A stretch of 64,000 nt of DNA from Bugula neritina (lineage: Eukaryota; Animalia; Bryozoa): the NCBI GenBank assembly GCA_964035545.1, contig OZ037765.1:33789504-33853503 (forward strand). The letters are read 5' to 3'. Position 1 is the stretch's first letter, and every line of letters starts with the position of its first letter. Of the stretch, positions 1 to 64,000 are shown one piece after another. Position numbers and translations under genes: made by a program. The notes below the pieces were generated by a model that saw only the letters and a program-made list of their open reading frames with translations, did no database searches and had not been told where the DNA came from.

Positions 1-18
1 TGAATATGTCAAACTCAC

Positions 19-3000
19 GAATAGAATTTTTCCGGAATATCAGCCTCCAGAAGGTCCACAACGTCGAATGTTGAGAGGTCTATGTCGTCAAAAAATCTGT
101 AGAGCTCTTTGTAGTAGAAATCATAGAGCCCTGTGATTACAAATGCTTCGGCACTGCACTGTAAGAGGAAGAGCAATTAGGAGGTTTGAGAGGCTAAAGG
201 GAAGGATGAGCTTTAGGGGTGGGTGCTGCTATCTGCCTAGACGGCTGCAATATGCTGCCTAAACAACTATATTAGCAGAACTTGAAATAATTTGACAAAA
301 CATAAAATAATGATGCAAACAAAAGTAGTAAATACTAATGAAAATGGCAATACTAGAAATAACTTATTGATAATTATTATTGATTATTAGAAATATCAGC
401 AATTATAATTCTGAATGTTGAGCAAATTCCTACCAAGTACTGTCTTGCATTCATCAAGTAGGTGCAGTAATGGAGAAATTTAGAATAGCCTGTGTTTTAG
501 ATTAGAAGTGTAGCAAAAAAGAGATCTTTCTTTGAAAATTTTAACCTGTGCCTCAAACCAAAGGTTAAAAACAAAGTTAAAGAATTTAGGCTGTCTCATT
601 TTTTTCACTACTGCTCTTAGATGGCATTCATTGCTGTTATAAAGAAAACGTTTGTTTGGAGTTGTGCACCCAGCTAAGATAGTCTACCTTGGAGAAAACT
701 CTGTAGAAAGAAAATCCAACAGATTGCGACTTTTTCTCAAAATCAACGAACTCAATGGCATCGGCTGACGGGTCTTTTAGTAGACAGTTGAATGACTCAG
801 TGAATCCTTCAGAGTTGTCATTAAACCCTGCAGAATAGTTTACAGTAGTGTCTGTAGTTACTGTAGTGTCTGTAGTTACTGTAGTGTCCGTAGCTACTGT
901 AGTTACTGTAGTGTCTGTAGTGTCTGTATTACTGTAGTGTCTGTATTACTGTAGTGTCTGTAGCTACTGTAGTGTCTGTATTTACTGTAGTGTCCGTAGC
1001 TACTGTAGTTACTGTAGTGTCTGTAGTGCCTGTAGTTACTGTAGTGTCTGTAGCTACTGTAGTTACAGTAGTGTCTGTAGTTACTGTAGTGTCTGTAGCT
1101 ACTGTAGTTACTGTAGTGTCTGTAGCTACTGTAGTTACTGTAGTGTCTGTAGTTACTGTAGTGTCTGTAGCTACTGTAGTTACTGTAGCTACTGTAGTTA
1201 CTGTAGTGTCTGTAGCTACTGTAGTTACTGTAGTGTCCGTAGTTACTGTAGTTACCACAAGTCTCAATGTGCACTATCATATATATTTGCCTAAAGCATT
1301 TTACACTCTTCATAGATGTGAAAATTTAAAATTAGTTGGTTTCAACCAGAATAATATACTAATTATTTACTCTAGAATAACACAGATCACAAGAAAACAC
1401 AACTTATTCCACATTGTTATTCTACATAAAATATACTTCAAGAAACAAATGAAATACTCTTTTACACTGTAAGGTAGAATCCTTAGGCTGGTCGCCACTG
1501 CAGTATCTCTCCTTCAGAGGTTTTATCACCAAGTCTATCAGATACTCGGCGTCTGCAAGCCTCCTGCAGTTGGTTTTCAACTCCTTTTCGTAACAGGCGG
1601 CCAAGTCCGACAGCACCCTGTGCGATTACAAACAACATGGCTGTTGTGTGAGTCACAAAATCACTGCAGACGATCATTAGACTGACAAACTCAATGAGAT
1701 AAGCTGTTAGATAGGTAATGTATGCGTTACATGACTCAGAGCTGTGAACAGGACTAACTGTGACACTATGACACATATAACACTGATATACTTACATTAT
1801 GACACATATAACTCTGATATACTTACACTATGACACATATAACTCTGATATACTTACACTATGACACATATAACTCTGATATACTTACACTATGACATAT
1901 AACTCTGATATACTTACACTATGACACATATAACTCTGATATACTTACACTATGACACATATAACTCTGATATACTTACACTATGACACATATAACTCTG
2001 ATATACTTACACTATGACACATATAACTCTGATATACTTACCCACAATGGTCATCGAGTGCCTGAGTAAGGAAGTTATCAATATCGGACATGTCACCAAA
2101 CATTGGTCTAATCCAGTCTTCTCCCTTCCGCCATGACAAGTGTTGGTCGTAGAAAGACCGCAGCAAAAACACTGATGCAGGTTCCAGCTCAGCCAAAACC
2201 TACGCATTGAATCACATGTGATACATACATTACTTTACATGAGTATTTACTACAGACCACACTCTGTATGAATGAGTGTAAGTGTACGAATGAGTGTAAG
2301 TGTATGAATGAGTGTAAGTATATGAGTAGTGTAAGTATATGAATGAGTGTAAGTGTACGAATGAGTGTAAGTGTATGAATGAGTGTAAGTATACGAATGA
2401 GTGTAAGTATATGAATAAGTGTAAGTATATGAATAAGGGTAGGAGTATGAATATACTAAGACACTTACCTTCATCATGTCACTAAAGGTGTAGTCATACA
2501 GGAATTCCTCCGCGGTGTCATAGTTTAGTGATTCAGTTACTGAAATGTCACACGAAGTCTCACATACAGTAAATAGAGTGTATATATACAGTGAAATGAG
2601 CTTAGTATTAGTGATATGTACTAGTATTAGTAATATAAGATAGAATTAGTAATATAAAATAGAATTTATAGTAATATAAAATAGAATTAGTAATATAAAA
2701 TAGAATTAGTAATATAAAATAGTAAACCATTACCTAAATCCACGATGTAGCTTGAGTACTTAGTCAGGTTGAATCGGGTTCCAGCCTCCATCCCACAAGT
2801 GAAGGCATTATTTATCAGTACCTCAAGCTCACAGCCATGGCTTCCTAAATTCACATGTATAACTTTATATTGTATTGAATGAATATATAAAAATATATTC
2901 TATTACGACATACCCAGTAATAAATCACATTGTATTACTATATAAAAATATATTGTACTATTATATTGGAGGCAAACTCGTTTCAAGTTGCATAGAATAT

Positions 3001-3652
3001 CGGTACAAAAGCTGTTCCATGTGGGAAAGATAAGAAAGATGTTGTATTATAGCATTGTTAAGCTATACAAGCTTTCAATTGAATAGCTAATTTGCTTTAA
3101 ATACATCTTGATTTTATTCTCTCTGTAGCCTACTACTCAACCAATTAACAAGTTGGCACAGGTAATAATGGCACAAATGGAAAATCAGGTAAAAATGGCA
3201 CACTGATATTAAATTTTCCCAAACCTAAACTCCCAACCACCACTCCAAACCCTCATTATCAAAATGTGCCATTTTTACCCACCTTGCCATTTGTGCCATT
3301 ATTACTGGACACCCAATAAAACACAATATTCATAATCCTACACAATAGAAGCTTATTAGTAAAACACCCCCAGAGCTACCCAACACTTTCTGGCTAAGAA
3401 ACGACATTCACTGCAACATTGCATAGTGGCAAACTACAACACTCAGATGCCAGAAAATGGAAATAAATTTGTTACTCTTCAAAAAAAAGGGAAAAAACCT
3501 CAAGCAATTTTCTATCATCTTTACCAACAAATAATATGCAACTTATATCAACAAAATGGCGCACACAGTTCAAAATTCACACTGAAAGAAATTTTGGACA
3601 TCTTACCTGCTGCCAGGAGAAAAAGAAAAGATAAGATTTGAAGGTCTCTCAT
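19..3652 (-). CDS. Uncharacterised secreted Cys-containing protein, multi-exon, 3' end runs off the window
   Basis: Phase-compatible GT-AG exons 3607-3652, 2734-2844, 2469-2539, 2042-2199, 1466-1617, 688-827, 19-158 splice into one ORF: MRDLQILSFLFLLAAGSHGCELEVLINNAFTCG...DDHCGVLSDLAACYEKELKTNCRR...FNCLLKDP...CSAEAF. Hydrophobic signal peptide at the N-terminus; family not recognised. Confidence 0.8.
841..1255. repeat. Intronic minisatellite of 9-mer variants (CTGTAGTTA/CTGTAGTGT/CTGTAGCTA)
   Basis: Tandem array seen directly; explains low-complexity ORFs at 903-1472. Confidence 0.95.
1763..2041. repeat. 31-bp minisatellite containing a copy of the 5' splice site
   Basis: Unit ACACTATGACACATATAACTCTGATATACTT; its minus strand contains GTAAGT and the last unit is the real donor at 2041. 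Confidence 0.9.
2268..2460. repeat. 18-bp intronic minisatellite
   Basis: Unit approximately GAATGAGTGTAAGTGTAT. Confidence 0.9.
3160..3306. mobile_element. Small palindromic MITE-like element
   Basis: GTAATAATGGCACAAATGG...GTAAAAATGGCACA on the left pairs with TGTGCCATTTTTAC...CCATTTGTGCCATTATTAC on the right; related motif recurs near 44055 and 48908. Confidence 0.6.
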
Positions 3653-5067
3653 AGCAGCTACCGGGTGGCAGCAATACCTGGTGATCAGCGTTCACTAAGG
3701 CAGCACTTCTCAGCAATACAAGAGATATCAGGTGATAGAAGCTTACATATGCAGTGTTATTCCCACTAGAATGGGTCCTTATGCCATGTATCTATTGTTT
3801 TATACCTGCATAGGTCCAGTAGCTTCACTATCCTTTCAATAGCTTTGTGCATGGCAACTAGTCAATATAGACCTGGTGCATTGTTTACCTTAATCTGTTA
3901 GAGGGGTCTCAGACACCCCCCCATCCAATTCTCAGTCTGCATTTGTATCACAGGCTCAAACTATTTTCAAATTAGATCAAAAGCTAGATTTTTGAAAATA
4001 CTTCCATCTACTGATTGTTTGAGTAAGGTTGAGGGTTGAATAAAATATATTTAACATTTAAATTAAACTCAATAAAACAAATGTTATGGCTGATAAAGTT
4101 AATTTGCAAAAATAATTACTCCAACAAAACTGTTCATTATTATAAGCATCGCATATTCATAAGTTGCACAATAATCAGTTCAAGTGATGACTTGTGCATT
4201 AGGTAAAATCAAATGAGAAATTATGAAATCATTACTATTACATATTAATTTAATACAATGTTATATAATATAAATTATTACATAGTGAAGCATATTTAGC
4301 ATTATCATAACATTATAGTTTATGATAATAAACAATGTTTACTAACTAATCATTCACAAGAAAAGAATTGAACAAATTCAAAACTCACACTGTATGTTTA
4401 AAGTAGTTTTTTCATTGGAAACTCCTCACAGATAAAAAGCTGAAAAATGTGTTTAATATAAGAAGGAACATCAACTGATACATAAAATGGTGGAATAATT
4501 ATTATTCTGCTATGTTAACAAGAACCAAAATATATATTGAATATTCAAAAATTCATATTGTTTGTGATTTTCAGAATATAGATTTGGGTGAAAAGGAAGC
4601 AGAGCTAAGCTGTGTGAGTATCGAGTGGGGAAGTGATAAGAAATTCGAAACTCAAACAGATCCTTCGAAATGAAAGTTACACTCGAAGTCACATGCATGG
4701 CTCCATCACCTCCAACACGACAAGGAAATGAGAGACAAGGAAACTAAGTATAGAAAGTGTATGCATCACCAACCAGTAGACCTTTAGCAAACATTTTATT
4801 CAAAAACATGTTTTCTGTATTTTGAACTGCAATATATATAAATAATAGATTCAGAGATGAAAAGTTTTGCACTCAGTCCCTGAGCTAATGCAGGTCAAAC
4901 TGGTAACAGTGAGTTACAGGGGAATACTGCATGTTGTGCTCTGAAGTAGAGAGTAGTTGAATAGCAGACGTGCAACTTCAGGAAATTCAGCCATTTTATC
5001 CCATTTATTTTATATACATACATGAGCAACAAAACAGGCCCAGCCCCTTCTCGTGACTTATGTAATT

Positions 5068-5242
5068 GAGAGAAAGAGAGAGAGAGGGGGAGGGAGGAGG
5101 GGAGAGGGAGAGGGGGAGGGAGGAGGGGGAGGGAGGAGGGGGAGGGGGAGGGAGAGGGAGAGGGAGAGGGAGAGGGAGAGAGAGGGGGAGGGAGGAGGGG
5201 GAGGGGGAGGGGGAGGGAGAGGGAGAGAGAGAGAGAGAGGGG
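5068..5242. repeat. Polypurine (GA/GGA) low-complexity tract
   Basis: About 175 nt of G/A only; produces spurious Pro/Ser and Gly/Arg/Glu ORFs. Confidence 0.95.
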
Positions 5243-7203
5243 GTACTGTAATATGAAATTATAATATATTTTTTATAGAACTCAGACTGACTTGTAACAA
5301 ACAAGGACATTGTGAATAATTAAAATGAATTTTGAATACTACAATGCGAAGTGTTTCAAGTAGCTGGAGAAGATATTGATTCTAACTAAACAGCCAACAA
5401 CACACTGTACAGAGAGACTATTGATGTCTGCCATAACAGCAAACAGTAAATTGAGAACAGAGTGTTTGATGACAAATATATTATTTGCTTTCCTGAAGCA
5501 AATTTATTCTCCAGCAATGAGTTTAATACATTATGCATATATAAAAGAGCAGGGAGTGAAAAACTAGACCGTGGCATGAAGGGATAAAAAAGCTGTTTAC
5601 AGGTTGCTAAGCAACTATACACATAATACAAGAAGCTAGATTTCTAATAATAAGGTTGTAAAAATACTTGGTTATTTTGTAATGTAAAAACCATGTATAC
5701 TTCGATAGAATGGGTATACAAAGTTTACTAATATCACCATGAATAGTAGTATTCTAGGATGAAATAGTTGGGTACGCTTGCACTCAGACCAACACACACT
5801 TCTTACGAGTTAAATTGCTTGTATAAAACCAATCTGATTACAAATTGAAACTTTTGTTTTACATTTTATGAGTTGATGGAGGAGAATCACTCATGTCTGC
5901 TCTTAGTCTAATTCACGCAGGCAGTTCCAGGGTGGTAACAGAACGTACCAAACCAAACTATCTGAAAGAATGTGGGGAAGCTGTACACAAGTCAGTCTAA
6001 TAGTTTAAGTTCCCACTTGAAGAGTAACTGATTGAAAACACCCCACAGCCTAGCCTTAGCACAGACTGAAAGTTTCCAATTTATGCTTTGGCAAAAAGTT
6101 TATGACTGATTTGAGCCGCGGTTTGGGAGAAACTCAAAGTGAGGCAAGATTAAGTCAGAGAAAGTTTGATGGTGTGAGTGTATAGATCAGCAGTCTGCGA
6201 CCTTCAGGGGTCATAATGTTGTAATAATAGTTTTCATACACAATAATTTATACACAATATAATAATATAGACAATTATACGTCACTAATAAAACGAAATT
6301 AGCTGGAATGATGATTCGTATATTCATCACTCTGATTAAAGCATGTTGGGATAGTGCCAGGACCAGACAAACACTAAACTGAATGATGGAATGTAACCAT
6401 AACTCAACACAGTAACGCAAAAGTTGAGAGCCAGCAACTGAGACCCTTATATCACAGAGCTGTGAGCTCACAGGCTACACTCAATATGGCTGCTTATAGC
6501 TAGACATTAGAACTGTAGATGAAGGAAACTGACTCCCTCTAAAGCACGCATATGAGAGAAATCTTGTATGGAAAACCATAAGTATAGGGAAAAATAAATC
6601 TAAGCTACACGCTATTTAGTTCTATTTGTATTGAAACAATAACATTTATAATAAATTTATTGCAACTGCCAGCGAAAGGCTAGTAACTGATTTATCCAAT
6701 AAAAATTTACTCTATCGTTTGCTTTAACTATTCGAATAGATTTTCATTCAAGTGTGTCCTCAGCAGTAAGCATAACTACTGTGAAATATGAGAAATAATA
6801 CTGACTGACTCCAAGTCATGTCTCAAGTCCCTAAGCTTAAGTCACTGAATTCAAGTCCTCAAGTTCAGATATCAAAGTTAAAATTTTCAAAGTCTTCTAA
6901 GTTCAAGTAAAAGGCTATCTTGTAATAGAATACTGGTAACAAATTCTAAAACAATTCAACTCAAACAATCTGATAAAATCTGCGTTTAAAATAATAGTGT
7001 ACGTGCAATAGTGTATATAATTGTATATAATTGTATATTATGTATATTGTGTATATTAAGTATAATAGTATATGTATAACAGTATTATGTATAACAGTAT
7101 ATATAATAGTATATGTATAATTGCATCTATTTAATTTCACATGTCTATATAGCATGAACACATGAAATACAGTATAGAGTTACTTCCCCACGTGGTTTAC
7201 AAT

Positions 7204-10200
7204 TCACTGGCAGCTGAGAAAGCTTCTAACTTTAGCCGCATCTTTACAATCATCTTCCCCCAGTCTCTCAGGCTAAAATAACCAGAGAACTGCATTTATC
7301 AATTAGAATCTGAGGAGTTATCAACTCTCGAATATACAACACCACAGTAAAACAATATAACCATAGTTAAACATGGGAGTTGCCTGACCCTTGCATATTA
7401 GGCAGCTGCCATATGCCAGGCATACTAAATGTATTGTAAATATTATACTAATTATATCAATAGATAGATGCAAAGTAAATTCAGTGTAATTAGTTCCAAT
7501 AGAAGTTATCTTTCCCATGGATGAATATTCAGCATGAACCATATTGGTTTCAAATAGAGAAGACCTCAATAATGGTTAGTGACTACAGCAACATAGGCAG
7601 TGTAGTAATACTAATAGTACATGTGCTACAATAATACAGTAATATTAATAGTACATGTGCTACAGTAATACAGTAATACTAATAGTACATGTGCTACAGT
7701 AATACAGTACTACTAATAGTACATGTACTACAATAATACAGTAATACTAATAGTACATGTACTACAGTAATACAGTAATACTAATAGTACATGTACTACA
7801 ATAATACAGTAATACCAATAGTACATGTACTACAGTAATACAGTACTACTAATAGTACATGTACTACAATAATACAGTAATACTAATAGTACATGTACTA
7901 CAGTAATACTAATAGTACATGTACTACAATAATACAGTAATACCAATAGTACATGTACTACAGTAATACAGTAATACTAATAGTACATGTACTACAGTAA
8001 TACAGTAATGCTAATAGTACATGTGCTACAATAATACAGTACTACCAATAGTACATGTACTACAATAACATCGTAACACGTGTACGGCTCACCTTGCCCC
8101 ATCTCATCAAGGTCGGCAAACACGTCACATTGTGAGTATCTTTCAGTATGTTAACAGGGGATTCTTTCCAACTGCAAACAATGAGAAGTTGTCATACCTC
8201 CACATATAGAATATAGTATAGTATAGAGTATATGATAGTATATAGTATATGATAGTATATAGTATATGATAGTATAGAGTATATGGTAGTATATAGTATA
8301 TGATAGTATAGAGTATATGATAGTATAGAGTAGATGATAGTATAGAGTAGATGATAGTATAGAGTATATGATAGTATATAGTATATGATAGTATATAGTA
8401 TATGATAGTATAGAGTATATGATAGTATAGAGTATATGATAGTATAGAGTAGATGATAGTATAGAGTATATGATAGTACAGAGTATATGATAGTATAGAG
8501 TATATGATAGTATATAGTATATGATAGTATAGAGTATATGATAGTATAGAGTATATGATAGTATAGAGTAGATGGTAGTATAGAGTATATGATAGTATAG
8601 AGTATATGATAGTATAGAGTATATGATAGTATATAGTATATGATAGTATAGAGTATATGATAGTATAGAGTATATGATAGTATATAGTATATGATAGTAT
8701 ATAGTATATGATAGTATAGAGCATATGATAGTATATAGTATATGATAGTATAGAGTATATGATAGTATAGAGTATATGATAGTATAGAGTATATGATAAC
8801 ATACTAGGGTCTGTCCATCCGAACCAGAAGGAACTCCAAGTTAGAGCCGAGGGCATCCAGCTGAGCTTCTACTACCGGATCAGCTGCAAGAGAGTAACTC
8901 CGCAGTGAATATAGCAAGAGAGTAGCTTAGCAGTAAATATAACAAGAGAGTAGCTTAGCAGTAAATATAACAAGAGAGTAACTCCGCAGTGAATATAACA
9001 AGAGAGTAACTCAGCAGTGAATATAACAAGAGAGTAATAATATCCTTTAATAAGAAGTTCAATATAAACATTGATAATACTACTCATATTTATTTATTTT
9101 AAAAATATTGCCACTCACAGAAGATGAAATTGAAGGAAACCCTAATAGTATGCAATTTAGAATTATCAAAAATATACCTCAGCACGTTTTATAATAATCA
9201 TAATCAAACAATCATTATGATTATTTTCACAACAAAAGAAAAACAATAACATTAACATGAACTTATCATCAACATAAATAATATCGAATATTATTCCCAT
9301 TATATTAATAAAATCAAATAGTAAATATATGACTATAAAAATAAGCATACAAGTTGATAAGTATCCACTGTTCAGTCTATTTCTATTAGTATTAATATTA
9401 CTATTATTATAGCCTGAATCTGATTGGCATTAATTTTGAGACTGAGTAATGCTCATACTGATTGTCATACTCACAGTGATACTGATAGTCGTAATGACAA
9501 TTATAGAGTTAGACTCATACTCATTGTGATACTCATACTGATACTGATGGGCATATTCATGTATATCGGTACCAATATCTCCATGTCTAACACAATAAGA
9601 TATTGTCACAGCCATAATGATTGCGATGTTCATATTCATGTTGAATATTGATACTCGTACTCATACTGATACTCCAACTCATAGTGAAACTGAATATTTA
9701 ACTTTATATCAATACCAATATGAATATGAATCAGAATATCACTTTGAAGTTTGACTATGATTATAGAGGGTGTGACTAAAATGGGTGGCCACCCGGTGTC
9801 GCGGTCCGTGACACCCATTTTAGTCATAAGGGGGGGTTTTGACTAAAATGGGTGTCGCGAACAATTTTCGTTTTATTTTCATATTTTTAGACAGCTGTGA
9901 CTGTTAAGATTATTGTTAAATAAATCTTCAGTGAATAATGAACATTTCAAAATCGTTTAAACCAAAAACATGAATAAATTAAATTAATTTTAACAAAAAA
10001 CAAACTTATCAAGAGTTATCTTTCCTCATCAAAAATTTAATTTTCACTTAATTTTACTGTTATCATTATGATCATAGACATGCTAACTTATGAAACATAT
10101 ACTTTGAACTAGTAAAAATACTGAGAGCAATATTAACAAAAACAATGTTCACAAAATGTGAAAATAAAACTAAAAATATTCGCGACACCCATTTTAGTCC

Positions 10201-11683
10201 AGAATGACTAAAATGGGTGTCACAAGATTTTTTTATTTGCATTTAGCATTGAGGATAGATATAATTTTACACTTGACATCATTAAACTGCTTTTGCATTT
10301 TTGCACCAACTTAGCAAATTAAAAAGCTACGAAACTGCGTCATAGGATAAATAAGATTAAAATCATTGTGAAAACCTTTGGGGTCAAAAACTAGGGGGTG
10401 TCGCGAAGAATTCAATGCATGTATTTTAATTTAATTTCATAGTTATTTTTCAGTTTCTAGACATGCTGACTAATAAACCATATAATTTAAACTATTAAAA
10501 ACACTGTGAGCAATATTAACAAACAAAAATGTCTAAAAAATGTGAAAATAAAACTAAAAATCTTCTTGACACCCATTTTAGTAAAAACACCCACGAATGA
10601 CTAAAATGGGTGTCACTGTGTTTTTGCTTTAATTTTAGCTTTCTGGGCGGTTTTGGATACTATAAATTATGTCATGTTAAAACTTTTACTTGCTTTTACT
10701 AATCAAAATTATTAAAATTTTTAATACTTACAAATATTAGAAAAAAATTATAAAAACAAAACTAAGAACTAAGGGAAGATAACTCTAGGAGGTGTCACTG
10801 ATAGTTTCGGTTTTTATTATATTTTATTATTATTGTAAATTATTATTTAATACTACCGTCATTTAGAGTGAAACAGTTATTATATATTAGAGTTTTTTTA
10901 AAGTTTTGATCAACAACCAATTTAGCAACAAGAATTGCCAAAAAGCTAAAAAATAAAGCAAAAATCACTGTGACACCCATTTTAGTCATTCGTGGGTGTT
11001 TTTACTAAAATGGGTGTCGTGAAGATTTTTAGTTTTATTTTCACATTTTTTAGACATTTTTGTTTGTTAATATTGCTCACAGTGTTTTTAATAGTTTAAA
11101 TTATATGTTTCATAAGTTAACATGTCTATGATCATAACGATAACAGTAAAACTAGGTGAAAATTAAATTTTTGATGAAAAAAGATAACTCTTGATAAGTT
11201 CTATTTTCGTCATAATTATTTCAATTTTGTCATTATTTATTTATGTTTTTTAGTTTAAATGATTGTGAGATGTTCATTATTTACTGAAGAATAGTTTAAA
11301 AATGATTTCAATGGTTACAGCTGTCTAGAAATGTGAACATAAAACGGAAATTGTTCGCGACACCCATTTTAGTCATAAGGGGGGATTTTGACTAAAATGG
11401 GTGTCACGGCCCGCGACACCGGGTGGCCACCCATTTTAGTCACACCCGATTATAGAACATCTATTTCTAGCAATATAATTACAATAATCACGTTAAAGAT
11501 TAAACCTTTAAAATATGACTACCAAAATAGCTAAAACTGTTTACCTTCTTTGCAATCTCCACACCATGGGCTTCCATCATCTTTTCTTGTGGCAGAAAAA
11601 TATACGACAAGGTTATCAAGTTGAGCAATGTCAATAGCTTTTTGAAAATTTTCAATACCACATACTTCAGTTTGCTTCGACAT
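7204..11683 (-). CDS. TXNDC17: Thioredoxin domain-containing protein 17 (TRP14)
   Basis: Exons 11545-11683, 8805-8883, 8093-8171, 7204-7272 give MSKQTEVCGIENFQKAID...VYFSATRKDDGSPWCGDCKEADPVVEA...DRPYWKESP...VTCLPTLMRWGKPERLGEDDC...*, about 121 aa, matching TRP14 motifs (xWCxDCxxAxPVV, WK, PTL). Missed by the ORF track. Confidence 0.92.
7600..8068. repeat. About 34-bp minisatellite with internal palindrome TAGTACATGTACTA
   Basis: Tandem array in TXNDC17 intron 3. Confidence 0.9.
8213..8800. repeat. 16-17-bp minisatellite (AGTATAGAGTATATGAT)
   Basis: Fills most of TXNDC17 intron 2; source of the spurious YHILYT ORF. Confidence 0.95.
9768..11447. mobile_element. Non-autonomous foldback/Mutator-like DNA transposon with 9-bp TSD
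   Basis: Ends GGGTGTGACTAAAATGGGTGGCCACCCGG / CCGGGTGGCCACCCATTTTAGTCACACCC; exact TSD GATTATAGA at 9759-9767 and 11448-11456; long inverted arms with repeated GACACCCATTTTAGTC modules; no ORF. Confidence 0.88.
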
Positions 11684-11934
11684 TGTTATTATTATAAGAA
11701 TAGTTTTATAGACTGTACAAAAGGTATATTATAACAATTTAGATGAGATTCCTGTGCAAATTAATGAAAACTGAAAGCAAAAAAGTTTAAGGGAGGAAAG
11801 TCCGTGCACGGATATAACATTCAGCCTTGACCTTAACCGAAACATGCGAGAGTTTTTGTTCACCCAATTACAATTACTTATACACACCAAGATCTTTTGC
11901 AAAAATAGCTTTCATTGGTTCGAACTTGTGTTTT

Positions 11935-11960
11935 GTATACCATGGATACAGGTTGCTAGG
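11935..11960 (+). promoter_or_regulatory. Candidate RFX X-box in the shared TXNDC17/tektin promoter
   Basis: GTATACCATGGATAC (near-palindromic, X-box-like) plus half-site GTTGCTAGG, just upstream of a likely non-coding tektin exon ending AAG|GTAAG near 12086. Ciliary genes are typical RFX targets. Confidence 0.45.
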
Positions 11961-12741
11961 CTGTGAAAATATCATTTCTGTGAAAAGTAATAATATCGAA
12001 TTCATATCTCATAAACTGTCATTAAGGCATCAGAATTAGACGTTGTTAAATATTAAAATTAAGAAAATTTTGTTTTAAAACAAAAGGTAAGTTAAAACTA
12101 CTAATTGATTAATAAATTGCAGCTTATTATAAAACTATTGGTTTTACTATTAGTATAATTACTATGACTACTACTATTAGTATTAGTATTAGTATTACGA
12201 CTAAGGCTTCTAGTTAAAACTTAATCATAATGAATTGCAATCACTATCAGTATTATTTGAAGTTATAGTTATTACTTGTTGTGCTATTGGTAGTGCAATA
12301 ATAGTATGATTACTTGTATGACTATTATTTCCAGTTTTTTTGTAATTGTAAATCTATCAAAACTTATAACTTAGTAGTTTTAAAAGTTAAAATTATTATT
12401 TATAACACCTTAAAATTAGCCCAACTAAAAAATGTTAATTAATTTTTACCAACTTTCTTTGTTAATAACTATAAACAATTTCAATTGCAGTTTGAAAATT
12501 CAACAAAATAAAAAAATTAATAAAGCTTAAATTCTTATCAAAACATGAAATAAATACAAAAAAGTAAACAGTTTAAATTTATTACTATCAATTCCCTAGT
12601 AGAAGTATAACTACCTGTTACTATTACTGCACAAACTGTATATTAGGAAGTGCACAAATGTTACGTTTTTCTTTTTTAAAAATCATAATATAAACTTTAT
12701 GAATTATTAGTAAAATTGTATTAATAATACTTCTTTTGTAG

Positions 12742-16232
<3,491 letters not shown>

Positions 16233-16560
16233 GACTTTGAATATCGATAATATTTTTTCCTATCGATAAATTATATAAAAACACCACCAAATGCTATAGA
16301 ACTTAGGTAACACTACAGCTGCCAGTGTAAATAAAATCCGTTGTGGTGAGCTTGTATGGAAACTGTTAGAAGTAATTGATACATGAGATCAGCAAGACGG
16401 TATACTAGTATTCCAGTTTATTTATAAACTTTCCTAATATTTAACATCATTTTAAATAATTTATTTGAATTCTATTTCAATAAAATATTACGATTAGTTA
16501 AAAAGATATACATTATATCTACAAGCACAATAAATGAAGATAAAATCACAAAACAAATGT

Positions 16561-19500
16561 CTATGTAACAAACTTGATCATCGGGAACACCTTGTGAGCC
16601 GAGAAATCAAACTTCACCTTCCTCTTCACCTCCTTCTGCAGACTGTCGGCCAGTATTTTAGTAACAACCAGGTTATTTTTAGCAACACTAAGCATGGCCG
16701 CTGCCTCCTTGCTTCTCTTCCCCGCTTCATTGTCCAACACGCTGCGACACGTCTCAAAGTTGCTGTAGGACTGTCGCAGGAAGTCAACAGTGACGTAAGG
16801 GGGCGTGTCTTCTGTCACTCCGACGGCCTTGACATATGCCTCATAGCTCACCAGCTGAGGGAAGTGGACAGCAGCAAATGGAGAGAATCTGTGGGAGTAC
16901 CGTACCTGCAGAGTGGAAGAGATACACATGATGTCACTCGTATATTGAGACTATGCTTAGATATGATATGTTGCTAGATCTGTATGAGAAGAAAAATATA
17001 TTGTTGTGTTGAATATACAAGTAAATAGAATAATGTTTGGGTAGATAAATCTGACAAATTTCCGTAATAAATCCCGGGAATGTAATTCAACAAAGCAACA
17101 TCAACAAATCAGAGGAGTTGCACTCTTTTGAACATCTTCTATGCTGACACGAAAAACATTAATATAGATGTCTTTAGCAGAATAGACAAGTCTTTTTTAA
17201 AGAATGCATTTTGAAAACAGTTTTTCTACACAAAATAAAAAGATTGATGCATTTAAAATGTATTGCTGAATATTGAGAGAATTGGATAATATACTACAGG
17301 AAACAAATAGAAATACTAGATCTGAATTATTTTAGTATGAAAAATGTCAGTCTTTTTGCTATCACCATACAGTTGAGAAACATTAACCAACAGTGTATGG
17401 TGGGACAACTCTACTACTACTATTACTAGTACTACTACTACTAGTACTACAACTACTACTACAACTACCACTACCACTACCACTGCTACCGCTACCACTA
17501 CTACTAGTACTACTTCTACTACTACTAGTACTACTACTACTACTGCTACTACTACTACTAGTAGACAGAGAGACAACCTACCAGCTCGTTATCGAACTTG
17601 TAGTCTCCAGTGGTGGGTAACATGGCGGCCATCTTTAGTGCTGTGAGAAGACGATGTAACCCACCACACAGATGCTGCCTACACCTCACCAACAGCAACT
17701 CATCCTGGTGAATGTTTATCACACTCTTGGGCTTCTTTTGCTTGCCTTTCTTCTTGCCACTGCCAGCTACAGTCACATAATGCTGCCGATAAAGTAGAGC
17801 CAGCTCTCTTACATAACTATGCATGATGACTCTATATTTACTCATTCATGAACTGTGCCTCTCGCTGTATGCTGTCAACACACTCTTCCTGACATCACCA
17901 ATCACTAGACATACACATGTCACACTATACAGGTGCTCTACACTCTAGACCACAGCTGCTCTCTACTATAACTGTATTATATGACTATCGCATATTATGG
18001 CCCTGTGTTACTAACATACACCATACACTGTATACATACACATCATGTTATATAAATACTAACATTTACTATCCATGAAGTTGGGTTCGGCGAGGGATTT
18101 GTCCGCCCTGAAGAGAGAGGAAGTATTCCAGAGGAGGAGCACTTCAGAGAGATACCAGAAGACGTAGCCGTATTCCCGGACGTCGTATAGCTCCAGTTCC
18201 ATCCCCAGGACAAGGTAGTTGACCATACAGCGGGTGGTTAGGTACAGAGTCCACGTTCCTAGTCAGTATATATTATACAGTATTCAGTATATATTATACA
18301 GTATTCAGTATATATTATACAGTATTCAATATATATTATACAGTATTCAGTATATATTATACAGTATTCAGTATATATTATACAGTATTCAATATATATT
18401 ATACAGTATTCAGTATATATTATACAGTATTCAGCAAATATTATACAGTATTCAATATATATTATACAGTATTCAGTATATATTATACAGTATTCAGCAT
18501 ATATTACTGACCTACACAGCAGACGTACTGATACACAGCAAACTTACTTACATACAGTAGACGTACTTACATACTGCAGACGTACTTACATACAGCAGAC
18601 GTACTGATATACAGCAGACGTACTTACATACAGTAGACGTACTTACATACAGCAGACGTACTTACATACAGCAGACGTACTTACAAACAGCAGACGTACT
18701 TACACACAGTAGACGTACTTACATACAGCAGACGTACTGACCTACACAGCAGACGTACTTACATAGAGCAGACATACTTACATACAGTAGACGTACTTAC
18801 ATACAGCAGACGTACTTACATACAGCAGACGTACTTACATACAGCAGACATACTTACATACAGCAGACGTACTTACATACAGCAGACGTACTTACACACA
18901 GCAGACGTACTTACATACAGCAGACGTACTTACATACAGCAGACGTACTTACACACAGTAGACGTACTTACACACAGTAGACGTACTTACATACAGCAGA
19001 CGTACTTACATACAGCAGACGTACTTACAAACAGCAGACGTACTTACACACAGTAGACGTACTTACATACAGCAGACGTACTGACCTACACAGCAGACGT
19101 ACTTACATAGAGCAGACATACTTACATACAGTAGACGTACTTACATACAGCAGACGTACTTACATACAGCAGACGTACTTACATACAGCAGACGTACTTA
19201 CATACAGCAGACGTACTTACACACAGTAGACGTACTTACATACAGCAGACGTACTTACATACAGCAGACGTACTTACATACAGCAGACGTACTTACACAC
19301 AGTAGACGTACTTACATACAGCAGACGTACTTACATACAGCAGACGTACTTACATACAGCAGACGTACTGACACACAGCAGACGTACTTACACACAGCAG
19401 ACGTACTTACATACAGCAGACGTACTTACACACTGCACTGACCTACACCAGAGGCGACATGAGTCAGTGCCTTCTCTCCAAGTTTCTCTCTAATGATGGA

Positions 19501-22265
19501 GTCGATCACCGTATCGACCCTCTCTGCCTCCACCTGCAGTACTCCCAGCTCCTCTAACAGGAAGGCTAGTCTTTCACGCTGCCTCGCTCTCGTGTTACAC
19601 TTGGCAGCCAGCAAATTCTCCAGGACATGCGAGCTGCTGGCCAGAAAGGCAGGTAATACCAGCTTGTAGTGCTCGTGAGTGGCCAGGACAGACTTGAAGG
19701 CGGGATTTACCACCGGGGGACAACTGAACGACCTTAACTCATCGAGTATGAGTTCGGAAAGTTTTGTCTTGTTGAATACTTTGTTCGTCCCAGTAGGCAT
19801 ATAGTGGTACAACAATACCGACCTTACTAATATACTAGGATTCTGATTGGCTGTAAATTTATCAAAAAAGTCCATGACTTCAACGAGTCCGGTGATTGTT
19901 GGCATGGTGACAGCTAGCTGAAGATGGTCACATATTACGCAGAGCATGTTCATAGTCTCCTGTAAAGACATGAGCTGAATGGCTCGGGGGAAGCTGGGAG
20001 GAAGCAACCGGGAGGTCACAGTTATGTCAAAGGACGGTAAGTCTAAGGGATTTACAGGCGGCTCCGCTTTGCTTTCTTCTATCACAGATTTGACAAGATC
20101 TTGTAGCTTTTCTAGATTCTTCCTAAGAGCTTCGCTGGTCATTTGTGTACCTGGGCGGTCATTTACAAACAAGTTACTCAAAATATAGTCAATAGAATAA
20201 TATTAAGTTAATAATAGCAGACGTAGTAGGAGCAGACGTAGTAGTAGTAGCAGTAGTAGCAGCAAACGTAGTAGCAGTAGATGTAGTAGCAGCAGACGTA
20301 GTAGCAGCAGATGCAGTAGCAGCAGATGTATAAAAGGAGACGTAGTAGGGGCAGACGTAGTAGGAGCAGACGTAGTAGCAGCAGATGTAATAGGAGCAGA
20401 CGTAGTAGGAGCAGACGTAGTAGCAGTAGATGTAGTAGCAGCAGACGTAGTAGGGGCAAGTGCAGTAGCAGCAGATGTAGTAGCAGCAGATGCAGTAGCA
20501 GCAGATGTATAAAAGGAGACGTAGTAGGGGCAGACGTAGTAGCAGCAGATGCAGTAGCAGCAGATGTAGTAGGAGCAAACGTAGTAGCAGCAGATGTATA
20601 AAAGGAGACGTAGTAGGGGCAGACGTAGTAGGAGCAGACGTAGTAGCAGCAGATGTAATAGGAGCAGACGTAGTAGGAGCAGACGTAGTAGCAGTAGATG
20701 TAGTAGCAGCAGACGTAGTAGGGGCAAGTGCAGTAGCAGCAGACGTAGTAGCAGCAGATGCAGTAGCAGCAGATGTATAAAAGGAGACGTAGTAGGGGCA
20801 GATGTAGTAGCAGCAGATGCAGTAGGGGCAAATGTAGTAGCAGCAGATGTATAAAAGGAGACGTAGTAGGGGCAGACGTAGTAGGAGCAGATGTAGTAGC
20901 AGCAGATGCAGTAGCAGCAGATGTAGTAGGAGCAAACGTAGTAGCAGCAGATGTATAAAAGGAGACGCAGTAGGAGCAGATGTAGTAGGGGCAGTCATAG
21001 TAGGAGCAGATGTATAAAAGGAGACGTAGATGAACAAAGGAAGTGAGAGCAGTGGTAGTAAATGAAGTAGTTTTAAAAAAATTAAAACACAATAAAATTA
21101 GCAAAATGAGAATTAGTAAGTTAAGCAGATTTGCAAAGCTTTCTAAAACAGACAACTTGAAACAAATCTGCCACATCTGCTTTTTCAAGTTTAATACTTT
21201 TTTCAATATTCCAAACAAAGAAGACCAAATACAAAAATAATACATATAAAAAGAATCATTTTAAAAGAACAGAATTCCAGAATAGCTTTGCTGAATTTGG
21301 TGCAAAAATCAAAGAGTTCTAGACTGAATACCTGAATATCTAGACTGAGTACCTGAATATCTAAGTGTGAGTACCTGAATATCTAAACTGAGTACCTGAA
21401 TATAATTTAGACTGAGTACCTGAATATCTAGACTGAGTACCTGAATATCTAAGTGCGAGAAGACAGGAAATGAGCAGCTTGAGAATCCTGAGTCTCGTTA
21501 GCAGACGTTCCAAATGACTCAACTCCTTGCTGTCTGACTCAGTGGGTGACTCACTCTGCAGGTTTGACCTGAGGTGCCTCAGGCACTTACTCAGGTCATC
21601 TTCTGCTTCCTTCAACATACCTTGAGTGAGAAGAGTATCATGGTTAGTCACCACTATGACTCAGATGCAACTAGAGCCACTTGGTGGTTGCAGCCAGCAA
21701 CAACATGGACAACTTAAAACGCAAATTGACGGAGGCTGAGTGGTTGGAAAAGATTATGCTTACCCAGAGTTCTCTGTTCTGAGATAGAATCTGCCAGATG
21801 GAAACCGTGAGCAGACGGCTGAAAGTGCTCGTCTTCGTACACAGCCGTTGTAGTTATCACCTCCTTGCATATGGCTACCAGCTTGAGCACGCCCACACAG
21901 AACGCTTTCAGCACCCTGTCTTCTATTTTAGATGGATCGTGGAGGTACAGGTTGGTGAACACTGTCTGAGCCATGGATCCCCCTTCCAGCCAGGAAGTTA
22001 CGCAACATATCGTCCCGTCAAATATTGGTAACATCTCTTCATAGGTGAAACCAGAATATTTCAATTCTGTAACGCTCTTTTTCATTTGCTCATTCACGAT
22101 ATCCAACATACCGGAGTCCATTTTAGGATCCATCATTTCAAAAGCCGACATTGCCTCAAACAGACCGAAGTTATTGTCGTGAAGCAGCTCCCCCACTTTG
22201 AGTGCGCCACACGCATCTTTAAACTGATCGGTGACGTCATTCCACTTACTCTCCCCATTCAGCAT
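16561..22265 (-). CDS. NAA35: N-alpha-acetyltransferase 35, NatC auxiliary subunit (MAK10)
   Basis: Exons 21764-22265, 21441-21620, 19443-20150, 18070-18258, 17582-17766, 16561-16905; motifs GELLHDNNFGLFEAMSAFEMMDPKMDSG, WLEGGSMAQTVFTNLY, YEDEHF, NTRARQRERL, ELELY...YVFWYL, RYSHRFSPF, FDFSAHKVFP. Confidence 0.93.
18263..19428. repeat. Intron built almost entirely from 21-bp and 19-bp minisatellites
   Basis: TATTCAGTATATATTATACAG array (about 18263-18505) then CAGCAGACGTACTTACATA array (about 18525-19428). Confidence 0.95.
20215..21030. repeat. Mosaic minisatellite (GCAGACGTAGTAGCA / GATGTATAAAAGGAGAC)
   Basis: Tandem array in an NAA35 intron; source of several spurious ORFs. Confidence 0.92.
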
Positions 22266-25200
22266 CCTTAGCACAGGCTGCAATTATCAGAACATCGAAC
22301 TATATACGCATTGTAGATTATACAATATAATGTATATTTATTGTACATTATTGTAATATATATTATATTGTGCATCGCAACATTTGATTATATAACATAA
22401 GTTATATACCTTATTACCAAACACTTAGTAGATTCAACAACACATCTTGTGCCGTTGCAAAAAGCTCATTGAAAATAAATAGAATAAAATTAAATGACTG
22501 AAATATATATGTGTTACAATAAGAAGTTTATTGGCTGGGACACAACAGAAAGAATTTAGAGTTTACAATAATAACTGAGGTCATCAATTCATCACCACAA
22601 ATACTTTAAAAGCTACTTTTCTAGAGTTGCTAGTTAATTATTGAAAACTCACAACTATTTATTGATTGGTTAATATTTTATCATAGTGATGAGAAGCATT
22701 CAATGAAATATTTGAGTGTTAACAGAGTATACTTCGAATATCCCTGCAGTTTGAATATAATGACATCATGGTAGAGTTTCAAGACGTCCATAAACCATAT
22801 ATATAATGTATTAACAAATTACAACTTCAAAGAAACTGGCACAATAGACCACAGAATCATAACTAAATTATAACTTAACTAAATTTCAATATGTCTTTCT
22901 ATTTTTTATTCCTAAACTGAATGATTTAAAACTATCAATCGATAATTATTTACTAGAAATTAACCAAGCTGTTTTACAAGTACAATGCTGTAGTTACTTT
23001 CGTTCGAATCACTGAAATGCTGATTTATTTGAAAAACGGAGAATATTTTTATGAATTATTCACCAGAAACTGAAAATTCAACTTGAATAGTAAAAAGATC
23101 AGTTATAGGAATTTTAACATACGTTGGTATCAAATTAGTCTAAACTTTCTTAAAATGTTTTATTCGGAATTATATGCAATTTTATCAACTAAATTGACAT
23201 TGAAATTTTTATTGGTTGCATTTGAATCAAAATAATCATTGAAAAAACTATAATAACACACTGAATTACACTTAGTATAATTTATAATTCTAAATTATTA
23301 CAACAGATATAAGTATAACTCTATGACTACACAATCAAAAGTATAACATAAACTAAAATAGTAGAAAAATAAAACTACCTAAATTATAATTAATCAACAC
23401 AAACAAGCTAAAACTTTACTTTTGTAATCCAGTTTAATCTTGAGTGTGAAGTTTCACAGTTGGAAATTTATTACTATAATTTACTTTTTACCTATCAAAT
23501 AAAAATATTATTGCTAATGATCATTATTATATAACCTTAAATGATAATGTTAGTGATTTAGTTCAACATTATCAACAGCATTCAGTTACAGTGCAACTTA
23601 CACAGTCAATGTTACTGTCACTATGAATATGAGTAAAAGTAAGTATGAGTTACAGTACAATTTACGTTATCATTATCATCATGATGATCAATAAAAATAA
23701 ACATATCAAATTTGTATGATAAACAGCAGCAATACTATCATGAGTAGCGTCACACAGTCACAGTCTGAGTGACTATCAGGAGAAAGACAAAAACCTGACT
23801 AGGATAACGCTACTGGTAGTGGTAGCCATAGTATAACTATAAGTATTACATTTACTATTAGTATTACTATTAGTGTTACTATTATTAATACAAATATACT
23901 TACTGACACTAATGCCAATAGTAACAGTAAATGTAATACTCATAATTCATAGTGATAGTCATATTGAATTTGATATTAATATTCATATTGAATTATTCAA
24001 AACAAATATGACTGTCCACTATCTATCACTGCCAGTGATGATCATATTCATCATTTTATATTCTGACATGTTCATGTTGATGATCATAATGATAATGAAT
24101 ATGATACCCATATTATTATTCATTAATTGCTAGTATTATATTATGAATATCATAATAATTGTTGATATTATAATTAGGCCTTATACTTATACTTAGTCTT
24201 ACAGTTACTCTTATAGTTATACTCATAGTTACTAAATCTAATAGTGATAGTTATACAGTTAAACTTAATGTTATAGTTACCACTCGCTACTACTAGTACT
24301 TGTAGTAGTAGTACTACTACTACTACTAGTACTACAGTACAAGTACTAATACTACTAGGGAAGGAAGATAAAGTTCTATGATTACATATGAAAACTCATG
24401 ATTTCAAACAAAATCCCAACATTCAATTTCATTCGTAACAAAACTTCTTTTGTCAAAGTCTTGTCAACCTTGTAATGACATTGACAATTGACCTAGCTAA
24501 GTTACCTAATTAAGCGTTTCCTATAGTTTGAGCGTGCAACATCTTTAAAACAAAGTTGATTAGAAACTGGGTTATATAACAGGAGTTATCTTCCACTAAA
24601 TGTAACGATTCGCGTCTGTTGCAGCCTGCAGGTCTTTAAGCAGACCGCAATACTGTGGAATATAGACCATTGAAGAGCTTTAGAAACTAGCGTCTTTGAT
24701 GATAAAACTCATGAAAACAAATGAATAATGCAGTCAAACCTTCCAGCTGTTTAAACACTTAGGAAGCTTCACATCTGTTTCAGCTGTTTTACTAACTGCA
24801 TGACTACTTGCCTTTTTAAGTGCCTATAATCTATAAAAAAAAACCATTGCCCCAGAGTAATGTTTTCGATTCATGGTAAATAATAAAGAATTGATTTTGT
24901 GAGTAACTATGTTCATTACAGTTAACTGTTATAAGTTTTGCTGTTCTCAAAAGTAAAATTTTTTTATACACATTATTTTCCTAGCTGGATTATTTCCCAA
25001 GATCGCTAGCTTTCATAAGAATCCATTTTACCAAAGTCTAATTTTAATTTGATTAAAAATAAAGTTTAATTCAATCGAACGTGACTGAAATATTGTTAAG
25101 ATAAGCCTTTCAATATAATCAAAACAGCTCAAGACTTTTTGCCTACATAGTATGTACTTAATGCCCTTTGAGTTTCTTTAGAGCTTCACGTCATGGCTGT

Positions 25201-25721
25201 ATTGAATAGAGAGATGGTTTTTATATTGAAAAGTTGTTTTAGTCATTGAAATGTTTATAAACATCATTGATTAAATAGCTGATACAAAATCAAATACCTT
25301 TAGCCACTAGTAAACAAAAACTGTTGTCTATAGCCATTGTTTTTGTCATAACCTGAATTCATTGAGTTTTACACTTCAAATATTCACAACACAAATTTCA
25401 ATACAAACTTTGCACAAACCATTGAAATTAGGAACTCAACATTGTTTTATATAATTTATTAAGCAAGCATAAAAACATTTAGGTTCACAGTTTTTTGCAA
25501 TTAGTTTAGTCATTTAACTTTATTTCAAAAGTAAAATAAAGACTGAGGGTGGTAAAATCTGCGCCCCTCATATTGCATTAGTTGCAAAGTTTGAAGAGTC
25601 TGATTGTTTAACTTGCAATTCGCGTGTGATTGCAAGCAATAACCCCTACAGTGCACAATTTACACTATTTTAGCAACGCTGTATTTAATACAGGGAGCTC
25701 TTATTTGTTGTGGTGCTATAG

Positions 25722-28700
25722 TTGCACTGCTCAAAGTGGAGAACATTTTCCTCAGGTCCTCAAAGAGACGTATCAAGTACAGTATGTTACGGAAAGCTAC
25801 ACACATGTTTCTTGAGGTGAGGTTGCATCATATTTTATTACATAACAATTCCCCTGACAAGAAACTTCTCATCTCAAGTTAAATTGTGTGTGTGTGTGTT
25901 TCTAACTGATGATATTTAAGTCAGTGTAGTGATGAGTTAACCTAGTGGTCCCCGTGGTGCAATGGTTAGCACACTTGCTTGCAAGCCGGAGGTCTCAGGT
26001 TCGATTCCCAGTGGAGGCAAAATTATTTTTCAGTCAGTAGGTTATATTATAAGTCATGGTTGTTTGCCAACACATTTTCTGCTTATTTCTTGCCTAGTAT
26101 ACCTGCCTAGTACCTGCAGAGTACCTGCCTCGTTCCTGCCTAGTACCTGCCTAGTACCTGCCTATAGTACCTGCCTATAGTACCTGCCTATAGTACCTGC
26201 CTATAGTACCTGCCTATAGTACCTGCCTATAGTACCTGCCTATAGTACCTGCCTATAGTACCTGCCTATAGTACCTGCCTATAGTACCTGCCTATAGTAC
26301 CTGCCTATAGTACCTGCCTATAGTACCTGCCTATAGTACCTGCCTATAGTACCTGCCTGGTACCTGCCTGGTACCTGCCTGGTACCTAGGTTAAACCTGG
26401 ACTTGTAATGAGAAATAAAACTACTGTTATCAAACCGAATTCTTATCACAACCAAACATGAACGTTCTCAATACCAAATTCAAGTTGCAAACATATACAT
26501 GCAATATAATTAAAGCTATATAATATTATAACAGAAATAGTTATAGCAAATGCATTCCAACTTAAGTAGTATATATGATATTATTATAAAAAATATATAT
26601 AATATAGAAATAATATATGGCATATAATATATTGAAAATATTCAACCCCAAAACTATAAACACTACACTAATAGATAATATACACTTAATAGATATTTAT
26701 ATATATCTTTACTGAGCTAGCAATTTAATTATAAATAGATATACGAGAAACATTGTTGTTTTATTACTTTATTAGGCAAAGTAATCAACTGATATTTCGG
26801 GCACCACTGTGCCCATCTTCATTCATTGTAACTCTGAAGATAGGCACAGTAGTGCCCGAAATATCAGTTGATTACTTTGCCTAATAAAGTAATAAAACAA
26901 AAATGCTTCTCTTATATCTATTTATAATATATATATATATATATATTATAGATTTATTTTTTATGTATAGTTGTACTTTTTGACAATTTGAAAATATTTT
27001 GAATGCATGACTCGTAAATACCACAGGTTATGCTTTCCATTGTTAGTAAGCTGCTTCTTCTATGAATATACTTCTTCATTTGCCGAGATGTATAAATGAT
27101 ACAGTATCATGGTGCTTAAAATTCTTATGTCAACAGGAAACAGATAATGATGACATCCGGGGTAAGACGAATAAAACACTACCGTCACTCTCTGATGATG
27201 GAGTACAGCTATCTGACTGCTTCCCTATAGCTGAGGGCGGTGAGAGAATTTTTGTTATATCATCAAATAAGATATTTTTTAGTGTTTAATTTCTATAAGT
27301 TTGCTGCATAGTAGAGCTTAACTTCCGCTAGTTAGATATATGACACGAAACTAATTTAGCAGCAGACAAGAATATACCAATAAATTATAGAGTATTTACA
27401 TCAGGTTTTTATATTAGAAATATTTGCTAGAAAATAGATTTGAACTTTGAACTCTACACTGCCCCATATCAAATGACGTTGCATTATTGAGAAATGTAAG
27501 CTAATCATCTTCTATCTAAATTATGTGTATTCTACTGAATACTGAAACAATTAAAACCCTTTGTAAACATTTGGATGTAGTGTTTTGTATTTCATGATAA
27601 AGTACTATACAATATCTTCCATAGTATAATAATATAGTGTAATAATATATATGATGAAAGTTGTGAGTATTTAAAGTATATAGCAGCTTTTGTCAAAACC
27701 CATGCAGATGACAAGCTATTTTCTTTGAATTTGAACATTTTTAAAAGGAAAATTTGCTCAAATCTATAGATTGATGATGCAGCACTAATCAAAGTCTTAT
27801 ATGCTTTAATACCCTTTCTGACAGTACATTACCATTTCAAGAAATTGCCATGGAAACTAATTCACTTATAGTCCATTGCATAACTTGTTAGAACAGCTTT
27901 ATTAAATGCTAAAGCAAGCTAGGCAAAGTGTAGGGATTGTTCATGTACTATGACGATACTCTTGTAATATAATTACCAATAAACTTTATTTTATTACCAA
28001 ATTATATTTAATTGTCAGTTAGTACACATTGAGGGAGAGTTTTGTTATTCAATTACTATTCAATGAGTCCTTTTATGTTAATTTTTATAGTGAAGACAAC
28101 TTCTTATAGCTAATAAATGTTTTATTGAATACATCATGCGTAGACTGAGGTCAGTACAAACCTGTGTTACAGGGGAGACAAGTTATGCTGCCAGAAACAA
28201 GATGCTGCCTTACAAATCTCCTGTACCGCGGACTAAGCTAACCAGGACTCTGCTTACTGACAATGTCAATGGTGAGTTCTGTTGAATAACATCCAGCTCT
28301 TTAATTTCCTTAACGTCCTTTATGCCCAACTTATGATTAGGAGTTGCCCTCTCCTTCAGGTATTCCCTGTGACAATATCATATAGAAATGAATCACTAAA
28401 ATTTAAAAAATTGCCTGTTCTAGGAAATATTTAGTTTGATATTAATGCCACACATACTTCAATGAATTTATTATAAAAATATATCATCATTGTGAATTTT
28501 GGCCAAAATAAATTTGAAATTGTTTTTGTCGTCACTTGTTTATTGAGCAATGCTGAGTGGCAGCTAGGGTATAATCAAATTAACCACACACGCTGCCTGT
28601 CACCTCACCACTCTGGTTAGCCGGCCAATAACATTCGATAGCCCAGACTATGCTAATAGATTCGAAGGAAACAGAGTGCCAAAATGAGGCTAGTTGATAG

Positions 28701-29753
28701 AAGTTGCTGTATTTACTATGTGTATACTGTAATATAATAATAATACATTTATCATATACTTGCAGACGAAAGAAAGCTTCAGGTCTACTTGGAACGGTTG
28801 CTAAGAGACAGAAGAAAACAGAGTGCCAAGATGAGGCAGCAGCTGACAGCATTTGAAAATCATCAAGACGCCAAAAAGAGGCTGTGGAGCAGAACAGATG
28901 AACTTCAGCTTAGTAGACTAAACTTACCACAGATACAGTTGGGGAAGACGACTCTGAAATCAGTTACACTAGAGGAGGTAAGTAGCTGAGTTGAGTAGAA
29001 ACAAAATCCGAGGTTTTATATAAGCAAAACTAAACCTTTTGGCATACATTAAGTCTACCGCATATATGATAGGACATCATTTGCTATATATTGCGTTGTT
29101 TTTAACAGCTTCCTGTCCCTACTTCCTGTCACTACTTCCTGTCACTACTTCCTGTTACTACTTCCTGTTACTGCTTCCTGTCACTACTTCCTGTAACTAC
29201 TTCATGTCACTACTTCCTGTAACTACTTCCTGTCACTACTTCCTCTCACTACTTCCTGTCACTACTTCCTGTTACTACTTCCTGTGAGAAATTTCCTCTC
29301 CTATTTTTGAGTTACTTTGTTTATCGTGCTGTAAGCAATGTAATGATTAGAAATGATAATTCTAATATTGCAAAACATTTTATGAATATATGACTACTAC
29401 TGCAGATTACTTTTCTATTCCCTGTTCTACAGATTTACAGAAAGCCTAAGAACCTGAAGACAGCGGAGTTCACAGTACCTCTGCTGCCAGTGATGGTAGG
29501 TGAAGACATGCAGAAGATTGTGGAGTACAACAAGCAGATATTCATCACCAGACTTCCCACAGTAGAGAGACTGACAACCAGACAAATGAGGAGGTACAAT
29601 GGGTACAAGGGTTCTCGTCTGTTGGAAGATAAGAAAGCTCTTCAAGATAAACGATTCAAAAGACTGTCAGATGCTTTGTCTGAAAGAAAAAGTGCAACAA
29701 AAATAAAATCTAGTACACCTTTCTTTATGACAAGATCTTTGACTTACATGTAA
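25722..29753 (+). CDS. Uncharacterised basic protein with a coiled-coil-like segment, multi-exon; start uncertain
   Basis: Phase-compatible exons 25722-25816, 27137-27239, 28173-28271, 28766-28977, 29433-29753 read ...MLRKATHMFLEETDNDD...DERKLQVYLERLLRDRRKQ...IYRKPKN...LQDKRFKRLSDAL...LTYM*. Possible upstream exon ending CATG|GTAAA near 24874. Confidence 0.72.
25948..26388 (+). mobile_element. tRNA-derived SINE-like element with 13-bp tandem tail
   Basis: Pol III A box TGGTGCAATGG and B box GGTTCGATTCC within a degenerate cloverleaf (25948-26019), a short body, then (CCTATAGTACCTG)n. Confidence 0.65.
26728..26928. mobile_element. About 200-bp inverted repeat, probable Penelope-like element terminal remnant
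   Basis: Arms of about 94 bp are near-perfect reverse complements and each carries a hammerhead-like core. Confidence 0.6.
26830..26869 (+). ncRNA. Minimal type I hammerhead ribozyme motif
   Basis: AACT-CTGAAGA-T-AGGCAC(AGTA)GTGCCC-GAAA-TA-TC-AGTT: stem I AACT/AGTT, CUGANGA core, stem II hairpin, GAAA, vestigial palindromic stem III (ATAT), UC cleavage site. Confidence 0.6.
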
Positions 29754-31957
29754 TGTATACTTTATGTTATAATATTATATAATATTGTACTGTGTATTAT
29801 ATAATGTACTGTGTGTTATATAATATACTGTGTATTATATAATATACGGTGTGTCATATAATATACTGTGTATTATATAATATACTGTATTTCATATAAT
29901 ATACTGTGTATTATATAATATACTGTGTATTATATAATATACGGTGTTTCATATAATATACTGGGTGTTATAAAATATACCGTGTTTTATATTATACTGT
30001 ATTATATAATATACGGTGTTTCATATAATATACTGGGTGTTATTATATTATACTTTGTGTTATATAATACACTGTATATTATATATAACATACATTCCAT
30101 TAATTCATAACATGCTGCATTTTATTATGGTACTCTATTATGCAATATATATGCTATATGTTACGTTGTGTTTATTGCTAGATATGCTAAACATGTTATT
30201 AAATTTTATTATGTTATGTTATACAATATATTATATTTTTCCACAGTATATGATATATAGTATTTTATATTACACAAGCTCAGCTTCAGTATTACAATAT
30301 GAAAATATGTTTTCTAGTTACAAGAATATATTTTTCTGTTATGTTCAATTTACTATTGAGAATAAAAAATCAGTTCACTTATCACATGAATTCCGTTATA
30401 CATAATACTATAATATGCATAATATATTAATATTACATTACATCAATATACTCTAATGTGGTATAATAGAATATAGCATTGTATTATGATACATGCTATC
30501 ATTGGCTGTGCTTGCTGACACATATACGCAGTAAATCCTGCCTTGTATATTAAAAATTAGTAAATCAACTTGAAAAATAGAAAAAGTGAAGCCGACTAAT
30601 TGTCTGTTGGAATCTAATCATAGCTGTGTTTCTACAAGCAACTCAGTGTGCACTGCGGGCAAAGGAAAAGACTCCCCAAGCTTGATGTTATTATTTGCTG
30701 AGAAATATATTCATTGCCTCAATAAGTGCTTAACAAAAATGACTTGAAGCTATAACATATTTGAGTTTATCTGATACTGTATCTCTATATAACCAGGTAT
30801 TTAGAGCCCTGAACAATGTGCAGTCTTCTCATTGTTTTGGTCAACTGTTGGTCATTATCTAGAAAACTATGTAGTGATCTCCACACTAATTTATTAACAT
30901 ATGCTGTAAAATTTGACTTAAGGCAATTTAAACATTGAAATTATGACTATATATTACCTTACATTAAAACAAACTCAGTTGAACATGAAAGGTTAGTGAA
31001 AACACTGGTTGCTGTTGTTTAAAACTTGCTGTGCTCATATTTTGTCCGATGTAAAGTTACATAAACAAACAGAATGGCGAGGGAATAAATCTTAAATAAC
31101 CATATTTTATAGCTGAAAGCTGAACATTCAACTTTTATTAAAGTTGAATTTGACACAGTTATTTGACACAGTATAATGATGTGATATACATAGTGTATCT
31201 GTTGGTTAGTAATTTGAAACATCAGGTTCTATCAGTAAAATATGGCAAATCAGGACATTATATTGTAACCAAAACACAGAATATAAAAGTAATAATACCA
31301 TAAAAAGATAATAAAATACTTTCAGTTGTTAAACAGCAGCAAAATAAAGCAGCAGAATAGAAGTGAACTACTGTTACAGGAAGTTAATACTAATATTAAA
31401 AAGTAGATCAAACAACTTGTATGATGGTGTGATTCCTATATCTATACCATTATCTGTACCTTTAGTAGTGATTACGTGAAGTACACATACAGCTGTATAT
31501 AGTTTATCTGTTCAGAGACAGGTTTATTATGTCAGTTATATGTCAAGAATAACTAGTTTAGGAATCATCTTCTCTTTAGTACCCAGTATTCCCACATAAC
31601 AGCTAGAGATATGAGTGAGTGTAGTTTGGTCTACAGCTCATTGTAAATTACATCAAGCAGCTATGAACGCCTGTTGCTTGTTAGATATAGATGAAGTATG
31701 TCTCCTATAAGATATTGTCAAATGATCCAAATACAAGAGAGAACTTCATCATGCTTCTGAACTAAGTTAGTAAATAATAATCATGACACAGCTACGATGA
31801 GTAAATGTAAAGTTTCGAGTACTTCAGGATTTAGAGAAAATAACTGGTAGTATGAGTACTTTGTATAGATTATAAAACATGGTGTTGAATAGAGCCATAT
31901 AATAGTATATACTAATACATAGTATGAAAGGTTCGCTTCTAGTAAAATCTTGTGAAA

Positions 31958-34900
31958 TCATTCTGAACTTTGCTGTCCATTGAACTTGGGGAAAAAGAAA
32001 AGTTTTCGAAAGTGGGTTAAAGTGCATTCTGGGCGGTTAGGTACGTTACAGCCAACTCTTGTGTTCCTTTTCTTTTGGAAGTACGAGATACTGACTGTTC
32101 TCACCCTGTCTTGTATCTGTGAATAATTTATAGTAACGGGAACTATATGAAGCTGTAAGTGTATTAAATTTGTTTCTCCATCAAGTATTGGATGAGCTTG
32201 AAGACTATTAGCAAATCAATGAAGCTGCAAACATCTAATAGAAATATTCAGGGAAAAGATATCTTTTAGAAACTAAAACTAATTACTAGATGTTTAAACT
32301 GAACTTATTTTTCTACTAGTTTATTGAATATCATACAGTATACACAGTGGATGAGCTAAAGTCAATTTTACAAACAAATAGATTATAAGAGCGACAGCAC
32401 TTACTATTTTGAACAGTTCATCTATATCTCTGTGACAGCTGTGTTTGTAGAATATAGCCACTAGTATTCTGATAAACCAGGTACCATACTTAAGGTGTCT
32501 GCCTGTCGTGTAGTCTGCAACAGGAAAGATAAATACAATATTCAAAGTACTATACTCAAAGTACTATACTCAAAGTATCGTACTCAAAGTGTCATACTCA
32601 AAGTGTCATACTCAAAGTATCATACTCAAAGTATCATACTCAAAGTATCATACTCAAAGTGTCATACTCAAAATATCATACTCAAAGTGTCATACTCAAA
32701 GTGTCATACTCAAAGTATCATACTCAAAGTACTATACTCAAAGTATCATACTCAAAGTATCATACTCAAAGTATCATACTCAAAGTATCATACTCAAAGT
32801 GTCATACTCAAAGTATCATACTCAAAGTATCATACTCAAAGTGTCATACTCAAAGTATTATACTCAAAGTATCATACTCAAAGTGTCATACTCAAAGTGT
32901 CATACTCAAAGTGTCATACTCAAAGTATCATACTCAAAGCAATCTTCCACAAAATAGATTATAATACTTCCTACATACTCTCTGTACTTGGCTTCACAAT
33001 GTAGAAGTCATCAGCATCTAGGTGAGTGAATCTATCAAAGTGAATATTTGGAGACGCATGTTGACCTGCAGGAGACTCAATCCCAGCTGTTGCTGAAGAT
33101 GAGGGTAACGGGTCGGTAGTTGGTGGTGAGATGGTGGCTGAACTTTGTGACTGTACAGCATTCCCAGGATCCACAGCAGCTAAAATTCAAAGGAGCAAAT
33201 TTTTGCCAGATTTCCCTGTTACACTATTTACAAGGAGTTCCTGGACATATACCGATTTAGAGAAAGAGCAGACATGTTTTTGTATAATTCCTAGTGGCTG
33301 CTGCAAAGTGATGCAGGTAAGTATAAGTTGATATTCTCATTTAGTAGTCATATTGCATGTGGTAATAAGAATCAATGACTACAAAGGTTTCACCAATAGC
33401 ATGATATAAAACTGTTATTGTCAAGGCTAACTATGGATGGGATATATACATTGTGATAAAACTGTCAAAGCTAAGTCACTCACTGCCAGAACAAGCCTGA
33501 AGAATGATGAGTTTGGGTTTTCCTCTCATGGCAGGGAATTTACTAGCAGAGAGTAAATCTTTGACGACTGACAAGTTGACAGGTTTAAGGTATTTGTCAT
33601 GGAAGATGTTTCCAGAAGTTCCGTGTGACATGATGACTAGAATGAACATGTCCAGATGCTGGTGGTCTCTGTGGGTGGTCTCTTTCCTCACTTCTGATAA
33701 TATTTCCTGTATAAATTATCTCAGGAATATTTTTATCAATCATTGATTTATGTTGCCTATTTTACACATGTCTTCCTTTGAAATGTGAAAAGAGTTATGA
33801 TTTTAGGTTGACCTATATCAACGAATATATATAGTTAGTTCATATACAAAAATAATGAAATACTCACTTCTCTGGTCAAATCAAACCACGGCCTCTCTCC
33901 TCCGGCAATAACAAACCCCATATCTTTGAACAAGGTACTAATGTTCTCGTAGTCAATACCAGAACCATGTCGGGTCATCCCAGTTATTTCACCTCCACTA
34001 TCTCGATAGAATCGTCCGTTGTTTATGATCATGGCGCGTCCTCTAACAGGGTCACTCATTTTGTACACCTGTAATCACAAATTTATTGCCATCTTTTAAG
34101 TATCACACAAAACTTTTTCAATAATGTTTAATAGCAATTCTTATGGAAGGATAACTAAATATGAATGACTATGTAAGTAATAAAAATAGTTAACAATAGT
34201 AGAAGTGTCTCACCTTTCTCTGCTCATTGAAAAGCTGCGTAATTTCCTTATTAGTTGTGGGCTTCAGTTTCATACCATTCATGTGAGCAATCAGAGGTTG
34301 AAGGTCACTTTGAGTAAAGTCAGCATATCCTTCCTCTTCCACATCAGAACATTCACTGATGTCATCATCTTCACATGAGGTTGAGACAGGCTGAGCAAAG
34401 CGCATCTTTTTTGCTGGTACTTCTAGTTCTAGAAAACAATACTCTCTGATGATAACATCTTGGAAGTAAAATGGTTCTGTAAATCGTGTAAGTGTTTGAA
34501 ACACAAAATAATTTTCGATGATATATTATCTCAGTATTGAATAATTAAATAATATCCTGTGACAGCTTATGCCAACTAAAACCATATATTATTGAGCTAG
34601 CACAGATTTATTGAATTGATCAGAACAGAAATTATGCAACTCCAGGGGGAACACTATTTAGGACTTATAGCAGTTAAAAATCTACTTGTGTTTATTGTAT
34701 AGTAATTGATGAGAAACCTTCAATGAGTGTGATATTGTTATCACAGTTCTCAAGTAAGGTAAAACTTGTTGGTTTATTACATTGCATTATGAATTAATAC
34801 GTGATTTACACAGCTAAAATATTTATAATGATTATATTGGAATAAAATATATTATACATATATATTACAGTTAATAAATAAGGATTACACTGTCTTCTAA

Positions 34901-37900
34901 TTATTATAATTTACATACCAGGAACACAGGATGCAATAAAAATCTCACCAGTTTTCAAAAGTTCAGCAACAAACTTCTTCAAATTTTCAGCTTCTTCCTT
35001 AGCCAATGACTCACCTATTGACACCAGATTAAATCAATGTGTATGAGACATTTAGAGAGGAGTAGATTATTGGAAAAACATTATAATAAACTCAGACGGA
35101 AACATAGACTCACATGGGTAGAGTAGAGCACTTGGGATCTCCTCACCATCACACAGAGTTGTTGAAGATCCACTACACAGTCTGGGACTTGGTCTGGGAT
35201 GTTTCAAGGTACGAAGACACCACGGAGGATTCAGCACTTTCTTAGGGCAAGGAAGTCCTAGCAGAAGGCAGTGAGCACAGTAGCATGTAGTGACTGGTCT
35301 AGTTGCTGTCCAAGTTTCTAGAATATGTTTAAGGATGTTGTTGTTGGTGGTGACGAGTCTCTCCCACATTCTGCTAATGTTGGCAGCATTAGATGACACG
35401 TAGAGTAACACCTTTCTAGATTTGTAGTCGTGTACCAGCTGTGTGTAGATTCCATCTTGATAGACATTGGCTCCGTTTTTCTTCACTTTCATCACAGCAA
35501 ACTCATCCGGAAACAGCTCTAGCAAGCCAACCGTCATTTGCTGGTAGACGTAGTGTGGCAGAGCGAGGCCATTGAACTGTGTTTCAACTTGAAGGAGCAG
35601 GTTTTGTGAGTGAGAGTAGGAAGTGCTGTAAGAACTTTTGGCAAACTGTGGGACAACAAAACATGGCTTTCCAGAGTTGACATGTACAGGACCATACAAC
35701 AACCGGAATGTCTGGAGCAAGCAGATAGCAACTTCAACATTCTCAGAACTGTGAAATATTGTTTTATTTTGAATCAAATAGACAAGAAGAGATTGCATCA
35801 TCAAGCCAGTGTCTGTGAAATGAGTAACAGATTCCTCAATGTCCTGCTTCTGAACAGGCATCCCATCCTCTGAATAGCACGGCCTAAACTTGTCATTTCT
35901 ACTCTGCCATACGTTAGGATCATGATGATACAAGACACAGAGAAGTTTGGTAACTTCTGAAATCTTGTGGAATATGTATGGCCGGAGAGAGCTGATCTCT
36001 TTATACCACAAGACTTTGCCGCAGTCATGCATGTATGTGAGGATTATGTCCAGCTGACGTGACTCAATTTGTTGAAGTTCGGTTCGCACGTATTTCAGTA
36101 TCTCATCAAAGGTACTGTACACAGAGGGGATAGATAGCACCTTTTCATTCACTTCTTCCCAAACCAAAGGTAAAGATTTCACAAAATGTTGACTGCTTTG
36201 AAGAAGGGACTCCTTGATCAGGTCAAACACTTCATACTTATCATCTTTCCCCACCTCATAAATGTCCTCACCAAGAAAGACTCTTCCAGTTGACTCACTG
36301 AAATGTTTGATTTGAGCAAAATCTCCACCCAATGCTTTCTCTTCCCTAATCATCTCCTCACACAGCTGATTGGAAGTTTCTAGAAAGTTCTTTTGGAGTT
36401 TCTGAAATTCCGCATTTTGAAACTTATCTTTATGTGTGAAGATAAGTTTTAGAGCACCCAGAGTTGGGTTAGCCAGATAGAGGTGAGACATGTAATCAAA
36501 GGCTAATCTTCTAACAGCTTCTCTGTGTGTTGATTTACTTGAAATCTCATCATACTGTTCCATGTTGACTACTATGACTGGAATGCAGTTCTGTCTCAGT
36601 GTCAGTTGATAAGTAATATGGTAGACCTCCTGGCCTCCCATATCAATGACACAGAGTACTGTACCATCCACCTCCACTTCTTCAACATTAAACACCTTTG
36701 TTGTCTCATCTCTCACAGCATCTGGCCCTCTGTTGGTCAGAACTCTCTTTCTGTCAGCATTCTGTAATGTTCTGATTAGACTGGTTTTTCCAGCCATCGT
36801 ATTACCCAGCACAGCTATAGTAGCAAATGGTAGACTTCTACCAGCACCTTTAGCCAAATCTGTGTAGTATTGTCTCACAGCACCTACTCCTCTCTCACAT
36901 ACTTCTGGTGGAGGAGATGTGAGAGCATTACAATAATCTACATTCAGTGTACGAAGTCGAGTTAGCTGTAGTATCTCAGGATCTAAGGATGTCATGGAGG
37001 AATTGAAGGATATATCCAGTTCCTGCAGTCTACTCAGTGTGTACACAGGAGATGGTAAACTGGTGAACTTATTTGATGATATGCCCAGTTTCTCTAACTT
37101 CTGTAGACTCTGCATGCTGTTAAATAACATACATAATAGGATATATAATAAGGAATATGACACATATAACATACACACTGTAGAAGAGAGTGCACATAGA
37201 TAATCAAATGATATAGTATTATACATGCTTTTCTTATTTGACATCAGCTTTTCTGACAAATACTTCAGTGCATGCAGGAAGTACTTCAAGTTACTTGGTT
37301 GACTGTCAGGTCAAGGTGGACAATTACTGCTAATTCCTTCTATTTAAACATTTTTCTATATTATCTAAAAGATTTTCATCTCATGGAGAAAAAACTATTG
37401 AAGACAGCTTTCACAGCCTAGTTGGCAACCTCAGAAATCATTACTAGGTTCCATGCAATTATTTTTGAACAGAACTTATAGCAGCTAGTATAATTGGATA
37501 TCAATTTCTGCAGATGTATACTTTATGCAGTAATTAGCTCATTTTCCTTGTTGAGGGATAATTCTTAATGGGGTGAACTTGCTAATAGGTCCATCATATT
37601 AATAGATAACAAAAGCCTAACCCCTTGTTCACACATTGCCGCATCGTAAACCGTAACAGCACAAACAAAATGGCGCCACTGTTACATTTTGTCAACGGGT
37701 GTTCACACATTGACGCAAAGTACAACGCTTGACGCTGAATTGTGACCAATCATAATGAGGTTAATTTTTGTCTGCAGTGACTTGGATATTATTTACAAAT
37801 TATTCGAAACATTCTTATCAAAAGATGTTATATAAATGATATTGACTAGATAAAAGGAAGTACACATGAAAAGAATCTCTCTTTTAAACATATTTGTTTT

Positions 37901-40900
37901 TAAAATAATTGTGCAAACTAATTCAAATAACGAATATTTAAGCTGTCCAAATCATTTCTAAGTGTTTGGTTTACGTGATTTTGTGATTAGAGAAAGCTAT
38001 ATTTTTAAGCTGATTTTAATTCAAACAAGCCGGATAAAAATTTTTTAATCTTTTAAAACTTTTGAATTAGTTGAATTAAATCAAAAATAAGCTATTAAAA
38101 TAAACTAGCGAAAACGTCCTTTAAATTTTAGTACCGTATCAACTCTACCCAATGGGAGCCCGCTGTGATTTTTCGAATAGAGCACTGCTTGATCAACGCA
38201 GCAGCGTATACTAGGGTACAATTCAGCCCGGATGTTAACAAAGATGGCGGATATTTGCTGTTACGGCGTACGGTGCGGCAATGTGTGAACAGGGGGTTAC
38301 TCCCCTGATGACACATTGTAATACAGTGGCCTATTGAATTGAATAGATAACAGGAGCCTTAAAGTGATGATGTAACTAAGGGTAGTGTGTGTGACATTTG
38401 CATGAACTGTTCTGGTAAATATCACACATAATAGAAAGTTGAATAAATATTTAAAAAGATGGCAGGAAACAAAATATCAGTATATCTATTCCGCTACAGG
38501 ACTTCATATAAAATATATAGTATATTGTCATCTGGCGAAAGTTATATGACTTCACTGTATCTTCTGTGATCATAATATAACATGCATGTCTTAGCAATCA
38601 CTGCCTTTTATCTTAACTGTGCATACTGTAGATAGTCAATGTATATCTATGCTAGCCTGCAGCTGACACAATCCAGCTATACATACTAACATAAGTTAGC
38701 TGAATGTACCACCTAAATAATAGCAGCACGTGGTACATGCAAGACAGCTCAGTCAATCAACACTCAACAACAACCAGTAGAGTTGAGTCACCACACAATA
38801 CAAAGTTACACCTTCTACTGATAGCTGGTCTAAGATCAGATAGCTGTGAGATAATAGACTTATATCCTTAGAGTAAACAGGTATTAGTACTGTACACACA
38901 GTAAGCTACAAACTCTGTAGCTGTCAACCAATAGAAATATCATCTCCTTAACCAATGAAAATGCAAAAAACAACTGAACAAACTGAACTGAGCAGCCTGC
39001 TGTTATAATCTAGTAAATCGACACTAAATACTAGCTAGTAGTATGAATAGTCACTAAATACTAGCTAACAGTATGAATAGTCACTAAATACTAGCTAGCA
39101 GTATGAATAGTCACTAAATACTAGCTAGCAGTATGAATAGTCACTAAATACTAGCTAGCAGTATGAATAGTCACTAAATACTAGCTAGCAGTATGAATAG
39201 TCACTAAATACTAGCTAGCAGTATGAATAGTCACTAAATACTAGCTAGCAGTATGAATAGTCACTAAATACTAGCTAGCAGTATGAATAGTCACTAAATA
39301 CTAGCTAGCAGTATGAATAGGTGGGAGTACTCTGTGTAGTGTGTATTCCTCTCACTTGCTTACCATGAGATATTATATTTATTACAGTATTATTCTACAC
39401 TATTATATAATACACACCTGTTTGGTAAAGTTGGCAGTTTACAGTCATTCATGTTCAACACTCTCAATGATTGTAAGGATGTGAATATATTGTCAAGTAG
39501 ACCTTTAGATAGCTTATTCTCTGATATATCCAATACCTCAAGATTCTCCAGTGAAGGTATGCTGTAACATAACATACAGGTATAAATACATTCTGTGAAG
39601 TTATAGAGTACAACTTACACGAGGATTAGTGTTATACGATTGTGTGCCAGTGTGGCTAGAGGAAAGAGAAGACAACACTATTGATAATAGTGAAGACTAT
39701 TTATATATTAGTACTCAATTTTACAGGTCAATACTTTATACCAGCTAAACATGGGATAATCATAGACTGAGTGAGCATTGATTAAGTTGGAAGTGATAAG
39801 TGAAGGTGTTGAATAAGTTGCAACTTCAACAGACTATCCCCAACTTGAGTGTTAACTGTAGAATCCTTTGCTATGTATGCAGACAGTTGCTGAGTTACTG
39901 ATGAGATATTATATATATTACAGTATTATTCTACACTATAATATAATACACACCTGTTTGGCAGAGTTGACAGTTTACAGCGTCTCATGTTCAACTCTCT
40001 CAATGATAGTAAGGATGTGAATATATTGTCAGGTAGATCTTCAGATAGGATATTCCCTGACATATTCAATACCTCAAGATTCTTCAGTGAAGATATGCTG
40101 TAACATAACATACAGGTATAGAAACACTCTGTAGCTCATACATACAAAGTGTGATAACAGAGTTTTAGAATATTATTATGACTCTGTATTTCTACCATCT
40201 AACCTCTAGACAACCTTGGGCATAGCAGTTGTATTATGAGTAACTATGAGGGGATAACTACTATGATGAAGAAGTAGAAAGCTCACGTTATATATAACCT
40301 AGGAACTAGTAAATCATAGACTGAGAATAAACGTAGTCAGGTAGCAGTGACTGAAAGAGTAATTAGTAAAAGTTTGAATGAGTTTTGTTTGAGCTGCAGA
40401 GTTCCTATGGCAGAGGCGGACAGAGGGCTCCATAGGGCCACTTGTGACCCTTTGCCCATTTTTCAGTGGCCCTTTTAATGCTTAAGATAAGTAAAAACTG
40501 CCATTGTTATTTTGATTAGCAGAGCAGATGTTTGGTGACAAATTACTTTATTATAATAAAGTTTATTATGTGTACAATCATGTGGCCCTTCATTTTGGCT
40601 GACCTCTGAACTTGGCCCTCGAGCAAAATAAGTTGCCCACTGCTTATGATAGGACAGTAGTATGAGAGACAGTTTAGGTTAGATTAGAGAAAAGATAACT
40701 CTAATAAACATAGAAAGTAGTTTACTATATTATATCCTAAATAGAGGGGTTTCAAACATCCCTCTAGAGGAATTTGTATTTTAAAGTTGTCTCCCCCTAA
40801 AGGTATTGGGGGCAGTCTTCATAATATATAGAAGGCCCATAAAATAAGTAGAAATGTAAGGTTTGAGTGAAGACTACTACTAGTATAAGCTTCATTTTTT

Positions 40901-43670
40901 CTGAGATTAATATTTTGGCATAAGTACACATATGAGCAGTTTCAAAAAATTTTTAAAATTTTTTGTTAATGATAAATGGCACAAAAACAAAACTTCAAAT
41001 CATATTTGTGGTTTTGGTTATTGAGCAAATCTGAAGCTGGCAGCTGTCGCATTATTATTTGCTTTGTTGACTGTAACCAGTCTGTTTAGAGCTGCTAACC
41101 TTTCAACTCTTAGAACAATAATAACACGCTCGTACACTATATAGCTGCACTAGTGGGCTCTGTCTTACTGAACTCCAAATGCTCCAAATTATGGGTTGGA
41201 ACACATGCCTGTACGTTTATGAAGGCACTGGCTCATTTGTATTAACATGTTCACGTATACTTACACACCTATACTATGAAAATAACTAAGCCACCCTACT
41301 ATCTAATATTTCTATATATCAAAAAAATTATTATAAATATAAAGATATGTATTAAAATAGATAGATTAAATTTGTAATTTCAAACAACATCTTATCTAAA
41401 AATGCTAAACACTGTATAACTATATATATGTTTTAAAAGCATTTGTTTTCATGGCATGCCTGCAAGTCAATGAAAATATTTAGAGAACAGTAAAAAGAAG
41501 CATATAAATTTCCGAATAGTTTCTTTTTTTCTGAGATAAATATTTTGGAAATGTCCCACAATCCAACGTTTAAATTGAGTCTGTAAAAGAAATTTCACAG
41601 TGTATTTTCAATAAATAATTATTCTTGCAAGCTGTTAGTATACCAACATTACTAATACAGAAATGTTTTTGGAGCTGCAGAGTCCCTATATGGCAGGGGT
41701 GGGCAACTGGGCCCCCTAGGGCCACTTGTGGCCCTTTGCCAATTTTTCAGTGACCCTTTTAATGCTTAAGAGAAGCAACAACTGTCATTTTTATTCTGAT
41801 TAGCAGAGCATAGGTTTGGTGACAAATTACTTTATTATAATAAAGTTTATTATGTGTACAATCTTGTGGCCCTTTTTCTGGCTGACTTCTGATTTTGGCC
41901 CTTGTGCAAAAAGAGTTGCCCACTCCTGCCCAATGACATGACTGTAGTATGAGAGACAGTGCAGGTTAGATTATAGGAAATATAACTCTAATAAACATAG
42001 AAAGTAGTTTAATATATTATATCCTAAATACTAGCAAACTGTAGCCTGAGCACTGAATGAGTTGAAAGGCCAGTTAGCTCGTGTTTTAATGTCATTTTGA
42101 ATATTCTTGACTCTAGAGCAATAGCGGACAATGATCTTCAACCTGAGTGTAAAAATGTAGCGAGTACATTATAATACAACAACTACTTATTGGTAAAACT
42201 CTGAATAAGTTCAAGTCTCAACAGACCATCCTCACTTGAGTGTTAACTGTAGAAACCTTTGCTATGTATGCAGACAGTTGCTGATGAGATATTATATATA
42301 TATTACAGTATCATTCTACACTATAATATAATACACACCTGTTTGGTAGAGTTTGGAGTCTACAGTACCCCATCTTCAACTCTCTCAATGACAGTAAGGA
42401 TGTGAATATATTCTCAGGTAGACCTTCAGATAGGTTATTATGTGGTATATCCAATACCTCAAGATTCTTCAGTGAAGATATGCTGTAACCGCTGTAACAT
42501 AACACACAGGTATAGAAACACTCTGTAGCTCATACATACAAAGTATGAAAGCAGAGTTTTAAAATATTTTTATAACTCTGTATTTCTACCATCTAACCTA
42601 TAGACAACCTGCTGTTATAATATAATAGTCACTAAATACTAGCTAACAGTATGAATAGTCACTATATATTAGCTAGCAGTATGAATAGTCACTAAATACT
42701 AGTTAGCAGTATGAATAGTCACTAAATACTAGCTAGTAGTATGAATAGTCACTAAATACTAGCTAGTAGTATGAATAGTCACTAAATACTAGCTAGCAGT
42801 ATGAATAGTTATTAAATACTAACTAGCAGTATGAATAGTCACTAAATACTAGCTAGCAGTATGAATAGTTACTAAATACTAGCTAACAGTATGAATAGTC
42901 ACTAAATACTAGTTAGCAGTATGAATAGTCACTAAATACTAGCTAGTAGTATGAATAGTCACTAAATACTAGCTAGTAGTATGAATAGTCACTAAATACT
43001 AGCTAGCAGTATGAATAGTTATTAAATACTAACTAGCAGTATGAATAGTCACTAAATACTAGCTAGCAGTATGAATAGTTACTAAATACTAGCTAGCAGT
43101 ATGAATAGTCACTAAATACTAGCTAGTAGTATGAATAGTCACTAAATACTAGCTAGTAGTATGAATAGTCACTAAATACTAGCTAGTAGTATGAATAGTC
43201 ACTAAATACTAGCTAGCAGTATGAATAGTTATTAAATACTAACTAGCAGTATGAATAGTCACTAAATACTAGCTAGCAGTATGAATAGTTACTAAATACT
43301 AGCTAGCAGTATGAATAGTCACTAAATACTAGCTAGCAGTATGAATATAGTCACTAAATACTAGCTAGCAGTATGAACAGTCACTAAATACTAGCCGGTA
43401 GCATGAATAGGTGAGAGCACTCTGTGTAGTACATATTCCTCTCACTTGTTTATAATATTTTATTGGCAGCATATTTACATATTATATTTATTACAGTATC
43501 ATTCTATACTATAATATAATACACACCTGTTTGGTAGAGTTGACAGTTTACAGTTCCACATGTACAACTCTCTCAATGATAGTAAGGATGTGAATATATT
43601 GTCAGGTAGACCTTCAGATAGGATATTCCCTGATATACTCAATACCTCAAGATTCTTCAGTGAAGATATG
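31958..43670 (-). CDS. LRR-Roc-COR (ROCO) protein with C-terminal caspase domain, paralog A; start exon not found
   Basis: LRR exons 43527-43670, 42339-42482, 39954-40097, 39418-39561; exon 35114-37116 (LRRs, G1 GNTMAGKTS, G3 DMGGQ, G4 THKD, COR); linker exons about 34919/34949-35014 and about 34214-34430; caspase exons 33868-34068 (YKMSDPVRGRAMIINN..RHGS), 33482-33706 (IMSHG, GKPKLIILQACSG), about 32978-33179, about 32405-32514 (GRHLKYGTWFI), about 31958-32116 (TLTHFRKLFFFP). Phases are compatible. Confidence 0.88.
32542..32940. repeat. 14-bp minisatellite (CATACTCAAAGTAT)
   Basis: Tandem array inside a caspase-domain intron. Confidence 0.95.
37620..38297. mobile_element. MITE with TA target duplication
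   Basis: TIRs ACCCCTTGTTCACACATTGCCGCA / TGCGGCAATGTGTGAACAGGGGGT, flanked by TA on both sides. Confidence 0.75.
39020..39320. repeat. 30-bp minisatellite in LRR-cassette intron, copy 1
   Basis: Unit TAGTCACTAAATACTAGCTAGCAGTATGAA; same unit at 42626-43410. Confidence 0.95.
41694..41928. mobile_element. hAT-like MITE, with a degenerate duplicate at about 40410-40643
   Basis: Ends CAGGGGTGGGCAACT / AGTTGCCCACTCCTG; flanks are also duplicated (about 40390-40743 vs 41672-42030); no clean TSD. Confidence 0.6.
42626..43410. repeat. 30-bp minisatellite in LRR-cassette intron, copy 2
   Basis: Same unit as 39020-39320, in the same position relative to an LRR exon. Confidence 0.95.
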
Positions 43671-44225
43671 CTGTAACATAACATACAGGTATAGAAACAC
43701 TCTGTAGCTCATACATACAAAGTGTGATAACATAGTTTTATAATAATAATTATTATGACTCTGTATTTCTGCTGTCTAACCTCAAGACAACCTTGGGCAT
43801 AGCATTTTATGTTGTGTTAGTTGCAGTTATTATATCTATGCTGTAGAGGCTACACTCAGTTGAGGGCTAAAAACTACATCTTATATATATATACAGTATA
43901 TGACATCATACAGTTGCCATACATCATATGATTCATGCAGTAATAACCAACAACTCTATTGCCTTATGTAAACATTCAAAACATTACATAGCAGTTGCAT
44001 AATGAGAAACAATGAGGGGATAACTACTATGATGAAGAATTAGAAAACTCACTTGTGCCATTACTACCTGTGCCATTTTTACTGCGGTGCGATTTTTACC
44101 AGACACCGTATGCACTTTATTAACATACTCATACAGTTTCATTTTCTTGCTGAATATCGCTATGGGGGTGTTAAAGACCACACCATTATTTAGTCATGTT
44201 ACAGAAAGAACTTGGACTACTATAA

Positions 44226-47200
44226 GGGTCATTCCGTGTCAAATCAACCAAATTTCAGAAAGTCCCACGCCTTTGCGTCTCAGATTTTGTTCATATTTAC
44301 ACCAAATGGACCTACACATGTCTTGAGTGCTATTCTCAAATATTTCTGGCCTGGCACAAAAACTTTTTGAGAAATGAATATTTCCACGAACAAAGGTTGG
44401 GAAAAATTTTGAGGAAAATTTGCGATTTTTACTTTTAGACCAATTTGTAAACGCCCATATCTCCATTATTTTTCTAGACTGAGCCTTAAAATTTGGTGTG
44501 TGATTTGATTACACCTATCAATTTGCACTAGTAGTAACACATACTGCAGAATACTTTGTGTGCATATATGCTATGCTATTGAATATTGGCAATTTTTTAT
44601 GAATTTTGAAAAATTTCGAATATTTGCCACATCACAAAAGGCATTAATTTTTATTTTACTTCCATAAATTTTTATTCATAAATAGCTGATTATGGTTACT
44701 TTATACTCTTTAATTTGTGTAATTTTGAAAATAATATTTTCCGAGATATAGACACCCAAAGTGAAGAAAATGTGAAAATTCGCCCAACTTCACAAGGATG
44801 TAACCCGATGTTTGAATACAGTAAAATCTTTCAAACAAGTATTTTCTGTAACGTCATTTAGTGTATTTTGTAGATTCATAAATTTGGACGTCCTTATATT
44901 GTCCAAACTTGAAGCAAATCGCACGGAAAAATGGTATGCGTACGAAAATCGGCAAAATGCAATTTTTCAATGTAATATGTTGGGATCATACATTTTTATT
45001 ATTCATATTGTTCAAAATATCAAGTAGATACATATATGTTTCCTATATATGTCAAATCTACTGAAGATTACGATAAAATCTGATTTGTGTGTAATATCGT
45101 AAGAAAATTCTGCCGATCGGCATTATATGATATTCTCATTAGGTTTCAGAAAGCAATTGTTATCTGTGAGTGAATGGTATGAAACAGCTGAAATCTTGCT
45201 GTAATCAAGTACATTAAGTAGCTGAGGCAAGAGTAGCTTCAAAAAACATACCAAAATATAAAACCATGGCCCTGAACACAATAGATCTAATTTATTGCGG
45301 CTTTTGAAACAGATGTGCCTAAATATAGCAGATTGGTCCGCATCCTAATCAAGTTAGTAATTTGCCCAGGCTAAGAATAATTCATCATCCTGAAAAAAAT
45401 CTACAACTTTTTTTTTAAATGTGGAGAGAATGGTCTTCCAACTTTACCATCTGGTTCAAACAGAATTCCCTTTGCAGTTTTCTGGCTTGCTGGGCCAGGT
45501 AATTGTTTGCTCCAGATTCTATGGCTGTTCTATCGGTGGTCCAGCTTTTCGTGCTAATGTCAATAACTGGACCCTCTCTAGTCACAAGAAAACTTTCGCA
45601 TCCTTATTCAAGGATCAAGGATCATCAATTTGTTCAAATCTTTATGATTACTACGCTTCATACAGACATTTGTTACTTCTGGGTGGAGTTCTTCTTCATC
45701 TATGACAAAGACTGTTTCTACCTTTTCAGTAATGACCTCCTGCACTTTCTTTCGTTTTCTTTTCCTATAGCTCACTTTACTGGATGGGCTAATTTTTGCA
45801 ACTTTCAAGGAAGAAGCTCCCAATTCTGTCATTCCAGTGTTTAGTGTTTGTGCCTCCTTCTCAACTTTAAGAAATGCATCACTTTTAGTTTCCTGAGAGT
45901 ATTCTGAGAGCTCATCTTTTTTTAAAGCAATTAATATTGCACAGTTTCTCTCAGTTTCTACAGTTCAAAGGAATAGAATTATACTAGGAGAGCCCTAAAA
46001 TTTAGCCCTTCCAGTAAAGTGAACTATGGAAAAAAAACAAAATCAAGTGAAGGAGGTCATTGCTAAGAAGGTTTCCAAAGTTGCAAGTATAGAGGGAGAA
46101 GAGCTCCACCCAGAATCAACAAATGCCTGTATAAAGCCTAATAATCATAAAGATTTGAACATATTATTATGTTCCTTGAATAAGGTGAAAGTTTCTTTGG
46201 GACAAAAGAAGGTCCAGTTATTGACATTGGCACCAGAAAGGTGGACCATTGATAAGACCTCTATAAAATTTGGAGTAAACAATTATCGTTGTGTTTTAAG
46301 TTAGAGAAATAAATATTTATTATAGTAGCAGACTGAAAAAATAGCAACGTAAAAAAAGGTTATCTTTAGAGTTACCAGTTGCCAGTACAAGTGTGAAATG
46401 CAAGTCTGGATAAGAGAAAAACTGCTGGGTCTTTATAGTCGCTTAGTTAGCTTTTGTGTACTAGCTATAATGAAAATGGAAAAGCATAACAAGCTGAGAT
46501 GACATGTATTAGGAAAAAGCTTCCCCAGCTTATGTAAAAATCCAACAATTACCTTGCACAGCAAACCAGAAGACTGCAAAAGGAGTTCTGTCTGAACCAG
46601 ATATTAAAGTTGGAAGACCATTGCTTCCAGTTTTGAAAAAGAGAGTTGTAAATTTTTTCAGGATGATGAACATTGGACATGGCATGACGCCAATTACTTG
46701 ATTTTTTAACCAGTACTGACCAAATTAGGGCGAGGTTAGGGCCATTTTGCTATATTTAGGCACATCTGTTTCAAAAGCCACAATTATTTCCGGCATGTAT
46801 TAAACACCACTGTCATCGAATAAATTAGACCTATTGTGTTCAGGGCCATGGTTTTATATTTGGGTATGTTTTTTGAAGCTACTCTTGCCTCAGCTACTTA
46901 ATGTACTTGATTACAGCAAGATTTCAGCTGTTTCATACCATTCACTCACAGAAATAACAATTGCTATCTGAAACCTAATGGGAATATCATATAATGCCGA
47001 TCTGCAGAATTTTTCTTACGATATTACACACAAATCAGATTTTATCGTAATCTTCAGTAGATTTGACATATATAGGAAACATATATGTATCTACTTGATA
47101 TTTTGAACAATATGAATAATAAAAATGTATGATCCCAATATATTATATTGAAAAATTGCATTTTGCCGATTTTCGTACGCATACCATTTTTCCGTGCGAT

Positions 47201-47883
47201 TTACTTCAAGTTTGGACAATATAAGGACGTCCAAATTTATGAATCTACAAAATACACTAAATGACGTTACAGAAAATACTTGTTTGAAAGATTTTACTGT
47301 ATTCAAACATCGGGTTACATCCTTGTGAAGTTGGGCGAATTTTCACATTTTCTTCACTTTGGGTGTCTATATCTCGGAAAATATTATTTTCAAAATTACA
47401 CAAATTAAGGAGTATAAAGTAACCATAATCAACTATTTATGAATAAAAATTTATGGAAGTAAAATAAAAATTAATGCCTTTTGTGATGTGGCAAATATTC
47501 GAAATTTTTCAAAATTCATAAAAAATTGCCAATATTCAATGGCATAGCATATATGCACACAGAGTATTCTGCAGTATGTGTTACTACTAGTGCAAATTGA
47601 TAGGTGTTATCAAATCACACACCAAATTTTAAGGCTCAGTCTAGAAAAATAATGGAGATATGGGCGTTTACAAATTGGTCTAAAAGTAAAAATCGCAAAT
47701 TTTCCTCAAAATTTTTCCCAACCTTTGTTCGTGAAAATATTCATTTCTCAAAAAGTTTTTGTGCCAGGCCAGAAATATTTAAAAATAGCACTCAAGACAT
47801 GTGTAGGTCCATTTGGTGTAAATATGAACAAAATCTGAGACGCAAAGGCGTGGGCCATTGGTTGAGTTGACACGGAATGACCC
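44226..47883. mobile_element. Sola2-like DNA transposon, non-autonomous, TIRs over 1 kb
   Basis: Ends GGGTCATTCCGTGTCAA / TTGACACGGAATGACCC; 4-bp TSD ATAA; arms about 44226-45335 and 46750-47883; internal transposase-like remnants (KVQLLTLAPERWTIDK..FGV, FFQDDE) in both orientations. Confidence 0.78.
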
Positions 47884-50800
47884 ATAAATAACTAGAAACA
47901 AGCTACTCTGTCTACCAGAAGAAGAGATATATAATAGACCATGTAAAACTCAGCCAATCAGCAAAGTGTACCAGGTCAATGTTCTACCATTATAACTGAT
48001 ATAAAATTCTGCAAGTTCAATTGCAAAATGCATGCTTCTAAAAGCTAGTTGTGCAACTTTTTTTTCATGCATTATTTAATTTCATATCTTAAGTTGATGA
48101 CTCTTGAAACTATTTTTTAAAATGTCTAAATTAAGTGTTTATAAAATGCAATTAAAAATTGCATGTCTAAAAAATGACCTGGTACACTTTTGCAACTTAA
48201 GGCCAATTATTACATAACTGCCAGCTTAGTAGTTATTTGTTGTTGCAGCTTGAATGGGTTATTGTTTAGCATTGAAAGCTTGTAGCAAACATCTGTGAAT
48301 TTGGTACATGACTTTGATTGGCTGGTTTTTGAATGGCCCTTTAATATATGCATCTGGATGGCTGGGTAGTGTAGACTCCGCCTACATCTAGCTAATGTAC
48401 AGTAGCCAATCCACAGTAGTATTACAAAATTTCTGTTTAACAAATGAAATATTCTGGTCATTTGTTTTGTACTTTACAATAGTAAATATTCTATTCAACT
48501 GGAATTTTGTTGTATGTAAGCCATGGGAACTGCTAAGAGGTTAAATCAACCACCCATGCTGGTAATATTGTAGCTCGCAGTAATAGCAAGTCCACACCAT
48601 ATAAATATACACATCAGCTATTATGTGCAGCTTATGAATGCTGAAATGACCCCATTTTTTACCTTCAATTTGAAAAAATTGTATTACATATTCTGCCACT
48701 TCTGCACCAAGAATGTGTTTTCCTTTAAAATTTTGAAAATAGTAGTCAGTTTCTGCAGCAGTCAACTGCATCCACAATAAACAGCGTAAGCTTTCAAATA
48801 AACTATAAATATATGAAATATTAGTGTGGAAACAATGTAATTTATTTATTGCTATGATGAAAAATTACAAGAACATTATATAAAAGCTAGATATAGATTT
48901 CTATTAAAATGGCACAGGTAAAAATAACACATTTTTACTTCAAATTATAAATTTCATCAGTCACCAATGGTGGCTGTAGATTGCAGAGAGCACAGCAGAC
49001 TATCATAATCATAATCATTTGGGTTACCAACGCACTAAAGCATATAATGTAAGACGCACAAAAAACATTGGTTTTAATGAAACATGTAAAAGAAACGAAC
49101 AGAAAATGTTTTCAACAGAGTCAGCTGATATAGAGCAACAGAACTCATCTGACACCCATCCTCATAGTCAGACTTCATCAGAAGTAACTGAGTTACCAGA
49201 AACATCAACTACTCAGAAAAAAAGATCTGCACATTCTATTGATAGACGGAAATCAAAAGTTGGAAGAAAAAAGCAACTAATAAAAAAGTAAAAGTTTTTA
49301 AAACTTTCACTACTACAGATGAGCGAACTAAATTTCATACTGAAATACCTACACATTTTTTATACTTTTCTTTAGCAAGGTAAAAATTATTATTTTCTCA
49401 TTGCAAAGATATACTATGGTTTATTACAAATAAACAATGCAAGTCTCACTATGCTGAAATATGTACATTATTGATTAAGTTTGATGTGTATTAAAACTGT
49501 CATTTTAATTAAATTTGTTGCAGTGTGAGTGCATCATTCATACATTTTTTATTAAAAATTTTGTTTTATGTAAGAGATTCACAAATACCACAGTGGTCAT
49601 CTGTATGCTTTGACTTATTTAGTTCAGGGTTTTAATTAAACAAGCAGCAATCTTCTATTTGTGGACAAATTGACTCATTTTCTCCAGGAAAAGTAAATTG
49701 TTTTGACCTAAATTTTCCTTGGCTATTTTAAAGCTTATCAAAAATGGCCTCCTAATCTAATTATTAGCCGAAACTAACTTGGTGTTTAAAACTAAAATGG
49801 TTTACACTTGTTACTAGTTTCACTTACTCCCAAAATTATTAAATGCTATTCTAAAAATAATATGGGTTTGAATTAGTTATAGTATAATTATAAAATGAAG
49901 TAATTATTGTTTGTACACAGTATTTGTTTAAACTCATGACTTCATTCAAAGCATGTATTCATACAACTAGCTTATTATGTACTGTTACAGTATTACGTAA
50001 CACATGTTGACACACATTACATTCTGTTTGGATGGTGATATATTGGGTCAAGCCTTCAGCTAGCAGTTCTTGAACTTCATAGTTGTTGCAAAATATAACT
50101 GAAGCTACTTACCAGAGGGTAAAAACTGCTGAATGAATACAAACTAAGCACAAAATTTATTTAGCACATACATTATAATTTGAATCATAATTTAATTTTC
50201 TTTCTTTATTTACTATATTTAGATTTATATGTCCGAAGATGAAAGTTCTTACTCTCCGAAAAAAGTTAACAAGACAAGGTGAACTTTTATTGGCTTTGAT
50301 GAAGCTGCGTCAAGGTTTACAGTTTCAAATACTTGCTGACTTTTTTATATCTCTAGATTGCTAGCAAGCCAAACCTTCAAAGACACATTAGATATTTTAG
50401 CAAGAGAACTGAACAATCTAATATATTTTCCACCAAGAGAGAAGCTGAACATCCCTCTGAGCTTTCAAAGCCAATATGCTTACATTAGGTGCATTATAGA
50501 CTGCACAGAAATATATTCATTTGCAAGCCTCAATCAAAGCTGGCTCAATATTTAACATGGGGTGAGTATAAAAAGACCAACACCATCAAGTATTTGGTTG
50601 CAATTACACCCAGGGGCACTACCTGCTTTATTTCGCATGGAATGGGAGGTAGAGCCTCAGACAAGTGTGTAGTGAATGACTCTGGGTTCTTAGACTTCAT
50701 AAACCCAGGTGATGTGGTCATGGCAAATAGAGGCTTTCCTATTGAAGAAGAACTTATAGGCGCTGGAGCCAAGTTGGCCATACCACCTGGGAAAAGAGGC

Positions 50801-51111
50801 TATGGTGTGGTGGTTCGTGGAACTACCAGCAGCACAACATGTAGGGTCGCGTAATTGACCCGGAACAATGGATAGCCAATTAGCGTAGTTGATAGTTAGC
50901 AGCAATTGTAGTTTCCCGCTGCTAAGTCAGTCGAAGCTAGAGTGTGAAATAGATTAGATGTGTAACTTGTTTGGAAATAATGTATCGTTTTTGTAATGTA
51001 TAATTGTGTGTAAAATATACTCGTTCACTCGACTTATCCTGGTGCAGTTCTATAGTAAATAAATAGACTCTCTGGATAGCACATCAACCCTAAATCGGGA
51101 AATCATAACAG

Positions 51112-51129
51112 TGGTGGCAGCGGTGGGAT
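51112..51129 (+). promoter_or_regulatory. Primer binding site, tRNA-Leu
   Basis: TGGTGGCAGCGGTGGGAT is complementary to the 3' end of eukaryotic tRNA-Leu (...ATCCCACCGCTGCCACCA). Confidence 0.85.
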
Positions 51130-51141
51130 AGTGCATCCAAG

Positions 51142-52095
51142 ATGGAGACTGAAAATGCTGGAACTCAACCACCGGCAATCGAAGGTGAGCGTAGAGACAA
51201 TGCTGTAGAGACAATGCCTGTTAACCATGTAGTAGAAGAGCGAAGGGTTCCGCGAGAACTAGCTGAAGACCGCTACAGGTTAAAGGCGCCCACCTTCACG
51301 GGTGAAGAGGGGGTGGAACAATTTATCCAAGAGTTTAGCGACGTAATGGACGTCGCTCAGTGGCCCCCTAGGGTGGCCTTGCTGAAGCTTAGAATGGCAT
51401 TGATGGACAAAGCCAAGCCCTACGGGCTGGGTGTAGACATTGATAATATCTTTGCTTCTCTGCGGGCCCGCTTTGGCCTCTCTGCTACAGATGCCAGGGC
51501 CCGATTGCAGAGGTTGCGGCGTGATCCCCGCACCCCGCTGCGGGAGCATGCCGCCGCGGTCATGAAGCTGGCACAGATCGCGTACGGCGACTTGCCCCCA
51601 GTCAACCGCGAGAGGTACACCCTCGACGCTTTCATAGCATCTGTCGACGATCTGGGTCTCCACCACCAGTTTCTAGCTAGGGGAGTCACCACCGTTAAAG
51701 ATGCTCTGACTGAGGGGGAAGCTTACCTCCTAGCTAATCAAATGCATAAAAGTCGCGGAAGCTCCCGCCAAGTGGAGATAGACCGCGCAGACACGGCCGC
51801 GGGACAAGGGGAGGAAACCCCCGCCGCGGCTGCCGTGTCCCAGTTGGCGACGGCATCAAAAGTCACTCAACTGACGGACATGCTAGCCAAGCTGATAGCA
51901 ACACTGACACCACAAAACCCAGTGAGTACCGCCCCTGAGCCCATGCGGCCATCGGCGCCGCCACAGGGAGAAACAGTCAGTTTTTGCTGGGAGTGCGGAA
52001 ATCAAGGACATTTCCGCCGATATTGTCCCTTCCTAAATCAGGGGTTAAACTACCGCGGCCCGCAGATGTTCCCACCTTCCGCGGGCCGACGATGA
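51142..52095 (+). CDS. gag: Gypsy Gag
   Basis: 317-aa ORF after the PBS with a capsid-like region and CCHC knuckle CWECGNQGHFRRYC. Confidence 0.93.
   Translation: METENAGTQPPAIEGERRDNAVETMPVNHVVEERRVPRELAEDRYRLKAPTFTGEEGVEQFIQEFSDVMDVAQWPPRVALLKLRMALMDKAKPYGLGVDIDNIFASLRARFGLSATDARARLQRLRRDPRTPLREHAAAVMKLAQIAYGDLPPVNRERYTLDAFIASVDDLGLHHQFLARGVTTVKDALTEGEAYLLANQMHKSRGSSRQVEIDRADTAAGQGEETPAAAAVSQLATASKVTQLTDMLAKLIATLTPQNPVSTAPEPMRPSAPPQGETVSFCWECGNQGHFRRYCPFLNQGLNYRGPQMFPPSAGRR
52044..52088 (+). promoter_or_regulatory. -1 ribosomal frameshift signal
   Basis: G TTA AAC in the gag frame, 5-nt spacer, then hairpin CGGCCCGC...GCGGGCCG; pol lies in the -1 frame. Confidence 0.75.
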
Positions 52096-55000
52096 AACCT
52101 CCAGGGAAGAAGAAACGCAGGTCACCCAGACGGGTACCGCGTACTGGCAACCAACAGTGGCAACAGCCACGACGAACCAGCAAGGGGCTTCGCCCCGCAG
52201 CTGCCTTTTCTATGCCCCTTCACAACAGATTCACAGGGCTACAAGTCCAAGAATCTGGATGGGAGCCCACAAAGGTAGCTGAGAATCTAGCCTCGGCACC
52301 CCCGAGGCCTACCTACCACCGCCCTAAGAGACCTCCTTCGCGACCCAAAGCGAGGGAGGTACTCCCTGCGAGAGTAAGGCCTGAAGGGAGAGTTCAGGTG
52401 CAGCCCCATGGGAACAGCTATTTCTTGCCCGGTAAACTGGAAGGCAAAGCTGTTACTTTCCTCATTGATTCGGGCTGTACCACAAACCTCTTAAGCCGCC
52501 AACTCTTCGACACCCTCAGTACTAGGGTCAGGGGCGAGATGGAAGCATACGAAGGGGAATACGGCACCCTCGCTGACGGGTCGTGCCTTCCCTTCTATGG
52601 TATAATTGAGCTGACGGGACGAGTCCGTGATCAAACGATCCAAGAGACGTTCATCGTCAGTCAGCTCAAGGAGGATGCTATCCTCGGGATGCCATTCCTT
52701 AAACGGCACGGATGTCACATAGATTTTAGCAGATCTGCAATGATGATGTCCGGGCGGGAACTCGCCTGCGTCGACAAGTTCGGCCGCCCTTTAGTGGGAG
52801 GTGTGCAAGTGGTACGCAACCGTATCATACCAGGCCGCTCCCGGGCTACCATTCACTGCAGGGTGAATAGTAGCCGGATCTCTGGACTCGGGGTGGTTGA
52901 AGGCGCGCACGAAAAGATCCAACTTGCCAGCAGTCTGAATCAGCTGACTGAACAAGGGGAGATCTTAGTGCAGTGTGTCAACCCCTTTACCGAGCCTATC
53001 AAGCTCCCGGCTGGGTCGATGCTGGGCCGTTTTCACTCTGTTCAGGAGGGAGACGTAGGCCCGTCGCTGGGTGATGCGACGGAGGCACCCCCTCAGTGCC
53101 CTATTCAGGGACGGGGGGCCGTCCCAACACATCTCCGGGAGTTATACGAAACAGCCAGTGGCGGCGGCGCGAGTAACAAAGAAAGCCAAGCTATGGCTAA
53201 GTTACTACGCGACTACGGTGATGTGTTCAGCAGCGGAGAGCAAGACGTGGGACTGACTGGAATTGTCAGACACGAAATACCGCTGACTGCAGGGACAGTC
53301 CCTGTCCGGCAGCCCACACGCAGGCTGGGGCCGGAGAAAGAGAAGGAGGTTAGCCGACAAGTACGGGATCTTCTGGACCGGGGACTGATAGAGCCCGCCC
53401 ATAGTGCGTGTAGCTCGCCAGTCGTACTGGTTCGGAAGAAAGACGGCAGTTGGCGGTTCTGTGTGGACTACCGCAAACTCAATAGCGTAACCATACAGGA
53501 CGCCTACCCTCTACCTCGTATTGACGAGTCATTGGACGCCCTAGCCGGCAGCAAGTACTTCAGTACGTTAGACTTGCTAAGCGGCTATTGGCAGGTTCCT
53601 CTGAGTCCCGACGCCCAAGAGAAAGCGGCGTTTATCACACGGGACGGTTTGTGGAAGTGGAAGGTGCTGCCCTTCGGGTTAACCTCCGCCCCAGCCACCT
53701 TCCAGAGGCTGATGAAACAAGTCCTTAGCGGACTCCATTGGAAGACACTGCTGGTCTACCTCGATGATGTCATCGTAATCTCTCCAGACTTCGAGACACA
53801 TGTCAGTCGTCTGCAGGAGGTTTTCGAGAGACTCCGAGGTGCCGGTCTTAAGCTCAAACCTTCCAAGTGCGCTCTGTTGCAGCCGGAGGTCAAGTACCTG
53901 GGGCACGTTGTCGGTCGAAACGGCGTGGCAACGGATCCCGAAAAGGTACGGGCAGTAGAAGACTGGGTCACCCCCCAAGACTTGACCGGACTCCGGGCTT
54001 TCTTGGGGCTAGTAGGGTATTACAGGCAATACATACCAGACTTTGCGGGCATAGCCCAGCCGTTAAACCGGCTCACCGCAAAGGGAGTGACGTGGCAGTG
54101 GACTCCAGTCGAACAAGAAGCGTTCGACCGCCTCAAGGTCTGCCTCCTAACGGCGCCCATCTTGGCCTACCCAGACCCCACTCTGGAGTACATCCTAGAC
54201 ACGGACGCCAGTGACCAGAATGTTGGCGCTGTGCTGTCACAAGTGCAGGAAGGCCGAGAGGCAGTAGTAGCCTACTACAGCAAGTCTCTCTCTCCCGCTG
54301 AACGAAATTACTGCACTACCCGCAAGGAGCTGCTGGCAGTAATCAAGTCAGTGAAGCACTTCAGACCATACCTATATGGCAGGAAGTTCCGGCTGCGTAC
54401 AGATCATGCCTCGCTGATCTGGTTGTGCAGGAGAGCAGAGCCCTCTAGTCAGGTCGCCCGGTGGCTCGAAATCCTAGCTGAATTCTCATACCGGATCGAA
54501 CATCGACCGGGCAAGAGACACAGCAATGCGGATGGGTTGAGTCGCCGACCTGACGGAGGTTGCAAACAGTGTCTCAACATCGAGAGGAGGGATGCAGGTC
54601 CCCCACGATACGAGTTGGAGACGCTGGCTCAGCACGGAGCACCGTTTGACTGGGATCAAGGTCAACTCAGGCAAAGAGTTGATGAGTCCCCGGAGGATGT
54701 ACAAAACCTCCGCGCCAACCCTGTACTGGCCGGTAATGTTCGAGAGCTGAAGAAGCTCCAAGAAGAGCTGCCTGGAGTCGTGGCAGACATATACCGGGCC
54801 AAAAGGGAAGGGCGACGACCCAGCGAGGAACGCATACGACAGGGATGCGCCGAGTTCCGGCTATACTGTCAGCGTTGGGACTCGCTGCGGATCGGGCAGG
54901 ATGGGTTGCTAACCATCTCTCTAGCTGCCAGCGGCAGACACCCGGAAAGGAAGAGGGTAGTCTGCCCCACAGCCATCCGCCGTGAGTTGATTTGGGATAC

Positions 55001-56615
55001 ACACAAGCAGGCCCACGCAGGGGTCAAGCGAGTGATATCCAAATTACGACTCCGGTGGTATTGGCCACAGATGGAGCGTGACGTCCGGCTCAGAGTCAAA
55101 CAGTGTGAGATCTGCCAGGCCAGTAAGCATAGCCGCCCCCCTGGTGAAGCAGGACGGCGGAGGCTATATGCTGGTAGGCCCTGGCAAGTAGTCGCTGTAG
55201 ACCTGGTCGGACCCATGCCCCTGACCCCCAGAGGAAATAATTGGATCCTAGTACTAACCGACCACTTTACTAGGTGGGCGGATGCTCTGGCTATTCCAGA
55301 TGCATCAGCCCCAACAGTGGCCAGGGCGCTAGACCAACATGTATTCTGTTATTTTGGGCTTCCCGAACAGATACACTCTGATCAAGGCGCTCAATTCCAG
55401 TCTCAACTGATGAGCGACCTTTGCCGCCTCTGGGGAGTAAATCAGAGCAGGACCACCCCCTACCACCCTCAAGGTAACGGGGTGGTGGAGCGCAACAACC
55501 GGATGCTAGGTGATGCACTCCGGAGTCTCCTCCTTGGACGAGGTCAAGAGGAATGGGATACGGTGTTGCCGCAAGTCATGCGTGCATACCGTAGCACCCC
55601 ACACACCAGTACTGGTGAGACCTCAAACCTCTTGATGCTCGGGAGAGAGACTCGTGTCCCTGACCATCTCACCTATCACGTTCCAGAGCAAGATAACTCA
55701 GTACACGAGTATGCCAGTGAACTAGTGGAACGGATGAAGGCCGCACACGATATACTGCGCCAACAGCAGTGGAAGGTGCGGCACGAAGATTCCGATGAAC
55801 CCCCTCTCTATCAAACGGGAGATAAGGTGTGGATGGTCAATTACCGTAGGCGCCGCGGACAGGCTGATAAGCTGAAGCCTAGGTTCGTAGGCCCCTACGT
55901 GGTCGTCGAGGCTATGCCCAATCATACGTACAAGATTGAGCGCTCAGGACAGGTGTCTATCCAGAATGAGTCTCGCTTGAAACCGTATTGGGCTAGCCCC
56001 GGCGGAGTGGGAGAAGCCCCCCCGTTGTTAGAGCCCAGGAGGCAAACAACAACGCGCGGGCGACGGCGGCATGGACCTGAATACGAAGTGGTCATACCGC
56101 GGGAAGAAAACTTGGTGAGGGAGGAGCGGCAGCTTTTGTCAACAGAAGCGTGTCCGCCACCGCCAAGTCTAATTCCATCACTTCCAGAAACCGAGCCGGT
56201 TCCGGAAGTGCAAACCCCCACGGAGGGAGGGGCTCCATCCGGAGAACAAGAAGAGGTGACCGCTAACGGTGAAGTAGAGACGCCATTAGAGGCCCCTACT
56301 AACGAACCGGCAAGCGTGTCACCCCCCCTAGAAAGGGGACAGCGTACGAGGCAACCCCCCGCATACTTGAAGGACTTCGTATGTGACTGCGTTAAAAGCG
56401 GCACACATGAAAGTCTAGGGGAAAATCGTACGAGAAAAGAATCGAGCAAATGTGGGAGTTGTCAACACCACGGAAATATCAACTTTTGTATCGGCGGAAA
56501 TAGAAACAAAATTCATCCGCCGGGTGCACAAAGTCTTAATCACGCACCCCAACCACGTTGCTCGATCTTTTCATACGCTGATGCAGTCAGGAGTAGACGT
56601 GTTTCTAAGCAGTAG
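52044..56615 (+). CDS. pol: Gypsy Pol polyprotein (protease, RT, RNase H, integrase)
   Basis: FLIDSGC protease, YLDD RT, TDAS RNase H, HHCC plus DDE integrase (VDLVG, HSDQG, VERNN); uninterrupted ORF. Confidence 0.96.
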   Translation, partial: VKLPRPADVPTFRGPTMKPPGKKKRRSPRRVPRTGNQQWQQPRRTSKGLRPAAAFSMPLHNRFTGLQVQESGWEPTKVAENLASAPPRPTYHRPKRPPSRPKAREVLPARVRPEGRVQVQPHGNSYFLPGKLEGKAVTFLIDSGCTTNLLSRQLFDTLSTRVRGEMEAYEGEYGTLADGSCLPFYGIIELTGRVRDQTIQETFIVSQLKEDAILGMPFLKRHGCHIDFSRSAMMMSGRELACVDKFGRPLVGGVQVVRNRIIPGRSRATIHCRVNSSRISGLGVVEGAHEKIQLASSLNQLTEQGEILVQCVNPFTEPIKLPAGSMLGRFHSVQEGDVGPSLGDATEAPPQCPIQGRGAVPTHLRELYETASGGGASNKESQAMAKLLRDYGDVFSSGEQDVGLTGIVRHEIPLTAGTVPVRQPTRRLGPEKEKEVSRQVRDLLDRGLIEPAHSACSSPVVLVRKKDGSWRFCVDYRKLNSVTIQDAYPLPRIDESLDALAGSKYFSTLDLLSGYWQVPLSPDAQEKAAFITRDGLWKWKVLPFGLTSAPATFQRLMKQVLSGLHWKTLLVYLDDVIVISPDFETHVSRLQEVFERLRGAGLKLKPSKCALLQPEVKYLGHVVGRNGVATDPEKVRAVEDWVTPQDLTGLRAFLGLVGYYRQYIPDFAGIAQPLNRLTAKGVTWQWTPVEQEAFDRLKVCLLTAPILAYPDPTLEYILDTDASDQNVGAVLSQVQEGREAVVAYYSKSLSPAERNYCTTRKELLAVIKSVKHFRPYLYGRKFRLRTDHASLIWLCRRAEPSSQVARWLEILAEFSYRIEHRPGKRHSNADGLSRRPDGGCKQCLNIERRDAGPPRYELETLAQHGAPFDWDQGQLRQRVDESPEDVQNLRANPVLAGNVRELKKLQEELPGVVADIYRAKREGRRPSEERIRQGCAEFRLYCQRWDSLRIGQDGLLTISLAASGRHPERKRVVCPTAIRRELIWDTHKQAHAGVKRVISKLRLRWYWPQMERDVRLRVKQCEICQASKHSRPPGEAGRRRLYAGRPWQVVAVDLVGPMPLTPRGNNWILVLTDHFTRWADALAIPDASAPTVARALDQHVFCYFGLPEQIHSDQGAQFQSQLMSDLCRLWGVNQSRTTPYHPQGNGVVERNNRMLGDALRSLLLGRGQEEWDTVLPQVMRAYRSTPHTSTGETSNLLMLGRETRVPDHLTYHVPEQDNSVHEYASELVERMKAAHDILRQQQWKVRHEDSDEPPLYQTGDKVWMVNYRRRRGQADKLKPRFVGPYVVVEAMPNHTYKIERSGQVSIQNESRLKPYWASPGGVGEAPPLLEPRRQTTTRGRRRHGPEYEVVIPREENLVREERQLLSTEACPPPPSLIPSLPETEPVPEVQTPTEGGAPSGEQEEVTANGEVETPLEAPTNEPASVSPPLERGQRTRQPPAYLKDFVCDCVKSGTHESLGENRTRKESSKCGSCQHHGNINFCIGGNRNKIHPPGAQSLNHAPQPRCSIFSYADAVRSRRVSKQ

Positions 56616-56920
56616 TTCAAACCATTTCACACATTCAGTATGTCTTACGACAACAGATCGTGGGGTGAGTTAACTATATCTTAATACGAAACTAGATCGC
56701 ATCGCTCAGCTCTGACTCACTGAGTCAATCGAGCTGGAGATAGGTTAGTGAAATACCGTAGTAAGAACTCTAGAGATTTTTATAATCTCATTGCAATACG
56801 TGTTCTATCTGACTATTCACTACCATTAATCTCTACGAGGTAACTGAATTAGGAGTTGCCAAGCTGCTCAAGCTGACAACACAGCAGTGTACTGTATTAA
56901 CACTGTTGAAACTTTTTCAG

Positions 56921-57708
56921 ATTACACTCGACCCGCTACAACCAGGGTACGGGATAGAACACTTCCCGCTCCGTATCCGGAGGAGTATGCTAGTGGGGAC
57001 AGGCCTGAGCCACTACGCCGCCGTTGGCGGTGGGTGTCTCCACAAACAGAGGAAGAAATAGAAACGGCCTGGGGGTCCAGAGGACGGACGAGATGCCAGA
57101 TCTGTGGTGAAGATTGCGCCTCTCACCGCTCCCTTAAACTACACGTCAATGCTCATCTCCTACTAACATTCTGCCCCTGCGGGTACAATGATGTGTATCC
57201 CTACCCCGTCACCAGACACCGAGCGGCGGGCTGTTTCCCTGGAGAAAACTATGTGGTCGACGCTAAGCTGTACCCGGAGTTCCTCACACTTATACGACCT
57301 CTGGTGAAGAAGGCCATGCTATTAGCCGTTCTGTCCTCGGGGTTCCAACGTGTGTTAGACAACGCCCGCCAACAATCCCCGTTGGTGTCTGACCGCCCGC
57401 AAATTACATACACCCCCGAGGAAACTACATATCCAGAAGAAGGAGAGATCTCCCCTACCCCGGCGAAGAGACGAACCAGGTCCCCCAGTCCACCCTTACG
57501 CCGCAGACGGACACCGTCCCCAGACCCAGTACGACTAGCCACAGTAGAAGAACGCCTCCTACGACTACAAGAAGAGTTCACCCAGCTGGCACCAGATCTA
57601 CTTAACACTACAACAGGACTCTTCCAGCTAAAAGGATCCGTATGCCGTATGAAACGGAAACTGCGTACATGCCAAGCCAAGCACCGACGTGCCCAACAAG
57701 GACTCTAG
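56921..57708 (+). CDS. Gypsy accessory ORF3: zinc finger, Arg/Ser/Pro-rich tract, coiled coil
   Basis: Long ORF between pol and the 3' LTR with CQIC-x12-HVNAH and CPCG..H..C motifs, RTRSPSPPLRRRRTPSP; preceded by acceptor TTTTTCAG; no Env-like signal peptide or TM segment. Confidence 0.75.
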
Positions 57709-60408
57709 TTAGACTACCCGGAGTACTCCAACTCCGCCTCTTGGGAGAGGCCAAGATGTCATGTAAATGTTTGACTGCTTAGCAGGTTATCCCCTGCCTA
57801 ACACCACAGCTAGCTAGTATTCCTCGTCTATCTACAGCTGGCCAATTGTATGCAACGGATCGTTATAATGACTCTGCCTATTATTATGTCTCTTCCTGTA
57901 TATTATGTATTATTTTGTCCACTGATGTATGCAATTACTATTGAATGTTTTTTTTTATATATCAGAAAGATGGCTTTCTGCTGGTGGGGGCGGTGTGGTG
58001 GTTCGTGGAACTACCAGCAGCACAACATGTAGGGTCGCGTAATTGACCCGGAACAATGGATAGCCAATTAGCGTAGTTGATAGTTAGCAGCAATTGTAGT
58101 TTCCCGCTGCTAAGTCAGTCGAAGCTAGAGTGTGAAATAGATTAGATGTGTAACTTGTTTGGAAATAATGTATCGTTTTTGTAATGTATAATTGTGTGTA
58201 AAATATACTCGTTCACTCGACTTATCCTGGTGCAGTTCTATAGTAAATAAATAGACTCTCTGGATAGCACATCAACCCTAAATCGGGAAATCATAACAAT
58301 ATTTGCAAATGACTAAAATGCAGTTACTGCAAACAAAGTTGATTTCTAACCTTCGAATCCATGTCGAAAGAGCAATCAAAAGGATAAAGGAGTTCAATAT
58401 TTTAAATGGTCCCGAAGTGTGAACTTGGTGTTGGCACCTCTATTAGACAAGACTATGATAGTCTGCTGTGCTCTCTGTAATCTGCAGCCATCATTGGTGA
58501 CTGATGAAATTTAGAATTTGAAGTAAAAAATAATGTGTTATTTTTACCTGTGCCATTTTACTAGAAATCTATATCTAGCTTTTATATAATATTCTTGTAA
58601 TTTTCATCATAGCAATAAATAAATTACATTGTTTCCACACTAATATTTCATATATTTATAGTTTATTTGAAAGCTTACGTTGTTTATTGTGGATGTTGAC
58701 TGCTGCAGAAACTGACTACTATTTTCAAAATTTAAAAGGAAAACACATTCTTGGTGCAGAAGTGGCAGAATATGTAATACAATTTTTTTCAAATTGAAGG
58801 TAAGAAATGGGATCATTTTAGCATTCATAAGCTGCACATAATAGCTTATGTGTATATTTATATGGTGTGGACTTGCTATTACTGCTAGCTACAATATTAC
58901 CAGCATGGGTGGTTGATTTAACCTCTTAGTAGTTCCCATGTCTTACATACAATAAAATTCCAGTTGAATAGAATATATACTATTGTAAAGTACAAAACAA
59001 ATGACCAGAATATTTCATATGTTAAACAGAAATTTTGTAATACTACTGTGGATTGGCTACTGTACATTAGCTAGATGTAGGCGGAGCCTACACTATACTC
59101 AGCCATCCAGATGCATATACTAAAGGGCCATTCAAAAACCAGCCAATCAAAGTCATGTACCAAATTCACAGCCGTTTACTACAAGCTTTCAATGCTAAAC
59201 AATAACCCATTCAAGCTGCAACAAAAAATAACTACTAAGCTGGCAGTTATGCAATAATTGGCCTTAAATTGCAAAAGTGTACCAGGTCATTTTTTTGGAC
59301 ATGGAATTTTTAATTGCATTTTATAAACACTTAATTTAGACATTTTAAAAAATCGTTTCAAGAGTCATCAATTTAAGATATGAAATTAAATAATGCATGA
59401 AAAAAAAGTTGCACAACTAGCTTTTAGAAGCATGCATTTTGCAATTGAACTTGCAGAATTTTATATCTGTTACAATGGTAGAACATTGACCTGGTACACT
59501 TTGCTGATTGGCTGAGTTTTACATGGTCTATTGTGAAACCTGGTTAAATAGCTTTACATAAGCAGACCCCCACATTATAGTAAATTGTGGAAATTCACTA
59601 CAATATATGCGTAGACTCCATCGCAGAAGTGACCTCCAACACTCAATAAGTTATCAGCCAGAGTAAAACTCAGTATGTGCTTGTACTGTCCTCCCTGGTA
59701 GACAATGTTTTATGTTAAACTTTCACTAGCTCTGCTCTAACAGTATTTTTATTTGATTTTTAACATCTTCACATATAGTCTGTTATTTTATTAATTAAAT
59801 AGATAAATAATATAATGCTTCAATGTTATGTCAAGTTGAGCCAAGTTTTCTTAAAATATACATAATATCATCTCTTGACTAAGGAGACAAATAATCGAGG
59901 TGTATTACTTATAATATATTTTTTGAGATATTGAACACACAGGATAATATATTATATATAATATATTATAAAGATAGATACACAACTAAAGTACAACAGA
60001 GACAGATAAACCTGAGGCTGTGTTCAGGAAAGAATTGTTTGCCCCCAACCATAATACAAGTTCACAGTCTACACACAATGCAGGCAGTCCAGGTGCAGAA
60101 ATATTCTCAGTAAAGTGTTAGGGCTTTGTTAAAAATGTCACTAGCTTGGATTTATAAGCACTGCATTCAAATCCTAGGAATAAAAGTTAACATAAGATAT
60201 TGTTTATCATTCACAAGTAAGTGGGTGGAGCTTAAAAAGTCAAACCACCTGTCTCATAGTGTCACCTGTAGTGACATGTCATAGTGTCTATATCTAAATT
60301 ACTAGTTAGTCATATACAATAAGTGTGTATATAAGTGTAACCATGTGATTACAGTATGGAGTAGCTGTAGCAGGCTGTTTCACATAAAACTTTGTTTAAT
60401 GTAATGAG

Positions 60409-63400
60409 TTAGTCATCGCTCCTGTAGCCATTGAACCCAGGAAACAGGTAAAGTTTTCTCATATGAGTGAGAGTATCCCAGACTACAACCAACTGCCCTC
60501 CACTCTCAAAATCCCGATCTACACACAGTTTTCTCACTTTAGTCTGCACCTGAGTAACAATTGAAAATGTTTATAAATAAAGATGCAGTCATCAGTTTTA
60601 TAAATTTATAGACTTTTCAATATAGCAAAGTCATGTATGTATTGGTATCTTTTCAAATGACTAACTGGAAGCAACAGCTGTCAGAATGAATATGAAAGGC
60701 AAATTAATTCCTTAATCATTTAGATCATTTATATTACACATACAACAATTGTTCCAGTAATATTTGAGAGATTTGTTTCAGTCTCGAAGAGTAGATTAGG
60801 TTTGGCTGGGAATTTGAAACTGTATGACTTCTAACTCAATGATATCTAATCACCTCAAGACTCTCATTATGTTATACTTAACTCACTCTCTCATACAGTT
60901 AGTAGACATGCATATCCTAGTGTGGTGTAACTTAGTGCATTAAACCTTCAACATGTCTAACTGTACAATACTACATCTATACTGTATAGTGGGTCACACC
61001 TATACCTGTTTGAATATAGTGTAGAGGTCATGGTGACAGGCATGTTTATACATGGAAGATACAAGAGCTCTAATCATTAGAGATCCATACACAGGATGTC
61101 TCTTTGATATGAATGCTACAAGTAAATTGTATTGTAAGAAGATGCAACTTAGAAATAAGACTCTTTACTAACATAAACCAACATCATATATACAGTGTAA
61201 GACGGTGTGTTACTTACACTCCATGCTAGATTTCACTACTAGCAGGTCATCATAGTTCAGTCTATTCATAGCCTCAGCTTTTTCTAATCTAGGAACTTTA
61301 GCAAGTGGAGGTGAGATACTTTCCATCCCCTCCTTTTGTGATTTTCCTATATCAAATCTGTCTATACCTCTATCACCAAAATCACTCCTCTCTGTAAAAG
61401 AGATAACACAACTTATAATTTGATAAAATGATAAATACATTAACTCCAACGCATAGTTTTGTGATTAAATTATAATTTTAGAACAGCTCAAACTTTGGAA
61501 ATACACTGATAGGGTGGTGATACTTTTATTAGAATTGATTAATCTTTTGATATCTTTATCACATATATTATTCAACATTATACATGCCGTTATATTCTAC
61601 TATTAGGAATATCCGCATCAATACTATATTAACGATTTTCAGTATACGACTGTAACTCCTAGAACACTTTTAAGAATGTCCACGCTTCCTGTACTTAATG
61701 CTGCCTGATTTGTCTCCTATTGAACAGGGAGGCGTCCGTGTCAGAGGTCTAGTGAGGCGTCATAAATCATATAGAACAGCGGACTTTGAAAACTTCAGCT
61801 CGGGCACATTGAAAATGGCTGACATTTTACATCACAGCCCACCTTACAGCAAACTGTGTTTAGAGTGTAAAGGGGTACTCGGACCAGTTCAATATTAACT
61901 AAAACTCGGAACATTTTTCATTAAAGGTAAAAGCGAAACTTTATTGAATAAATATCTGGATAATATGTTATGCAAAACGAAACTGTGGAAACAAGAATAG
62001 CATTACCTTTTTGTTGCAATTTTATTAGTTTATTACCTCCACTGCATGTTTCCAGTATAACAACTTTTGGTTTGCCAGCCATTCCTGTGAAATTCAAAGG
62101 GGTCAGAAGGTCATACACATCTGTTAGTTTGACTCGTTTCAGGTCTGTGCCATAGATGTGATTGTTCAGCCCTCCATGAGTCATGATAACCAACACATGA
62201 CATCCCAGATCTGTGTGTTCTTCTTTTTCCACCTCAGATTTTATGGTAGACGGTATTTCCTACATTTGTTTGACATGATGTGACGCAATTTTTATTAGAG
62301 CAGTTTTTGACAATTAATTAAAGCTGTCAAAAATTATTTTTAGATTAAATATGATCATTTTCATCTATTCAACAAAACTGAAGTATCAAACATAAAAAGT
62401 AAAAGACCGATGAAGTTAATTTTGTTTTCAATATTTTTAAAATAAAATACCTCAGCCTTCAAGTCTGTGTGTGTCACAATATCAAACTTGAGAGATTTCA
62501 ACATGGCAGACATATTCTCAACATCTACATCTGAACCTTTTCTACACAAATCTGGTCTCTTATCAAAGTTCATGTTGTTTATTATCAAAGCTCTTCCTCT
62601 TTTTCTGGTCATAGTAAACACCTGAACAGAATATATAACTAGCTACATGTTATATTGACATAGAGGTCATGCAATGCATCTAAACTTGTTGAGTAACAAT
62701 CTGATATTCTAATAACTAGAAACAATGTTTTGAAGTAATTTATTTTACCGTTATTAAACACATGTAATGATTACCCATAGTACATTATAGTACAATTTCT
62801 TCTTCCTGTATACTATCCAACACATTTTATACATGAAATGAAGAATAATATCTACAACTTTGTCAAATGGGAGAATTATTAAATATTAGCATTAGATATG
62901 TAATCACCTTGTCAGTGTTTGAGAACAGCTGCTTTATCTTTGAGTTACTGGTGGGATTCAGTCTGAGTCTTATAAACTTCATCTTTTCAACTTCCTTTCT
63001 ATCAGGGTAGAGATTCTCATCCTCATCAGAGAGATCACTGAGATCTTCATTGGCTATTGCAGAAGTTGTTCCATGATCTGATTGGCTACTGTTTGCAACT
63101 GCAAAGTATAAACATACTGCATTACAAAGGAAAACAAAAGAAACAAGAAATAGCAGACACAGTTTTCTTCTATTGAGGAATAAATATAATTGAAACAGAA
63201 ACTCAATATATTTTAGTTACCAGGTAGAGCTGAGATTTTCTGAGCCCTTCTAACTTTCAGATCTTTTACAAATTCTGTTAACATACAGATTTCTCTGTCC
63301 GACAATGTCTGACCTATACATAACATATTTTTAAATACTTGTAAGTCTCATATTATTGTGGTTCCTTCAAATGATCAAGGGAACACAAAAGTGTGTTACA

Positions 63401-64000
63401 TTCGGTGACAATTTGCCCAACACTCATGCAAGAAGAATATAAAATTTTCAAGCCACCAGACATTGATGTAAGTAAACATACATGGGTATAAAAGTGCACT
63501 TGGAATCTCCTCATTGTTGCACAACGTCATTGAAGATCCGCTACACAGTCTGGTACCTGGTGTGAGATGTTTCATGGAACGAAGACACCACGGAGGATTC
63601 AGCACTTTCTTAGGACAAGGAAGTCCTAGCAGAAGGCAGTGAGCGCAGTAGCATGTAGTGACTGGTCTACTTGCTTTCCAAGTTTCTAGAACATGTCTAA
63701 GGATGTTGTTGTTGGTGGTGATGAGTCTCCCCCACATTCTGCTGATGTTGACAGCATTAGATGACACGTAGAGTGACACTTTTCTAGATTTGTAGTCGTG
63801 TACCAGCTGTGTGTAGATACCATCTTGATAGACATTGGCGCCATTTTTCTTCACTTTAACCACAGCAAATTCATCAGGAAAAGACTCCAACAAACCAACT
63901 GTCATTTGGTGGTAGACATAGTGTGGCAGGGCTAGACCATTGAATTTAGTTTCAACTCGAAGAAGCATATTCTTTGGCGAGGAGTAAGAGGTATCGAAGA
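60409..64000 (-). CDS. ROCO-caspase paralog B: COR C-terminus plus caspase; 5' part beyond the window
   Basis: Exons 63482->64000 (COR, very similar to paralog A), 63221-63313, 62908-63098, 62451-62621 (RGRALIINN..RKGS), 62037-62259 (IMTHG, GKPKVVILETCSG), 61218-61391, 61006-61115 (SKRHPVYGSLMI), 60409-60549 (TLTHMRKLYLFP..*); same intron positions as paralog A. Confidence 0.88.

Follow-up and report, generated by a model that had tools for sequence, protein, structure and literature searches.

The gene described here lies on the minus strand of the window, the 64,000-nucleotide stretch of Bugula neritina DNA that was analysed, where twelve exons between 43670 and 31958 follow one another with AG acceptors, GT donors and matching phases throughout. 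Joined, they form a reading frame of 3754 nt that has no frameshift and stays open up to the terminal TGA, which places LRR, Roc, COR and caspase in one spliced reading frame. The chain opens with four LRR cassette exons of 144 nt each (43527..43670, 42339..42482, 39954..40097 and 39418..39561); the first of these, phase 2-2 and encoding two 24-residue repeats, is the most 5' exon remaining in this copy, and a Pfam search of the spliced gene model run exon by exon places LRR families on the cassette exons. A 2003-nt exon (35114..37116) then encodes the final LRRs, a hinge helix, Roc, COR-A and COR-B, and is followed by a 66-nt exon (34949..35014) for a helix after COR and by the acidic linker exon (34214..34428). 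The first caspase exon (33868..34068) carries the first S1 arginine (RHGS) and the second (33484..33706) the catalytic His (SHG) and Cys (QACSG); downstream lie an exon that runs from the intersubunit linker into the small subunit (32979..33179), a further small-subunit exon (32405..32514), which holds GRH, the second S1 arginine, and GTWF and is placed by analogy with the alignment of a relative, and the last exon (31958..32116), assigned from splice sites and phase, with the end of the small subunit and the stop. A preliminary description had proposed this order of LRR, Roc, COR, acidic linker and full caspase on phase-compatible exons, with the catalytic residues and both S1 arginines in place; each feature lies where it was said to lie, and Pfam, motifs and splice sites agree. 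Bacterial contamination or a recent transfer is ruled out by the introns, the chromosome-scale contig and the animal-type caspase.

Splicing from COR into the caspase is documented in RNA. Every joint examined between 35114 and 33179 is present in RNA contigs from four studies: 35114>35014 in four of four runs, 34949>34428 in three (these two joints flank the 66-nt exon), 34214>34068 and 33868>33706 each in three, and 33484>33179 in two, all in short contigs that are 90-99% alike to the window copy, as alleles or near paralogues, with variants matching mixed paralogues. Among the contigs of the four studies, not one reaches from LRR to caspase or can be assigned to the window copy; the joints are shown for this subtype. 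Two introns inside 34526-34948 were empty in three RNA runs. Two points of the original chain need correction: the acceptor of the linker exon that the RNA uses is 34428 and not another in-frame AG, at 34476, and the chain lacks a start. It had also been anticipated that transcripts might end after the COR exon, at an in-frame stop at 35067 that is present if the exon is unspliced, the caspase being a separate gene with its own promoter. The RNA joints cross this point, and separate genes are rejected by these joints, by the genome-wide pairing of the two modules and by the one-chain RefSeq models described below.

The GTPase module has G1 to G4 intact (G1 GNTMAGKTS, G3 DMGGQ, G4 THKD), and Pfam recognizes Roc at 29.9 bits, above the cut-off of 27, while COR-A scores weakly (E 0.006, below cut-off). 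An AlphaFold model of the product of the 2003-nt exon (pLDDT 91, pTM 0.88) matches LRRK1, the C. tepidum Roco and LRRK2 over ~670-710 columns with E values down to 2e-25, as well as the isolated COR structure 3dpt; because the model matches Roc-COR structures, the COR domain is real despite its Pfam score. By sequence and model, the protein therefore has what defines a ROCO, a Roc with G1-G4 motifs and a COR directly after it. A conserved CxHC and two further Cys in COR may form a metal site. All 30 near paralogues have an intact P-loop, as do 75 of 77 aligned relatives, and Roc pN/pS is 0.2. In a tree whose rows included no bacterial caspase-bearing Roco, the bryozoan Roc-COR sits on a long branch with animal Rocos and not with the sampled bacterial ones.

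The caspase of this copy is complete, with p20 and p10 halves, a Peptidase_C14 match of 48.6 bits on the SHG/QACSG exon and an S1 pocket of Arg-Gln-Arg (RHGS, QACSG, GRH), its register taken from a caspase-3 alignment of a Watersipora relative. A full-length Watersipora relative is predicted to fold with a caspase domain, and in its model the tether between COR and caspase is long and disordered. Pfam on the linker exons found no CARD, DED or death-domain pro-domain between COR and caspase, in keeping with the adaptor-free layout proposed at the outset.

The window copy itself has lost its 5' end. The first LRR exon opens in phase 2, leaving the chain without a start, and the family ATG exon (phase 2), which lies upstream of the LRR cassettes in 28 of the 29 nearest paralogues, is absent; tblastn, blastn and the genome search gave no match to it in 43.7-60.4 kb. 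ATG-GT candidates near 44050-44140 were rejected as a start, being in phase 0 and in sequence matching internal introns. Beyond them a DNA element (44223..47886), whose inverted arms measure 1.3 kb and which is flanked by ATAA at either end, forms a clean insertion in an internal LRR intron. The last remnant of the gene, some 50 bases of the same intron (47887..47935, minus strand) that match the paralogues' internal LRR introns at 87-96%, runs into a Harbinger-like DNA transposon (47933..59532) with 1.1-kb inverted arms, a DDE_Tnp_4 piece and a nested gypsy element, which occupies the place where a promoter, an ATG exon and additional LRR exons would be expected. The 3' half of an upstream paralogue follows (60400..64000, minus strand), comprising the end of COR and a caspase of class B (THG, ETCSG). 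In its Roc-COR exon this paralogue is 84% alike to the window gene, but in its caspase ~40-43%.

The window copy is thus probably a recently 5'-truncated gene, most likely silent or giving a shortened product, and illustrates how, where a cluster turns over fast, a gene can die through a loss bounded by transposons. That it functions after all is a minority possibility that we nevertheless take seriously: the missing end could reflect an assembly mis-join at the transposons, nested repeats being difficult to assemble; an internal Met could serve as start from a transposon promoter; or the ATG and LRR exons of the upstream paralogue could be spliced in phase 2 onto this gene, with the promoter choosing a class B or class A caspase. 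Since the LRR and Roc exons all begin in phase 2, such read-through splicing would keep the frame, and the twelve exons, free of stops and frameshifts with all splice sites intact, are what a working gene would have. Recent loss accounts equally for intact exons, however, the breakpoint is precise and transposon-bounded, and read-through must skip a whole gene and ~23 kb. This question is confined to the window copy and leaves the mechanism proposed for the family untouched. As a copy without the ATG exon is probably not an intact gene, intact paralogues are better objects of study, and the intact sister near 34.00-34.01 Mb (G000:C1) is preferable for experiments.

The window gene is one of at least 71 Roc-caspase pairs in the Bugula neritina genome, a family that the preliminary description did not mention and whose clusters are dispersed over many contigs. 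Counted by eye, 62 of 66 scored Roc-COR exons have a same-strand caspase exon within ~6 kb downstream; because random placement predicts ~0.002 per locus, the pairing is not due to chance. The genome holds 727 LRR-cassette candidates, and the ligand-face residues of the LRRs are hypervariable across the family, exposed sites exceeding the others in entropy (1.72 vs 0.48 bits) and in pN (0.32 vs 0.09). Within the exposed codons themselves pN/pS is ~1.0, and relaxed constraint at the LRR face is therefore possible. The caspases fall into two classes, which have been reassorted across Roc-COR exons: there is a mosaic signal, and on the Roc-COR tree a single clade of class A members is rejected (AU p 2e-42). 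Expansion, a hypervariable LRR face and module exchange are hallmarks that support a reading of the family as immune receptors; it is this evolutionary pattern, and only this, that suggests an immune role.

In class A caspases Gly precedes the second S1 arginine, and in class B the S1 glutamine is replaced by glutamate (EVCSG/ETCSG). These departures, and several Watersipora models that stop before or inside the caspase, would suit an arrangement in which many members lack proteolytic activity and act as scaffolds or decoys, their caspase being a binding or inhibitory module (cFLIP-like). We regard this as very improbable, as the catalytic His and Cys are retained in every class A and class B exon read and QACxG is kept in 12 Watersipora models.

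The data presented above have led us to propose, at about even confidence, that the family consists of one-chain sensor-switch-protease receptors in which ligand-driven COR dimerization activates a tethered caspase. At rest an intact member would be a cytosolic monomer with GTP bound; once the LRR face binds a ligand or is clustered, hydrolysis and COR-COR dimerization would be favored, bringing together two caspase domains that each hang on a flexible acidic tether. The paired caspases would then be activated in the manner of initiator caspases, without a CARD/DED adaptor, and might cut Asp-site substrates such as executioner caspases or gasdermins, to which the genome has three matches, leading to death of the infected or foreign-contacted cell. 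By analogy, this would be an NLR inflammasome folded into a single chain, with Roc-COR replacing NACHT. Initiator caspases need proximity, which the dimer would provide. COR dimerization is known from distant Rocos only (~14% identity). GTP drives monomerization in the best-studied Roco (PMC11052575, PMC6337361), and the dimer would therefore be the GDP or empty state.

Work on Rocos also offers an argument for the opposite sign, an unlikely arrangement in which the COR dimer (or a closed LRR-Roc form) is autoinhibited at rest and keeps the caspases separated or occluded, and ligand promotes GTP loading, which opens the LRR-Roc hinge and frees the caspases to pair or oligomerize unaided. GTP-bound CtRoco has been described as the active form, an open monomer in which the hinge moves over a large range, and a tether that is long and disordered leaves dimer geometry unconstrained. 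Monomerization would, however, take away the obvious source of proximity, and tethered caspases that leak while paired in the resting dimer would be a danger.

Activation by dimerization could also serve a trigger other than microbes, with the mechanism unchanged: allorecognition in colonies, or the programmed regression of polypides and metamorphosis. Bryozoans are listed with the colonial animals in which allo-incompatibility involves cell death, and self/non-self ligands would fit variable LRR faces equally well. We consider such a trigger improbable: no signal peptide or membrane segment was found in the protein parts seen, dispersed clusters would suit pathogen receptors better than a single allorecognition locus, and developmental death needs no large set of variable sensors.

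An exon-by-exon scan of the genome, which split or divergent genes may escape, gave one weak NACHT match and zero NB-ARC matches. It is conceivable, though we advance it tentatively, that cheilostomes largely replaced NLRs with 70 to perhaps 130 one-chain Roco-caspases, combinatorially diversified along the axes of LRR exon cassettes, Roc-COR and caspase class, in which the GTP cycle of the Roc-COR module would gate a death protease directly. If so, a third type of intracellular immune receptor would be known from animals. A colonial animal that carries dozens of variable one-chain sensor-caspases, and in which hardly any NLRs can be detected, would have arrived at a solution previously predicted only for bacteria. 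For LRRK2 it has long been asked how the nucleotide cycle of Roc-COR controls the effector. A Roco that naturally bears a dimerization-activated protease would give a direct, binary monomer versus dimer read-out, the simplest yet for control of an effector by the Roc-COR switch.

Searches of mainly open-access papers found no description of the bryozoan family; as far as we found, its scale, its cassette-type diversification and its exchange of caspase classes are undescribed. The claim of a novel architecture held in part: no characterized protein with this layout emerged, yet the layout had been glimpsed in silico three times, in bacteria (PMC8195603), amphioxus (PMC2575513) and an annelid (PMC11463336). 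Elsewhere in Metazoa, Roc, COR and Peptidase_C14 stand in one protein in 14 one-chain Watersipora RefSeq models with Roc-COR and caspase and in amphioxus XP_002614028 (BRAFLDRAFT_67388; LRR-Roc-COR-A-COR-B-C14).

Among the closest counterparts are the prokaryotic AP-GTPase systems, for which LRR-Roc-COR-caspase was listed in silico in bacteria (Kaur et al. 2021, PMC8195603). The domain order is identical, and the bryozoan family has the composition of these conflict systems (LRR, AP-GTPase, COR and C-terminal effector, fast-evolving N-terminal LRRs and several paralogues per genome). The bacterial counter-invader proteins are predicted only, the caspase is one of at least 24 listed C-terminal effectors, and effector type differs between paralogues; the bryozoan family, in contrast, has a constant metazoan-type caspase of varying class and intron-based LRR cassettes. 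In amphioxus, the "LRRs-caspase" hybrids (Zhang et al. 2008, PMC2575513), which were suggested to connect recognition directly to apoptosis, share an LRR array and a QACxG caspase; Roc-COR goes unmentioned there. XP_002614028, which may be the same model, has next to no tether and falls within a group of amphioxus Rocos whose effectors are GT4 or OTU. A single clade with the bryozoan sequences, whose branch is long, is rejected on the Roc-COR tree (AU p 6e-5), which points to separate fusions and not a common origin. In Owenia fusiformis a lophotrochozoan caspase with a ROC-containing pro-domain is noted in passing, as one sequence, and the parts of that report consulted contain no COR or LRR analysis and no bryozoans (PMC11463336).

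Brown-algal ROCO candidate immune receptors (PMC11378527, PMC3341825) share LRR-Roc-COR and diversify by shuffling LRRs on symmetric phase-2 exons, which are 72 nt there and 144 nt in the bryozoan; they are mostly effector-less and none has a caspase, although a few SAR Rocos bear a C-terminal trypsin-like peptidase. With MFHAS1, LRRK1, LRRK2 and the C. tepidum Roco the family shares the LRR-Roc-COR core and fold (RefSeq names the Watersipora relatives "MFHAS1 homolog"), but it is kinase-less and multigene, with a caspase in the effector position and ~14% identity. Finally, NLR inflammasomes and the Apaf-1 apoptosome offer the same functional logic of repeat sensor, nucleotide switch and proximity-activated caspase. 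In the bryozoan protein Pfam and structure matches identify the switch as a Roc GTPase and not the NACHT or NB-ARC ATPase that defines NLR/STAND proteins, there is no CARD/PYD/DED, the caspase is covalently attached, and a GTPase dimer would stand in place of the ATPase ring, which makes the family an analogue of these systems and not a member.

The gene occupies 43670-31958 on the minus strand as 12 exons that are bounded by AG/GT, agree in phase and run without an internal stop, which bears out the phase-compatible LRR-Roc-COR-linker-caspase chain of the preliminary description; all the GTPase and caspase motifs quoted there were found in the sequence. Four LRR cassettes of 144 nt, each phase 2-2 (43670-43527, 42482-42339, 40097-39954 and 39561-39418), are followed by the exons delimited by their AG/GT ends at 37116-35114 (2003 nt, Roc-COR) and 35014-34949 (66 nt), a linker exon read from sequence and RNA contigs (from 34428, the acceptor used in RNA, to 34214) and five caspase exons (34068-33868, 33706-33484, 33179-32979, 32514-32405 and 32116-31958), summing with acceptor 34428 to 3754 nt, or about 1250 codons. 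Pfam searches, run exon by exon, returned LRR, Roc above the cut-off, a weak COR-A and Peptidase_C14, and an AlphaFold model of the 2003-nt exon (pLDDT 91) matched the structures of LRRK1, C. tepidum Roco and LRRK2. By the features tested, the predicted product is both a ROCO protein and a C14A caspase, and is neither an NLR nor a canonical initiator caspase, although it probably works like the two combined. Among the introns, the one preceding the Roc exon holds a ~680-bp element with inverted ends (about 37620-38300), a caspase intron holds 29 copies of a 14-bp array (32538-32939), and two LRR introns carry a minisatellite whose 30-bp unit has a palindromic core (39022-39320, 10 copies; 42624-43410, 26 copies); it could promote cassette gain and loss.

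Splicing was followed in assembled contigs from four runs in four studies, whose RNA status was assigned by guess or from the record. The joints 35114>35014, 34949>34428, 34214>34068, 33868>33706 and 33484>33179 are all present, so that both COR-linker-caspase junctions named beforehand for checking (the first and third of these) are confirmed at the subtype level. A single contig reaches from the COR end across the 66-nt exon to where the linker exon stops, the step from linker to first caspase exon is present in another, and in three runs the introns within 34526-34948 are empty of contig coverage while the exons are covered. The joint-bearing contigs are 90-99% alike and their variants are a mixture of paralogues; thus the fusion is proven for the subtype, not the expression of the window copy. 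Roc, COR and caspase were also sought in one protein in other animals, and occur together in 14 Watersipora subatra RefSeq models (QACxG in 12, e.g. XP_067947674 and XP_067948342) and in amphioxus XP_002614028. The Watersipora predictions are independent support for the fusion. Metagenome contigs with Roc-COR exons 35-52% identical also carry caspase exons downstream. The nearest named relatives of the family proteins are from Watersipora, along with a B. neritina protein. A single JGI sample supplied the database proteins closest to them, and its start exon shares 96% identity with a locus of the present assembly.

The genome searched, a 216-Mb animal assembly of 321 contigs (window at G000:C1:33789504-33853503), yielded 161 candidates for the Roc-COR exon, 66 of them scored full-length matches (a stop occurs in only two), together with 134 matches to the catalytic caspase exon and 727 candidate LRR cassettes. 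Judged by eye, 62 of the 66 Roc-COR exons are followed on the same strand by a caspase exon no more than about 6 kb away; in three it lies at 10-16 kb, and one has none. Another genome search added six Roc-caspase pairs, bringing the total to at least 71. Exon-by-exon scans, whose counts are lower bounds, found NACHT once, as a partial match, and gasdermin three times; NB-ARC had no match. A large putative receptor family of this kind would offer a handle on the Roc-COR switch. Several small contigs (C66, C101, C110, C160, C230 and others) carry small-GTPase genes whose frames cross many TAA/TAG codons, and from sequence look like ciliate-code DNA of an epibiont or contaminant.

All 30 near paralogues keep an intact P-loop, and Roc pN/pS is 0.2. 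Across 27 LRR cassettes, mean entropy is 1.72 bits at 12 predicted ligand-face positions and 0.48 at the others (a value as high arose in 0 of 20000 permutations), with pN at 0.32 and 0.09 respectively. Since the ratio of ligand-face pN to the all-site pS is 1.5, yet this pN equals the pS of the same codons, positive selection on this face is suggested, not shown. The caspases of the nearest paralogues fall into class A (SHG, QACSG) and class B (THG, EVCSG or ETCSG), about 33-47% alike. In the first 1200 nt of the Roc-COR exon, likeness between classes equals that within them, and L008 (class A) and L009 (class B), two paralogue loci, are 97-98% identical over nt 250-1000; class A as a single clade is rejected on the Roc-COR tree. 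This mixing, together with site incompatibility that grows with distance along the exons (0 of 1000 permutations), indicates that front and back halves have been exchanged through recombination or conversion. A COR segment at exon nt 1200-1600 (window region 35114-35915) is far more variable than its flanks, with 75-86% DNA identity between paralogues; it partly tracks caspase class and could serve as a contact surface, either in the dimer or with the caspase.

The window copy itself is probably broken. In relatives the LRR cassettes are preceded by a conserved ATG exon whose end is in phase 2; it has 66 genome matches and precedes 28 of the 29 nearest paralogues, and no match lies between 43670 and the stop, near 60400, of the upstream paralogue, a neighbouring Roco-caspase gene. 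DNA immediately upstream of 43670 resembles the paralogues' internal LRR-to-LRR introns. This intron is split by a 3.66-kb DNA element (44223-47886; 1.3-kb inverted arms, 90% alike; no Pfam-recognised ORF inside) flanked by a 4-base ATAA duplication, then resumes for ~50 bases. The remnant stops at one end of a Harbinger-like element (47933-59532, DDE_Tnp_4), whose far end meets the DNA flanking the upstream paralogue on its 3' side. Nested within this element is a plus-strand gypsy-type LTR retrotransposon (50804-58298) with identical 307-bp LTRs, a gag-like ORF (51142-52095), an overlapping pol (51984-56615) that encodes protease, RT, RNase H and integrase, and a third ORF (56887-57708) that matches nothing in Pfam. 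The simplest reading, which we consider fairly probable, is a recent transposon-bounded loss that took the promoter and the ATG exon together with some LRR exons, leaving a silent remnant; mis-assembly, read-through splicing from the neighbour or an internal start are, taken together, less likely. Elsewhere in the window, exons of a NAA35/Mak10 (NatC subunit) gene lie at about 19400-22300 on the minus strand amid tandem-repeat DNA.

While the family's anatomy and evolution are observed, we infer its function. Pfam, run exon by exon on the window gene, found no death-fold domain between COR and caspase; in a model of a full-length Watersipora relative this link consists of a helix, a disordered stretch of ~50 residues and a pair of short helices, and the modelled caspase matches caspase-3/8 structures. 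Proximity is what activates initiator caspases. Roco proteins alternate between two states, monomeric when bound to GTP and dimeric when bound to GDP or empty (PMC6337361, PMC11052575). Given these two properties, we favour, with about an even chance of its being right, a model whereby ligand would promote COR dimerisation, which would in turn activate the tethered caspases. That GTP loading releases the caspases seems unlikely; that the trigger is non-microbial is less likely again, and a decoy function is the least likely. Candidate substrates are executioner caspases and gasdermins; the three gasdermin N-terminal matches lie at G000:C2:2048552, 4286293 and 4312189.

The Roco-caspase is a real feature whose layout has already been noted three times: in bacterial LRR-AP-GTPase-COR proteins, for which at least 24 effectors are listed, caspase being one (PMC8195603), in amphioxus 'LRRs-caspase' hybrids proposed as direct links from recognition to apoptosis (PMC2575513) and in an Owenia caspase bearing a ROC pro-domain (PMC11463336). 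The earlier statement that no characterised protein with this architecture is known stands in our literature search, which found no functional test of any Roco-caspase and no publication dealing with the bryozoan family, but is to be qualified by these three earlier mentions of the layout. Brown-algal Rocos shuffle LRR exons of 72 nt in phase 2 (PMC11378527), whereas the bryozoan cassettes are 144 nt, phase 2-2. The distantly matching P0248 (Logan) is a 1028-aa ankyrin-repeat caspase. Amphioxus XP_002614028 has the full order LRR-Roc-COR-caspase, as in the bryozoan family. On the Roc-COR tree, in which unnamed metagenome rows were assumed to be bryozoan and the bryozoan branch is long, a single clade of amphioxus and bryozoan Roco-caspases is rejected, and the amphioxus protein falls with Rocos of amphioxus whose effectors are GT4 or OTU. 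The effector in amphioxus LRR-Roc-COR proteins (P0139, P0171, P0152, P0178 and P0254) is a GT4 glycosyltransferase, OTU protease, caspase or DEATH domain, a variety that mirrors the bacterial variable-effector systems.

What the first reader, a model, noticed from the sequence alone, without database searches (positions are those of the whole stretch)
39418..43670. Array of 144-nt symmetric LRR exon cassettes, variable at predicted ligand-facing positions
Seen: four exons of exactly 144 nt (48 aa, two LRRs), all phase 2-2, with near-identical flanking intron sequence. The framework is nearly constant but residues in and after the beta-strand vary: SISG/DIPH/NMSG/DISE in repeat 1 and YMWN/KMGY/NMRR/NMND in repeat 2. 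Known: these x positions form the concave binding face in VLRs and plant NLRs, and shuffled LRR exons are reported in brown-algal ROCO genes. Inference: a diversifying recognition module where skipping, duplication or swapping of any cassette keeps frame.
Basis: partly seen in the sequence, partly recalled or inferred. Interest (0 to 1): 0.85.

Follow-up and report, generated by a model that had tools for sequence, protein, structure and literature searches.

The report
Hypervariable LRR cassette exons, ROCO-caspase gene
Four interchangeable 144-base exons build the sensor arm of an animal LRR-GTPase-caspase gene, and across this large gene family their predicted ligand-contact codons change far faster than silent sites or nearby intron, as in fast-evolving immune receptors.

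Summary
Four minus-strand exons of exactly 144 nt (43527-43670, 42339-42482, 39954-40097, 39418-39561) have AG/GT borders and phase 2-2. Each encodes two leucine-rich repeats.

They feed a 2-kb exon encoding three more LRRs plus Roc-COR, then caspase exons. Named relatives with the same LRR-Roc-COR-caspase layout are RefSeq proteins of the bryozoan Watersipora.

The cassette has at least 186 candidate copies in the genome. I collected 46 intact ones:
- **Frame:** all start with C and end with AG, so any join gives a Ser codon.
- **Diversity:** no two share both contact blocks.
- **Selection:** at LRR x-positions chosen beforehand, dN/dS is 3.6-4.3, against about 1.1 in the framework. A site model gives omega of about 16 for about 21% of sites: 11, 14, 16, 20, 34, 36, 38, 39, 41.
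- **Homogenised scaffold:** cassette dS is 0.06, against 0.31-0.36 for most paralog pairs in the Roc-COR exon.
- **Turnover:** paralogs carry 3-9 cassettes, and two recent duplicates differ by cassette gain or loss.

The best reading is a germline repertoire of candidate immune or allorecognition receptors. It parallels brown-algal ROCO genes, with a two-repeat cassette and a caspase effector.

Limits: the window copy lacks the family's first exon, and no RNA evidence could be obtained, so splicing choice is untested. Earlier notes of this scan describe the same family on other DNA of this genome.

The parts
43527..43670 (-). LRR cassette 1, the most 5' in the gene. It is 144 nt, phase 2-2, and encodes two LRRs. 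Contact residues are S.SG and Y.WN.
   Evidence: AG/GT borders and open frame; 100% self-match in the genome search.
42339..42482 (-). LRR cassette 2 (D.PH / K.GY). A second AG lies 9 nt upstream of the acceptor, at 42492-42493. If used it would add 9 nt and keep the frame.
   Evidence: acceptor context TACAGCGGTTACAG is unique among the 46.
39954..40097 (-). LRR cassette 3 (N.SG / N.RR).
39418..39561 (-). LRR cassette 4, the last before the Roc exon (D.SE / N.ND).
42627..43409 (.). 30-nt minisatellite (about 26 units) in the intron between cassettes 1 and 2.
   Evidence: All 15 arrays of this unit in the 264 kb studied lie in LRR-array introns or between exon 1 and the first cassette.
39019..39319 (.). 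The same 30-nt minisatellite (about 10 units) in the intron between cassette 4 and the Roc exon.
40380..42030 (.). Intron between cassettes 2 and 3 (2241 nt). It carries two copies, about 92% alike, of a short interspersed element (40425-40743 and 41709-42030).
   Evidence: families D3, D4; intron lengths.
35118..37116 (-). Large exon with three further LRRs, a Roc GTPase (GNTMAGKT, DMGGQ, THKD) and COR. The acceptor is aacag|C, in the same phase as the cassettes. The 3' end is not fixed; the homology to relatives runs to about 35100-35220.
   Evidence: (Roc 29.6 bits, cutoff 27; LRR_4, LRR_8).
31982..34071 (-). Caspase (Peptidase_C14) region in four exon-sized matches: 33868-34071, 33485-33709 (contains SHG and QACSG), 32402-32557 and 31982-32116.
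   Evidence: Peptidase_C14, E = 3e-12; tblastn with Watersipora proteins.
43671..44221 (-). Intron remnant upstream of cassette 1, alike to the corresponding stretch of paralogs D and E. Beyond it there is no family exon 1. An insertion of about 3.7 kb with inverted ends spans 44222-47885.
   Evidence: inverted ORF pairs.

Best explanation
The four exons are the modular sensor arm of one member of a large, clustered, germline-encoded family of single-chain LRR-Roc-COR-caspase genes in what is probably a bryozoan.

Each cassette encodes two LRRs on an almost invariant scaffold. The cassettes share splice-site-proximal intron sequence and a symmetric phase, with AG|C at every junction. Unequal crossing-over, likely helped by the intronic 30-nt minisatellite, can therefore add, remove or move a cassette without breaking the frame.

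Exchange among cassettes keeps the scaffold and its silent sites homogeneous. Selection, possibly together with patchy conversion from the pool of more than 180 cassettes, keeps the beta-strand and post-strand x-positions different in every cassette. Each gene thus displays a unique concave surface.

Inferred, not shown: the LRR arm binds a variable ligand (microbial or allogeneic), binding acts through the Roc-COR GTPase switch, and the fused caspase is the output. This would work like an NLR or inflammasome but with a ROCO switch.

The window copy has intact cassette, Roc-COR and caspase reading frames but lacks the family's first exon. It may be a 5'-truncated member.
For: **Anatomy**
- Exact 144-nt AG/GT exons in phase 2-2.
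- The Roc exon acceptor is in the same phase.
- Pfam finds LRR, Roc and Peptidase_C14.
- Caspase exons were mapped with Watersipora proteins.

**Family**
- At least 186 first-look cassette candidates, clustered on C1 at 33.83-34.97 Mb.
- Six genes in 264 kb carry 4, 5, 5, 3+1, 9 and 3 cassettes.
- Exon 1 has 57 matches genome-wide.
- Watersipora RefSeq proteins of 1413-1419 aa have the LRR-Roc-COR-caspase layout.

**Diversification**
- Amino-acid entropy peaks at positions 14, 38, 39, 36, 11, 41 and 16.
- Nucleotide diversity is 0.5-0.7 at the first and second bases of those codons, against about 0.05 in the framework and 0.08-0.09 in proximal intron.
- dN/dS is 3.6 and 4.3 (N = 189, S = 9, p = 8e-8) at the a-priori x-positions. 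The framework gives 1.1.
- The synonymous rate at the x-codons is not clearly raised (1.47 against 1.09 per site). That argues against a mutation hot spot.
- M2a gives omega of about 16-23 for 21-28% of sites.
- There are 37 distinct LRR1 blocks and 43 distinct LRR2 blocks among 46 cassettes, and no pair shares both.
- Twenty independent cassette ORFs from a public metagenome vary at the same positions (rho = 0.75).

**Homogenised scaffold**
- Cassette dS is 0.06. Roc-COR dS is 0.31-0.36 for most paralog pairs, with omega of about 0.25.

**Recent turnover**
- In the collinear arrays of A and B (Roc-COR dS 0.048), x-codons differ at 32/144 nt, against 8/432 in the rest of the exon. One pair has 7/36 against a 200/200 identical upstream intron.

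**Structure**
- The cassette profile matches canonical LRRs of RSU1, VLR and TLR4.
- An AlphaFold model of one cassette puts strands at 9-13 and 34-38, so the variable positions lie in and just after the strands.
Against: - Splicing of these exons is therefore inferred from splice signals, phase and the Watersipora gene models.
- The window copy has no recognisable exon 1 between the array and the next gene.
- No ligand, GTPase or caspase activity is known for any member.
- The dN/dS methods assume a tree, but cassettes clearly exchange sequence, which inflates site-model tests. The M1a/M2a code is my own, with fixed relative branch lengths.
- Copies were collected by similarity to the window exons, which favours a uniform scaffold.
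- The COR-A Pfam match is below threshold (16.6 bits, cutoff 35.3).
- The single-cassette model is only moderately confident (pLDDT 71), and side-chain direction was not measured.
Confidence: 0.75

Rival explanations
1. Relaxed constraint only. The variable positions are simply the least constrained, solvent-exposed LRR residues and drift neutrally, with no selection for diversity.
For: x-positions are the most variable in any LRR protein (established knowledge). Framework omega is about 1.1, so constraint on the recent cassettes is weak overall.
Against: Neutral drift cannot exceed the silent rate. Here non-synonymous change at x-codons is 4-5 times the synonymous rate. It is about 8 times the flanking-intron divergence in A/B positional orthologs. 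First and second codon positions are near saturation while adjacent third positions and intron stay at about 0.05-0.1.
Confidence: 0.03
2. Transcript-level mix and match. The symmetric cassettes are mainly a substrate for regulated exon skipping or alternative inclusion, so one gene yields many receptor isoforms, as reported for brown-algal ROCO genes and, in another form, Dscam.
For: Every junction keeps the frame. Cassette 2 has a tandem in-frame acceptor. Brown-algal ROCO genes with phase-2 LRR exons show multiple splice variants (PMC11378527).
Against: There are no RNA data here. All acceptors and donors are strong and nearly identical, which gives no hint of regulated choice. The germline diversity among more than 180 cassettes already explains the repertoire. 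This reading is not exclusive of the best explanation.
Confidence: 0.15
3. Somatic DNA-level diversification. Cassettes would be copied into an expressed gene by gene conversion, as in lamprey VLRs, or the contact codons would be targets of directed hypermutation.
For: The scaffold is constant while the contact codons are hypervariable. Multi-nucleotide codon replacements sit next to unchanged flanks (for example a 3-of-3 change at codon 39 in one A/B pair). A large pool of cassettes lies nearby.
Against: All 46 cassettes have AG/GT sites and sit in ordered intron-exon arrays. Within the contiguous 264 kb these arrays belong to genes with Roc exons and, in five of six genes, their own exon 1. 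No orphan, splice-less cassettes were seen in those 264 kb. The silent rate at the variable codons is not clearly raised, and third positions vary least. The differences are fixed in one germline assembly.
Confidence: 0.03
4. The window copy itself is a decaying, 5'-truncated pseudogene. Its four cassettes would be a relic of the family process rather than a working module.
For: Exon 1 is found upstream of A, B, C, D and E and at 57 places genome-wide, but not between cassette 1 and the next gene. The upstream region is full of mobile elements. Neighbours C (truncated Roc exon) and D (frame break at the start of the Roc exon) show that family members do decay.
Against: All four cassettes, the 666-codon Roc-COR exon and the caspase exons are open. 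The catalytic motifs (P-loop, SHG, QACSG) are intact. Roc-COR omega against paralogs is 0.24-0.42. An unrecognised alternative first exon cannot be excluded.
Confidence: 0.3

Closest known systems
Brown-algal LRR-ROCO genes with shuffled LRR exons (Ectocarpus, Saccharina; Zambounis et al. 2012, PMC3341825; Teng et al. 2024, PMC11378527)
   Same: An LRR arm sits N-terminal to Roc-COR. Repeats are encoded by equal-length phase-2 exons. Genes are clustered with birth and death. Exon number varies between paralogs. Positive selection acts on a few positions of the concave face.
   Different: This is an animal lineage, so almost certainly an independent origin. The cassette is 144 nt and two LRRs rather than 72 nt and one. 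The scaffold and silent sites are strongly homogenised. A caspase is fused at the C-terminus. Alternative splicing is reported in the algae but is untested here.
MFHAS1/MASL1-type animal ROCO proteins (the name RefSeq gives the Watersipora relatives)
   Same: LRR-Roc-COR order. The Roc exon matches Watersipora proteins annotated as MFHAS1 homologs at 33-39% identity.
   Different: This family has a C-terminal caspase, a massive lineage-specific expansion, and cassette-built hypervariable LRRs. The MFHAS1 label is an automatic annotation and was not tested for orthology here.
Lamprey and hagfish variable lymphocyte receptors (VLR)
   Same: LRR modules have a constant scaffold and hypervariable residues in and after the beta-strand. 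The cassette profile hits VLR structures.
   Different: VLR genes are assembled somatically from splice-less flanking cassettes. Here every cassette is a normal exon of a germline gene. There is also no stalk or membrane anchor, and the fused signalling domains suggest an intracellular protein.
Plant NLR and animal NLR/inflammasome receptors
   Same: An LRR sensor under diversifying selection at xxLxLxx positions, a nucleotide-dependent switch, and a cell-death or protease output. Genes are clustered with sequence exchange.
   Different: The switch is a Roc-COR GTPase, not an NB-ARC or NACHT STAND ATPase. The caspase is in the same chain rather than recruited through CARD or PYD adaptors.

Membership tests
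ROCO proteins | Roc (Ras-of-complex) GTPase domain with P-loop, DxxG and N/TKxD motifs | tested here: met
   Pfam Roc at 29.6 bits against cutoff 27. GNTMAGKT, DMGGQ and THKD are read in the translation.
ROCO proteins | COR domain directly after Roc | tested here: inconclusive
   COR-A scores 16.6 bits, below the cutoff of 35.3. However, the whole exon aligns end to end with relatives that carry precomputed COR hits.
Brown-algal type shuffled-exon LRR-ROCO | Each LRR on its own 72-bp phase-2 exon | tested here: not met
   Exons are 144 nt with two LRRs each. The phase is 2, as in the algae (PMC11378527).
Brown-algal type shuffled-exon LRR-ROCO | Positive selection on concave-face positions of the repeat exons | tested here: met
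   dN/dS is 3.6-4.3 at x-positions. The site model picks 11, 14, 16, 34, 36, 38, 39 and 41, plus 20.
Brown-algal type shuffled-exon LRR-ROCO | Alternative splicing of the LRR exons | not testable with these tools
Only genomic read-through ORFs were found in protein databases.
VLR-type somatically assembled LRR receptors | Incomplete germline gene flanked by splice-less donor cassettes | tested here: not met
   All 46 cassettes have AG/GT and lie in ordered arrays. In the contiguous 264 kb these arrays sit in genes with Roc and caspase exons, and five of the six genes have exon 1.
Caspases (Peptidase_C14) | Catalytic His (SHG) and Cys (QACxG) in a C14 fold | tested here: met
   Peptidase_C14 at E = 3.4e-12. 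SHG and QACSG are read in exon 33485-33709. The p10-like part lies at 32402-32557.
STAND NLRs | NACHT or NB-ARC ATPase between the effector domain and the LRR | tested here: not met
   Pfam finds no NACHT or NB-ARC match, only Roc-type GTPase hits.
Dscam-like mutually exclusive exon arrays | Exactly one exon of a tandem array included per transcript | not tested
   There are no RNA data. Watersipora gene models carry many consecutive LRRs, which argues for joint inclusion.

The most novel reading that the evidence does not exclude
The cassette arrays may be used combinatorially within an individual. Regulated skipping or choice of the frame-neutral cassettes, or somatic exchange among them, would give each zooid or cell its own set of LRR-Roc-COR-caspase receptors. 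That would be an anticipatory or allorecognition repertoire in a colonial invertebrate built on a ROCO switch.
Probability: 0.12. Interest if true: 0.92.

Novelty: new variant of a known kind. Interest (0 to 1): 0.72.

Why it matters
Bryozoans are colonial animals whose immune and allorecognition genes are essentially unknown. Here a ROCO GTPase, a protein class whose natural inputs are still unclear (it includes LRRK2 and MFHAS1), carries a sensor arm with the sequence signature seen in fast-evolving recognition receptors, fused directly to a caspase.

If this holds, three things follow:
- ROCO proteins gain a testable role as receptors.
- There is a one-chain alternative to the NLR-adaptor-caspase design.
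- It is a second, independent case, after brown algae, of phase-2 LRR exon cassettes driving receptor diversity.

The very uniform scaffold with about nine variable positions per cassette is also a natural analogue of engineered repeat-protein binders.

Tried and rejected
- **RNA evidence.** After that, no letters of the stretch went to a search tool, only local scripts.
- **Whole-cluster download.** The sample is therefore 46 cassettes, not all 186 or more.
- **Spliced fragments in protein databases.** A search with one cassette ORF found only 29 genomic read-through ORFs from a JGI metagenome and no exon-exon junctions.
- **Exon 1 for the window gene.** tblastn and blastn with five paralog exon-1 sequences, and a whole-genome search, found none in the window.
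- **Intron flanks as a neutral yardstick over 90 nt.** Indels and minisatellites ruin the alignment there. I used proximal flanks and A/B collinear introns instead. One of the four A/B pairs has poorly aligned introns.
- **Readings rejected.** A mutation hot spot, because the silent rate at the variable codons is not clearly raised. VLR-like assembly, because every cassette has splice sites. Assembly artefact, because an independent metagenome shows the same pattern.
- Exons were handled one by one by reference, and the fold is of a single cassette.


Full report
**1. What is in the sequence**

The window is AT-rich eukaryotic DNA, about 29-57% GC in 2-kb windows. On the minus strand there are four exons of exactly 144 nt: 43527-43670, 42339-42482, 39954-40097 and 39418-39561. 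Each is bordered by AG and GT. Each is open only in the frame that leaves one base at the 5' end and two at the 3' end, which is phase 2 on both sides.

Each exon encodes 47 whole codons. These form two leucine-rich repeats of the LxxLxLxx(N/C)xL type.

A 270-nt unit of exon plus proximal intron recurs four times at 71-94% identity. The introns between the cassettes are 1044, 2241 and 392 nt. They hold a 30-nt minisatellite (42627-43409, and again at 39019-39319) and two copies of a short interspersed element.

**2. The gene they belong to**

Downstream on the same strand, an acceptor (aacag|C) in the same phase opens a 2-kb exon running from 37116 to about 35118. It encodes three more LRRs and a Roc GTPase, then a COR-like region. 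The Roc match scores 29.6 bits against a cutoff of 27, and the motifs GNTMAGKT, DMGGQ and THKD are present. The COR-A match is below threshold.

Further downstream there are caspase exons: 33868-34071, 33485-33709 (with SHG and QACSG), 32402-32557 and 31982-32116.

An exhaustive profile-free search with the Roc-COR exon found mostly unnamed metagenome ORFs. It also found full-length RefSeq proteins of the bryozoan Watersipora subatra, 1413 and 1419 aa long (33-35% identity; other Watersipora relatives reach 39%). Pfam scans of these give many LRRs, a weak COR-A match in one of them, and a complete C-terminal caspase; their central regions align end to end with the window's Roc-COR exon. The single-chain LRR-Roc-COR-caspase layout is therefore a conserved gene type, and the genome is probably a bryozoan's.

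Exons were used one at a time, by reference.

**3. The family**

The window lies at C1:33,789,504-33,853,503 of a 216-Mb assembly. The cassette with its flanks has at least 186 first-look candidates. The 40 that were scored are all on C1 between 33.83 and 34.97 Mb, at 88-100% identity.

It holds six genes on the minus strand:

| Gene | Cassettes | Note |
|---|---|---|
| W (the window gene) | 4 | No exon 1 found |
| A | 5 | |
| B | 5 | |
| C | 3+1 | Roc exon truncated |
| D | 9 | Frame break at the start of the Roc exon |
| E | 3 | |

With seven further loci, I collected 46 intact cassettes. Every one is 144 nt with AG/GT borders and an open frame. One more copy carries an in-frame 15-nt deletion.

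All 46 begin with C and end with AG. The family's first exon is 57 codons long, starts MKNDTT and ends AG|gt. The Roc exon starts with C. Any combination of cassettes therefore recreates an AGC serine codon at the junction.

Exon 1 lies upstream of A, B, C, D and E and has 57 matches genome-wide. None lies between cassette 1 of W and the next gene. That interval instead holds:
- an insertion of about 3.7 kb with inverted ends;
- a Harbinger-type transposase fragment;
- a Ty3/gypsy-type LTR element.

The window copy may therefore be 5'-truncated, although all its known coding exons are open.

**4. Where the variation sits**

Across the 46 cassettes, eleven or more positions are invariant. Amino-acid entropy peaks at peptide positions 14 (12 residues seen), 38 (12), 39 (10), 36 (7), 11 (6), 41 (6) and 16 (5). 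In motif terms these are positions 5, 8 and 10 of the first repeat and 5, 7, 8 and 10 of the second.

Nucleotide diversity at the first and second bases of these codons is 0.5-0.7, where the maximum is 0.75. It is about 0.05 in the rest of the exon and 0.08-0.09 in the proximal intron.

A profile of the cassettes aligns to canonical LRRs of RSU1, VLRs and TLR4. An AlphaFold model of a single cassette (pLDDT 71, moderate) places beta-strands at 9-13 and 34-38. The variable residues therefore lie in and just after the strands. Established LRR structural knowledge assigns these to the concave face. Side-chain direction was not measured here.

**5. Is it more than relaxed constraint?**

Before looking at the rates, I fixed an a-priori class: motif positions 2, 3, 5, 7, 8 and 10 of both repeats, which is 12 codons.

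| Test | x-positions | Framework | Whole exon |
|---|---|---|---|
| Pairwise Nei-Gojobori dN/dS | 3.6 | 1.1 | 2.1 |
| Parsimony counting on a tree | 4.3 (189 non-synonymous, 9 synonymous changes; binomial p = 8e-8) | 1.16 (not significant) | 2.3 |

A tree built without the x-codons gives the same result.

The synonymous rate at the x-codons is not clearly raised (1.47 against 1.09 per site), and third positions vary least. This argues against a local mutation hot spot.

My own implementation of the M1a/M2a site models used F3x4 frequencies and relative branch lengths fixed from a nucleotide tree. It gives LRT 443 and 722 on the two trees. Omega is about 16-23 for 21-28% of sites. Posterior probability exceeds 0.95 at sites 11, 14, 16, 20, 34, 36, 38, 39 and 41. 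Eight of these nine are in the a-priori class.

Exchange among cassettes violates the single-tree assumption and inflates such tests, so I also made a tree-free check. Genes A and B are recent duplicates (Roc-COR dS 0.048) with collinear cassette arrays in which each has one cassette the other lacks. In the four positional pairs:
- the x-codons differ at 32 of 144 nt;
- the rest of the exon differs at 8 of 432 nt;
- the flanking intron differs at 96 of 1355 nt, or about 2.5% in the three cleanly aligned pairs.

One pair has 7 of 36 x-codon differences beside a 200/200 identical upstream intron. Another has 9 changes in five x-codons and none elsewhere in the exon.

The diversification is real.

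**6. Homogenised scaffold, unique surfaces**

Between most paralog pairs, the Roc-COR exon has dS of 0.31-0.36 and omega of about 0.25, which is ordinary purifying selection. The cassettes, whichever genes they come from, have dS of only 0.06. Either the cassette scaffold is kept uniform by exchange among arrays, or it was renewed after the genes separated.

At the same time there are 37 distinct first-repeat contact blocks and 43 distinct second-repeat blocks among the 46 cassettes. Pairs that share one block never share the other (0 share both, 14 share only the first, 3 share only the second).

Point mutation under very strong selection, and patchy conversion from the large cassette pool, would both give this picture. 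Conversion would leave no trace in an identical scaffold. Multi-nucleotide codon replacements, and shared local variants between neighbouring cassettes of gene B, hint at conversion. I could not separate the two.

Twenty cassette ORFs from a public metagenome that evidently contains DNA of a close relative show the same variable positions (Spearman 0.75). None is identical to the 46.

**7. Mechanism**

*Shown:*
- frame-neutral modular exons;
- gain and loss between recent duplicates;
- a uniform scaffold;
- accelerated amino-acid change at strand and post-strand positions;
- linkage to Roc-COR and a caspase with intact catalytic motifs.

*Inferred:*
- The LRR arm binds variable ligands.
- The GTPase acts as the switch.
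- The caspase is the output.

This would work like an NLR or inflammasome but is not a STAND protein. The 30-nt minisatellite occurs 15 times in the 264 kb, always inside the LRR arrays or between exon 1 and the first cassette. It is therefore a plausible substrate for unequal exchange.

Whether cells skip or choose cassettes is untested. After it I sent no more of that stretch to search tools.

**8. Comparison and novelty**

The closest described system is the brown-algal LRR-ROCO family. There the exons are 72 bp, phase 2, with one LRR each. The genes show exon shuffling, four positively selected concave positions and alternative splicing (PMC3341825 and PMC11378527).

The present case shares the principle but differs in several ways:
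- it is in an animal;
- it uses a two-repeat 144-nt cassette;
- it has a much more uniform scaffold;
- it carries a caspase.

Full-text searches for bryozoan or metazoan ROCO-caspase receptors found no description of it.

It fails the defining test for VLR-type assembly, because every cassette is a spliced exon of a germline gene.

Earlier notes of this same scan describe the same family on other pieces of this genome: 14- and 16-cassette genes, and an estimated 77-100 genes. My counts of 57 exon-1 matches and at least 186 cassettes of this subtype are compatible with them.

I rate it a new variant of a known kind.

Noticed in passing
window 50804-58291 (LTRs at 50804-51103 and 57992-58291): This is a Ty3/gypsy-type LTR retrotransposon. 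It has at least 300-nt LTRs that are 100% identical, a 1543-codon open pol (protease, RT, RNase H, integrase) and GC of about 56% against about 33% around it. It is inserted into a Harbinger-type DDE_Tnp_4 transposase ORF (50489-50854). I observed it only.
   Followed up: partly
window 43671-62000: The window gene has no copy of the family's first exon (57 codons, MKNDTT...). That exon lies 0.8-2.7 kb upstream of the first cassette in paralogs A-E and has 57 matches genome-wide.
   Followed up: yes
window 44222-47885: There is an insertion of about 3.7 kb relative to paralog D. Its ends carry inverted copies of the same ORFs (44239-44466 against 47604-47870; 44812-45027 against 47091-47306). 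It is probably a DNA transposon with long terminal inverted repeats.
   Followed up: partly
window 42483-42493: Cassette 2 has a duplicated acceptor (ttacag cggttacag). Use of the upstream AG would add 9 nt and keep the frame. It is the only one of the 46 cassettes with this feature.
   Followed up: no
window 62035-62244 and 63486-64000: The next family member (gene A) starts inside the window with a caspase exon and the 3' part of its Roc-COR exon. Its caspase exon is only 41% identical in protein to that of the window gene. Gene E's is 96% identical. The family therefore has at least two caspase types.
   Followed up: partly
G000:C1 33923777-33924046 (gene C) and 33968809-33968877 (gene D): Gene C keeps only 90 codons of the Roc exon. 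Gene D has a frame break with two stops in the first 23 codons of its Roc exon. These are signs of gene birth and death in the cluster.
   Followed up: partly
L025:267-395: One cassette is 129 nt, with an in-frame 15-nt deletion that removes five codons of the first repeat. Its AG/GT borders are intact.
   Followed up: no
window 39019-39319, 42627-43409 and 13 more arrays in C1 33.83-34.01 Mb: The 30-nt minisatellite occurs only inside the LRR arrays or between exon 1 and the first cassette of the six genes. Arrays range from 1 to 43 units.
   Followed up: partly
window, many places (e.g. 8052-8900, 18218-19400, 26100-26400, 32447-33023): The window is unusually rich in other minisatellites, with periods of 9-34 nt. 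One (32447-33023, period 14) lies in the intron between the caspase exon matches at 33485-33709 and 32402-32557.
   Followed up: no
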